A DNA stretch of 61,548 bases, filler included. It is 10 parts of 10 records of this genome, joined end to end, with 100 filler letters (N's around TTAATTAATTAA, not from the genome) between each part and the next. Parts side by side here need not be neighbours in the genome. Positions count along the whole stretch, not along the records: positions 43,116 to 56,633 come from SRR7504441_15340; 9 more parts are not named here. One strand, 5' to 3'. Position 1 is the stretch's first letter. Each line of letters begins with the position of its first letter. Under the pieces are notes generated by a model. The model did not search any database. It worked only from the letters and a program-made list of their open reading frames with translations, and was not told where the DNA came from. Below, in pieces: positions 1 to 61,548 of the stretch. The translations under genes and the position numbers were made by a program.

Positions 1-113
1 TGTTATAGGCTTTTAGAGCATTTAGTACGCGAAATATCTCTGTGATTGCAATTAGGAGCAGTGTGTCAATGTTAAAGGCATTGCATGCACTAATGCGAGC
101 GAACCCCACAATT

Positions 114-2519
114 TCAATAGTTACAGCACATGAGGGAATGCGGCAGACCCGGGACTTGCGTGAGGGCCATGTCTTCTGTTAGCATCCCATTCGTGAGCTT
201 GGACTCCTCGAGGATGCGTCGCTGCTCCTTTATGATATCTGAACGAATCATAGCTATTTGTTTACCCTTTGATCTCTGTGACAACCAATGATTAAGCAAT
301 CGCGAGCCGACGCCAAGGAACTGGGCAGGGGTCACCTCATTTGCAGCACATGCAGTATTCATAATCGATAGAAACATGTTGATTGTAAGCACTGAGCTTG
401 GAGCCAGCAACCATCACCTGGCTGGGGTAGAGCGCGTATAGGGTGAAGCAAAGGTCGAGCCAAAGCATTAGCAGGTTGGTCAGGTCCAGCCACTCCCATA
501 AGATCGAGTCATACGCCAACGCCCATAACTGAAACTCCTGGACTTCCAGGTACCCGAGCATATCCTCCCAGCTAATCCAGACGCAGTGTGACTGCCGGAG
601 TGCCCAATGTAACACTGTAGCATAGCACGGGGCCCCCGGGTACATTGGACTGAACAGCACTGGCTGCATCTTCTGTGCATCAATCAGTCGATTGAATAGC
701 TGTACCCGGAACACCACAGGCGCCATGTTACTCCTCGGGCCAGCGTACTTCTCCATCTCGGCCTGACAAGTCTCGTCCTGCTCGAGCTCATCAAACACCT
801 GCGCTCACGGCTTAGCCGGCTACCAGGACCGTGCCTTGCTTGTTTAAGTAGCTTGAGATGGCACACTTCTGGCTCCTGCTTGTTACCACTGAACAGCAGT
901 ACCAGAAACTTTTTGATGCCCATATGACAAATTCGGCGGATCAAGTCATATGTATAGTAGAGCACAAACAGCGTGAGCACGCACCGCCAAATAAAATAGA
1001 ACATCCGGGCATAGTCACCCTGTTGACCGCCCTTCCAGCTGTAGGCTCCGGCCAACATTGCAGTCTTGAGGTCCACCTGCCATGCCATCAGCTGCCCTCG
1101 GGCTATAAAGTAGCCTGCGTGTAGATCTGGCCGGCGTCAGTCTGCTCGAACAGGAATCTGGGCGCACTGAACCAATCATATGTTGGACTGTACAGCGAAA
1201 ACTCCACGATCACAGCTCGAGTCTGCTTGTCAATGAACCCATTGCTCTCCAACCCGGCCAGAGTGCTCGCAGCCTCAGCCTGGCTCTGACTGCTCTCAAT
1301 CAGTACCCGGTACCCGCCCGGTGGGTAGGATCGCCGGCTTTGCTGGGAGTTTGTGGCTGCCCACCCTGGGAAGGCATTGCCGCCGTACGAGTCCTCCCCG
1401 GTGTAGGCCCAGCTGGTGCTCCCTGAGCTAAAGCTCTGCCCCGGGCTCAAGAAGAAAGCCGCTAGGCTGGCCCACCGGGGAGGTATCAAACTGTGCCGAG
1501 TAGCAGATGAGCCCAGCATCAGATGGATTGATTTCGCCATTGGACGGGCTGAAGAGCCCAACTAAGTTGACTGAGGTGTGGCAGCCGGTCTGGGACACCC
1601 GTTGCTGCCGGATCGAGACCCCTCCCATCAACAGATTGTCGGCCACGTAGTAATGACTGCCCACCCGGTTGCTGAACAACCAGTCCAGCTGCAGGTTAGC
1701 CCAAGAGTAAAACTGATCGCTGGTGCTGATCTTTAAAAAGTCTAGCTGCCGGTCGGCAAAGCTGTACCCGTCTCCGATTGGCGCATGCGCCAGTTCCTGC
1801 CGCACCACTGTCCTACACTTAGCCCAGACAGACCCCTTCCGCCGCACCCAGGTTCTGCACGTATTTCTCAGAGGCTGGGTTCATGAAGCAGCCCATCACC
1901 ACAATGATCGCAAAGATAATGTACAACCGGAGCTCTCTAAGCGCCTGCTTGCGGGTCTGCCCCCAAGCTCAGCAGCTCCCTGCCAGCCAGGTCGCCATGT
2001 TTCGGTAGAGCATAGCGGCAAACTGCTTCTCCTGCTCGAGGCATACCTCTGGGTCCTGCCCACGGCTCGCAGCCGACCCCCTGACTGGCCACCCTGCCGT
2101 GTTCGGCCAACTCCGCCGGAAGTGGCCAGCGGCAGTTCTGATCCGCCAGGGTGCCGTCCGGGAGCATCTTGGGCGGCTGCATCGAGTTGTCCTGCCGGGA
2201 CTCACCGCACCCGACCCACCGACCCACCGCCAGCCGGAGCGCCCAGCGGTGCAGCGCCCGGGCCGTCTCCAGCCGTTCGTCTGACAGCTTGCCCTGTGCG
2301 AGCATTGCGGCCCCGTCCTGGACCTGCAGCCGGCTGGGCGCCAGCGGGCCGCCCTGAGCACCTTGAGCAGCAGCGCTTGTTTGATCCGGCTGAAGACCAG
2401 CGGGCGGTCCTGCCAGCGGTCAGGGCCGCGTGGGCAGCTGGCACCGAGTCCTCGGAGGCTCGGCACATCGAGCCGCCCGCCGCGCTCCAGCTCTCGTTCC
2501 GATCGACGGGCAGCTCCAT
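114..2519 (-). CDS. Polycystin-2 (PKD2/TRPP)-like channel, multi-exon, apparently missing S4-S5-pore (possible pseudogene or misassembly)
   Basis: Spliced reading gives S1 (ALRELRLYIIFAIIVV), TOP-domain motifs (LLMGGVSIRQQRV; LESNGFIDKQTRAVIVEFSLYSP), S2, S3 (WEWLDLTNL) and the S6 end (VLTINMFLSIMNTA). About 9 short introns, three inferred GC-AG (799-839, 1077-1114, 1957-1995). Confidence 0.8.
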
Positions 2520-2575
2520 CCCCCTGGAAGGGAGTCACTTTCCGTTTGCAACCAAGCTGAAAGATTCAACCCGCG

Positions 2576-3271
2576 ATGGCGATGACCTCCGGGGGCAAGC
2601 GGTTTGAGCTGGGGCACCAGGAGGGGGGTCCGCTAGCTGGGCTCGACCCAAACGCGGGCCCGACGGAGCTGCCCGAGGCGCTTCGCCGGCTGCACGAGCT
2701 GGAGACGGAACTGGCGGCAGAGCAGGCGGACAACGACCACCTGCAGGCCGAGCTGGAGCGGGTGCAGGAGCAACTGGACCTGACCCACACGTATGAGCAG
2801 CTGTGGAAGCAGGAGCAAGCCCGGGCCGGCCAGCTGTGCGACGAGATCGAGAGCCTGTCGATGGTGTCGGAGGCGAGCGAGCGGGAGCAGGAGCTGGAGC
2901 TCAAACTGGACCAAGCCCAGCAGGGGCTGCTACAGCAGGAGAGGGAGCAGTGGGCCCAGGAGCAGCGCGAGCTGGATCAGAAGGACCAGGCCGCCATGTG
3001 GAAGGAGAAGGCTGTCGCGATGCAGTGCGTCTTCCTCCGGGGCTGGCTAGGGAGCAGCCGGGCCAGAGCGCAGGCCCAAGCCAAGCAGGTGCTCTCGAGC
3101 TGGCACCACCGGGCCATCGTGGACCGGGTGCGGGCGGCGATGCAGGCGGAGAACGTGAGGCAGCAGCTGCGGATGGCCCAACTGGAGCAGGAGCTGGCCA
3201 GATTGCAGTGTCAAGTCGAGATAGCAGACGCACCGGGCGAGGGAAGACACTGCTGCAGCTTTTTCGGATAG
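2576..3271 (+). CDS. Uncharacterised coiled-coil protein
   Basis: 231-aa E/Q/L-rich heptad ORF followed by an AT-rich 3' region. Confidence 0.7.
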   Translation: MAMTSGGKRFELGHQEGGPLAGLDPNAGPTELPEALRRLHELETELAAEQADNDHLQAELERVQEQLDLTHTYEQLWKQEQARAGQLCDEIESLSMVSEASEREQELELKLDQAQQGLLQQEREQWAQEQRELDQKDQAAMWKEKAVAMQCVFLRGWLGSSRARAQAQAKQVLSSWHHRAIVDRVRAAMQAENVRQQLRMAQLEQELARLQCQVEIADAPGEGRHCCSFFG

Positions 3272-3374
3272 TGCTAGCGCAGCCGACTAACTTCTAACTC
3301 TATTTTCATAAGATATTATAGTATACTCGTAGCATTCAATTTGGAGCCATGTTTGGAGCGCTCTTTTGAACGGA

Positions 3375-4318
3375 TCAACTGCTTGAACCAAGCTTGCTCT
3401 TCAGACTATCCACGAGCGCCTTAGCCTCGGCCTCCAGCTTGCGGCACTGGCTCTTCTGCTCATCGAACTCGGCCCGGTCGTCCGCCTCGAGCACCGAGCA
3501 GTTGAGCCCCCCCGTCCGGGCGCACTGGCTGCCGGCGCTCTCCCACTCTGCACCCACCGGCAGAGCGACTGGCTTGAGCTTGCCGGCTGGCTCGGGCCAC
3601 TGGTCGGCCACCGCCCGCCGCTGCCCCAACCAATCAGCTGGGCCGGGCCGGGCGGGCGACCATCCCGTCCAGGTTGGTGAGCTGCGGCAGCAAGTCAAGC
3701 ACACACTTTGGATAGCCGCGCACAGCGCACACTGCGCCCACTCGCGGCCCGGGCAGCCTGGGCGCACCTGGGTTGGGCTTGGTCCCGTCCGGGTGCTGCA
3801 GGTAGAGCCCGGTCAGCCGCTCCAGCCGGGCCAGGTCTCGCAGGTCCTCAGCCGCCCCGATCTGGCCCGGCGGTCCGGCAGCCCTCCGGCCGACTCACTT
3901 GGTTGCCCGCCAGCCGGATCTCCTCCAACCCGGCTGGCAGCCCCGCCCCGACTGCCCAGCCCGGCTCAGGCGGCCCGGCAGGCCCGGCGGACGCAGGTTG
4001 GAGATCTTGTTCTCCGAGAGGTCCAGCCGACGAAGCGCTGCCGCAGGCTCAGCGGTGCCAGAGCCGGTTTGTACACCGGCGCAGCCGCTCAAGTCTCCGC
4101 AGTCGCGCAGCTTGTTCTTGGACAGGTCCAGGCTATGCAGATGCTCGCATCGGGCGAGGGCGGCTCGGTCTATGGCGTGGATCTCGAGGGCAGGGAGCCC
4201 GAGCAGCCCGACCGACTCCGGATCGAACTGGCCGGAGGCCTGAACCGCCGGCTCGCGGGCCCAGCCAGCTCCAGAAGCTCGCCTTGAGCACCATGGCTTC
4301 AGTCAGTGTGGTGCTCAT
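3375..4318 (-). CDS. Leucine-rich repeat protein, LRRC61-like (6 introns)
   Basis: Spliced MSTTLTEAMVLK|ASGQFDPESV, LRRs LHSLDLSKNKL, LRRLDLSENKI and LEEIRLAGNQI, LRR cap NPVC...LLPQLTNLDG. Confidence 0.75.
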
Positions 4319-4605
4319 GCTGCCGATCCCGCACTCACAGCGCCACGGGAGCCCGAACAGCGGCCGGTTCAATTGAGCCAAAATTACGAGAGTTGCGCAT
4401 GCCGACTCGAGGAAAAAATAAAACGATAAAATGAGTGGGCTGACTTACGATTAAATAAGTGATTCATGTTTGACTTAGATTAATTAATGTACGGATAGTT
4501 GCATTCTTTCTTGAAGTTTCTCACAAATGAGGTGGTCGCAGCCTTGCTCAAACCATAGCTCGCAAAAGTTATGTTGCGGTTCAATGGCCGGCCTCGCATG
4601 GCAGC

Positions 4606-6121
4606 TTACGCGACGCACTTGAGTCCGAATGTGCCTGGGCAGTTGCTCGCGGGCATCTCCTTCCACTTGCCGGTTCGCGGGTCAAATGCCTGCCCATAGC
4701 TCAGCCTGCCCAGCGGCCCGGCTGCACCTCCACCAAAACCCGGTCGATCCGGAGCGCCCTTTGCATGGTCAGCGCCACCGAGGTCCCGCCAAACACGTAG
4801 AGCTTGCCGCACAGCGCGTGTGCCAGGTGCTCCGACCGCCGGTGGTGCATCGGGGCCACCACGCTCCAGCGGCCGGTTTCTGGGTCAAACTTTTCGACCG
4901 TGCTGAAGGTCTCCGAGTCGGCGAAGCAGTCGCGGCTGAGCCCGCCGGTGACGTAGAGCCGGCCGTTGAGCCAGGCAGCAGCGGCCCTAACTCGCGGGGT
5001 GTTCATGGGCGGGAGCCGGTGCCAGGTGCGGCTGGCGAGCTCAAACCGCTGGACAGTGCACAGCCCGTCGTGCTCGGTGATGGACGGCTTGCCCCCGATC
5101 ATGTAGAACGAGTCCTTTGAGGACACCACAGTCGGGCGCATGCACGGGACGGGCGGCGGCGGGAGCGCCTCCTGCGCCCAGGTCTTGAGGTTGATGAGCT
5201 TGAACTGGGTGACCCCCGGCAGGAAGGCGTACTCGTCCACCATCTGCAGGCACTCGCCCTTGAGCATGTTGGTCCGCAGAGCGTTCAGGCTCAGGCTAGA
5301 GCTCTCCCAGGTCTCCTTCGCGATGTCGTAGCAGTCCACCGTGCTCCCGGCCGCCACGCTGTGCCCGTCGCGCCGGAACACCCGGATCTTGCCCTCGTGC
5401 GTGCACACGCAGCCGTGCCGACAGTTGATCGGGGCGTTGAGCGTGGCGCCCGGGTACCAGTTGTCGCTCTTTGGGCAGTAGACCTCCACAGTCCGTGATT
5501 TTGAGCTGTAGTCGGCCGCCCCAGCGATGATGTACATCTTCTTCTTGTTAGGATCCCGGGCCGCCCGAAAGGCGCCTTGCCGGGCCCCGAAGGCCTCGAT
5601 CGCCCTGAATCCGGTGCAGGCCTGGGCGAGCAGCGCCCGCGACCGCGGCCCCGAGAGCAGAAACAGGTAGATCATCACGTCGCGCGGCAGCTCCTTCTCC
5701 TGCCAGCTGCACGAGCGGGGGAGCGCCGCGATCTGGAGCGCCCGGGCCCGGATCGTCTTCTGCCGCTGGTGCTCTCGCTCCACCTCCAGGTCGCGCAGCT
5801 TGGACACCTGGTTCACGATCGCCTGCGCGTCCTCAATCTTGCGGCGCATGTCCGCCAAGAGCGCCTGGCGCAACGGTCAGACCCGCCGCCGGCCGGACTC
5901 GGCACCTGGGCGTCCATCGACTCGGCCTGCGAGATCCGCTGCTGGGTCTGGAGTGCCTGCTCGCCCTCTCAATCCGAGCCCCGGGGGCGGCAGACCCAGA
6001 AAGCGGCGTTCTCGGTGAGCGGGAGCTTGCGGGCCGGGGCGAGCCGCGGCTTCTTGCGGACGAGGGTGCGCGGCGCTTGACCGGACCGACTAGCCTTCTT
6101 CTGCTTACGGCGGGGCGGCAT
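4606..6121 (-). CDS. F-box-like/Kelch-repeat protein (3 introns)
   Basis: ELPRDVMIYLFLL F-box-like segment, then Kelch repeats (YMIGG, LYVTGG...VEKFDPETGRWSVVAPM, LYVFGG...AFDPRTGKW). Confidence 0.85.
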
Positions 6122-6187
6122 GAAGCCTGCTGCTACTCAGCAAGCACCAGGCACAACTGTGCGGTTGTCGTTGCCAGTGCCGTTGTA

Positions 6188-6303
6188 CCGGCCAACTGAG
6201 AGACACCGGCCAACTGAGAGATCACGATGGACTGCCCTCTGATAGACAAGCAAGTAGTGCCGAGGTGCGCTCAGGCGCTGATGGACAAGCAAGCAGTGCC
6301 GAG
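6188..6303. repeat. Two short direct repeats in a divergent intergenic region
   Basis: ccggccaactgagaga twice, and ctgat(a/g)gacaagcaag(t/c)agtgccgag twice. Confidence 0.8.
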
Positions 6304-6305
6304 AC

Positions 6306-6780
6306 ATGGCACTGGCGCTGGTGGCATCTCAGTGCGACATGGTCGAGCTGCTGGTCCAGAGGCTCTGCCCCCAGCCCGTCCCCCCCGCGCTCGCCTGGAA
6401 GTCGGTGCTGCAGCTGGTTTCGATCACACCCAGGAGCAACGACCGGCTGCTCTCCCAGGCGGTGGCCCGTGTGCGCGGCTGGCCGGAAGCTCAGGCGGGG
6501 CTGGCTGGGCTGTCCGCGGGCTTCCGGGCTGAGCACTACGTGCTGTGGGAGGACGGGCTCAAGCTGCGGACCTTCGTGGCTCATTTTTTGCGTCCGCAGT
6601 TCCTCATGGTCCGCATCACCCAGCCGATGGTTGACGACGCTTATAGTATAGCTGAGCCCAAACTGACCGAGTTGATCAAACTGGCCAAGTGCGATTCTAG
6701 CCCCGAGCGGCTGGTGCCGGAGTTAGCCCTAGGTTGGCCCGGCAGATGTTTATCGACGAGATGAATGGTCAGCTTTTTTT
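6306..6780 (+). CDS. Uncharacterised protein, 3'-truncated by contig end
   Basis: Protein-like ORF; a probable GT-AG intron near 6714-6745, after which the frame runs into the linker. Confidence 0.5.
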
Positions 6781-6880
6781 NNNNNNNNNNNNNNNNNNNN
6801 NNNNNNNNNNNNNNNNNNNNNNNNTTAATTAATTAANNNNNNNNNNNNNNNNNNNNNNNNNNNNNNNNNNNNNNNNNNNN
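6781..6880. other. Artificial contig linker
   Basis: 44 N + TTAATTAATTAA + 44 N. Confidence 0.99.
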
Positions 6881-7092
6881 ACTAACTGATTCCTACTTTG
6901 GTCGGTTCTAAATACATTTAGTTGCTTCTGGTTTGCTACTGTACTTCATTCATCATTACGTACTATCCCTTTTCTCTACCTCTTCTCAAGACTTAAAATT
7001 AAAATCAAGATTTAATTAATTACAAGTACACAATGCGTCACGTGCATCCTCTGAATCCGTCGAAGACGCGTCCAAAGGGACGAACTGTTCTT

Positions 7093-9660
7093 CTATAACT
7101 GCTCTACATGCTCTATACAATTGCTCGCACATGCCTTGCGCTTGGCAATCAAATGCTGCCGTGCATACTTTTGGGCGTAAGAGTGCGTCTGTCGGACCAA
7201 TGGCAGCGTCTTGTTGAGTGACGCAGGCTGGATACACCGCCGGTGCTGCATCGCAGCTCCGCTGCAATTGCTAATATTCACACCTGCATCCGATCTCTCA
7301 GCACCAGACGATCGCCCCCCCGCGCAGCCACCTCGCAGTCCTAGGACCACGCTAGAGCCACGCGCGGCGCAACTGCCTTGGATGCTCGTCAGCGGCGGCA
7401 ACTCCATCGAGCCCACAGGACTGCCTGTCCCGCCGGCTGCCGCTCCGCAGTCCGTCACGATGGCTGGCTTGGCCGTGTTCATAAATACGCTCTTCCTTGT
7501 GGCCCCACGCAGCGCTGCAGCTTCGAAGCGCTCGCCATGCAGCTTGGCCGTGCCAGGCTCGACGGCCGGCTGAGCAGATGACTCCGGCTGTGGCTTAGCT
7601 GGCGACCCAGGGCTGCATAGCTTGCCAGTGCTGTGTTTAGGGCTCCGGCTGGCCGGTCCTGGAGACTTGCTTGCCGGTACGAGCCCTGCTGTCACTACGG
7701 GCGGCGAGCGCACCAACCGATCCGCTTGCACTGAAGGCACCAGCGGGGGCGTCGGCTTAAGAATCAGCGGATGACTCATCGGCGGAGGTCTGCAGCGCAC
7801 AGCTCACCCGAGGCCAACGGAAGCTAACCGACCTCTTGGTGGTCTCTCGCCAGGCCGTGCGGGCCCGTGGGTCGGCGGCACGGGCAGTGCGAGGTGGCTC
7901 ATGATTCGACGGATGGTTAGGTCCGGCAGCCCGGGCTGTCGTGACCTGGCTCCTCCCTCCGCTGCTTGTAGACAGTTGACGCTGTTTGGAACTGGCAGTC
8001 GGGGAGCTGGCGAGCCGGTCGATGGCTCGTTCTGGGGGTGGGGAGGTCTTGGCGACCTTTGGAGGCACGGGTGACTCTGGGAACTCCTGTGCCGGGAGAT
8101 TTATCAGGTTTGAAAGGATCAAGTGGCCGTACAGCTGCACATACCTGCACCTCGAGTCAAGCCCCGCCAGCCATCGGCCGCACATGCGAACGCCATCCGC
8201 CCGTCGGTTCGATTGGCGCTTCTCTCCGCCCACTCGATCCTCGCTCGCCGACTGCGAGTGACCGACTCCGATTCCGAACAGATTCGGACAAGCCTGCCCG
8301 CTCTTTAGGAGCAACCGTCCGTTATCGTCGGAGCTCATCAGCCCCTGCCCGGCGTGAGGGCCATTGCGGCGTGAGGTGCGCACCTGAGGGGCGTAGGCAA
8401 ACTCGAAAGGTGTCCCATCAGACTGGAGCACAGGAATCGAAGCCGTCTGCAGCCCCGTTGCCACCACCACCAGCTCGACATCCGTCAACACAGACTTCCA
8501 GAAGGTGCCCGTCCCGATCGGGACCGCGGCGCCGTCGGTGGATATCTTAATCAGCTCCACCCTCTTCTCTTTACCAGCCACAACATCTTTGTAAAGCTGC
8601 TTTGCGTCGCCTCTTAGCCCCGAAAAAGGATTGACCCGGCCCGAATTGGACAGCGAGTCCGGCTCCACGTCGTTATACCCGTCCCGCCGGGCCTCTGCTG
8701 CGCTGTTGTAGTATAGCCGCACCTGTTGGAGTGGATTGAGACCTTTGTGAGACCTTGTCAGGCTGCTAGACACACCTTCGATCTGTGGATGACCAGGATC
8801 TCGCCGCGCTTCCAGCTCCAGAGCGGCTTGCCCAGCTCGATCTGGTCGTGACACACCTGTCCGGCGCCGTTAAACCACCGCTGTTGCCTCAGCCAGAACT
8901 GCTAATGCTAGTGAAGTGTCGGGGTGGATGGATGCACCTTGTTAAGACAAGCCCACACCACGGAGAAAGCGGTGTGCGAGCCGCCGACTACAGCGACCTT
9001 CTTGGTCCGGGCGTTGGCCAGCCGCTGCCTGATCGCGCCCAGCCCCTCCTGCCTGAGGCAATACAGCCCGGTGACCGCCTTCCGCCTCACCGATGCCTCG
9101 ACAGAGTCCAAACTCTGCGTGGCACCCAGCGCCATCACCACCTTGCGCGCCGTCACCTTGACCAACTGGCCCGTCACGCTGTTCCGGCCCTCCAGCTCGA
9201 ACGTGCCGTCCTCCCGTGTCGTCACCCTCTGAACCGCCGTATTGCAATGCACAGCGCAGTTGCGGTGCCGCGACATCTCCTCGCGGAGCTTTGCGCCGGC
9301 TAGCGAGAAGAGCCGCCCGACTAGACCCAACGGACAGGTCGCGAACCGGTACCCCTCCACCTCCTTGGCCACTGGGCTCTCGCGGAGACTCTCAAACAAT
9401 TGGGGCGACTCCCCGGGACTCTCCCGCACGAAGTGGTTAAGAAAGGCGCTGGCTGAGGTGTTTGAGGCGATCACGTAGTCGCCCAGGGACCCGTGCCCGT
9501 ACTCCTTAGGCGGCCGCTTGTCAAATACGGCCACCCCCAGCTCGAGCAGCTCGTTGAGCTTGCCTAGCCGCCCCGCGCGTACCAACGGCCCTATCCCGCC
9601 CGGCCCGCCCCCGATGATCGCCACGTGCACGTCAGGAGCAGGCGGCGGCATCGGCGGCAT
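7093..9660 (-). CDS. FAD/NAD(P)-binding oxidoreductase with a long low-complexity C-terminal tail (about 4 introns)
   Basis: Rossmann motif HVAIIGGGPGG, VVMALG, second dinucleotide motif VAVVGGSHTA, VVVATG; S/P/A-rich tail. Confidence 0.8.
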
Positions 9661-9798
9661 CGCTCCGCCGGTCCGGCCTGGCGCCCGCCGGCCTCCGGTT
9701 CCGGGGGCCCGCGGTCAGGCCTTCCCGCGCCTGAGCGGCCACTGGTGGCTATCTCTGGGAGCTGCTTGCAACGGATTTGTAACGGACGCTTGCCGTTT

Positions 9799-10141
9799 AT
9801 GAGAGAGATTCGCAATGAGCAGCGTGACGCCTCGCTGGGGCTTTGGCTCGGTGTCGCGCACCCCCCGGGCCTGGCCGACCAGCCCGCCGGGGAGCCCTGC
9901 CAGCGCGGCCAGCTCTGCGCTCCTCTGCCCGGCCGGCCGGACCCCCTCGCCCCAGAGCACCCAGCGGGTGGCCCGGGTGGCACAGCAGTTTGAGATGCTC
10001 AAAGAGGAGAATCGGCAGCTCCGGGCAAAGCTGGACGGCGCCGGCCTCGGGCAGGCAGAGGCGCTGCTGAGCGCGGGGCCGGCGAGAGGCGCGGGCGGGG
10101 CGGGGCGAGCGCAGTCGCGAGATGGAAGCCCGGCCCATGAG
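9799..10141 (+). CDS. 5' fragment of an uncharacterised coiled-coil gene
   Basis: ATG, intron-like GT..CAG segments and QQFEMLKEENRQLRAKL; cut by the linker. Confidence 0.4.
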
Positions 10142-10241
10142 NNNNNNNNNNNNNNNNNNNNNNNNNNNNNNNNNNNNNNNNNNNNTTAATTAATTAANNN
10201 NNNNNNNNNNNNNNNNNNNNNNNNNNNNNNNNNNNNNNNNN
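10142..10241. other. Artificial contig linker
   Basis: N/TTAATTAATTAA/N. Confidence 0.99.
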
Positions 10242-10489
10242 GGAGGAGTTTTGTCGGGACGAGGCATCGCCATTCAGCTATTCGGTGCCTGTGAGGGTCG
10301 AGCGGGACGATGAGGGCAGGCTGGTGCTGCCTCCGATTCAAGAGATTCCATTGTGCAAGCCGCGATGCCGAATCGGGATGGAATGGGACTAGAAGCCAAA
10401 AACGACCCGACGTGATCTACTCGTACTCACTCATACATCTCAAGTGCCAACAACATTATTACATCAGTATACATGTAATTTGAAACAGG

Positions 10490-11604
10490 TTAAGTGTCAT
10501 TGGCTGTCTTTCTCTCCCCAATCATTATGTGGCTAAGCGTGTCAGTTATCGGTTTAGTCAGCGTCTCGCTGATAGGATTAGGCTTGTCCTCCACGGGATT
10601 GCACGGCTCGAGCTGCAACTCTCGAACTGCCTTAGTGAGTGGCCCGACATTGAGCACGAAATCAAACTCTATTGGGACGCAGGGCGAGAGCACAATGCTC
10701 GAGGCCAGAGCTTCGTCCAGCATCAATTTGAGTCCCATCGGGTCCTGCCCCCTCCAGTCACGGCCCGGGCAGCGCTCGGGTCACATTCAGCAAGAACTGC
10801 TCCTCGTCCTCGATCTCGAGCGCCTCCTGCCCATGGGCTCCACCCCCGCCAGCCGGCCGGCCGGGCCTGCACTTTATCAAATATCAAACTCATGTGCTTG
10901 ACTTCCTGGGCGAGCTGCTGCCGCTGCTGCTCTATGGCCTGCTGCCTCTGACTTGACACCTGCCCAGGCTTGGCCTGCCCCTCGCCCGCAGCCCGCCTCG
11001 TCTATCTGGTCCAGCATGGACTGCTCCCGCCCGGCCACCGTCCCGGCCAGCCTAGCCATCGCCCCCTCCACCTCCCGCTCCAGCTCGTCGTAACGCGACT
11101 CAATCGCCGGGAGCGCCGGCCGCAGCCGCGCGCATCGACCTAGAATGTCCTCTCTCTCCTGAGCCCTGCGGTCAGGCGCAAGCCCGGCCGGCCGCTCGCC
11201 TGCGCTATCCGTGCGGCTTGTATCATGACCGAACGGACCGTCCCGTTGTACCACTCGTCCAGCGGGGTGCAACGGTGCCCGCGGTGCGACCCAAGCAGCA
11301 GGCAGCTGAACGGGACTCAGCCGGGCCCAGCGGGCGGCCCCGGACCGGCCGCAGACGGTGGAATCGCACTCATCGCAGTGAAAGTCGATCGTCTCGTCCG
11401 GGTGGTCCGTGCACCAGCGCAGCTCGGCCTAGGGGCCGGGGTCGGCCGGGGGCGGCGCGGGGGCGGGACCTGGTTCATTTGGGAGACCAGGTGCCAGCCG
11501 AGCCGCCCAGCGTGCACCAGCTGGTTGCACTCGACACAGAAGTTGTCCAGGCACTGGTGGCACCGCAGCTCCGGCACGGCGGCCTCGCACCGGGCACACT
11601 GCAT
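10490..11604 (-). CDS. Double B-box zinc finger + coiled-coil protein (TRIM-like, no RING seen; 6 introns)
   Basis: CARC...CHQCLDNFCVECNQLVH..H and CTDH...FHCDECDSTVCGxC...HRGH, then a coiled coil. Confidence 0.85.
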
Positions 11605-11798
11605 CGCCACCCACCCGCCGCCTCAACGGGAGCCAGCTACGTGGTCGCCCCCCCCCCCACACACAACCCCCTGCGCGCACGGCCGGTCCTCCCACGCAGC
11701 CCAAACCTCCACTGGCCAGCGGACCCACCCGCCAGTCAACGGCCCTGAGCCGCTCTGCGCTTGCCAACCGCTCTGCTGCCTTGCACACCAGTCGGAGG

Positions 11799-13149
11799 AT
11801 GGCGGCCGGCTGGGTGATTGGGATTCTGATCTACGTGCGCCTCCCGGCAAGCCTGCCCGGCCTGAGCCTCGCCTGTCCCGGCAGATGTTCGGGCGGACAT
11901 CGATGGCCTTTGGCGCCAACCTGCAGCGCTACTCGATGGAGCGGGAGAAGAAGAAGCCAGACGATGAGCGCCGCTCCAAGCATCGGCAGGTGGCCGGTCG
12001 GCGGCGAGCTGGGCTGAGCCAGGGGGATAGCCGTTACTGCTCACCGGAATTGTGCTCTTCGTGACCAGCGGGATGTTCCTCTCGATCGCGCTCGTGTTTG
12101 CTCCGCAGACGCTGCTCTCGCCATGCGGGGTGATCATCTTCGTGTCCAACGCGCTGTTTGCGCACTACCTGAACGGCGAGGAGTTCGTGTGGGCGGTGGA
12201 CGGGACGTGCAACTTCTTTGTGATGGTAGGGGTGGTGCTCTGTGTTATCGCCGCGCCCAAAGAGGAGACCGGCCAGGGGGACTCGACCATCAAGACCTAC
12301 ACCTCAGACCAGCTGATCGAGCTGTACCAGACCTGGTCGTTCGTTTTATTCATAGTGCTGGTCGTAGTGCTGATCGGCGGGCTGCTGGTCACCAAGAATA
12401 GGATCCTGGGCAGGGTGAGCGACAACTGGAGCCTGCTGCGCGAGGATCCGATGAGCCTCACCATACTCAATCTAGCGTTTGGAGTGATTGCTGGCACCCT
12501 GGGCGGGTTCAACATCACGATCACCAAGAGCATATTCCAAGTGATTGGTGGCCAGTACGAGGAAGGCGGTGTAGTGGGTATTCTCACCTCCTGGCTCTGC
12601 TACGTGCTCGGGTTCACGGTGCTCTTCACTTTTGTATTCCAGCTGGTGGCGGTCACTGACGGGCTCGAGAAGTGCAACACACTGGTGGTGGTGCCGTGCC
12701 AGGCCATGACAGAGGAACTGGTGGCCACCTTGGGCGGGCTGCTCTACTTCCAGGACTACAAGGAGTTTGAAGCATGGTCAGCGGTAGTGTTTTTGATAGG
12801 CGACGCGATTGCAGTGGCTGCGGTGGTCATGCTGGTGCCTCCAGCCTCGCCTTCCGCTGAGCTGGCCCAGGTGCGGATACGGATGCAGCGGGCGGCAGAG
12901 CAGGACGAGGAGGTCTGGATTCGGTCCGGCCGCACGCTCGAATGGTTGGGCCAGGCGATGCTGAGTGACTCCGAGGACAAGATTCTGATAGCCCCGGGCG
13001 CCGACAAGTTATATCACGATTTCGACTCGGTCGAACCGGGGACTATGAGTCCAAACAGGCGCTGCCCTGGGCTAGCAGGCAGGCTCACAGGCGAGCAGGA
13101 AGGGGACGAGCTTGGGGCTGATGCTAGCGGGCCAGAAGCCCGATGCTAG
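11799..13149 (+). CDS. NIPA-family (DMT superfamily) Mg2+ transporter-like membrane protein
   Basis: AFGANLQR, FAPQTLLSP, NALFAHYLNGE, GLLYFQDY and multiple TM helices; at least 4 introns; the 3' end may extend to about 13195 through a GC-AG intron. Confidence 0.85.
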
Positions 13150-13431
13150 CGAGCCGGGAGTGCACAGTGATTTAGGTGGACCTGCGCTGCTCTAGCCCTC
13201 GTACCAAGATCGCAGTATTTACCTTAATCATTACCGGAGGCACCTGATAATAGATGGAGCTAGAGCTAGATCAGAGATATTAGAATACATGTAATTCATG
13301 ATAATGCGTTATAAATCCATATAGTATCAGTGCGGCATCGCCCTCCTTGAGCATTATGAAGGTCCAGATCCGCCGGGCCACATCCGATTAGGGGGGCTTC
13401 ACGCTCCCTGATCGCTGGCTTCAACGACATC

Positions 13432-13531
13432 NNNNNNNNNNNNNNNNNNNNNNNNNNNNNNNNNNNNNNNNNNNNTTAATTAATTAANNNNNNNNNNNNN
13501 NNNNNNNNNNNNNNNNNNNNNNNNNNNNNNN
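13432..13531. other. Artificial contig linker
   Basis: N/TTAATTAATTAA/N. Confidence 0.99.
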
Positions 13532-16500
13532 GTGTACGGCGCGGTGCGCTCCCGCGAGGACCGGGGCTGGCTGGTGGATCTCGGGGTGCACAAGCTCCGC
13601 GGGTGCGCGGGCGCTGCCAGTGCAGGGCTGACTGGGCCGCAGGTTTGTGCCGGACGGCGCTGTCGATGAGCCTGACCAGCTGGTGCCGGGCGCCCCGGTG
13701 CTGTGCGTGGTCACTGAGAAGAGCAGCGACGCCAAGGCCATCGTGCTCACCGCGAAGAGGGAGCCGGTGCCCCTAGTGCTCGGCCTGCGCTCAGCGGCTG
13801 CAGGTACTGGAGGCCAAGCTTCGTAAAGCGGCCGCGTTCTCGGCGTTGCTGCCGGGGATGGCAGTCACCTGTCGAATGGTCGAGCCGCGCGAAGCAGGTG
13901 GCCGTCGAGGGTACCATGTGCGCCAGGCTGCTTGCTGTGGGCTCTAATCGGGGCGGCAGGTCACGATTCAGGACGGCTCTATCGAAGCGTCTCTAGACTG
14001 GCAGCACACAGCTGGTCAGCAGCTGGCCAAGGGGAAGGACTACACCGCCCGAGTGTTGTGTATCGACCACGAGAGCAAACAGGTCAGTTGGGTGGCTCAG
14101 GGGGCTGCTAACACCCTGGGCAGGTCTCGCTCACAATGGATGCGGCGCTATGCGCACTGTCGCCCAAACCTGTTCCGAAGAAGCTGGCAGTTGGGCAAGT
14201 GTACGAGGAGGCGACTGTGACCTGCGTCGACGAGGGTGTGGGCATTTCTCTCGATCTGCCGCTAAAGAAAGGCTCTTTCCCAGCGTATGCTCACATCTCG
14301 CAGGCGTCTGACGAGTTCGTAAAGAGCCTGAGCAAGACATTTAAAGTGGGGAGCCAGCACAGGTGCCGCATTCTTGGATTCAACCGCCTGGAGTCGGTGG
14401 CTGCAGTCACGCTCAAGGAGTCTGTGCTCGATCAGCCCATCCTCACATACGCTGACGTGCTGCCTGGGACTGTGGTGGACATCACTGTCGACAAGCCCGT
14501 GCCGAACGGCATCAAGGTGATGCTTACAGATTCGATATCTGGTTTTGTGCCAAAGCTTCACGTGGCCGACAAGCCATCGATGGTCGACAAGGCTCTATTG
14601 AAGTTTGAGTCGGGCAAGCAACTCAAGGCTAGGGTACTCTGTGCAGACCCGGTCAAACGGACGGTGATTCTCACTCTCAAGAAACAGCTCGTCGGCTCCG
14701 AAGTGCCGGTGCTGAGCTCGTACGAGGACGCGGTCCCTGGCTCGGCATACCACGGCTTCATCTCGTCGGCGCGCGACAAGGGGCTGTTTGTCTCTTTCTG
14801 CAACAATGTGTTCGGGCTGATCAGAGCCGCCGACCTGGACGCATATGCAGAGACGGGCGCCGTGCCCAAGGTGGGTGCCACAGTCAAGGTATGGCTGCAG
14901 AAAGTCAAGAAGAACAACCAATTGCAGTTCGGACTTACTCCAGTGGAGGCCGGTGGCAGCAACACGCAGGACCGCTCGTTATTTGATTCAGTGGCTGTGG
15001 GAGAGATTCGACCAGGGGTAGTCAGCCAGGTGCTGTCGACAGCGCTGGTAGTGAGCATTGGTAAGGGCGTGAATGGCATCTTGCCCAACAACCAGCTCTC
15101 TGACCACCCGTCGATGACGACATTGCTGGCAGGCAGCTTGGCAGCAGGCATGGATCTTGGCGATCTTGTTGTACTCGAAAAGGACGACTCAAAGCGCAAG
15201 ATTGTGCTCTCGTGTAAACACTCTCTCGTGGCTGCAATGAAGCGCGGTGATCTGCCATCAAGCATCGAGGACGTGCAGCAGGGCCACATCTATTCAGGAT
15301 ACATCAACAACGTGACCAAATACGGTGCTTTCGTTGGATTTGCTGGTGGGCTCTCAGGGTTAGCTCACAAGCGAGAGCTGGCTGATGCGTTTGTGGCGGA
15401 CCCAAGTGAGCATTTCACTACGGGCAACTCGGTGAATGCCAAAGTGAGCTCACTCGACGATGGCAAGATGTCCCTCAATCTCAAGCTTTCAGAATGTCCA
15501 TCCCATCACGATGCCCCTGCCCCGGTGCTCTCGTACTTTGAAGACCGCGAACTGGCTGAGCAACTGGCAATCAAGTCTGCTGGCACTGCTGTCGACAATG
15601 AGGTTTGGGATCAGCTGCAGATTGGTTCTCTCACGGATGCGCAAGTGATGTCAGTTCACTCCTATGGCGCTGTGCTCAGCCTCCTGGGTGACGTGGTTGG
15701 ATTTATCAAGACTGAGCAGCTCGGAGGCCAAGAGTGTGAGCCTGGCGAGACTTTGCAGTGCAAGATTCTCGACGTCTCAAAGGACAAAACAATCGTAGAT
15801 CTTTCACTCAAGCTGGCGGACCCGGAGGCTGGTGCGACACACAAGCCAAAGAAGCGCAAGCGCAGTGCGTCGGACCTCGCAGTTGGAAGCAAGGTGTGCA
15901 GCAGGGCTTATGAGCCTCATTTAGCCTCATTTGATTGGTTTATAGGTGAATGCTGTGGTAGAGCTGGTCAAGGAGGACTATTTAGTGGTGTCACTTCCAG
16001 AGGGCAATGTAGGCTTTGCACTGTCTCACGATTTCAACAACCGGGCGGGCGAAGCACACGACTTGTACTCTCTGGGTAAGAAACTTAAGATGAAGGTAGT
16101 CAGGCATGCTCCGCCCAATCGGCTGCTGCTACAAATCGATCACCAGCTTGAGAATGCACAAAAGCCTAAAAAGAAGCGGGAGGAATGTGCAGACCCTGAG
16201 GTGGAAGGGGTATCTGATATCAAGATTGGCATGTTGACAAAGGCCAAAGTAAAAGAGTCGACAGGGGCATGCATCAACGTGGTGCTTGGTCGTGGCATCA
16301 AAGGCAGGATCCAGATATCTCACTATGAAGGCCCAGAAGCACCGTCTGAGGGGACTGTGCTGGATGTGCGTGTTCTTAGCAAATGTTTTGGAAAGAGTGG
16401 AAGAATGTACGAGCTATCAGCACTGCCCAGTGTGCTGAATGCTGAGGAATTGCCTCGTTTCAACACTATCGATAACTTGAAACAAGGCAAGCAGATTGTT

Positions 16501-19159
16501 GGGTACGTCGACGAGATCAGCGATACAGGAGACAGCATGAGCATATGGATCAATCCATTGCTTCGAGGCCGGATGACAGCAGAGGAGTCGTCCCCTGAGC
16601 TCTCTGTTGCATCAGACCTAGATTCGAACTTCTCTTTGGGACAGAAGATTCGCTGCTATGTCGTAAAGGTGGGTCTTAGCCCTAGTATCAGGTCGAATTT
16701 CTCGAAACTGACTGTTTGGTGCAGGTCGACCCACAGCGGAATCACTTAGATCTGTCGATGCTGCCTCCCAAACAGCGAGCTCCCATAGTTGGGTCCATCC
16801 GCTTGGCAGTGTCGACACGCAGTGCCAAATCAGCAGGAGGGCTATATCTGCGTGTTGCTGGCGGTGTCAGTGCACGGGCATACCTTACTGACCTACTCGA
16901 TCAGTATGTTCCTAATCCTGTCGAGAATTTCTCTGCAGGTACACTCGTCCAGTGCAAGGTACTGGCTGTCAACAAGTCGAAGGGTGGTGCCCCAACTCTA
17001 GATGTCACTGTGCGCGAATCTCAGATGGATGATGGTGAAGTGCCAGATCCGAGTTGCCCTGCTCTCGACAGTGTTAGTGACATCAAGCAGGGTGACTTAG
17101 TGCAGGGGTACGTCAAGACTATCTCAGCTAAGGGGTGTTTTGTGGGGCTGGCACGCCATATTACTGCCCGAGTCAAGCTCGGTGACCTTTCAGATGGCTT
17201 TATTAAAGACCCAGCAGCTGAATTTCCTGTGGGCACGCTAGTCAAAGGGAGAATTCAGATGGTCGATGATGTTAACGAGCGGATTGACATGTGCCTTAAG
17301 CCATCAATGATAGATCCGTCACATGAGGCGATCGCGTTCGAGGATGTCGAGCCTGGAATGCTGCTCAGCGGGGTGGTTAAGAAGGTGGAGGACTTCGGGG
17401 TCTTTGTCAACCTGGACGAGTCGGCGGGGTTGTCAGGGCTGTGCCATCTGTCAGAAGTGAGCGAGCAGTACATTAAAAATGTGAAGAAGGCGTACTCTCC
17501 TGGCGATAAGGTAAAGGTCGCAGTTATCAGGGTGAATCCAAGCAACAAGCATATTTCACTCTCTATGAAGCAAGAGCACTTCGAAGACGAGGAAGAGGAG
17601 GACGACGATGAGGAGGATGAGGACGAGGAAGAGGAGGACGACGAGGAGACTGGGCTGCTGGATGAAAATGGCATGCTTGATGCTGAGGAGGATGAAGATG
17701 AAGACATCGATGAGCTTCAGCAGGAGGACGACGAAGAGGACGAGGAGATGGCAGGCGAAGAGGAAGAGGACGAAGATGAGGACGAGGACGAAGAAATGGC
17801 TGATGGTGAGGATGGTGCGTTGGCAGCGAGTAAGCTGCAGTGGGACGGCTTCGACGTGAGTGCCCGCGTTTAGGCCAGTGTACTGAATGGTAGGTGTGCA
17901 GCTATCCGGACCGCAAGTGGAGGCAGAGGAGGAGAGCGACGATGAGGAGGCTAATAGCGACGATGACGAGCTACCAGACTCCAAAACGACACGCCGGAAG
18001 AAAAAACAGAGACTGGAAGCTGAGCACGAAGCTGAAGTCCAAGCACGCGAGGCTGAGGCCATGATGGGCGACGCAGCCCCGGAGACAGTGGCTGACTTTG
18101 AGCGTTTGGTCTTGGAGCATCCCAACTCATCGTACGTGTGGATCAAGTTTATCGCGTTCCATGTTACCCTCACAGAGGTGGACCAGGCCCGGACAGTTGC
18201 GCAGAAAGCCCTGGATAAGATCAGCAGTGTCGAGGGGTTGGAGCGGATGCAGGTTGGTCCTGCCTGGTCATCTTGATGTGCTAGGCTCTAATCGAAGTAT
18301 GAGCTAGTGATAGTATCAGCTCGCATTTCTAAGCTTGCTATGTGTAAAGGTTTGGAACGCCTGGATGAACCTGGAGCACAAGTTTGGGGATTTGAAGGGC
18401 GTGCTAGACGTTGCACAGAAGGCAGCCAACAACATGGATGCCAAGGAGGTCTATATGAGGCTGCTGAATATCTACGACGGGGACCCGGATCCGAAAGTGG
18501 CTGACGAGGTGCACAAGCCATAGCTTGTGTTGCTGACACGCCTAGCAGGTGTATAAGATGGTCTCTCGCAAGCTGAAAAGCAGCTCGCAAATTTGGCTCA
18601 AGTACTGCGTCTTCAAGCTCAAGAATGGCTGGGGCCAAGGTGCAGCGCCATCATGGTGGGGGCTTCTGACCTCTGCGACAGGGGCCCGTAATGTACTGCA
18701 GCAGGCACTCACTGCCACTCCAAAGCGCAAGCACGTTGGGGTGCTGTCCAAATTCGCACAGCTTGAGTTCAAGCACGGCAGCGCGGAACGCGGTGCGCCC
18801 TGCCATGCATGACGATTGGCAGCTTACCGGATGGGCTGTATTCCAGGTCGCACTATGTTCGACTCTCTGCTGGCCTCGCAGCCCAAGCGGCTCGACCTGT
18901 GGCATGTCTGGTTGCAATGCGAGATCAAGCAGGGCGACCTCGACACCATCCGGGCGCTGTTTGAAAAGGTCTGCGCCATGCTCTGGTCCTCCAAGAAGGT
19001 CGCTCCTCATGTCCGGGGACAAGGCTCACGGGGTGTGTGCTGGTGCAGATGAAGTTTCTGCTCAAGATGTACTTGTCGTTTGAGAAGACCGACGGCACTG
19101 AGGATGGCGTTGACCGTGTTCGGGAGATTGCAACCCAGTATGTGGACAACAAGACTTGA
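13532..19159 (+). CDS. RRP5: rRNA biogenesis protein RRP5 (S1 repeats, acidic linker, HAT/TPR), 5'-truncated, about 12 GT-AG introns
   Basis: Tandem S1 domains (e.g. GVVKKVEDFGVFV..GLCHLSEVS), PETVADFERLVLEHPNSSYVWIKFIAF, KFAQLEFKHGSAERGRTMFD, PKRLDLW. Confidence 0.96.
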
Positions 19160-19382
19160 CTGCACTAAGAGTGTATTCTAAATCTATCGCATTCGCCATA
19201 CTAAATCATTCTAGATAATGCATCACGACGCGCTCCCCGCGGCCCTGCGGCCCTACCGTGCGCGGCCCTCCCAAGATCTCGAATTCCCGCGTTTTTTTTT
19301 GCGGTTGTGCTATTTTTAAGGGAAGCACGTGCAGCACGGGAGCAACGCCGCTGAGTCTCCCAGGTAAGCGATGATCGCGGCC

Positions 19383-20276
19383 ATGGCCGGCGGTGCTCTG
19401 GACATCCCGCTGTCCTGCCCGAGCTGGAACACCGGAGAGCGTCGCCGCCCGATGCCCCCGGAGGTGCCCTCGCCCGTGTCCTTGTTCACCAGCCACGAGC
19501 GGCGGCACTGGCACGGCGGATGCACCGCCCAGTCGGTGGAAAGCCCCAAACCGCGCGGCCGCCGGAGCGTTCCGCCGCCCGAGCCGCACCGGGCCCGGCC
19601 GGAGAACGGGCTGCCGCCGTGCATCCAAGAGATGCCCAGTGGGATGTCACGGGCGTGCGAGGTGCACAGCAAGCGGCAGTTCCCGGGGCTGGAGGAAGGC
19701 TGGAGCATGCGCAACCCGTCAGTGACTGGAGGCAAGCGGACGCTGACTGGCAGCCAGACAGCAGAGGTGTGTGGCGACCCCTTTGGGCCGCAGTTCAGGC
19801 GGGCGCGAGTGGTGATCGATCCGGCCACCGGCCGGCCGAGGCGGGACTTCAAGTCGGGCGAGCGGAACTTTTCCGACGAAACCGGGTCGGTGCGTAAGTT
19901 CGATATGGACGCACACCGGTTCCATTCCTCAAGGGAAACACCGGTGGCCTTTCCTGGCTGGCGAGGATACCCTCCGAGCTTGTCGGCCGAGGGCCAGCCT
20001 ATAGATTACATGGTCAAGCAACAGTGGGAGAAGGCGCTTGGGAGCCAGGCCCCGTTCAAGCAGGCCATACTATCCGACTCATACTTTGGGTCCAGCCCGC
20101 CGCATGTTGCCGGGGACTCGACCAAATTTAGCAAAATCCACAATCCGACCTACCAGGCCGATTTGCAGTACATGCCGCAGCGGCTGTACGATCCAGCCAC
20201 TATGGGCCAGCCCTGCTTCCCAAAGATCTTTAGTCAGAGCCGCAAATTAGGGTTCCATAGCGATCGACCTGTCTAG
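19383..20276 (+). CDS. Uncharacterised proline-rich protein
   Basis: Uninterrupted ORF of about 297 aa between AT-rich flanks; no domain recognised. Confidence 0.65.
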   Translation: MAGGALDIPLSCPSWNTGERRRPMPPEVPSPVSLFTSHERRHWHGGCTAQSVESPKPRGRRSVPPPEPHRARPENGLPPCIQEMPSGMSRACEVHSKRQFPGLEEGWSMRNPSVTGGKRTLTGSQTAEVCGDPFGPQFRRARVVIDPATGRPRRDFKSGERNFSDETGSVRKFDMDAHRFHSSRETPVAFPGWRGYPPSLSAEGQPIDYMVKQQWEKALGSQAPFKQAILSDSYFGSSPPHVAGDSTKFSKIHNPTYQADLQYMPQRLYDPATMGQPCFPKIFSQSRKLGFHSDRPV

Positions 20277-20443
20277 CGATAATGAATAAAGGAAACTGAA
20301 TGTTGCATGCATTCAATATGGCGGCACATCGCAAAATTAATCATTTGATCGACTTCAGATTGGATTATTTCGGCTTGAACCGCGTACCCTCTCTCCAGGA
20401 CCAGTCGAAATCGAACCGACCGTGGTCGAGGGCGCCTGAAAGC

Positions 20444-20543
20444 NNNNNNNNNNNNNNNNNNNNNNNNNNNNNNNNNNNNNNNNNNNNTTAATTAATTAAN
20501 NNNNNNNNNNNNNNNNNNNNNNNNNNNNNNNNNNNNNNNNNNN
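20444..20543. other. Artificial contig linker
   Basis: N/TTAATTAATTAA/N. Confidence 0.99.
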
Positions 20544-20794
20544 GATTCTGACAATTTTATCGCCGTGCATTGATATTATTATTACGGAAATGACTGTACT
20601 ACAAGAACTAATTGCAATGAATTGATTTTAGATCTGTATTTGCACCGGTAAAGGATGCGCATCGCTGTACGCACCACCGTCACTTGGGTATGAGTACCCG
20701 CGTAGTCTACTCAAACCGGTATTCAAGTACTGTACAATGTCATGTCATGTACCTGGTACCGTTTATTACCCGCCGGCAGCTTCGCTCGGTTGAC

Positions 20795-21958
20795 ATGCAC
20801 GGCTGGCTCGGGCTGCAGCTGCTGGGGCTTCTGACGGGCGCGGCGGCGCGGCAGGTGGAGCTGTCCAACGTGCTCCCGCACACGGACCGGACCGGGCGGA
20901 TCATGGACGCGCACGACGGCTCGATCAGCCTGCAGGCCGGCCCGCGCGGGCTCGAGTTCTACTGGTATGCGATGGGATACGGGTACAACCTCAAGACCGG
21001 CCGGGACGACTGTCCGGAGAGCGGGCACTGGTGCATCAACTGCGGCCGGCACTTCAACAACACGATCGGCGTCTGGACCAGCCCGGACCTCTCAACCGGC
21101 TCATGGACGCTCAGGAGCCAGGCGATCGGCCCGGGCTGGCCCTCGGCCATGTACTACAGGAGCCATGCGCTGCACAACCGCAGGACCGGCCAGTACGTGC
21201 TCTGGGCCAATGTCGGTGCCGGGCCGGGCGGTCCGTACGCGGTGGCAAGCAGCGAGAGCGCTGACGGGCCGTTCGAGTATAGGGGGGTTGCCACCCCCGA
21301 GATTGGGGGCGGGGGGGACATGAGCCTGTTTCTGGACGATGACGGGAGCGCCTACTGCGTGCTGACCCACCTGGCGCACGGGGCCGGCCCGCGGGACATG
21401 ATCGTGTACAAGCTGACCGACGACTTCTTGAACTTCACGACTGAGTCTAGCGGAGTGCTGCCAGGGCCCAAACTGGTCGAGGCGCCCGACATGATCAAAC
21501 GGAACGGGGTTTACTACGTGCTGCTGGGCGGCTGCACCTGCTTCGGGCTGCACGGGAGCGGTGTGGCGTATCTAACTGCTAGGCACCCGCTCGGGCCGTA
21601 CAGTCACGTCTCTTCGTCGCTCGATCCGGGCTGCAACATATCGGCCACGCGCGATTGCTTCGACGTTGGGCCTAAAGGGTACTCGCAAGAGCGACGGGAC
21701 TACAACGACTCCACTAGCCCGCACAACGCGACAGGGATTTGCCGGCCTGTCCTGCAAAGCCAGCAAAACTTTGTGATTCAGTACCCGTCGGGCGAGCAAG
21801 GCACCGGCTATATTTGGACCGGCGACAGATGGAACAGCGCTCCTGACGGTCTTTTCGGGCACGATCCGCAGACATGGGCTCCGCTGGAGTTTGATGCGGA
21901 TGGTCTGATCGTGCCCATGGCGTTTCACGACAGCTTTACGATCGAACTCAACATGTGA
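20795..21958 (+). CDS. Secreted glycoside hydrolase family 43 (resembles exo-beta-1,3-galactanase type), intronless
   Basis: Signal peptide, DAHDG, FYWY, DMSLFLDDDGSAY, VEAPDMIKRNGVYY, SQQNFV, GDRW. Confidence 0.85.
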   Translation: MHGWLGLQLLGLLTGAAARQVELSNVLPHTDRTGRIMDAHDGSISLQAGPRGLEFYWYAMGYGYNLKTGRDDCPESGHWCINCGRHFNNTIGVWTSPDLSTGSWTLRSQAIGPGWPSAMYYRSHALHNRRTGQYVLWANVGAGPGGPYAVASSESADGPFEYRGVATPEIGGGGDMSLFLDDDGSAYCVLTHLAHGAGPRDMIVYKLTDDFLNFTTESSGVLPGPKLVEAPDMIKRNGVYYVLLGGCTCFGLHGSGVAYLTARHPLGPYSHVSSSLDPGCNISATRDCFDVGPKGYSQERRDYNDSTSPHNATGICRPVLQSQQNFVIQYPSGEQGTGYIWTGDRWNSAPDGLFGHDPQTWAPLEFDADGLIVPMAFHDSFTIELNM

Positions 21959-22217
21959 AAATATTTCAAATGATTTGATATTAGATATTTGTTTAAAGAG
22001 GTCTACCCGGCCCACTTTAGTAGAGGTGTCTGGCCTTTGAACGACATCGCCCAGAACGTGTACACGGGATCCGGATCATGAGACATGATGAGAAAACAGG
22101 AAAAAATAAAGAAAAATAAAGGAGCTCAGGCGCGGCTACAATTGTAGCGCTGTCACGCTTGTTAACGGGGATCCCGGACAGCCGAGTGCGGGAAGACCGT
22201 CGCTCGCCGTAAAAGAA

Positions 22218-22577
22218 ATGGCGCGGACCGCAGCAGCAGTAGCGGCGCTTCTGTGGTGCGCGAGCTCGGTGCACGGGCAGACCTACGGGGGCGGCCTGGG
22301 CAAGACCACGTACTCTGTGAGCGATGCGATCGGGGCCTCCCAGTGGATGCTCTCCCTGTTGCCCACCGTCCCCGACCACCCGAACGGGCCCAAGGACTGC
22401 GGTCAGGTCGGGCGGCTCCGGCTGGCCAGCAGCACTCCACCTGACGGCGGCGTGTACCTTTCGACCCCCAATGGACTCACCGTCCAAGTGAACGGGCTCG
22501 AGGTCGGCACTTATACCCCGAGCCGGCCTCTTGGAGGTGGCTCGGTCAATCTCTGCGGGAATGGCACTTGCGTTTGA
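22218..22577 (+). CDS. Small secreted protein or truncated gene
   Basis: Clear signal peptide (MARTAAAVAALLWCASSVHG); GC-rich coding character fades near 22500. Confidence 0.5.
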   Translation: MARTAAAVAALLWCASSVHGQTYGGGLGKTTYSVSDAIGASQWMLSLLPTVPDHPNGPKDCGQVGRLRLASSTPPDGGVYLSTPNGLTVQVNGLEVGTYTPSRPLGGGSVNLCGNGTCV

Positions 22578-22897
22578 CCTACGTTTGACCTTTGTTGTTG
22601 TTTTCAAGATCGTCATCACTGATACCGACTGGATAGGCTCGAGTTTATCCATGTACTTGTAAATACTGTGTGAACGGGTTATGACCGCTATGTGGGCCTT
22701 TATTAAATACAATCATGTACATGCAGGGACCATAGCACCTGGCCATGGTACAGCTGACGTGTACAGTAGTCAGTTCATTCACTGCGGATCAGTACAAATC
22801 TGACCTGACTCAAACGGTCAACTTTTGGATACCGCCTTGCCAGCACTGAGCAGACAGTGGCGCCGCGAACGCGGCGTCAGCTGAAAGCAGCTGCACA

Positions 22898-24538
22898 ATG
22901 CTGGGAGGCGGCTGGGACTCCTTTGACGATGCCGAACGTCGCGAGCAGAACCGCCGGGGCGAGGCGCACGACGCCCGAGCCCGCCGGATCGCCAACACCT
23001 CCGTCTTCGTCCAGGGGGTGGCCCAGTACCGGTCCGAGCGGTGTGCCGGCAGCGCTGCCCCCGTGCCGCCCGGCGCCCGTGTGTTTGCGCGGGCCCGGCC
23101 GCTGTTTCCGGACGAGGCGGCTCGTGGCGAGTGGGAATGCGTCACTGCGGACCCGTCGCTGAGCAACCTGGTGATCGTCCACGGGGCCTCCGAGCGGCTG
23201 GCGGCCGGCAAGGGCGCGGTACCAATGCTCAGCCACCAGGCGTACCCGGGGGTGGTCCCAGCGACCAGTGACGACGAGTTGTACGAGCTGGGCGTTCGGG
23301 AGCTGGTTGCCGCGGCGGTGGCCGGCCGGAAGGCCACCTTGTTCGCTTACGGGATGACCGGCTCCGGCAAGACGCACAGCATGGCCGGGGTCCATCGGCG
23401 GGCGCCGGCCGAGCTTCTCCAGGCCGAGCCCGAGGTGCGGTTCGCGGCATTTGAATTGTTCGGCAGAAAGTGCTTCGATCTGCTCAGCGAGGGCAAGCCG
23501 GAGATATACCTGCGAGCGGGCGAGGACGGACAGACCCATGTTTGCGGGAATAGCGAGCGGCTGGCGAGCGGCGCCGCGGAGCTTGAAGCGATGCTCCAGG
23601 AGGCCGCTGCCAGTAGGGAAACGGCTGCTACGGGGAGCAACGCCACGAGCAGCCGATCGCACGCTGTGTATGTGGTGCAGCTGCCCGAAAGCGGCGGGAG
23701 CTTCATGATGATCGACTTAGCCGGGGCCGAGGGCAACGTCGAGAGCTTTTATCACGACAAGGAGCAGATGGCCGAGGCGGCAGAGATCAACGCTTCGCTC
23801 ATGGCTGTAAACAGCTGCCTGAGAGCACGCGCTGCGGGCTCCGGTCATGTGCCGTTTCGCGACAGCACACTCACGCGGGTGCTTCAGGGAGCATTCACAG
23901 ACCCGGACTCGCTGCTGGCGATGCTTGCCTGCGTGTCGCCGTGCTGCTCCCATCTGGAGAGGACCACGTGCACTCTCCGGAATGCAGTGAGGCTGCTGGG
24001 CGACGGCCCGTTGCCTGCCCCGACTGTGGACGAGTTGGCCATGCCCGACAGTCGGGCCCAACCGGATGCGCCAGCTACGTTCTCACAGTCGCGGCAGCCG
24101 ACTGCGAAAGGCCGAAAAGCCGAGGCTATGCGAAGCATGGCTATTGCTCGGTTGTTTGCCGACATCAAAGCGAGCTGGGGCGGTGAGGATAAAGCTAGCT
24201 GGGCAGCCGATGGTTGGGTGCTTCTGACGTCTGAGCTGCAAGAGCCTCCGTATGCTGAGCTCATCGATACAGTCCAACTGACTGCTCTGTGCGACCAAGC
24301 CAAATCACAGCTTGAGTCGGATGATTTCAACTTTGCAGCTTTCGAGACGGTCTGTGTATTGCTTGCAGCGCATGCCAGCGTCTCTGTTTCTGCTCTGGTG
24401 AAGCGTATCCGTGCTAATTCGGGGCTCCCGTTGTGCTCAAAGTGCTTGAGCGAGTACTCTTCTGAACCCAATGCGGCTGCGGTGAAGAGCCTTTACACTT
24501 ACAATGGCAAGTGCCCTGGGTGCTTCAAGACGTATTAA
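22898..24538 (+). CDS. Kinesin motor protein with an atypical C-terminus, intronless
   Basis: P-loop FAYGMTGSGKTHSM, switch I NATSSRSH, switch II DLAGAE, EINASL, HVPFRDSTLTRVL. Confidence 0.92.
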   Translation: MLGGGWDSFDDAERREQNRRGEAHDARARRIANTSVFVQGVAQYRSERCAGSAAPVPPGARVFARARPLFPDEAARGEWECVTADPSLSNLVIVHGASERLAAGKGAVPMLSHQAYPGVVPATSDDELYELGVRELVAAAVAGRKATLFAYGMTGSGKTHSMAGVHRRAPAELLQAEPEVRFAAFELFGRKCFDLLSEGKPEIYLRAGEDGQTHVCGNSERLASGAAELEAMLQEAAASRETAATGSNATSSRSHAVYVVQLPESGGSFMMIDLAGAEGNVESFYHDKEQMAEAAEINASLMAVNSCLRARAAGSGHVPFRDSTLTRVLQGAFTDPDSLLAMLACVSPCCSHLERTTCTLRNAVRLLGDGPLPAPTVDELAMPDSRAQPDAPATFSQSRQPTAKGRKAEAMRSMAIARLFADIKASWGGEDKASWAADGWVLLTSELQEPPYAELIDTVQLTALCDQAKSQLESDDFNFAAFETVCVLLAAHASVSVSALVKRIRANSGLPLCSKCLSEYSSEPNAAAVKSLYTYNGKCPGCFKTY

Positions 24539-24766
24539 CGTTAGTTCAACGATTTATCAACGTTAACGATTGAATTGATAATTATCGGCAGTGCATAAGA
24601 GTGCATAATTACGAGTACAATCGTAGTCAACATTGTATGCATCATAGAGGTTGCGTATGTGTGAATCTATCGCATTTAATGTTTCTTTATTCTGAAGCTG
24701 TGTGTACGAATCTCTTGATAAAAATAAGTCCCACAGACATCCTAGACGGAATGCGTCTCGTATTCT

Positions 24767-26016
24767 TTACGCGGGAGGTGCAACCGCTGTCGCAGAACTG
24801 TCGTGACTGTCGGCAATCTTACTCACAGACTTCATGCTGTTGACAATTGCATTATACTTGGATTCCACGCCGACTAGTCTGGTCTTTGTCGACCGCAGGG
24901 TGGTTGTGGCATCACTCAACTTCGTTTCAGTGGTGCTAAGCTTTGACTGCAGACCCGAGAGTTTAGCCTCATACGATGTTTTGGTCCTCTCAAGGTTGCT
25001 CTCGCAGCGCTTCTTAGCCGATTCCAGTCTGGTTTTTGTGGACTTGAATTCCGCCTTGAGACGTGTATTCTCATCCTTGGCTTGAGTCAGCTTCCCATTG
25101 ACCACATCAAACTTTTTGTGGCACATGTCTACATTGCGCTTCAGGGTCTCAACTGACTTCTCCGTAGCACTGAGCTTCGTACGCACCTGGCGTTCTGTCC
25201 GCTTCAACGTGGTGTATTTGCTCTTCTCTTCCCTAAGCTTGGCTTTCAGCTCAAAGACCTTCTGCTGGCACTCCTTGATCGACTGCTGAGCCTCAGCCAC
25301 AAGCCGCTTCTCCCTCTCGATCTGAGCTTTCAGTCCCTCAACCTTGCTCTCCGCCTGCTTGACAAGGAGCTTCTCCTTCTGAAGGTCCTTCTGAGAGGTC
25401 TCCTTCAAATGTGCAACGCTCTTCTGGAGGCCATCTGCCCGCGCCTTCTCCCTCTGTGTGTTGGACTTTGCCTTTTGGACCTTCTCAGTCAGCTGAGCCT
25501 TCTGCTGCTTGCTTCGGCGCCGCCGCCCTGCTGGCCCTGGAAGGAGAGTGAGCTCAGCGCCTTCTCCTTGGCCTCCTGGGCCACAGAGAGGTCCTGGTCC
25601 TTGGCCCCCGCCTGTATGTGCGCCTTCATGTGCTCCTCCTTCTCGGGAGAGCCCGCTTTGTCGGCGTTTTGCTTGGCCAGCGAGGCCTCTTGCTGCAAGG
25701 CGCTCCGCTTCTTCCGGATCCCGTCTATCTCGGCCTTGATCGAGCTGATCTTTTGGGAGATCGCTTCCTGATCCGGCGCCTCCGACTCCCCGAGGTCGCT
25801 GTGCAACTCCTCGTGCTCCCTGAGCAAGGCTTCGGCCTGGACCAGCAGGTTGCGGGTATCATCCCTGATTATTTTGACGTAGCCCGAGCTAAAGGCCGGC
25901 ATGGTCGCGTCAAGGACCAGCGACTCCCCCGCTGCCGCGTCCGCCGGGCTCAGTGCCACCACCGCCACTGCCAGCACCAACGCCAGGAGCCACCTCTCCC
26001 TGAGCGCTGTCGCCAT
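24767..26016 (-). CDS. Signal-peptide coiled-coil protein with one frame break near 25500-25560
   Basis: Hydrophobic N-terminus and K/E/Q-rich heptads carried in two frames. Confidence 0.7.
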
Positions 26017-26091
26017 ATCCCGCAGATATCTGGCTCTCTACCAAATAAAAAGAAATAAATCCACAGTCCAAGCATCAAGCCGTTGAACATC

Positions 26092-27509
26092 ATGGTTGCA
26101 GGAGGCGGACCCACCACGTTCGAGGTGACCGAGCGGGGCGGGCTGGCCTGGCGGCACACCCCGTCGTACAACGGTGCGCCGCCCCCGCTGCCCGGCCTAG
26201 CCGTCCGCCAGATCGAGTCACCGGCTCCCGCGGGCCGAAGTACCTGGAGCGGATCACCGGCACCATCGTCCCAGGTGACGTCCAGTATCTCCAGGTGCGC
26301 CCCCCCGGCCGAGCGCCGGCCTGACCGGGGGCAGGTGGGCGGCGGGCCTGGGGGCGAGTCACCGCTCCACCAGAACGTCACCTGGTCCCCCCCCCCTGGC
26401 CCCAGCCCGGCTAGCCCAGGCAGGTGTCGTTACATCCCGCTGCGCGACCTGCACGGCAAGCCGCTGCTCAAGGCGAGCCCTCCCGACCGCCCGGCCCGCG
26501 ATCGGCCCGCAGGACGTCTCGGCATCCACCGCGCTCTCCTCCTATCGGATCCTCAACCACGCTGGGGTACTCCCCCCAGCCTGCGGGGCCAGAACCACCG
26601 CAGGTGGCTTGGCGACGGACGCCCCAGTTCCGGGATTTGATGTCCGACGCGCGCGGTCCGGACCAGGGCGACACTGTGTGCGGCAACCTGGTGCATGCCG
26701 AGGACGGGGTCTTCCTGCAGTCAACATCTCAGATCCCTGGAACACGCCGCCGGTCGCTCCCCCCCCGCGCTCGCCGGCTGAGCCAACCCAGGCTGCGCTA
26801 CTTGCCGGTGCGCTCGCCGGCCGGGATCCCGCTCCTGGAGAAGCTGAGCGGTCATCCGGACCCGGCCCCGGCGGTGTGGCGCGGGTTGATGAATACGCCG
26901 AGCGGTAGCAGGTTCATGAAGTGCCTGGAGAGTCGCCGGGCAACACTCACCCGGTCTACCTGCACGGGCACCTGCCGCTGGCCAAGCCTAAGCCCCGCTG
27001 GACCCCCGCGGCCGATTCGCTGGGCGGCTCGTTCCACTTTATTGAAGAGAGCAAGCAGACACGCTGGGACGCTCCGGAGCCTCCAGGTGAGTCTCGAGTG
27101 AACCAGGCCCGAGCCGGGGGCAGCTATCGACATGCTGGCCACGCGATCGGGCGGGCCGGAGCGGCTGCTTCGGCGGCGGCATGAGCGACAGGTGAGCTTT
27201 GGGCGGGTGCGGGGGCCAAGTCGGAGGCAGGTGGAGGCTGGAATGGATCGTGTGGACGACGGCGAGGAGCTGCGCAAGGCTGTCGGGCTGGTGATGGCCG
27301 AGGATATCCGTTACCACCTTCTGGCCGACGAGCGGCAGAAGTTGGAGAATCAGCCGGAGATGCAAGCCAAGAAGGCAGCGCACGCGATCGCTGTGCAGGA
27401 GGAGATTGGCAGGCGGCAGCCGATCGACAAAGCCTGGGACGGTCAGCTCGAGTACCGCGGCCGGCGATACTACGGCAACCCGGCTTGGGTGGCTGCCGAG
27501 CCCTTGTGA
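26092..27509 (+). CDS. Multi-exon protein with two internal SH3-like repeats and a WW-like motif
   Basis: Spliced repeats FEVTERGGLAWRHTP..GP...RYIPLRDLHGKPLL and YRILNHAGVAWRRTP..GP...RYLPVRSPAGIPLL; W...FHFIEESKQTRWDAP. Confidence 0.6.
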
Positions 27510-27644
27510 GCAGTAAGTGAGCGAGTGAGCTATCCTTGTGCTCTGGCATCGTGGCGTAATGGTCAATTGTATTGAGTAGCGATTGTGTTGAGTTCCACTA
27601 AAACTCTCGGTGCCATTATGTTAAGATAATGATTATTAGCCCTG

Positions 27645-27742
27645 GGTACGAGTACGTACGTACGCGGAGTACTCGTACACAAGTATACGTACGTACTCGG
27701 TACGAGTATGCATTGCACCAGTAGCGCACGAGTACGGTATCA
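27645..27742. repeat. GTAC/CGTA-rich low-complexity tract between convergent genes
   Basis: gtacgagtacgtacgtacgcggagtactcgtac...gtatacgtacgtactcggtacgagta. Confidence 0.8.
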
Positions 27743-27753
27743 CATGACGATTA

Positions 27754-28497
27754 TCATTTGATGAATTGTACCGCCGTCTTACTAGTCACATACGACACAC
27801 CCGAGGCGACCGTCGTGACTCCCGTCAAGTAAAACATCCCGTTGAGTGCGGCTTGCGGTGGCAGCCCAAACACCGGATGGGCTAGCGCTCCGCCCATGGC
27901 CAGCAGCGACAGCACGGTGTGCACTTTGGATATGGAGGTCGGGGTCACTTTGGCACTCACAATCCGGCCGTCCCAGTACCGGCTGAAGGTCTTGGGCGGG
28001 GGCAGGCTGGCGTAGCGCAGGTAGAAGCCCCCTACCATCAGCGCCAGGTCCCGGCCCACCAGCCCAGCCACCAGCCAGCCCGGCATCAGCCCGGCGGCCC
28101 CGAGTGAGACCGATGTGAACGTCATGAGCGCCTTGTCGGCCAGTGGGTCGATCACCGCCCCAAAGTGCGATTTCTGGCCGGGCACCGTCCGGGCGATATA
28201 ACCATCCAGCGCGTCGGTGGCCGCCGCCGCCCCGAGCAGCCAGAAAGCCTCGGAGTGCCGGCCGCTGCAGACAAGGTGGGCCACCACTGGCGCCGCCGCC
28301 AGCCGGAGCCCGCACAGCAGGTTGGGCACCGTCGCGATGTTCTCGGTCCGCTCGCCTCCGGCCGTCGCTAGCCCCCGCCCACCGGCCCGCCGCAGGAGTC
28401 TTTGGCCCGCACAGCTACTAACGGCGGAGGGTGGCCGCTGGGCGGCCATGAGAGCTCGGAACCCGCGCCCAGGCGTCCGTGAGGCCAGCAACGCCAT
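27754..28497 (-). CDS. CRLS1: Cardiolipin synthase (CDP-alcohol phosphatidyltransferase family)
   Basis: Arg-rich presequence, TVPNLL, TDALDGYIAR...GAVIDPLADK, RYASLPPPKTFSRYWD, PTSISK. Confidence 0.88.
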   Translation of the reverse strand: MALLASRTPGRGFRALMAAQRPPSAVSSCAGQRLLRRAGGRGLATAGGERTENIATVPNLLCGLRLAAAPVVAHLVCSGRHSEAFWLLGAAAATDALDGYIARTVPGQKSHFGAVIDPLADKALMTFTSVSLGAAGLMPGWLVAGLVGRDLALMVGGFYLRYASLPPPKTFSRYWDGRIVSAKVTPTSISKVHTVLSLLAMGGALAHPVFGLPPQAALNGMFYLTGVTTVASGVSYVTSKTAVQFIK

Positions 28498-28530
28498 CCG
28501 AGCCCAGGCCAGCCCAGTACTGCTTGGGCA

Positions 28531-28558
28531 ATTTATTTTATTTTATTTTATTTTATTT
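28531..28558. promoter_or_regulatory. (TATTT)n tract in a 95-nt divergent intergenic region, candidate bidirectional core promoter
   Basis: atttattttattttattttattttattt within very GC-rich DNA; similar tracts at 26043, 32568, 22101 and 4413. Confidence 0.5.
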
Positions 28559-28592
28559 CCCCCTCGGAAGAGTTCACCTGGCGGCAGAGAGG

Positions 28593-29093
28593 ATGGCTGG
28601 TGAGACCCACGTCGGGACGCCGGGCTGGGACGGGGCGGGGAGTTACCCGCACCAGGAGCTGCTGCCCAAGCTGCCGTGCGGCCGGATCAAGGCACCCAAG
28701 CTGCTCCCGGACAAGTCCAGCGGCGAGTTCGTGGTGTACCTGACCAAGGTGGGTGGCTACAACTACGAGTTCGTGTGTAAGCCGACAGAGACCGTCCGCC
28801 AGCTCAAGCTCAAGCTGCTCGAGCCGGTGCCGGTGCACCACAGAGACCTGGTCAAGGGCGGCCAGAAGCTCTGGGAGCCGCCCCGGCCGGAGCTGACCGT
28901 CGAGACGGTCCATCTGCAGTTCTCCACGCTGGGCAAGTTGGACGACGACCGGACGCTCGAGTCGTACGGGATCGGGGAGCCACACCTGCGGTACGCCGAG
29001 ATCTGCCCGCAGTGGGACCTGTACAAGGACCCGCCCATGAAGCCGTCGCACCAGGATGAGGAGCGGCCGCCGTACTGCAGAAATGAGTGGTAG
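28593..29093 (+). CDS. Ubiquitin-like domain protein
   Basis: KPTETVRQLKLKL and GKLDDDRTLESYGI; no terminal GG. Confidence 0.75.
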   Translation: MAGETHVGTPGWDGAGSYPHQELLPKLPCGRIKAPKLLPDKSSGEFVVYLTKVGGYNYEFVCKPTETVRQLKLKLLEPVPVHHRDLVKGGQKLWEPPRPELTVETVHLQFSTLGKLDDDRTLESYGIGEPHLRYAEICPQWDLYKDPPMKPSHQDEERPPYCRNEW

Positions 29094-29457
29094 ACCATCT
29101 AGTTATGTAAATTGATTGATTTAGGATTGATCTTGCGCTCGCTACGCATGCCAGCTGCGACTAGTGACGGCCAGCCGCTCGCAAAGGCTCCACAACTTCA
29201 CGACTAGGTCACAACCTTCGATCGACTCGCCGGTACCGATCAAATATTGGTCGGCCGTACGAGTACATACGAGTAAACCCTTCAAATATAGTTGCTCAAT
29301 GCCATTGATCAGTTTACGCGTCCCGGCACTACGCCATGCTGGATCTCGGGCCGCCTGATGATGCGACTACGGATCCATCGCCCTGCGCGCCCTGGCGACG
29401 CAAGTTCACTGCACGCAAAAAGTGAACTCACTGCCCCCCCCCCCCCCCCCCCCCCCC

Positions 29458-29557
29458 NNNNNNNNNNNNNNNNNNNNNNNNNNNNNNNNNNNNNNNNNNN
29501 NTTAATTAATTAANNNNNNNNNNNNNNNNNNNNNNNNNNNNNNNNNNNNNNNNNNNN
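29458..29557. other. Artificial contig linker
   Basis: N/TTAATTAATTAA/N. Confidence 0.99.
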
Positions 29558-29615
29558 CGGGAGAAAATGACAGTGGTGCGAGCGCTGAGTGGGCTTGGCT
29601 GACTTGGTGGCGCAG

Positions 29616-30692
29616 CTGGAGCACGTGAGCAGCGGGCGGGACACACATGCCATCATCGGCACCTCCGGAGACGACGTGGTAGTCGGCTTCCGAGGCACCG
29701 CCAGTCTGGAGAATGCGATGGTGGACGTGAGCATAGGGCTAACTCCATTCAGCGAGATCAATGCGCGTCAGCCGGCCCCGCAGGAACAGCGCAACTACTT
29801 TGGTCGGTTGCTCGGCGAGCTGGTCCACGAGCTGGTGGACACAATCAGCCCTCGCTCCACCCACGCCGGGATTGCGGACGCCCAGTGCCACTCAGGCTTT
29901 GTGACCGAGTGACCGATTCTAGTGCCCTGCTGACCGGGCTGCAGGTACGCCTCGGTCAGGAGCAGCGTGCTGGATACCATCGAGCAGCTGGTTGGAGCCC
30001 AGACCGGTCTTGTCACCCACCGGCTCCGCCAGACAGGCCTGGCTGCCCGCCAGCTCCTCGACTGTGCCCAGCGCGGTGGCTCAGACAGCCCGCGAGTGCT
30101 GGTCACCGGTCACAGCCTCGGCGGGGCGCTGGCCACACTCTGCGCGGCCGATTTGGCCCTGCTCCACCCGGAATGGTCTGTGACCATGGTCAGCTTTGGG
30201 CAGCCGCGTGTGGGCAACCACGGTGCTAGCCCCTCTGTGGTCTGGCTGACTGGGAGCGCAGCGTTTGCGGCTCTGTTCGATAGTGTGTGCCCGGAGAGCT
30301 TTCGAGTGTGCTATCAGAGAGATGTTATCACTTCAATGCCCAAGTTGTCTGTGCTCAAGTGCTGCGGACTTGCTTACAAGCACTGTGGCAACGAAGTAGT
30401 GATAGATGCAAAAGGCAATTGCATCCAGCGGTTGCTACCGATAGAGCGATTATTCCTGAGCAAGGGCCATACCAGCATCGGAGATCATTCCATGTTCAAG
30501 TACGAGCTGGGGCTGCAGGCGTGCATTGCACAGAGCGGCTCATGCTGCGAGATGTACCCATTGCTGCCCGAAGAGATTGCTGCTGTACCAGCACGCACCG
30601 GGCCGCTCGCGTCATCGAGTTCGGCTCAGAAAACATCGTGCCAGGCGTGCTCCGTGTGTTCTTGTTTTGTTTCAGAGAACGATGACGACTAG
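29616..30692 (+). CDS. Class 3 lipase, 5'-truncated
   Basis: VVGFRGT, CHSGF, VLVTGHSLGGALA, FGQPRVGN, DVITSMP, YKHCG, DHSM. Confidence 0.92.
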
Positions 30693-30832
30693 TTCATTTT
30701 CGAAAGATATTAAGATAAGTGATTAGACTACAATAGACATAGGAATAAAATATTTGACAGCTTAAAAACAACTTTTTAGTCATAAGCAATCTATAACCAA
30801 ACAATACACTATTAAAGTCAATCAGTCGCGAA

Positions 30833-31843
30833 TCAAGCCTTGTCTTGCTCATTGTAGTATCCGAGCACAACGTCCACATCGCGCGGCGAGCCCACAATCA
30901 CCGGGCAGCGCTCATGGATGTCCGTCGGAACCAGCTCGAGGATTCTATGGAACTTGCCCTTGAACATCCCGGTCGATGCCACCCCGCCGCACTCCTCCAC
31001 GATCAGCGCCATCGGGAATCCCTCATACAGCACTCGCAGCTTGCCGTTCTTGCTCTTAGCGTCCGCAGGGTACATGAAAATCCCTCCGTACAGCAGCGTC
31101 CTGTGCACGTCGGCCACCATCGAGCCGACGTAGCGGGCCGAGTACGAATTGCTCCGAAAGAACTCGACCGACCGCAAGAACGGCGTGTCCCACTTGGAGC
31201 TGTTGCCCTCGTTGCACGAGTAGATCTTCTTGCCGCCGCCCTCGGGAAGCTTCATGTTCTCAAAGTGGATGAACTCGCCCACACTCTGATCGAGCGTGAA
31301 CCTGTGCACGCCCTGGCCCTTGAAGCAGAGCACCAGCTCGGTGGCGGCTCCATACATGCAGTAGCCGGCCGCCACGATGTCGTCCCCGGTCCGCAGAATA
31401 TCTTCGGGCGCGGGCGGCCCAGCGGCAGTCTTCCGATACACTGCGAATATGGTGCCGGTGCTCACGTTACAGTCGATGTTGGACGATCCATCCAGTGGAT
31501 CGAACGCCACGCAGAAAGATCCCTGCTTCTCCGGCGGGACGATGATCGGGTGCTCGTTCTCCTCCGAGACAAGCACCGCACAGGTCCCGCTGTTCCGGAG
31601 CGCGTTGACGAAGATGTCGTTGCTGAGCACGTCCAGCTTCTTCTGGTCGTCCCCCGTGGCGTTCTGGTCGCCGGCCATCCCGAGCAGCCCGGCGATCCCA
31701 GCGTGCGCGCAGGCGCGCGAGGTGGCCTTGCACGCGAGCGAGAGGGTGCCCATCAGGATGGTGAGCTCCTTGTCTCCGGTGAGGTCCATCAGGAACCGGC
31801 TCAGTGTTAGGAAGTTGGACGCGCTCTCGAGTTGGGCCTGCAT
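30833..31843 (-). CDS. FBP: Fructose-1,6-bisphosphatase class 1, intronless
   Basis: GDDQKKLDVLSN, LVSEE, FDPLDGSSNIDCN, RYVGSMVADVHRTL, GKLRVLYE. Confidence 0.97.
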   Translation of the reverse strand: MQAQLESASNFLTLSRFLMDLTGDKELTILMGTLSLACKATSRACAHAGIAGLLGMAGDQNATGDDQKKLDVLSNDIFVNALRNSGTCAVLVSEENEHPIIVPPEKQGSFCVAFDPLDGSSNIDCNVSTGTIFAVYRKTAAGPPAPEDILRTGDDIVAAGYCMYGAATELVLCFKGQGVHRFTLDQSVGEFIHFENMKLPEGGGKKIYSCNEGNSSKWDTPFLRSVEFFRSNSYSARYVGSMVADVHRTLLYGGIFMYPADAKSKNGKLRVLYEGFPMALIVEECGGVASTGMFKGKFHRILELVPTDIHERCPVIVGSPRDVDVVLGYYNEQDKA

Positions 31844-32081
31844 TGTCGAGGGGAGCTTTGGCACTCTCGAAGCGTTCCCAAAATCCGTTGCATGCCTTTG
31901 AGTGACTGAGTCCAGCAAAGGCGCAGAGGGGGCCTAATTAGGGCCTAATAAGGGCCCGGAGAGGGAGCTACATGTAGTCAGCATGCTAGCTGCGTCCCTC
32001 CTGCGCTGTAACCCTCTCATACGTGTGTATAATCAGCCTACCCAGGTAATAGATAGTCTAGCTTTATTTTATGATCAAGTG

Positions 32082-32561
32082 CTAGTGTCGCCGTATGATC
32101 TCCCACCAACGCCGATTGATCGCTTCCTCCTCCTCCTTCGACGCCGCCCGAATCGTCGAGCGCTTCGGCTCAGCAGCCGCCCCTTTTTGCCGTTCGCTCG
32201 CTGTTGAGATCACGGCCGACTCCGCGCCCCAAGCCACCAGCTGGAACCCCAACCCGCCGGCGGCCAGCGCGGCCACGTAGCCGGGGATGCTGCTCCGTGG
32301 GCCACGGATGGCGCCCACCAGCCAGCCCGTCGCCCCGCCGGCAAGCACGCTGCTCTGGGCCTCCGGGAACTGGCAGCGCTCGCCCTGGAAGAAGCTCCGC
32401 GCGCAGAAGAAAGCCCCGGCGATCACCGAGGTGTGCCCAGCCACCGAGAACCCCGTGGACAAGAGCGGTCGTCCGTGCAGCGTGGCCCAGGACACTCCCA
32501 CGAGCCCGCCCAGCCCGGCCGCTCCCGCGGTGGGGAGCAGCACCTCCGAGCGAGGAGGCAT
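32082..32561 (-). CDS. Tim17/Tim22/Tim23-family-like small membrane protein
   Basis: 159 aa with four Gly/Ala-rich hydrophobic segments (LGGLVG, SVLAGGATGWLVG). Confidence 0.6.
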   Translation of the reverse strand: MPPRSEVLLPTAGAAGLGGLVGVSWATLHGRPLLSTGFSVAGHTSVIAGAFFCARSFFQGERCQFPEAQSSVLAGGATGWLVGAIRGPRSSIPGYVAALAAGGLGFQLVAWGAESAVISTASERQKGAAAEPKRSTIRAASKEEEEAINRRWWEIIRRH

Positions 32562-32627
32562 CCGCTGATTTATTTATTTTTTCCGGTGGATATCCGCGCT
32601 GGTTGGGCTAAGCGGAGCCCCCATCTG

Positions 32628-34205
32628 ATGTCGTGGGCGGAGAGCCCGGACGAGGAGTGCACCGAGGAGTGGGAGGAGTGGCAGGTGACAGCCGCCCCCA
32701 CCCCCAAACTGCCCAAGGTGCGCGGTGGCTACACTTTCACCGCCGAGCTGGGCGAGGGCGCCACCTCTCGGGTTTACGCGGCCACCAGCCCCGACGGCGA
32801 CCCGGTGGCGGTCAAAGTGGTCTCTCACCTGAAGCGGCGGGAACCGGCTCGGGTGACCCGGGGCAAGGTGCAGCAGGAGGTGCAGCTCCAGCGCGAGGCC
32901 AGCGGGCACCCGAACGTGCTGCGGCTCTGCGACTTCTTTCAACTCGACAGCACCGCCAAACTCTACTTGGTGCTCGATCGGGCCGGCAAGCCGATCAGCG
33001 AGTACGCCCCGGTGGCACCGGACGGGGCGCGAGCGGCCACCCGTCAGCTGCTCGACGGTTTGTCGCACATCCATCGGCTCGGGATCATTCACAGGGATAT
33101 TAAGCCGGAGAACCTGCTGATCTCAGTAGATCCGACCAGCCAGGCCCTCCCGCCTGATGCGCTCAAGATCTCTGACTTCGGCTCGGCTCAGCGCGAGAGC
33201 GATTTCATCGCGAGCAGTGCGGGCACAGCCATGTTCCTGGCGCCGGAGTTGGCGCTGGGAGGGCCGGCGGCCCCGGGCTGCGGCCAGAGGGTGGACGTGT
33301 GGGCGGCCGGGCTGTCCGTATACTACATCACCACCAAGCAGCTCCCGTTCAACGCCACCAGCCTGGACCAGCTCTTCAGCAAGATCGCGCTGAGCGAGCC
33401 GCCGCCTACTAACCGCAACTTGGCAAAGTGCGGCCCTGGGATCATGCACCTGCTCCAGAAAATGCTGGTGATCGACCCTCGAGGCCGCGCCTCGGCCGAG
33501 CAGTGCCTGCAGCACTTCTGGCTGGATACTAGCCGCGCGCCACCGGCAATGTACTGGCGATTCCGAGGGATGAGGCCAGTTCAGCGCCGCCAATCAAAGG
33601 ATGCAAGAGGACAGGCCCTGCTAGAGACGCTGGCCGCCACTCAGGCCGAGCGCCAGACCAACAGCAGCCAGGGCTTCTGGTACGACTGTGCAGAAGGGGA
33701 CGAACTCGACTGGTACAGTGACGAGTCTGATGGCCCGCCAGGGCTGCCACTCCAACGGACACAATCCGAGATCTTAAGGAGGCCGGCCTGGCAGCCCGAG
33801 GCCCGCCCGGTCTTCCAAGTGCGGTCGGTGCCTGAAGGCCTGGACCGGATGGACTGTATGGCCGAACGGCCTCGCAGGCGGGCATACAGGCGGCGGGCGG
33901 CCAGCAGCGTGGGAATGGCCCACAGTCTTCAACAGGACCTGCTGCAGATAGAACTGGCCACCAGCCCGCAGCTGAAGCCTCTCGAGGCGCTGTTCGCTCC
34001 TGAGCGGCGGCTGATGGGCCCGCGCGTGACTTCGGTCCCTCTGAACCTGGACGAGATGGGCCGTCATGAACCCGACCTGTGGCCCAAGCAGCGCCGGAAC
34101 AAGCGGCGGGTGCGCAGCGCTATGGTGCTCAGTGCGCTCCACGAGGATCTGACGCGGGTGAGCTTTGCCGTGCCCGAGGTGAGGTACCTGACCAGGCCGA
34201 ACTAA
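32628..34205 (+). CDS. Ser/Thr protein kinase, LKB1/STK11- or CAMKK-like
   Basis: LGEG, VAVK, KLYLV, HRDIKPENLL, LKISDFG, GTAMFLAPE, VDVWAAGLSVYYITT..LPF. Confidence 0.9.
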   Translation: MSWAESPDEECTEEWEEWQVTAAPTPKLPKVRGGYTFTAELGEGATSRVYAATSPDGDPVAVKVVSHLKRREPARVTRGKVQQEVQLQREASGHPNVLRLCDFFQLDSTAKLYLVLDRAGKPISEYAPVAPDGARAATRQLLDGLSHIHRLGIIHRDIKPENLLISVDPTSQALPPDALKISDFGSAQRESDFIASSAGTAMFLAPELALGGPAAPGCGQRVDVWAAGLSVYYITTKQLPFNATSLDQLFSKIALSEPPPTNRNLAKCGPGIMHLLQKMLVIDPRGRASAEQCLQHFWLDTSRAPPAMYWRFRGMRPVQRRQSKDARGQALLETLAATQAERQTNSSQGFWYDCAEGDELDWYSDESDGPPGLPLQRTQSEILRRPAWQPEARPVFQVRSVPEGLDRMDCMAERPRRRAYRRRAASSVGMAHSLQQDLLQIELATSPQLKPLEALFAPERRLMGPRVTSVPLNLDEMGRHEPDLWPKQRRNKRRVRSAMVLSALHEDLTRVSFAVPEVRYLTRPN

Positions 34206-34310
34206 TACGATTAGATCTAACCCTAACTTTAAGCACGGCGTCCGTCCGTGCAATAACTAAATAACAACTAAATGGCACATCAATTAAATGGCACTCGTGA
34301 TAAGCAAACT

Positions 34311-35168
34311 TTAGTCTCCCGGCACATTGCCGCGCTCATCTGAAGGACTACATGTAATGCTCGTAATGCTCACATCTAGCGGCCATTGAATACTATGCAG
34401 CGCCTTAGCCAGCCGCCGGTACTCCTCCAGCCGCTCTTCCTCGGGGATCACCGCCCGCCCGCTCGGAGATGTGCAAACCCACACAGCGCAGCGGCCACTG
34501 TCATAAGGCCAGCCCGGCGGCAGCAGCTCCTGCTGGCCTGCCTTCACCCGTTTGAGTGGAGGGTCAAACAGGTGACCGAACTGGCGCTTGCCCACGAACA
34601 GCACCAGCCGCGGCGGAGCCCCGGCCCGGCGCGCGTGCCCGGCCAGCCGTCTGTAGAACTCGGGCCGGGCCCGGAGCATCTGGCGGCGCCCGAACTGCTG
34701 GGCGTCGCTCCCCGGCACCTGCACCCAGCTCTGGCAAGACGGGCCACCGAGGGCCACCGTGAGCACGTCGGTTATGCCGATCCCGAGCTCGCCGGCCATC
34801 AGGTTGGCGATTTGGTGCCGATCGGCCTGGGGTCGCCAATCGGGTGGGAGCAGCCCGGCTGCGCGGATTGTGGGCCAGAATCGGTTGGAAGGGTTGGAGT
34901 AGGAGGTGCCCGAGGCCCAGCTGTGCTCAGAAGGGTTGTGTCCAACCAGCAGCAGCCGGAGGGGCAGCTCTGGGGCTTCGGCCGGCCGCTTGGCCTCGAA
35001 TTCGACGCCGGAGACTGTGGTGAACCTCTCGCGCCACCCGGTCTCCGGCGAAACGAAAGCGCCGCGGACCGGGCTGGCGGGCCTGGGCCGCTTGGCTGGC
35101 CTGGCCTGGCTGGGCTCCTGGGCCGACCCGGCCTCACGCGGGCAGCGGAAGGCCTCCCAGTCGATCAT
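34311..35168 (-). CDS. MUG/TDG-family DNA glycosylase (in-frame intron 34719-34757)
   Basis: LLVGHNPS, YSNPSNRFW, GIGITD, FVGK, TSPSGR. Confidence 0.88.
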   Translation of the reverse strand: MIDWEAFRCPREAGSAQEPSQARPAKRPRPASPVRGAFVSPETGWRERFTTVSGVEFEAKRPAEAPELPLRLLLVGHNPSEHSWASGTSYSNPSNRFWPTIRAAGLLPPDWRPQADRHQIANLMAGELGIGITDVLTVALGGPSCQSWVQVPGSDAQQFGRRQMLRARPEFYRRLAGHARRAGAPPRLVLFVGKRQFGHLFDPPLKRVKAGQQELLPPGWPYDSGRCAVWVCTSPSGRAVIPEEERLEEYRRLAKALHSIQWPLDVSITSITCSPSDERGNVPGD

Positions 35169-35314
35169 CAGCCCTTGGCTTCAAGTCCGTTATCCCAACT
35201 CTCATATCACCACGAATCAAAAACAATCATGGTCCATGCACGCACCCCGAAACTACCCCGAAACGGAAGAGCCCCGGCGGCTCGCGGGTGGTGCTCCGGT
35301 GGCCCAAGGGCCCG

Positions 35315-35386
35315 GTGGGCCGACTTCCGACGGAGATTTTGCTCAATCTGTTCAAGTTCTTCGACGTCCGCCAGCGCTGCCTCCTC
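35315..35386 (+). CDS. F-box-like fragment at contig end
   Basis: Frame reads VGRLPTEILLNLFKFFDVRQRCLL; start codon not located. Confidence 0.35.
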
Positions 35387-35486
35387 NNNNNNNNNNNNNN
35401 NNNNNNNNNNNNNNNNNNNNNNNNNNNNNNTTAATTAATTAANNNNNNNNNNNNNNNNNNNNNNNNNNNNNNNNNNNNNNNNNNNN
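35387..35486. other. Artificial contig linker
   Basis: N/TTAATTAATTAA/N. Confidence 0.99.
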
Positions 35487-36786
35487 TGTGGGGCCCTATG
35501 ATGATTCTGGAGAGGAGGACTTCACTGAGCAACTGCGCGATGCCTTGATGACGTCTGACAAGCAGCGGGGAGTGGCCATGCAGGAACTCCGAGCGATCAG
35601 ATCAAGACTTGGGGAGTTGGAGCAGCTTATCAGCCAGACTGACCAGAGGCGGTGCCTATCACTAGCTCGGGCCTGATCTTGAGACCGGTGCTGGCAGGGG
35701 CAGTCTGCAGCAAGCTAAGATGATGAAGGTCGCGTGCATCATCATGGGAGAAAAGGGGCGAGTGAAGCAGTGTGTTGATAAGTGGATGCGGGCTGCACTA
35801 AACAGCAGGGCCTTACAACTGGAGTCTGAAGCTTCTCAAACAAGCGAAGAGAAGGATCGGCTAGTGGTTAGCTTGGAAAAGCAGTTGACCGAAGCTAGAC
35901 AAGAAATTGAGAGGAGAGATCAGCAACTGGTTGTTCTTCAAGAGGAGCTTGTCAAAGCAGAGAATAGCTATACAGAAGCCAATGATAAGGCCTTGGAAGA
36001 CGCCGAGTCCCGCTGCAATGAGGCTAAGGTAGAAACAGGCGAGCTCAAAGAGGAAATCGCGGCCACCAACGAAAGCTTCAGCAACTTCAAAACCGCGCTG
36101 AAGCAAGCTATGCTCAAACGAATCATACGGGTCTTGTCCGGTGGAGCAGCCGAGTGTTTCAAAGTTTGGATGCAAAGAGCTATGCCCAAACGAGCTAGGG
36201 GTTCAAAGCAGGATGACCAATCTAAGGCATTATGGAAGTGGCAAAGCATACTCGAACGGTACACATTGCATGCTGCCACTTGCACCGACTCTTGCCGAAC
36301 AGGTGGTCGAGAGAAGTGCTCTTTTCGTGTGTACATGGGTTCAGGGAAAAGTCGAGGGAAGCGGAGGCCGTCAAGACCGCTGTCCGTTGGGCCGCAATGT
36401 CCAGGGAGCGCACGGCATGGCTTCCTTCACGCAAATCTGACTTTTCGGGTGCAGGAGAAGAGATATAAGACCAAAGGGGCTACTGGGCTGCTCAAAACTG
36501 CGCGGAGGATGATAAACAGGTTTTCGGGCGGGGTTCAGCATAGCATGGTATGCAGCGCCGCTGGGTGATCGATTTATGGTTGGGTTTGCAGTTAATGAGC
36601 TGGATACGGAACATGCATGAGGCGCAGCGCGAGATCATCGACCGAGTCACCGCCAGAATTGCCAAGAGTGGCGGGAGTGACCCCAGTGATGAGTCAAAGA
36701 AGCCTCTTGTTGAGGCAAAAACATCGGAGAAGCCGGCTCCAAAGCCAGCTTCCAGATCTTCTCGGAAAACATTTTTTTCAAAGTAG
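35487..36786 (+). CDS. Coiled-coil protein, 5'-truncated, multi-exon
   Basis: Heptad-rich ORFs linked by short GT-AG introns, ending SRKTFFSK*. Confidence 0.65.
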
Positions 36787-36966
36787 GCCAATGAATATAT
36801 GAATTTTTCATGCACATAAGATTATCCGTATTAAAAATAATTTTAATCGATTCCAAGGCCCATGCATCATGGATTGGTACATGACATCGTACGAGTACAT
36901 ACTGAGTGTATACGTACCGGTAGTCAGTGCCGTGTAGTGTAAGAGTAGTATCGTAGTGTGCAAGTG

Positions 36967-38083
36967 TCACGATTCGACATCGTGTGTGCGGCAGAACCGG
37001 CATTCCCTAAAGCCATTGGCGTTAAACCGCCCACACGAAGCACAGCGCATCGGCGATCCGGGCTCTATATGGCTAGACCGCGGGCTGCTCTCTTTGGCTG
37101 GGCTCGGTATCACGCGGTCCAGTTTGACGCCCAGTGTATCGGCGTCTATCCTCTCTAGCATCTCTGCTGCGATTGCTAGCGTCTCTTCGGCGTCCAGCGA
37201 GCGGCTGAACCCGTTGAACGCGGCCACCAGCTCCCCCAGCTCCCCTCCAGTGTCGATCACCCGCTGCTTGTGCTGCACGACCATCGCCGCGACCAGCAGC
37301 GGCTCTAGCGGCTGCTTCGAGGCCCAGCAGGCCTCCCACATCCGAGCTGCGGCCTGCCAGTCGTCGGCTTCCCTGGTGAGCAGCAGCATCACGCCCGGGA
37401 CGGCGAAGACCCAGTTCTGGTGTGCGGGTCCGGCTGTGCAGAGCACCGCGTGCAGCTCCGGCTCGGCCTGCTGGAGCACCCGGCCCACTCTGTGCACCGC
37501 CTCCCACAGCCCTGCCCCCGACTCCCCACCAGCCAGCCGGCCGGCACACCCGCCGGGAAATCCCAAAAGTGCGGCAGCCGCCTGAGGGCAGCCTCAAAGC
37601 ACCAGAACGCCAGCGCCGGCCGGCCCGGCAGCGCCCGGAGCAGCACGGCGGCCATATCGTTCATCCCCTGGAAGTAGCCCGGACCCCCGTCCAGCTCCAC
37701 CAGCGCCAGCAGCAGCGGCTCCACCCCCTCCTGCCCCGCCGTCCGCCCGGCCCGGCCCGCCGCCCACCGGCCCGCCCGCCGTCCGGGGCAGGTCGCTCCG
37801 CACAGTCCGGCGGTCGGCCGCGATCCGGTCCTGCCCGGCTGGTGAGCGACGCGGCGGGGCGGCGCACGCTGCTCGGGGGCCCCCGGCTGCGCTCGAGCAG
37901 CGCTTGGTACTGGATGGACAGCTCGGGGCCCGGCCGCACTCGGAGCAGCCACGGCCAGACTGCCGGCCGGGCGGAGGGCTCCACGCCGGCCGCCAGTACG
38001 CGGGCCAGCGCAGCCGCCGGCAGGTCCGCCGCTGTCACAGGGAGCGGCCGCTCCGGGGCCACCGCCGAGCGGCAGCAGCGCAT
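36967..38083 (-). CDS. TBC-domain RabGAP with a C-terminal RanBP2-like zinc finger (3 introns)
   Basis: RPAVWPWLL, SDLPRT (Arg finger), GYFQGMNDM (Gln finger), AFWCF; MRCASCGRFNANGFRECRFC. Confidence 0.85.
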
Positions 38084-38188
38084 CCCCCCCGCCTTCACAA
38101 CTGGTCACCCGCTATTTTTGTACCCTCGATCACACTTGCGACACGAACTGACTGGCGAGATTTCGTTTTCAAGCAGCTGCGTGCAGAA

Positions 38189-38635
38189 ATGTCGATCAGG
38201 CCGCTGCGTCGGGACCAGATGATCCCGGTGGCGAGCAAGCAGCGGCGACCCATGTCCAGCCAGGCGCGCAACGCGCAGCCCCGAGCCACCGCCCGCCGGA
38301 CCAGCCCGAGCCGACCGCGAGTGCTGCCGGCAACGGTCCCAGTGGTGACGGCGGGCGGGTGCATTCAGATGGCCCCCCCCGGATGCGTGCCATACAGATG
38401 GCCAGCTGCACGGCCAGTGCCGTTGCACCCGGTGGTCGAGCAGCAGCGGGAGGTGGCGCTGATGAGCCACGCGCACAAGATGGCCGAGCTCGAGTCAGGG
38501 CACCGGCTGGTGGCGCACCAGCTGGCGCTCGAGGAGGCCAGGCTGATGCGCGGGCCGGCCGATCTGAGCGGCTCGCGCTCGGTGGGCCTGACCGAGAACA
38601 CAGAATACGTGTTTGGCAAGATGGCCGCCGACTGA
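38189..38635 (+). CDS. Uncharacterised small protein
   Basis: 148-aa ORF with a short coiled coil, head-to-head with the TBC gene. Confidence 0.55.
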   Translation: MSIRPLRRDQMIPVASKQRRPMSSQARNAQPRATARRTSPSRPRVLPATVPVVTAGGCIQMAPPGCVPYRWPAARPVPLHPVVEQQREVALMSHAHKMAELESGHRLVAHQLALEEARLMRGPADLSGSRSVGLTENTEYVFGKMAAD

Positions 38636-38995
38636 TAGGAGGCAGCGCCGGGCGCCTGGGCGCCTAGTTTAGTACTAGGGACCTACGAGTAGTTTGAGAG
38701 TGTATAATATAGATGGAGCGCCCTAGTGCCCTACGATTATCAGCTTGGGTGGTGAGATACCCAACCGTACAGCACTTGGTGCGTGCGCAGAACGCTCTCG
38801 GACGGGGAATCGGCATTCTCGATTCCGATCCCCACCAATTGGCACACCTGCGCATAGCTCAGCCGCCCGCACCGGCCCCTCGCACCAGCTCCACCAGCCC
38901 CGGCTCAGCCTTCTCTTTGAACCGCTCGAACCGGCTGCGAGCCTCCGCTCCGACTGCCGCATCCAGCGGTGGCCCGGGCGCCAGTGCTGTCTGGT

Positions 38996-39095
38996 NNNNN
39001 NNNNNNNNNNNNNNNNNNNNNNNNNNNNNNNNNNNNNNNTTAATTAATTAANNNNNNNNNNNNNNNNNNNNNNNNNNNNNNNNNNNNNNNNNNNN
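38996..39095. other. Artificial contig linker
   Basis: N/TTAATTAATTAA/N. Confidence 0.99.
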
Positions 39096-39254
39096 ATCGA
39101 TCCCTGAATCTCTTGTTTTAAAACTGGATTCTCGCTCCATGCATCATTGCTCGCTCGCATCGCGAGCACGGGCACACTACCTGGTACCTGGTAGCTAAGA
39201 CTAGTTTTTGGGAAATTCGCTAGGGCCTATCATCAGTCAGTGGGACACATCGCG

Positions 39255-42200
39255 ATGAATCGTGACCCGCGCCGGAGGAAGTTGCCCGGGGCTGAACGAA
39301 GTTCGGCGCTCGAAAAGCATGCGGACTCGACGGATTTGGTCTCAGAGTTGATTTCGGCTGGACAGCAGGGGCAGATCATTTCGGAGTTCGCATCTCTCTT
39401 CGCCACTCAGAAGTCCTCAGCCCAGGACCTGGCCAAGCGCGGGCTCAAGCCGGTCTCGCCCGGACCTGCCAGATCCCAGCTGCTGCATGCTGCGGCACCG
39501 AAGCACTCCGCCGAGTTCGTATCGCTGGCTCAAGTGAAGCGGGATCGCCGAACCATCGAGGAGATGCAAGTTGACCTTAAGCGCGACCTGATTGAACCGA
39601 GCGAGGTACCTTACAGTGGCGCTCCGCTAGTAAAATAAGGTACAGGCGAAATCTGGACGACCCGTACAGCAGCTCGCTGCCGAACCTACATCGCACAGGA
39701 AGCGACCCCTACCGTCGCCCGCGCTGGACCCACCCCAACCCAAACTAAGCCGAGCGCTGAGGAGTGCGGAAGAGATGCCAATTCAGCAGCTGAGCCACTT
39801 CGATGGCCCGATGCCCAAGACGGAAGCAGATTTCTTGTTGCAGCTTGCACGTGCACACCCGAGCTTCCCATCAGCAATCAGCCAGCCTCGTGCTGTGATC
39901 GCACAAACCGGCGCTCCACTCAAATATCGTGAGATGTACCGCTTGGTGCTGATGCAATACGGTGGCTTCGACAAGGTGACGTATCATCTCCCTCCTGCTG
40001 TGACTGGCCGTGGCAGACGTGCGAGGCCAGGGCCTGGGAGCAGATTGGCCAGGCTCTCGGAGTGCAGGAGGCTCGCCTGCTCTACCAAGAGCACATTTTG
40101 CCGTGACTTTTCCCACTGCTGCTGCCTGAAATTTGTGTGACAGATTCGAGCGGATCCGTGCTAAATTGCAGAGGCAGAAGCAGCAAAGGATAAAAGACCA
40201 GCAAGATCGTGCGGCCGGGGCAGCAAGAGTAACCAGCATTTCTGAACCTGAATCCAGGTGATTCACAGGGAGCCTGGCTAGTGAACTGCTGCGCAGTGTG
40301 GTGCTCGATAAAGTGTTAGCTGGTCTGCTTGCACTGCTGCAGCACTCACAGCTGCCATCGAGCTTTCTGACGCAGTTCGAAAAGTTGATTCAGGACTGCC
40401 AACCATTGTCAAGCACATGTGCCACTCGTAACATGCTGAATCAGCTAAGCCAGGTGGCCTGTTGAGAGCGCTTTGGCAATGCGCTGAATTGCTCCCTGTG
40501 CAGCTGGCAGCAAATAGGCTGATGACACCGGCTTGCAAGGGCGGTGAATGTGATCATACATTCACGAGGAAGCCGTTCGTCTCCTGCCACCCCGAGGTGC
40601 CCCAGGTGGCGTCTGGCCCTGCACTGGCGGCCACGGATCCACGGCTGCTCGAAGCAGATCAAAATATTGAGACAGTACCACCGTTCACACCAACTGAGGA
40701 GGAGTTTGCAGATCCAATCAGATACTTGGAAACAATTTTGGCCCAGATCCAGCAGAAAGGGATGGCACTGATCGAGCCGCCAGCCTCGTGGCATGCCGCT
40801 CGCAAATGTGAAAGTGCTGATCCGAACCAATACTTTTTCTCCAAGGTGCAAACGTTGGCACATGCGCAGCGCGACGATGGTGGAGACCCCGGATTTAGCG
40901 TTGATCCTGCAAACAGGTACAACCTCCGGGAGTGGCAGAACTTTGCAGAACAGTGGAAGCAAACAAGGTTCCCAGAGTGCACTTCGATAGGAAATGAGGA
41001 TCCAATGATGATGGAGTCTCAATTTTGGAAGGCAATGACCCGAAAAGACAAGCTTCGAACTAGATACTGCTCAGACGTGGAGGGCCGGCTTGTGAGCAAC
41101 AGCCCGTGGTCGGCTACTGAGATTGCGCAACTAGATGGTACAGCCCTTTCAGTGATACCACACGAAATAGAAGGAGTGACCACCCCATACTTGTACATAG
41201 GGATGTGTGCGTCTTTCTTCTGCTGGCACACAGAGGACAACGACCTGTACTCTATCAACTACCTGCATCAAGGTGACTCTGGTGTGACAGGGCATGTTTC
41301 ATGTTTGTGGCTCTAGGTGCCTGTAAAACCTGGTATGGAGTTCCACCACAGTACCAGCCTCAAATGGATGCCCAGTTCAAGTCTGAATTCCCCAAGCATG
41401 CTGCCCAATTTGAAGATATCTGCTATAGAAAATGTTTCATGATGCATCCTTCCTCGCTCATGGCAGCTGAAATTCCAGGTTGATATCTAGAGCCACTTTG
41501 ACCTTCATTTGCCGTGCTGTGTGCAGTGTTTCGGCACATCCAGCGTCCTGGCCAGATTGCCATAACTGTCCCAGGTGGGTGATGCATTGCTTCCCAGACT
41601 TTGATCGAGTGCAGGTGGATATCATGCTGGATTCTCACATGGTTTTACACTGGCGGAATCTTCAAACTTTGGTTTGCGAGATTGGTTGCCATTCGGCTCA
41701 ATATCAGCTGAAAAGTACCGTTGGGGATGCTGGGAGACTCTGATAGAGATGGATGAACTGCTATGGAATCTGGTTGACCGCTATGAAGATCATCCTGGGC
41801 ACAGCCAGCTCGCAGCTGACGCTGCGCTCCAGCTCTCTCGTAGAGTCAAACGGTGACGAGCTATGAATATGTGACCGGCCTTAGATTTTGTGCTTGTGCA
41901 AGGGAGATATACGAGAGACGATCCATTGAACAGAGTATCAGTCAGATCAAAGATCCGGCTGTGACTGCTGAGCAGTGCTGTGAGCTGCAGGGCAGCCGCT
42001 GCCATATCTGCAGGTAGGACTGTGCTCAGTGCTGTGACACTGACTAGTGTGTGCTGTCAGGCATCCTTGTTTCTTCTCTCTGGTCACCCGAGTAGGCGGT
42101 TCCGAGACCAGATCTGCCGAGGAACAGGAGGATGAGGCACCCGTGGCATGCTTGGCTCACTGTGAGCTGTTGCCGGGTCCTGGTAAGCTCACCTTGTGGC

Positions 42201-42628
42201 TGTGGCATTCAAACCATGAGCTGGAGCAATGGCTAGAGAAGCACAAATCTGATATTGAACCTCTTCCCTCATTACTTGACTACGAGCTTGATCCCAGCTG
42301 TCGTCGAGCTGAGGCTTGTTGCAAAAAGCCACGGCAGCATGGGGTGAGGCGGCGTGCTGATAAGCAAGGAGCCAGACCACCGAAGCAGCAACAATTGCTG
42401 GATCAATGGTGGGAGCAGCACGTCGACGATAAAGATTACTCTAGGACATATATCTCTAAGGAGACAAAGGCCGCCCTGGCCAAGCAAGTCGGCTTACCAG
42501 ATTGCAAGCTTGATTACTGGTGAGGCAATGCGTGAATCTTATTGACTTGCTAACTCTCTGTCAGGTTATGGGGTAAGCGCAAGAAGCTCAAAGCAAATGG
42601 TGGCCATGGTATCGCTCCACCGAAATGA
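39255..42628 (+). CDS. KDM5/JARID-like histone demethylase: ARID-JmjN-JmjC-degenerate C5HC2-homeodomain-like (about 11 introns)
   Basis: ARID (MYRLVLMQYGGFDK..WEQIGQALG..LYQEHILPFE), JmjN (PPFTPTEEEFADPIRYL), JmjC (GVTTPYLYIGM..FCWHTEDNDLYSINYLH..KTWYGVP..YHAGFSHG), CHIC..CLAH. Confidence 0.9.
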
Positions 42629-42722
42629 TGTCTAATAGTAGTCTAATAGGTTTGCTGTAGGTTTGTTGTATCAATTATAGTACTCGTACGTACTTGTAAT
42701 CATCCCTTTCAAAGCCCCGTGG

Positions 42723-42910
42723 TCCAAGAATGATCCTTGTTCATTCTACAAGAAGTCGACAGGACACAGAGTGGTACATGTACTACATGTGGACGATATG
42801 CTTTGCAGAGGGTCTCAGGAAGCCAGTGTGGAGTTTTATGAGAAGCTGGGAGCTGTTGAAGGGGTATTAGGTAGATTTTAGGTAGATTTCAGTGCAAGGC
42901 TCCTGAGGTC
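42723..42910 (+). mobile_element. Degenerate Ty1/copia reverse transcriptase remnant
   Basis: Translates SKNDPCSFYKKSTGHRVVHVLHVDDMLCRGSQEASVEFYEKLGA, then after a roughly 29-nt interruption RFQCKAPE; fits the copia DPC..YVDD..G..F..L..F..K pattern. Confidence 0.75.
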
Positions 42911-43015
42911 GATACTTCACGTTGGCGACGCGGCTAACAAGCCAACTGTATATAGGTATATAACGAATAAACGTAGTAAAGGATTTGTGGCTGAGCATGG
43001 TTAAAAAGTCGGTTT

Positions 43016-43115
43016 NNNNNNNNNNNNNNNNNNNNNNNNNNNNNNNNNNNNNNNNNNNNTTAATTAATTAANNNNNNNNNNNNNNNNNNNNNNNNNNNNN
43101 NNNNNNNNNNNNNNN
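43016..43115. other. Artificial contig linker
   Basis: N/TTAATTAATTAA/N. Confidence 0.99.
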
Positions 43116-43434
43116 GTTTCTTCAGAAAACTCAACTTAAGAACCTAGACTCTACAATCGTACTTGTAAAATTAATACTGGTAGTCTGGTACAATCGTAGG
43201 GGTCCCTAGTACGTGGTAGGTCGAAACGAAGACAGTCATACGACTGTTACGACTGTACCGGCATAGTCTCAATGTCAGTAGATCTAGCGTCATGTATACC
43301 GACCACGGTAAAGTTACTAAAGTAGTAAAGCCGTAAAGCCAATGACATTGTATTTGTTATAAAAATGGTCGCGAGGCTAGCGTTGGATCAGATTGCAGGT
43401 AAGCATCATCCCCGGTGTGAGTCACAGTTCACAT

Positions 43435-44821
43435 TCACGGGCCGCCCCAACAACACTCAAAGCAAGGGAACGGTTTGTTTTGGACGACAAAGCCGTGATT
43501 GGGCAAAGCGTCGACCCCATGCTCGTACCATGCTTGGAATGCACTCAAGGGAGTTAGATTGCCGAGACCATATCCGGACAACGAACCTGTCAGTAGCCCG
43601 CAATGCCGATAGCACGAGACTAGGAACACAGCGTGCGGTGCCTTGACTACTGCTTTGATGGAGTCTTCGATGAAGTCACCAAACTGGTTGACTGAGGTGC
43701 GGTTGCAGTGCTTCCAGAACTGCGCAACACAGTAATTATGACAATGGCCGCCTTCCAAGATACCTTCAGCATGTGGTAATCACTGCAATCGTAGTACTGG
43801 CTGTCACCATAATGGCCTGGGGCCATGCTCGCGTCGTATTTAGAGTTGACAATGAACATGGGGGTCTTGATGTACTTGATCATGTCCTCGGCGAACAAAC
43901 ACTTGTCTCCGAGTGCCTCGGTGCAATCGCGGTCGAGCGAGCCCGAAGCGTTGATCATGTCATACATGCCCTGCATGGTCATAATTTGGTCAACTCACTA
44001 AGCTTAATGATCTACTATTGGTGTACAGGGCATACCTGCATCCTGCTATGGTAGTCCGGCTTGCCATCACGTGTGTAGTCACCGCTCAGAAACCAGCCCG
44101 AGTCAGGCAGGCCCCGGACCTTGGCCCAGGGCACCTGCGCTGCATACCAGTCGATGTGGAAGAAGGTGGCCGCCCCGCCCGCAGAACAGCCAGCCACCAC
44201 CATATCAGTCGCCTTGTCGAGCCCTGCAGACTGAAGGAGCGAGGCGATCACAGCATGTCGGATGCGCGACCCTTTAAAGTAGAGGGCTTCGCCCGACCCA
44301 AGGGTGGTGGTGTTGTCTCCCGAAAAGCTCCCACCATCACAGTAGGGCAGATAGACGTAGTTCCTGCGCAACACAGCAATTATGACAATGGCCGCTCAGC
44401 AAGAGACCAATCGTAGAACTGCGGATTGAGCGCTTTGTCCCGGGTGAAGTGGTTTGGGGTCCCTGGAATCCGATCCGCCCGGTCTGAGACAGTGTTGAGG
44501 TCCAGCTCCTGTTTGTATGATTTGCTCGAACCTGTCCCGCCGATCAGCAGCCGGGCCGGCGCGATCGTCACCCAGGCTGGTGCCCGCACGCTCTTTACAT
44601 TCTTCGGGCGTCTGACACCAGCCACCTCCCTGGTGGTGTAGCAGGAATTTCGTGGCCGCAGCGCCGGGTGACAAGTAGTAGGTACCTGGACTGCCGTCCA
44701 AGCACAGTGCGTCCTGCTGCTGGTGCAGGCTGACCAATTTGGACGGGGTGCGCTGATGCGCTCCTCCCAGCGCAAACGGCAGCCACACCCACAACGCCGC
44801 CTGTACGGCGCTCTGCGTCAT
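43435..44821 (-). CDS. Secreted pectin acetylesterase/Notum-family carboxylesterase (4 introns)
   Basis: Signal peptide, [52 protein letters not shown], CYRHC. Confidence 0.93.
43720..43763 (-). repeat. 44-nt intron, copy B of a duplicated intron pair
   Basis: gtatcttggaaggcggccattgtcataattactgtgttgcgcag. Confidence 0.9.
44364..44407 (-). repeat. 44-nt intron, copy A of a duplicated intron pair
   Basis: gtctcttgctgagcggccattgtcataattgctgtgttgcgcag; 38/44 identical to copy B. Confidence 0.9.
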
Positions 44822-45131
44822 GCCTGGCAGTTGCTTGCTATCCGTTTATTTTTCTGGCGTAGACTAAGCTTACCTGGCACGTTTACTCAGTGTGCACCGT
44901 ACATTACAGTGCACCGTAGTCTCCACGTAGGGCTTGCCTTCCCAGGGCTAGTAGCAGTGGGCCCGTGTGGTTCTCTACATTATCTTAATTAAGATTATTT
45001 GGTTGTCACCAACCGCCGAACCGCAGCCGCAACCGTCATGTTTTAACGGAAGCCCCCTAGGATTCATACCATGCCTTGTGACATTCGGACTCTATGTACA
45101 TGCAACAAAGCAAGCGTCTCTCTGTCCTATT

Positions 45132-47132
45132 CTACCAGCGCCCTCCACGTGAACCCGTTCGCCTGTGCCCTCTTCCACTCTTCCAGTTCTCCTTCTCCTT
45201 CTGCAGCTGCTGCTGAGAACGGGCAACCCCGTCATATCCTTGCTTGAGCTCTGCAATTTCGGTCTGCAACACCCACAGAATTTCAGCTGAGTGTGCCTTA
45301 AGAGCCCAGAATCTATCAGATTGGCTGAAACATAGCTCAGCATCAAGCACTGACCTTAGCATTAATCAATTCCATTTCGAGCATCTCAATGTACTCCTTC
45401 CCTTGGCCCCTTTCAGACCTGAAAGGGCCAATGCTGGTCATATTTTGAGTCAAAAGTGGCACCTTGATGGTTTTGAGATCCCTCGCCTCTCTCCCGCACA
45501 GCTGACATCCAGTTGTGCAGCTAATGCCGTCACCTGCGACCATCAGTGAGCAGATGCAACTCTCATCACGAATGCGTGTCACCTTCGTGCGAAGCTCCTC
45601 ATTCTCGTCCTGCAGTTTCTGCATTTCTTCGTTGTTCGCGTCCGAGCCTGCAGTCTCCTGGATAGAATGAGTCAGAGATCCGGCAGATAAAGCTGGACAG
45701 CTCACCTGCAATAATTTAGTCCGGTGCTCCAGCTGATCGTGGGCTGTTCGAGCATCGTTCTCAGCATACTCCAGCTGCCCAGCCAACTCAAGCCGCTGGT
45801 GCAGCTTGAACGCACCCGCTGCTTAAGAACCTCTATCTGCATCTTTAAGTCCTCTACTTCATCGTTGGTGTATCCGCCTGAACAGTCGTCTCTGTCACCG
45901 AGGAAGCAGACAGCAGCTGCGTCGGCGATCTATTAGGGCGATATCGCACCGATATCATCATTTGCTTCCTGCGAGCTCTCATTCCTCTGGCTGCGTTCCC
46001 TCCGTCTAGGTATTCCTGTGACAACGACGGACTCAGCTGATGCTTGCAGCCTTTCAGCATTCTATCCGGGTGCCTCTAGTAACCTGCACGATTTATTTCT
46101 CCACGGGATCCCACGTCATTTTGCGCGTTCATGCTTTGGGACCGTGATCGTCGATGCCTTGGTGCGGAAGAGTCTCGCTTCCTCGCACTGCCACTGCTGC
46201 CTGAGCCCGAGCGCTGCAACACGGATCAGCAGCCGGCATTGCATGCAGCCAAACCGTGCGGACATCAGCTTGCGCCGGTGCAGACGCACTCATGTTATAG
46301 CTGAAAACCACCGCACAGACTCAGTGGCTGGAGCGGCAGAATGGCGTGAGGGAGGCACTCTAAGTCTTCCGCATCCGACATTTCCGACATTTCATCAACA
46401 ATCATCTCCGACATCTCCGACGGCTCGTCAGCAGATGCAGATCTATTCTTGGGCTGGTCGATCCATGTGGGCTTGATTGAAACCTGACGACAAGTAACGC
46501 GAGGACCGCAGAGAGACTTACCGAGAGGCCAACTTGAGGCTTGCCGGACCTTCTGGCGTCTAGCAATAACCTGACCTGTCCAGTGCAGCCTCATCCGCGG
46601 TACGCAGCACTAGTGCAGTGTGTCAGAATGCTGGGCCCGACCTTTTTGACGGATCCATCCCTAGTGATGAGCGGCGTCAGGTCGTGGTCGCCTTTGGCGA
46701 TCGTGGTGTCTCGGTTGGAATCCTGTCACCGGCTCGCTGTTGGCCTGGCTGCGCTGCAGCACCTTGATTTTGAGGCTCAGACGCTTCTCTTTGAAGTTGT
46801 CTTGACTGTCGGCGTACATGGTCACCTCGAACCGGATGGCCTGGTCCCAGCAAGCGTTGCCTTTGCCTGCCAATCCGGTGACCGCCGCACACTCGGCTGT
46901 GCTCACCTGTGCACATGGAGTGGTCGGTCCTCCCCACCTCCCTGCCGTTGCGCGCCAGAAAGACATACGCCCGGTCGGGCACCGGTGCCGCCATGGTATC
47001 GCTCGAATGGATCGTGATCGAAACATTGCAGCGCTGGCTCCTGCACGCCCCAGCCTTAGCGCGGTTGGCAGGGACCGGCGCGGGGGAGGGGCTGCTGGGC
47101 TGCACTCACGTGGAGCTGAACATCGACTTCAT
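45132..47132 (-). CDS. NT-type C2 domain (EEIG1/EHBP1-like) + coiled-coil protein, many introns
   Basis: GNACWDQAIRFEVTMYADSQDNFKEKRLSLKIK; C-terminal coiled coil YIEMLEMELINAK. Confidence 0.7.
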
Positions 47133-47323
47133 GCTTGGCGAGGGCTGCCGGTCGCAGGCGCCGCTGCCCTGCTCCTGGAGCAGCAGGCAGAGTGCTCGGA
47201 GCTGTTGTTTCTTTTCAACGACTCGGATCGTCAACGGAAGCACTGCAGCTGTGCATGCGCTGGAATCAGTGGCATGGGCATGTGCAGATGAGACTCAGGG
47301 TGTGAGGAGCGGCGCCAAGGACA

Positions 47324-50300
47324 ATGAGCGGCGACAGGCTGCATGCCAATGAGCTCTTCTCGGTGCGCGCCCGCCCAGCCGAGTGACCGCGAGCCCCCGC
47401 CGCTTGGCAGGCCGTGGACACCCCCGGAGCCCCAGCAGAGGCCGCCGCTGCGAATAGGAACGTATTCGGAGGTCGGAAGTGGAAGCGGGCCAATGGCTCG
47501 GACGACTCGAAAAAGGACGGCGGCAAGAGTGTCTTCGGGGGGCGGTGGAAGAGAAGCGGGGGGGCGAAGCCAGGTGAGCAGCCCTCTATGTCTGTGTGGC
47601 TTGAGGCGGCCCAGGTGAGGGCGCCCTGGTCAGTGCCGAGGACGCTGTGAGTGATGCAGGATCGGGCTGGGGGCGTAAATCCAAACCAGCGACACCGATA
47701 CCAGGGCTGGAGATTGACGGCTATGGCAACGAGATAGTGCTGCCGGGTGACGATGTTGCAGCGGATGCGATGGCCAAAGAGCTCGATCGAATGGGCGACC
47801 CGCCGTCAAAAGGCAGCACAGCAGTTCACCCATTGGGGGGCAAGGGCTCGCGCGACGTGTTCCGTCAGATGAGTGGGGTGCAAAAGAAGGCGCTTGAGAT
47901 CCTCGGGAAAGAGGCTTACGAGGGGCTCTCGGAGCAGTGGATGACTGTGATGGCTCGCCGTACCCAAGGTGGTGGAGGCTCGGACGGCTACTCACAGCCT
48001 CCGAATCCGCTGGTTCCGAGTGGAATTATTGGAAAAAAGTTGTGTCAAGTGAGCGGCGGTCTCAACCATATGGTTGTTTGCGGTGATGGCGGTGAGGTAT
48101 TTGCTTGCGGTGAGAACAGATACGGCCAATTGGGTATCGCAACTGATGGCATCGGTGAGAAGAGCTCAGCCAAAGCTATCCAATTTCTGAAGGAAAACTT
48201 TGGCAAAAAGAATGCGGCTGGTCAAATTGAGGAATCCGAGGAGATTGAACAGGCTGCTCCTTCCAACATCTTTGCATCCCCGATCCAGATCAAAGGCGGG
48301 CTTGAAGGGAGGCGAGTGTACCATGTTAGCTGTGGGTCGAGCTTCTCAGCAGCGTTGACCGATGCTGGTGAAATCTTCACTTGGGGTAATAATGAGCATG
48401 GCCAACTAGGCCATGGCGACAGGATCAGGCGGAATGATCCAACCCCCATTGCATCGCTGCAGTTTACTGCTCAGCGAGCTGGTGTTGTGGTGGTGGACTT
48501 GAACTGTGGGGCTGATCACATGGCAGCCATCAGCTTTTCAAAAGAAGTAATGACGTGGGGTCTCGGCAATTTTGGAAACCTTGGACATGGCACATCGTAC
48601 AGCTACATGGAACCGAGAATCGTGGAAGCTTTGCAGAAAGACAATGTACAACAAGTGAGTTGTGGTACGCGACACACTATGGCAGTGAATGCGGTTGGAG
48701 AGGTATACACATGGGGATTTGGAGGTGATGGCCGGCTTGGTCATGGTGACAGCTCAGGGTTTGCGACCCCGCAGCTTTTGGAGCTCCTCAAGGGGAAGGA
48801 TGGGCTCACTGTGATCACCACAGTTGGAGCTGGAGATTGTCATTCGGCTGCTCTCACTAGCAAAGGAGAGGTGTATACCTGGGGCTCAGGCAGTTACTAC
48901 AAACTAGGGCACGGCGACATTACCGATAGGCAGTCACCGCGACTTGTCAAGCAGCTCGTAGGAAAGAACATTGTGTCTCTCTCCTGTGGTTTCTACCATA
49001 CGGCTGCTCTGACATCAAATGGCGTCCTCTTCACTTGGGGAGGTGGGATTTACGGAAAACTGGGCCACCCTTCTACCGATAATGTAGGCTATCCCACACC
49101 TGTCAAGGCTCTCTCTGGGAAGCGCGTGAACAGTGTTGTCGCCACGCCAATATCAACACTCATTGTATCAGAGACAGGAGACCTATTTACCTGTGGCTAT
49201 GGCAGTAAAGGCGCTTTGGGACATGGTGAACAAACTCACGAAGAGCAGCCTAAACGAGTTGAAGCAATACGAGGGGCCAGAGTGGCCATGTATACAGTGC
49301 TGAAATCAGAAATGATAGCCCGCAGTAAGCAGCTAGCGTCTGGACAGAGTTCTGCACAAAGCAACAACGCAGAGACTTCTAGTGCAGCTCAAGGCGATAA
49401 AAAAGACAAACAGATCCGCTATCTGACAACAGGCCCATTCCATTCATTTGCAACATCGGAAACTGGGCTTGTTTACGGGTGGGGCTCCGGACAGTACAGC
49501 AAGATTGGTGTAGGGGATGATGTAGATGTGCTGCTCCCAAGGCAAATTGGTGGATCTCTGGAGCGGAAATTGATCACCATGGTTGCCTGTGGTGAGAAGC
49601 ACTCGGTTGCTGTGACTGGTGATGGGAACGAGGTATACGTCTGGGGGTGTGAGGGTGATGGTCGCCTTGGCCTTGGAAAGCCAGACATTGTAGATCCGGA
49701 CGTTCCCCCAGGTGTGCATATTACATGTAGCTGTATGGCACTGTGTAAAAGTTGCCATCAACACCTTGTGATGATATGGTCTGACTGGGTCCTGACTGTG
49801 GAATGTTGCAGGTGAGGTCCAGTTTCCAGAGCAATTGAACATGTTACAAGGTCAACGAGTGACAGAGCTCAGTGTTGGACATGCACATACAATTGTAGCT
49901 ACTGAGAACATGGATGTATATACTTGGGGCTGCGGCTCTCACGGGCGGCTTGGGCACGGAAATTCAAATAATTGTTGGGATCCAAAACTAGTGCAGACTT
50001 TCAGCGGTAATACCATAAAAAAAGTTGCTGCTGGTGGAAAGCACACCATGTTGATCCGCACCCTCCCAGCAAGAATTGGCAGTGGCACATATAATGAGGT
50101 GCTGAGCTGGGGTAGTGGCTGGTGGTATCGCTTGGGTCATGGAGATCAAGACAACTGCCTTGTTCCTAAGGATATAAGTGACTTGAGTGGTAAGATGATC
50201 ATCGAAATCGCAGCAGGTACAGCTCATAGTGCTGCAGTCTCCTCCACTGGTGATGTGTACACCTGGGGCTATGGAGCAAATGGCCGCCTTGGGCATGATG

Positions 50301-52990
50301 ACTACCACAACCAGGAGGAGCCACGGCTTGTCAAGTCTTTGCGAGGTGTTGATCGCAAGGTGATTGTCAAAGTAGCTTGTGGCGATTGCCACACGGTTGC
50401 GCTTACTGATGATGGAAAGATCATGTCTTGGGGGAAGGCGAAGTATGGCCAGCTTGGAACTGACACAACAAATGAATGCCAGAAACCTTGCTCGGTGTCA
50501 CATATGATTCAAATGCAGGAGGGGCAGGCCAAGCCTGTGACGTTGAGGGGAAAGTTCGAATCTGTTGCCTGTGGGATGAACCATACAGTGGCGCTTACAA
50601 CGAAGGGGGATGTATATACATGGGGAATGGGCGGGGGTGGACGTCTCGGACACGGTGACTTGAATGACTGTCTCCAGCCACGTTGTGTAGACACCCTGAC
50701 GATGCAAAGCAGCGAGGAAGCGAGTGACCTGGAAAAGGCAGATACTATGGGAAACCCAGAGATAGCGACGGGCATTACACTGGAGACCCTTCAAAACATG
50801 CTCAAGGCAGAGAGCCACGACACGGAAGACATCGTCAAAGCAGACAGAGATCGCCTGAGTACCTTGCGGCATCAAACTGACATGGAGAAGCACCATAATG
50901 CAACCCTTGAGCGCGAGACCAGAGCGATTGATAAAAAGATCAAGCTGCTTGTGAAGAATAAAAAGGAAGTACAGAATAGACTACGCAAGAATCAGTTGAA
51001 CACCCAAACAAGCCCAATATCTACGATGCGTGAAGACTATGAAAACTTATTTTTCCTCCTTCAAGCCAACCCAAAATACTTAGCATTGCTTACATCTGCT
51101 GTCCCAGAAGAAGCTGAAGCCATCGTGAAAGCCTTTACAGCAATTTATGGAAATCAGACGGACCCAAGAGAGGAGCACCTTGTCTTGAAATTCTTCACCG
51201 AATCCATGGCTGACGAGTTCAAAAAGGCCGATCGGATACAGGTGGTACTTGGGGGATCCAGTTCTATTGTTCGCACAATGAACGCGTATCTCAGGCGGGA
51301 ATCAAACAGGCTCAAATTGATCAGCATTCTTGGTGCGCCAATGAGCAATCTTGTCAACAACAGAAACTCTTTTGAGGTCAATCCCTTGAAGACGTACTTT
51401 GAAGTGTGTGCAGCCAATAATGTCATCGCTGATTCCACAGCGACTACAGCACAAGCATTGCAGGATCCGTCTGTAGTGGAAGCTCTCACTTTGAGGGTTC
51501 AAACGCTTCGTGACACAGTGAAGCAATTTTTGGATGCAGTCATTAATGCCCTCGACGAGATCCCATTTGGTGTACGATGGCTGTGTAAGCAGGTATTAGA
51601 TCAAGCTCAAATTCAGTTCGAAGGGGCAGAGAAACAGCAGAAGCTTTGTCTAATTGGTAGTATAATCTTCTTGCACTGGGTCAATCCAGCCGTATGCTTT
51701 CCTGAGACAATCAGGTTGGTTGATCAGCCGATTGACCCGCCTCTGCGTATGCATTTGGTTTTGGTTACCAAGGTGCTTCACAACATTGTTCATGGTACCA
51801 TCTTCAGCGACGCGCAACCCTACATGTCTTATATAAACGATTTCATCCACACGTCCTCGGATCGACTGACTACATTCTTGGAGCAGCTTGTTGATGTAGA
51901 AGATTTATCTCTTCACGACCAGAACACGCAGTATGCTACCAAGCTTCAGCAAGAGGCTCCAGTGATTCGTATTTTTACGAATGATGTCTTCACAACGCAC
52001 AGGCTCTTGTATGAGTGTCTGGCAAGTGTTGCTCCCACGCTGGATGATCCTATTCGCGTGATCCTCAAAGACCTGGGTGCACCTCCAGCTATGATGGCAC
52101 CTGATCAAAACAAAGGTATTGAATTGAAGCTTATAAGTCGTTTTGATGCTCCTCCATCAGACGATAGCGATGATTCGCAGTCACTGGGAGCAATGCTTCA
52201 AGACACTCGATGGCAGCTGATGCGAGTATTGCGAAGCATCAAGCCAATAAGTGCGACAAAACGAAAGTATTGTATTGATGGAGAAAACTTGACAATCCTT
52301 CTGTCCAAAGCGAAGCAGGATGCAATTGAAGAGGAAAACTACCTCTTGGCAGACAAGATCAAAGTATTGCAAGTCAAGTTACATCAGTTGGCATTGAGGG
52401 ACGTTTACCACCAAGCTGAATTGGTGTTAGACAGTGCTCTTGAAATTCAGAATAGAAATGCAGAGAATGCCAAGATAGCGCAGGAGCAGTTGACTCTACA
52501 AGAGACAATCGACACGGCTCGATCGAGAAGAATATATCTCATCACTGCAATATCAGCCTACCGTGAGACACTGGCGAATGCGAGGGCAACTGCGTTCACA
52601 CCAGCGCCCGTTCAGCTTGGCGTGTTCGACAGGCTTGCGAATATCAGCACACTGCAACGCGAGTGCACCGTCGGACCATTTCGTTACTCTTATGTGCAAC
52701 TGGAGAGTGATGGTGTGGTCATCCAATCTGACTTTCCTGAGCAGTTCCGGCCACATTTGACTTTCTTGTTCTCCTCGGCAACTCCTGGTGTTGTCGTCAT
52801 TGCAGTTGTTGCCAAGCAGCATGCTGGACCTGGACTGGGATCTCGCGATTCTTATTTGTTTTCTGCAACCATCTTATTGGAAGATTTGCTCATGTCAAAA
52901 GAGAAAAAGCACTCAGAGCTCGATCTCACCGAAGTGATCTTTGAGCTGAGTCTCCTTCTCGACATATTAAACGAGCACTTCTTCACTTGA
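47324..52990 (+). CDS. Large RCC1-repeat + IQGAP-type RasGAP/RasGAP_C protein (about 1800 aa, 3 introns)
   Basis: About 14 RCC1 repeats (VSCG..H...GEVYTWG.G..GRLGHGD), IDKKIKLLVKN, YENLFFLLQANPKYLA, REEHLVL, IPFGVRWLCK, FLHWVNPAV, GPFRYSYVQLESDGVV. Confidence 0.9.
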
Positions 52991-53643
52991 TTATGTTGCA
53001 TTCAGGCTTCATTTCATGCAAAACATCTTTGCCTTCGAATTCTCAATTAGTGCACTTGCAAATTTTGTACATAGTTGCTTCATATGTAAGCTCATGATGT
53101 GGTCCAACTACAAGTAGCTGGTTGAACTCCAGTGTAATATCGGTGACTTGGTGACCCCATCTACAACTACTGGTAGACAACATCGAAACTGAAAATTAAT
53201 CAAACTGGCCGCCTGAAGACTGGTTACAATAGTACCTAAACTGAGACCAGCTTAAAATACTATAGTTACTCGTACAGCTGAATAAATACGTAAAATTATT
53301 ACGTCGTTACGTTTGTGAGTCAGGACTACATGTATAACTACATGTACTTGTATGTACAGTAAGTACAATCATGATTGTACCGTAACCTTCGTCAAGGCCC
53401 GACGTGAGGCCCGAAGGCCGAGTCCTAAGTATTCTCAATCATTTTTCATAAATGCTCTTGAGCATTTACCACCATTCTCTTCAATCCTAGTAGAGTCTTA
53501 AACGCTTAAACGCTACAAGCGGCCTACAACTAACAAACGCTTCGTTGCCCTAGGATTATACTAGGATTACAAGTAAAGTCGTACGTACGCAGTACCCAAT
53601 TCGTCTAAAATGATTCTAGCTTCGAGTTGTGTGTTACCACATT

Positions 53644-54429
53644 TCATGCAGTTTGACCCATCGCCTTGGCCCATTTTGACATGGATTGCATCCTGGAAAC
53701 AGGGAGAGGGTCAGCTAGTAGCATGCCCGGCGGTCACGCTAGTTTTGAGAAGTGCTCGAAAGAGACCATCTCATTATCTGGCTCCGGGGCAGGCTCTGTT
53801 GTCAGGATCCCCATTGCTGTCCCCCCTTTGGCACACTAGCAGCCACATGAATAGGTCACCCTGCGTATACTGCTGCTTGCTAATCCAGCCTCGCCGGGTC
53901 AGGTCAAACATCCCAAACATTACCTTGAGATCGGCCTCTGAATAGAGCATCTCCTGCCCAGCCGCTGGCCGCCAGAGCCTTCCTGGCGGGGTACCTCGCC
54001 GGCCTTGATCTTTTTGAGCTGCTCCAGTACGAACTCACGCGGGTTCTCCGGCCGGTGGAATAGGACCGCTGCCGAGAGCCGCTGCGCCCGCTGCTGGCCG
54101 CCCAGCCGCCGGGGTGCCGCACCTGGAGCAGCGCAGGGATCTGCTTGTCAGCCAGGTACTGGCGGCAGATCTCGGCCTGGTCTTCGTACACGTTCACATT
54201 CACCGGCGGCAACGGCTCCTCTTCGACTGCCGGGCCCGGCTCCTCCACCGCGGCCGCCTCCTCCTCAGCCCCCGGCGCTTCGGCTCCCGCCGCGGCTTCC
54301 TCCTCCGCAGCTGCTTCCTCAGCGGGCAGCTCAGCCGCGGCAGCCTCAGGCGCAGGTGCAGCCTCCTCCGCTGTCCCACCCCACGCGTCAGCCCCAAGCG
54401 CCCCCGGCTGAGCGACCTTCTTCGCCCAT
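53644..54429 (-). CDS. EFCAB10-like protein (RIIa/Dpy-30 docking motif + EF-hand) with an Ala/Glu-rich N-terminus (5 introns)
   Basis: QYLADKQIPALLQRLSAAVLFHRPENPREFVLEQL; YSEADLKVMFGMFDLTRRGWISKQQY. Confidence 0.8.
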
Positions 54430-54527
54430 CTTGTCTTCTATTTCCAGAGCCAGTCGAATCATCAAGGTGGAGCTCTCTCAGAAAATCAACCGCCGGACGC
54501 ACGGAACGAGCCCGCGCTAGGCTCATC

Positions 54528-56330
54528 ATGGGAAACGGGCAGACCTCGACTGCCGCGGCCAACCACGAGGTGCCGGTCGGCTGGGCGGCGAGCGAGGCTC
54601 GGGCACAGGCTCTCCGGCTGGCGGTGCGGTACGGTGATTCGGCGAGCGCCCAGATGGCGCTGCTCAAGGGCGCGGACCCGAACACGGCCGATTCGGTGCG
54701 GCCCCGCCCCCGCCTGCGAGCCCAGCCGCGGTCCAGGCCGGGTCCAGCCCGCTGCACATCGCTGCGCTGGTGGGCAGCGTCCCGATTAGCTCGATGCTAC
54801 TCAATTCGCGCGCGGACATGGACGCGGCCAACCGGGACGGCCGGACTGCGCTGCACTGCGCGGCGCACGCGGGTCACGAGAAGGTGTGCCTGGTGCTGCT
54901 CGAGGCTGGGGCCGATCCAAACTCGGTGGACGACTGGGGCGACAAGTGGACCAGCCTGCACTACGGGGCCCGCGGCGGGCACCTCGGGGTGGTGGACATT
55001 CTGCTCGATGCCGGGGCCGAGATAGATGCCACCACCGCGGTGGGCCAGTGCAGCAGCCTGCACGAGGCAGGCCGGGTGGGCTCGATCCCTGTGATCCGCC
55101 AGCTGCTCCGGGAGGGCGCCGATCCGGAGATTCTCAACGCGGAGAACAAGCAATTCCTTGAATGCATCGAGGACGCCGATATTCGGGCCGAGGCTGAGAG
55201 CAGCCTGCAGGAGCTCGGACTGGATCCAGAGGCGACCGGCCGTTGGTCTGCCTGAATTGTGGCTGCAGGTGCGAGAGCGGCGCCAGCTCGAGCAGAAGCG
55301 GCCAGGCTCGATGCTCCGGCGGAGGAACGCGGCCGAGGTCAGTTGGCGAGAACTGGCTGGTGATGCCAACGGTGCGGACAGCGGCAGCGGAACAGCGCCA
55401 CGCCGAACCAACGGCTGTGCTCGGGGATCACCGCCAAGCTCTGGGCGCCGCCAGATTTCGACTTTTCGCTTAATTGCGGAATGCTGGGAGCCAATGCACC
55501 GTCCAACCCGACTAAGCAACCCAGGTGCGTGTGATGTGCGCTCGCTTGAGCCTCGGCCAGTGACCAGGAGGAGTTGTACGTTTCGCGCTCGCCAGCCACC
55601 TCGCCGAGTGAGCCAGGCGCCCAAACTGCTCCAGTGATTGGGTTTGGCAGCTGTACCAGTCAAAGAACCGACTAGTGCCGTGCTAGCCGGCCGAAGAGAC
55701 TCGCTTGCTTCGCTGGGCCAGGTGCAGAGAACCCAAACTAATTGGCACTGCGTGGTGGCTTAGCTTGCTTCATGCCAGGTCTCTGATAGCGATGAAGCCG
55801 CAACTGTGCAAGATCTGGAGGTGGGATACATGTATGTTAACAGTGCCAGCATCTCAACCAGACTATTTGGCAGGATCGATCAGGAGGCGCTGAGGCATGT
55901 CATGATGGAGACAATGCTGCGGAAAACAGCGAGCTTGTCAAAGTGACACTTGAACACGGAATGATGAAAGTTACTCGGGCGTATTCCAAAAGCTCCGCCA
56001 AAATTGGAGATTTGTCAGGTCTCCTGGGTCTCGGTTTGCTATCAGTTCAACCTATTTTGTGTAGGCGATTGCTCGCTCCTATTTGGTATTGATGTGAAGG
56101 ACGTTGCAATTCTTGGCCAAGATGGTTCAGTGGTATGCGTGCCCCCACTGATTTGACTGCTCATATTCCTGAATTCCATTCTGTGATCAATTATGTTTTG
56201 CGAGTGGTAGACAATCGTACAACGGATGGTAAAGTGAGCGGTGGGTGGGGTACAGCTCTCATCATCGCGCAAGTTGCGAGAGGAATTTGGGGACTTATCA
56301 GCAATCAAATTAAGAGTCATCTCCACAGGT
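54528..56330 (+). CDS. Ankyrin-repeat protein, possibly N-myristoylated; 3' exons uncertain
   Basis: MGNGQ start; SPLHIAA, GRTALHCAA, WTSLHYGA, SSLHEAG; the frame appears to continue past 55231 through a GC-AG intron (55232-55268) and further small exons. Confidence 0.75.
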
Positions 56331-56633
56331 ACGTTTGCATCGCCAATGCATGATTACTTTGCACAAGTAATCTCAATCAATCAAAGGCTTTTCATTGCCA
56401 TGATAGATATAATTGGCAGCCACGACACTTAAGGTGGGGATGCAGGTAGCACAAACAAGTCCACACGGTGGTGTGATTGTAGGTGAGCAAACAAATTAAA
56501 GTTTGCATCTCGTGCCTTAGCAAGTAGTTTTTTTTAAAACTCGGGGACAGCTTTTTTTTTTTTGACTCGGAAACAGCTTTATTCTAGTAAAGGTCCCACT
56601 GAGGGACTGGCAACGGAAGAAATGGCCGTTTCT

Positions 56634-56733
56634 NNNNNNNNNNNNNNNNNNNNNNNNNNNNNNNNNNNNNNNNNNNNTTAATTAATTAANNNNNNNNNNN
56701 NNNNNNNNNNNNNNNNNNNNNNNNNNNNNNNNN
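56634..56733. other. Artificial contig linker
   Basis: N/TTAATTAATTAA/N. Confidence 0.99.
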
Positions 56734-56899
56734 CGGCATGTACAGTCGTGTGTTAGGTGCACGTCCAAGTGGCGAAACGGACAGACGGAATCAGCTGTCC
56801 ATCAAGCAACGGAAAATCAACGGAAGACCTCGACGAAGCCACCAAGTGAACCACGAGGCCGGGGAGGGCACGCTGTGTTAAAGCGGCTAGAGAGCGGCC

Positions 56900-59800
56900 A
56901 TGTCATCGATCGACGTGCGTGCTGGGCCGCTGGCCCGGGCTCCTTACCCGAGCTGTCTTGTATGCAGAAGATGATGATATCGGGGGTCCGCTCTTTCGGG
57001 GCCGACAACCCGCAGGTGACTGCCCCGTGGGCTGCCGCTGTGGGCTCCCGGGCTCGGGGCGCCAGCCACCAGACGGCAGGTGATCGAGCTGTTCCGGCCA
57101 CTGACCATCATCGTCGGGCACAACGGCGCCGGCAAGACGGTGCGCCCTCTGCCACGTCGGGCGGCTGCAGCTGTGCTGCAGAGCATTATCGAATCACTCA
57201 AGTTCGCGACCACAGGGCTGCTGCCGCCGAACAGCGGGCAGGGCAAGATGTTTGTGAACGACCCCAAACTCGAGCAGGAGACCACCACCAAAGCTCAGAT
57301 CAAGATCAAATTCAAGAGCACCGGTGGGCACCCGATCGTGTGCACTCGGCAGATGGCTGTCACTCAAAAGAAGACTGCGCTGAGCTACAGCGGCGGGGAC
57401 ACGGTGCTGCAGTCGGTCAATGCCGCCAAACAGAAGGTGTGCATCAGCAACCGCGCGCAGGATATCAATGTCAAGATTCCGGAGCTAATGGGCGTCTCTC
57501 GGTCGATCCTCGAGAACGTCGTCTTCTGCCACCAAGAGGATTCGAACTGGCCACTGGCCGACGCCAAGACACTAAAGTCCAAGTTCGACGAGATTTTCGC
57601 CGCGGCGCGCTACACCAAGGCCCTCGAGACGATGCGGAAGCAGACCACGGAGCTTGCTGCGACTCACAAAGGTTTCCTCAAAGAGCTGCAGCTGCTCAGC
57701 GAAAATGCCGAGGTGGCAAGCCGGGCTGGGCCGGGGCTCACAATACGACAGGCGTGCCAGGACGTAAAGAAGAAGATGCGCGAGACTAAAATCAAAATAG
57801 AGAAGAACGAGACGAAGAGGAAGGACATCGGCGAGAAACTGGAGAAGAACATCAAGATCCTGAGCCATGCCGAGGGCCTGGGCGGCAAAGTGCACGAGCT
57901 CAAGACCGCGCTGCAGTATGAGATGCAGAAGCTTAGCCAGTGTAACTCCGAGTTGGAGCGAGAGAAGGCGGCGACCAAGACAGTAGTCAGTGCCTCGATT
58001 GAGAAACTGCAGGAGAAGCTCAACAACATTCAGGTCGAATTCGAAGCCAGTGGGCGGGGCATCGAGGCAGTTGACACAGCGATCGAAAAGGCCGAGCTCG
58101 AGGTGGCCACGATTGAGAGTCAGAAGGACAGTCTGATTGACAAAAAGAGCGTTTTACAGTCTCAGGTTAGTATCTCCAGCCGTCGGAATGCTAACCAGCG
58201 TGGGCCCAGGTGCTAGCGCACGAGAGCAAGACCAGGCAGTGCGGCGAGCTGATTGATTTCCTGGGCAAGAAATATCGGTTGAAGAAGCAGCCGAGCAACA
58301 GCACTCCCAAGCAGAGCTTGACACAGGTCCACCGACAGCTGGATGCTAAGCGCTCTCAGAAAGAAGATGAATTCCAAAACCTCAAGGAGGAGGGCAAAGC
58401 CAAGGTCGAATCTGTGTTTAGTGCGATGAAGGATCAGGAGGCTCAGTGTGGCCAAAACGAGCACTTGCTTGCTGCAAAGACACAAGAGCAGGGCTCACTG
58501 GCTCAGAAGGTGCGCGCAGTGCGGTGTACGAGTGATTTGCTAATCTGCATCTGATTACAGGTGCAGGAGGACGAAGATAAGTGGCGCGAGGCGCAGAAAG
58601 CCCAGGCAGGGTTTGATGATTTGGACAATGCCCAAGCCAAGGCTAAAGAGGCCGAGCAGGCTCTGAACAATTTCAAGAGTCAGGTATTGAATGCTGGATT
58701 GGCTAGCCAGTGTACTAACGCTAGACGAGACCTGAAAGCAGCCATGGCAAAGAAGGAGCGGTGCACTGAGGAGCTGCAAGAGATGACCAAGACTAATGCC
58801 ATGGCGAGGATGAAGGCTGCAGAGCTCAAACAAAAGAAGAAGACACTTTCAGATCTTGAGACCAAGATAAAGGATGATGTTGTCACCATTATTGGGTATG
58901 TTCCAGACTCGAAACATATGCTGCGCAATGTGACTGAGAAAGTGCGTAGCTTTGGCGAGGAGCGGCTTGCAGCGGAGTCGAAGCTGCAGCAGGCAAATGT
59001 GGCTGTTGGCACTCTACAAGGGCAGCATGATGTCACAAGCAAGACACTCAAGTCGTTGCAGCAGACTGTAGAGAGTACCAAGGCTCAACTGGCTGCTATG
59101 GATGCCACCAACAAACATGATCTCGACGACGCGATTGCTGAAGCCAAGGATCAGGTCGAGGCAGAAAGCAAGAATAAGAAGATGTTCCTAGATTTTATCA
59201 CTGTTGCAGGTTCAATGAAGAAGCAGATGAAAAAGAACAAAATCTGCAAGATGTGCGGCAGAGATTGTGGTCCAAAAGAAATCCAATATCTGGATGAGCA
59301 GGTGGCAATGTGCGAAAGCCAGCTATCAGGTATTATGGACCAGACCGATTCGAAATTGAGTGAGTGTACTGAGAGACTCAAGCAGCTCGAGGATCTGATG
59401 CCTGTGGCACAAAAGCTTGACATGGACCAGACTGAATTGACCCGGCTTAAGAAGGAGGAGCGCGAGGTACAAAAGAACAAGGAGAAGGAGTCACAGAGCA
59501 TTCCAGACCTTGAAGATGATTTGAACAATGCGCAAGACTCAGAACAGCGCGCGATTGATCTTAAAAAGCACGCAGAGCGAATGAACGCACTGTTGAACGA
59601 GATTGCTGCGGACGAAGGTGTGCTGGCAAGAAGTGGTGACAGCGGAGCCAGTCGTGAAGAGCAGCTCACTCGAGAGGTGGATGAGTGCAAGGTGCTAATC
59701 AAATCTTTGGAACAGAGTGTGGAAGAGATGGAGAGAAATCAAAAAGAGGAGTCTCACCGCCTAGAGCAGCTCTCAAAGGCCTTCTCGACTGCACAGCAAA

Positions 59801-61310
59801 ACGCCTCACAGGTGGAAATTCACCAGGCGAATTCTAGTTCTCTGAAAGACAGACTTAGCAGCAACAAAGCCCTACAAACCTCGCTGTCCACAGAAATTGA
59901 AAAACTACGATCGAAAACGATGCCTCTTAAGAAGGAACATGCAACGCTACAGAGGTCAGCTTCTATTTTTTAGCTGCCGTACTCACACCGCTTGTGTGTA
60001 CAGGGACTACAGTGAGATTAAGTCTACCTCGGAGGAGACTGAGCGGAAGGAAAGCGAGCAACTTGCTGATCTGCGTAGCGACGTACGTAAGTGTGCAGAG
60101 ATGAAGAAGGAGCTTGAAGGGTTTTCCAATAACCCAGCTGACGATGTCAAGGAACTCGAGGAGCAGCTAGAGGAGATCAACAAAAGGCAGGAAGGTCTCT
60201 GGGCGGTGGTGAATTCAAACAAGAAGCAGCGGGACGAGCAGAATGGAAAGAAGGTCGAGATGCAGGATAAGATGCAAATGCTTCGCGATAATATTCGACT
60301 GCAGGTGTGCCACTGATTTGCTTTCTCGTGTGTCTGACTCGTAAGCGTGTGATTCAGGATAAATTGAAAGTCGGGAAGGCAGTGGAGCAAACAATCGAAA
60401 AGATGAAGAAAGAGATCGAGGTTTAGCAACATTCTTCCAGTGCACTGAGCTGCTACTGACAGGCCCGCAAAGCTAATCTTGCCGCCTGCCTCCAATCAGG
60501 GGTTACAATCAACTCACTGCAAGAGTCTGTTGATAGTCTGCGAGCAACAATCAACCGGATTGAGGGTGAGAGTGTTGAGTGCAAGAACCAGCTCAAGCAG
60601 CATGAGGAGATACTCAAGAAGCCAACATTTCGCGATATCGACGAAAGAGTGATGCAGAAAAACGTAGAGACTAAGACCACACAGATGGCTACTCGTGACC
60701 TGCAGCGTTACCATTCGGCTTTGGACAAGGCGTTGATGAGGTACCACTCCATGAAGATGGCCGAGATCAACAAGACGCTAACGAGCCTCTGGCAGACAAC
60801 TTATCAAGGGCATGACATTGATACAGTGCAGCTCCGGCACGATGACGAGTCCAAGTCAGCCACTGCGAAGCGAAACTACAATTACCGGTTGGTGTTGGTC
60901 AAGAACAACATCGAGATGGATATGCGTGGGAGGTGCAGTGCTGGGCAGAAGGTGCTAGCAGGACTTATCCTTCGGCTGGCTTTGGCCGAAACGTTCGGGA
61001 CTCAATGTGGCGTGCTCGCATTGGACGAGCCTACGACAAACCTTGATAGTGCGAACATCGAGGCTTTTGCTGAATCGTTGTGTCGTATCATCGACGATAG
61101 GCAAGGCCTGACGTTGATTGCAGAGCACTGACGATTAGGCTGGACAGGTCGCGACAGCACAACTTCCAGCTCATAGTAATCACCCATGACGAAGACTTTG
61201 TTGCCACTCTCAGCAAGTATCAATGCCATGCTGACCACTTTTATCGGGTCAAGAAGGATGAAAACCACCATAGCGTAATCGAGCAGTGTGCCATGATTGA
61301 CCTTGGCTAG
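56900..61310 (+). CDS. RAD50: DNA repair protein RAD50, complete, 9-10 short introns
   Basis: [15 protein letters not shown], Walker [20 protein letters not shown], zinc hook [35 protein letters not shown]; last intron 61101-61147 is GC-AG. Confidence 0.97.
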
Positions 61311-61548
61311 TCGACAGCTGACTCTGAGCTCTTTCTTCACGTTACAACCTTGACTGACAGTCGACACTGATATAATTGAGGCCCGCTCCATATCCTTGCG
61401 TCAAGATAATATGATCATTGTAATGCCGAGTTCGATCATCTAGCGGCAATCATGATAGATTAGAACAAGCGACGGACTAGCCAACATGAGCACTACACTG
61501 CAGCCTAAGCTGCACAACTAGCACTTACAAACCGGTTCATTTGGCTAC

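Follow-up and report, generated by a model that had tools for sequence, protein, structure and literature searches.

The PAE-family gene and its host

The stretch of DNA analysed here, referred to throughout as the window, is 61,548 bases long. It is made up of about ten contigs strung together by nine identical linkers, each of which comprises 44 N, TTAATTAATTAA and a further 44 N. The contig that occupies positions 43116–56633 carries at its start a complete pectin acetylesterase (PAE) family gene, which runs from a start codon at 44821 to a stop codon at 43435–43437. The gene and its parts are as follows:

43435..44821, minus strand: PAE-family gene (pectin acetylesterase / Notum-like), five exons, start to stop codon, 397 aa
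44572..44821, minus strand: exon 1, ending in phase 1; an RNA contig of run X8 covers 44570–44819
44532..44571, minus strand: intron 1, 40 nt, GT..AG, 75% GC; skipped in RNA (X8) and needed for the reading frame
44408..44531, minus strand: exon 2, ending in phase 2, within the Trp codon of NPQFYDW
44364..44407, minus strand: intron 2, 44 nt, GT..AG, 52% GC, phase 2; skipped in RNA (X1)
44036..44363, minus strand: exon 3, 109 codons plus 1 nt
43971..44035, minus strand: intron 3, 65 nt, GT..AG, 40% GC; skipped in RNA (X1)
43764..43970, minus strand: exon 4, 69 codons
43720..43763, minus strand: intron 4, 44 nt, GT..AG, 48% GC, phase 0; skipped in RNA (X1)
43435..43719, minus strand: exon 5, stop codon (43435–43437) included

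The coding sequence has a GC content of 58%. Intron 4 falls between the segments ...DYHMLK and FWKHC.... Translations of exons 1, 3, 4 and 5 were scanned against Pfam: PF03283 was matched by exon 1 (E 2.6e-16, 60.1 bits), by exon 3 (E 3.6e-27, 95.8 bits) and by exon 4 (E 2e-08, 34.2 bits; curated cut-off 26.6), and the translation of exon 5 gave no Pfam match. The spliced protein aligns over its full length with 20 relatives. Judged by a profile score above the curated cut-off, the host gene is a member of the PAE family (PF03283).

Some indication of the host organism comes from elsewhere in the window. A fructose bisphosphatase (FBPase) gene at 30836–31933 (minus strand), on a different contig from the PAE gene, has its best named relatives among the haptophytes (68–74% identity); its best unnamed relatives reach 83%, and an ESM Atlas search with this FBPase yielded no usable taxonomy. 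The public runs that have words in common with the PAE gene are all marine or seawater metagenomes or metatranscriptomes. Because the best named FBPase relatives are haptophytes, the host is probably a haptophyte-like marine protist, an assignment based on one gene from a different contig.

Splicing and assembly

Of the 24 runs listed, four supplied contigs for alignment to positions 43300–44900: two are RNA runs and two are designated ‘DNA?’. The small word shares of the other 20 were given no weight as regards habitat or distribution. A 912-nt RNA contig from run X1 skips exactly 43720–43763 (206 nt on the shorter side) and likewise lacks the 65-nt intron 3; a second RNA contig from this run (155 nt) skips 44364–44407, the shorter side here being 26 nt, below the 31-nt guide. 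Both junctions that the original prediction singled out for confirmation by RNA are thus spanned by contigs that lack the intron. Intron 1 is skipped in a 350-nt RNA contig from run X8, which belongs to a different study from X1 (shorter side 100 nt). Unspliced sequence is seen in a 244-nt contig of the ‘DNA?’ run X2 (44197–44440), which includes intron 2 with 0 differences. All four introns are spliced in RNA at GT..AG borders, and introns 2 and 4 are real introns in sense orientation.

The original prediction had allowed for the pair of similar introns described below being the product of misassembly, or of segments that are not spliced. It is true that the window is a contig chain from a metagenome-style assembly, with nine linkers, and that no independent DNA contig covers intron 4 among the contigs of the aligned runs. 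Against this, RNA contigs from two studies skip the introns at GT..AG, the spliced frame fits the PAE family, the independent X2 contig carries intron 2 exactly, and the two similar introns differ at six positions, which is not expected of a collapsed repeat. Because the RNA contigs, the reading frame and the family alignment agree, misassembly and non-splicing are excluded for practical purposes, and we give an artefactual origin barely any credence.

Intron 3 carries a 7-nt direct repeat, ATGCAGG, in register at both of its borders; at its splice joint in the X1 contig, 7 letters fit either side.

Introns 2 and 4 are near-identical

The observation from which this work began was that introns 2 and 4 are of equal length and are identical at 38 of 44 positions, rising to 31 of 32 in the 3′ part. 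A repeat search and a script count both bear this out: the repeat search returned 43720–43764 and 44364–44408 as a 45-nt direct repeat (87%), and the count placed the differences at intron positions 3, 9, 10, 11, 12 and 31. The most similar portion of each intron is defined as follows:

44364..44395, minus strand: 32-nt 3′ core of intron 2, matching its intron 4 counterpart at 31 of 32 positions
43720..43751, minus strand: 32-nt 3′ core of intron 4, matching its intron 2 counterpart at 31 of 32 positions

With up to three mismatches allowed the 32-nt core occurs at exactly two places in the window, and two matches were obtained in none of 100 shuffles; when the window was compared with itself by BLASTN, no non-self hit other than the intron 2/4 pair (E 8e-8) reached E ≤ 1e-3. 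The likeness is far above chance. Nor is it due to shared splice signals, since the gene's other two introns, 1 and 3, do not resemble the pair in sequence.

The likeness runs from GT to AG, that is, from splice site to splice site. On the main diagonal exact matches extend over intron positions 13–30 and 32–44, and seven of the first 12 positions also match. Beside the introns there is no collinear match between the exons, the only exon matches being off-diagonal, at −22 and +55. The exons around the two introns code for different conserved segments of the PAE protein, and the gene model confirms that the introns lie in different phases (intron 2 in phase 2, within the Trp codon, and intron 4 in phase 0). 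Given the different phases, the different exons and flanks devoid of collinear match, the pair is not the result of a segmental or exon duplication. The original prediction had described the flanking exons as unrelated; this stands insofar as it concerns exon duplication, but has to be modified in one respect, namely that a 14-mer with 13 of 14 positions identical lies upstream of both introns, at different offsets (see below).

Features that might betray a mobile element were looked for at both introns. The borders lack in-register direct repeats of at least 3 nt, and the ends lack any inverted 8-mer matching at 7 of 8 positions; introns 2 and 4 therefore have neither a target-site duplication (TSD) nor terminal inverted repeats (TIRs), in agreement with the original prediction, which had seen none in the sequence. 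Inverted repeats of at least 14 nt are absent from the region of the PAE gene, no Rfam family was found in the window, and the two introns fold no better than shuffled sequences (z +0.50 and +1.42). In length (44 nt) they are intermediate between introns 1 (40 nt) and 3 (65 nt).

The differences between the two introns are unevenly distributed. Five of the six fall within the first 12 nt (hypergeometric P = 0.0037), and four of them are consecutive (positions 9–12). This 5′ clustering is not predicted by uniform neutral drift of a clean copy.

Neither intron 2 nor intron 4 shares a word longer than a 6-mer with its adjoining exons. Creation of an intron by tandem duplication of an exon segment containing AGGT was rejected, neither intron being a copy of adjoining exon (≤6-mer). 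The 6-mer TGCTGA, common to intron 2 and the end of exon 4, is within chance: about six such matches are expected by a hand estimate.

Search for further copies

Both copies lie within a single gene of 1.39 kb, at sites 644 bp apart. A third copy was sought across the 61.5 kb of the window by core search, blastn-short, nhmmer, self-BLASTN and motif scans, and none was found; scans of the window for the shared 5′ 8-mer, or for the 3′ 9- to 12-mers, likewise produced no further candidate intron. Two partial matches from blastn-short and nhmmer were examined and rejected as chance: a 16/17 match at 34490–34506 and an 11-mer at 34378–34388, both of which appear to lie inside a minus-strand coding frame whose 289-aa translation contains a UDG domain. 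That there are only two copies is a statement that holds for 61.5 kb, and for a window that was flagged because of the pair, so that a rare double hit by a dispersed family may lie behind it.

Beyond the window, an exact 24-nt core pattern had 0 matches in JGI metagenome contigs. A 19-nt core pattern had eight matches in prokaryote genomes and one in viral contigs; these are taken to be chance matches, the prokaryotes being unrelated and the number near the approximately four estimated for 596 Gb.

A 14-nt exonic motif upstream of both introns

A short motif is shared by the exons upstream of the two introns and is present at the following positions:

44408..44421, minus strand: exonic 14-mer CAGTTCTACGATTG, coding for QFYDW; the final 14 nt of exon 2, abutting the 5′ end of intron 2
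43786..43799, minus strand: exonic 14-mer CAGTACTACGATTG, coding for QYYDC; ends 22 nt 5′ of intron 4

CAGTTCTACGATTG and CAGTACTACGATTG are identical at 13 of 14 positions and are the only pair of 14-mers in the coding sequence with no more than one mismatch. Codon shuffling produced an equally good pair, placed no more than 40 nt upstream of each of the two junctions, in three of 20000 trials. In addition, a 9-mer just upstream in exon 2, CGCAGTTCT, equals the 3′ junction of intron 4 (the last five bases of the intron and the first four of the exon). Relatives carry the motifs encoded by the 14-mers (QFHDW in the relative P0141, QYYDC in P0142; both are described in the next section) and much of the likeness between the 14-mers consequently predates any copying.

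A role for the 14-mer as a primer of copying, whether by strand invasion from either locus or by template switching of a reverse transcriptase, was considered and rejected: the 22 nt between the motif and intron 4 would have been copied or lost, and neither is seen. Those 22 nt code for residues that are shared with relatives. No simple model of reverse splicing or of strand invasion explains the offsets of 0 nt and 22 nt. It is conceivable that the 14-mer aided targeting, or the pairing of donor and target; alternatively, it might act as an exonic splicing enhancer, such that the copy of an intron with weak splice sites would survive only near the motif. Both suggestions are speculative. We regard as rather doubtful the more specific proposition that the pair records a transposition within a single transcript, readable in direction from intron 4 to intron 2, whose landing or survival depended on the 14-nt exon motif.

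Relatives and the age of the two intron positions

Of the 20 PAE relatives, 15 were included in the alignment used for a related-locus search (P0013, P0014, P0018, P0019 and P0020 were left out). The search returned 41 metagenomic loci encoding PAE relatives. In a tblastn comparison with the spliced protein an unbroken segment passed over the intron-2 site in 37 of the 41 loci and over the intron-4 site in nine, and an interruption at the intron site was found in none of the 37 and none of the nine; the loci are at most 50% identical to the window protein, and some may be transcripts or bacterial. Taken as a sample of sequences at this distance, the 41 loci say only that neither intron position is widely shared. 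One of them, L018, has an intron of approximately 350 nt located 8 nt downstream of the intron-2 site and in another phase.

The closest relatives found, P0141 and P0142, are 77–78% identical to the window protein. P0141 (143 aa; 77% identical over 126 aa) has a frame that is uninterrupted across the intron-2 site. After ‘DY’ it continues for 15 non-homologous residues and then stops, a tail that suggests an unspliced genomic frame. P0142 (76 aa; 78% identical) covers exon 4 and ends ...DYQVLK-VTLVK-stop: its likeness to the family breaks off precisely at the intron-4 site, and the frame terminates five codons further on. The first codon after the break is for Val (GTN), as would be expected if an intron begins at the intron-4 site in this relative, and this is what the sequence suggests.

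Because P0141 is unbroken at the intron-2 site and P0142 breaks at the intron-4 site, intron 4 probably occupies the older position, and intron 2 is probably a recent daughter copy. Known as proteins alone, P0141 and P0142 may belong to different organisms, or may represent transcripts whose splicing was incomplete. If both derive from the genomic DNA of one relative, they suggest that the intron-4 position predates the split from that relative, and that intron 2 is absent there.

Origin of the intron pair

On balance we favour the view that introns 2 and 4 represent a same-gene duplication of one spliceosomal intron, probably with intron 4 as the source and intron 2 as the copy. By this account an intron already present in the PAE gene would have given rise to a copy at a second place in that gene, one that had until then been unbroken: the excised intron would have entered the same transcript at another point by reverse splicing, the resulting RNA would have been reverse-transcribed, and the cDNA would then have recombined with the PAE gene. 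The route of copying is inferred, in that precise borders, sense orientation and the lack of both TSD and TIR fit intron transposition. The evidence leans towards an intragenic copy because the 61.5 kb contain just two copies, both of them in this gene, because the likeness is bounded by splice sites and accompanied by neither TSD nor TIR, and because one relative is unbroken at the intron-2 site and another breaks exactly at the intron-4 site. Three readings had been offered in the original prediction; of these, intragenic copying is now the favoured one and gene conversion is disfavoured, with an introner family still a live rival.

That rival holds that both introns belong to a dispersed family of introners, or of introner-like elements, of approximately 44 nt, which either landed independently at the two sites or replaced an older intron at the intron-4 site. 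We consider it a real if lesser possibility. Introner screens (PMC9860276) demand likeness over an entire intron, bounded by its splice sites, and the PAE pair shows this; according to the same source many known families lack TSDs and TIRs, median family lengths range from 30 to 654 nt and aquatic organisms are favoured, and among the short families that it lists for haptophyte metagenome-assembled genomes is one averaging 43.5 nt. The window itself looks haptophyte-like (FBPase relatives at 68–74%). A large family, however, should show more copies in the window, and no third copy appears there even at relaxed thresholds, nor does the 24-nt core have any match in JGI metagenome contigs. For a small family, it would be unlikely that two independent insertions fell 644 bp from each other while the remaining 60 kb received none. 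Moreover, insertion of a DNA transposon would not exactly fill a site at which the relative P0142 seems to bear an intron.

The pair could also stem from DNA-level copying during repair of a double-strand break (by template switching or synthesis-dependent annealing), with the donor intron 644 bp away and the 14-mer as an aid. In its favour are the 14-mer itself, the sole pair with no more than one mismatch in the coding sequence and placed within 40 nt upstream of both copies (3/20000), the equality of the exon 2 9-mer CGCAGTTCT with the 3′ junction of intron 4, and the clustered differences at positions 9–12, which look like a complex event and not like point changes. Yet priming by the 14-mer, in either direction, should have duplicated or removed the 22 nt that precede intron 4, which is not seen, the motifs are present in relatives too, so that part of the likeness predates the event, and there is neither filler nor junction microhomology of more than 1 nt; such an origin we judge decidedly unlikely. 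Less probable still, to the point of being very improbable, is that two old introns, gained independently, were homogenised by gene conversion. The sites are near enough to one another (644 bp), and the contrast between a near-perfect 3′ portion of 32 nt and a more diverged 5′ portion of 12 nt can be read as a conversion tract; but conversion needs collinear homology in which to start, and the flanks share none (the exon matches are off-diagonal, at −22 and +55). It must in addition have stopped exactly at both splice sites and left introns of equal length, and the nearest relative, P0141, appears to be without intron 2.

Comparison with known systems

The closest parallels to the favoured same-gene duplication come from two groups of organisms. 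In the tunicate Oikopleura dioica, four near-identical intron pairs are described among approximately 75,000 introns, each pair within one gene (PMC3879977; also PMC4122922), and these pairs (Denoeud et al. 2010) are read as the outcome of reverse splicing into the same transcript (PMC3879977, PMC4122922). The PAE pair resembles them in being a near-identical pair of spliceosomal introns with both members in one gene. As far as the Oikopleura pairs are known from these citing descriptions, the PAE pair differs in its host, here probably a haptophyte-like marine protist, in the length of the introns (44 nt) and in the 14-mer in the upstream exons. In fungi, 82 ‘same gene duplication’ (SGD) introns are reported (Collemare et al. 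2013, PMC3609843), and in half of these the neighbouring exons are not duplicated, which is interpreted as transposition within a single transcript; in folding energy the SGD introns do not differ from ordinary ones (PMC3609843). The same paper cites, from another study, three such introns in C. elegans. Like the fungal SGDs, as that account presents them, introns 2 and 4 are near-identical within one gene, have exon flanks that are not duplicated and fold in an ordinary manner; unlike them, they come from a different kingdom, both copies are backed by transcripts, and relatives hint at the direction of copying. According to a review (PMC3443670), the support for intron transposition is solely indirect.

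Introners provide the second point of reference. Introners and introner-like elements occur in Micromonas, Aureococcus, fungi and numerous marine protists. Families are reported from 175 genomes, with median lengths of 30–654 nt (Gozashti et al. 2022, PMC9860276); aquatic organisms are 6.5 times likelier to have them, and both TSD and TIR are missing from many families (PMC9860276). The criteria given there are at least four copies in unrelated genes and likeness over approximately the whole intron, ending near the exon–intron borders. Supplementary Table 6 of that study includes haptophyte marine metagenome-assembled genomes, in which one family averages 43.5 nt with 50% GC and 13 copies (PMC9860276). 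The PAE introns share with introners, so described, a likeness across the whole intron, borders at the splice sites, splicing, sense orientation, a marine host and a length within the range. They differ in number and distribution, with two copies in one gene within 61.5 kb as opposed to at least four in unrelated genes, and, compared with introners of the DNA-transposon type as that source portrays them, in having neither TSD nor TIR. Unlike the ILE type of fungi, introns 2 and 4 are not longer than regular introns and have no stable predicted fold.

For intron gain at the repair of double-strand breaks, short flanking direct repeats are predicted (review PMC3443670). On the terms set out in that review, intron 3, with its 7-nt in-register border repeat, is like a gain of this kind; introns 2 and 4 are without such a repeat.

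Significance

As an observation the intron pair is real and well supported. It is probably best regarded as a tidy example of a known, rare kind of intron gain and not as a new phenomenon, the 14-mer in the flanks and the clustering of the differences being the only features that go beyond published cases. The origin of new spliceosomal introns is still debated and clear within-gene intron copies are few; the PAE pair is notable among them for its very small size (44 nt), for the fact that both copies are spliced in environmental RNA, and for relatives that hint at which copy is the parent. Were the two introns part of a dispersed family, they would simply add another short family to the introners already catalogued from marine protists. 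If, on the other hand, transposition from intron 4 to intron 2 did depend on the 14-nt motif, the PAE gene would offer a natural instance of intron gain of the reverse-splicing type in which an element of exonic context matters.

Repeats at the borders of intron 3

Intron 3 of the pectin acetylesterase-family (PAE) gene (window 43971-44035, minus strand) has repeats of two kinds within it or at its borders. Both borders carry, in register, the 7-nt direct repeat ATGCAGG, the CAGG portion of which is expected from the splice-site consensus alone. There is also an 8-nt inverted repeat: ATGCCCTG occupies intron positions 3-10 and CAGGGCAT spans the 3′ junction. Repeats such as these are the kind of signature expected of intron gain by insertion with target-site duplication, or by staggered-break repair.

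The same intron contains AATTATGAC (window 43978-43986), the reverse complement of the 9-mer GTCATAATT found in the core shared by introns 2 and 4. Judged from sequence, AATTATGAC of intron 3 could pair with GTCATAATT of introns 2 or 4 in the pre-mRNA; a match of this length has an E value of 6.3, that is, the level expected by chance.

A 9-mer shared by exon 2 and the intron 4 / exon 5 junction

A further 9-mer, CGCAGTTCT, occurs both in exon 2 just 5′ of intron 2 and at the intron 4 / exon 5 junction.

Matching sites of CGCAGTTCT in the PAE gene
Window 44414-44422, minus strand, exon 2 site
Window 43716-43724, junction site (intron 4 supplies its final 5 nt, and exon 5 its initial 4 nt)

By a rough estimate, ∼0.09 9-mer matches of this kind are expected by chance in two 164-nt regions.

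Intron positions in relatives

A distant PAE relative encoded on a metagenome contig (L018, 2560-3260) has introns near, not at, the positions of introns 1 and 2 of the window gene: the first begins a few codons past LGSS, and the second, in phase 1, is offset from the intron-2 site by 8 nt in the downstream direction. P0141, a protein from a closer relative, likewise seems to be interrupted 5 codons upstream of where intron 3 lies in the window gene.

Genomic setting

Nine identical linkers of 100 nt, each composed of 44 N, TTAATTAATTAA and 44 N, are distributed across the whole window.

Linkers in the window
6781-6880
10142-10241
13432-13531
20444-20543
29458-29557
35387-35486
38996-39095
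43016-43115
56634-56733

Because of these linkers the window is to be read as a chain of ∼10 separate contigs, and genes on either side of a linker are therefore not necessarily genomic neighbors. In three further genes of the window the open exons are long, and interruptions are few.

Genes with long open exons
14112-17870, plus strand, RRP5-like S1-domain protein
47605-52987, plus strand, RCC1-repeat and RasGAP protein
57020-61128, plus strand, RAD50/SbcC-like ATPase

Compared with these three, as judged by their open exons, the PAE gene, with four introns in 1.39 kb, looks intron-rich.
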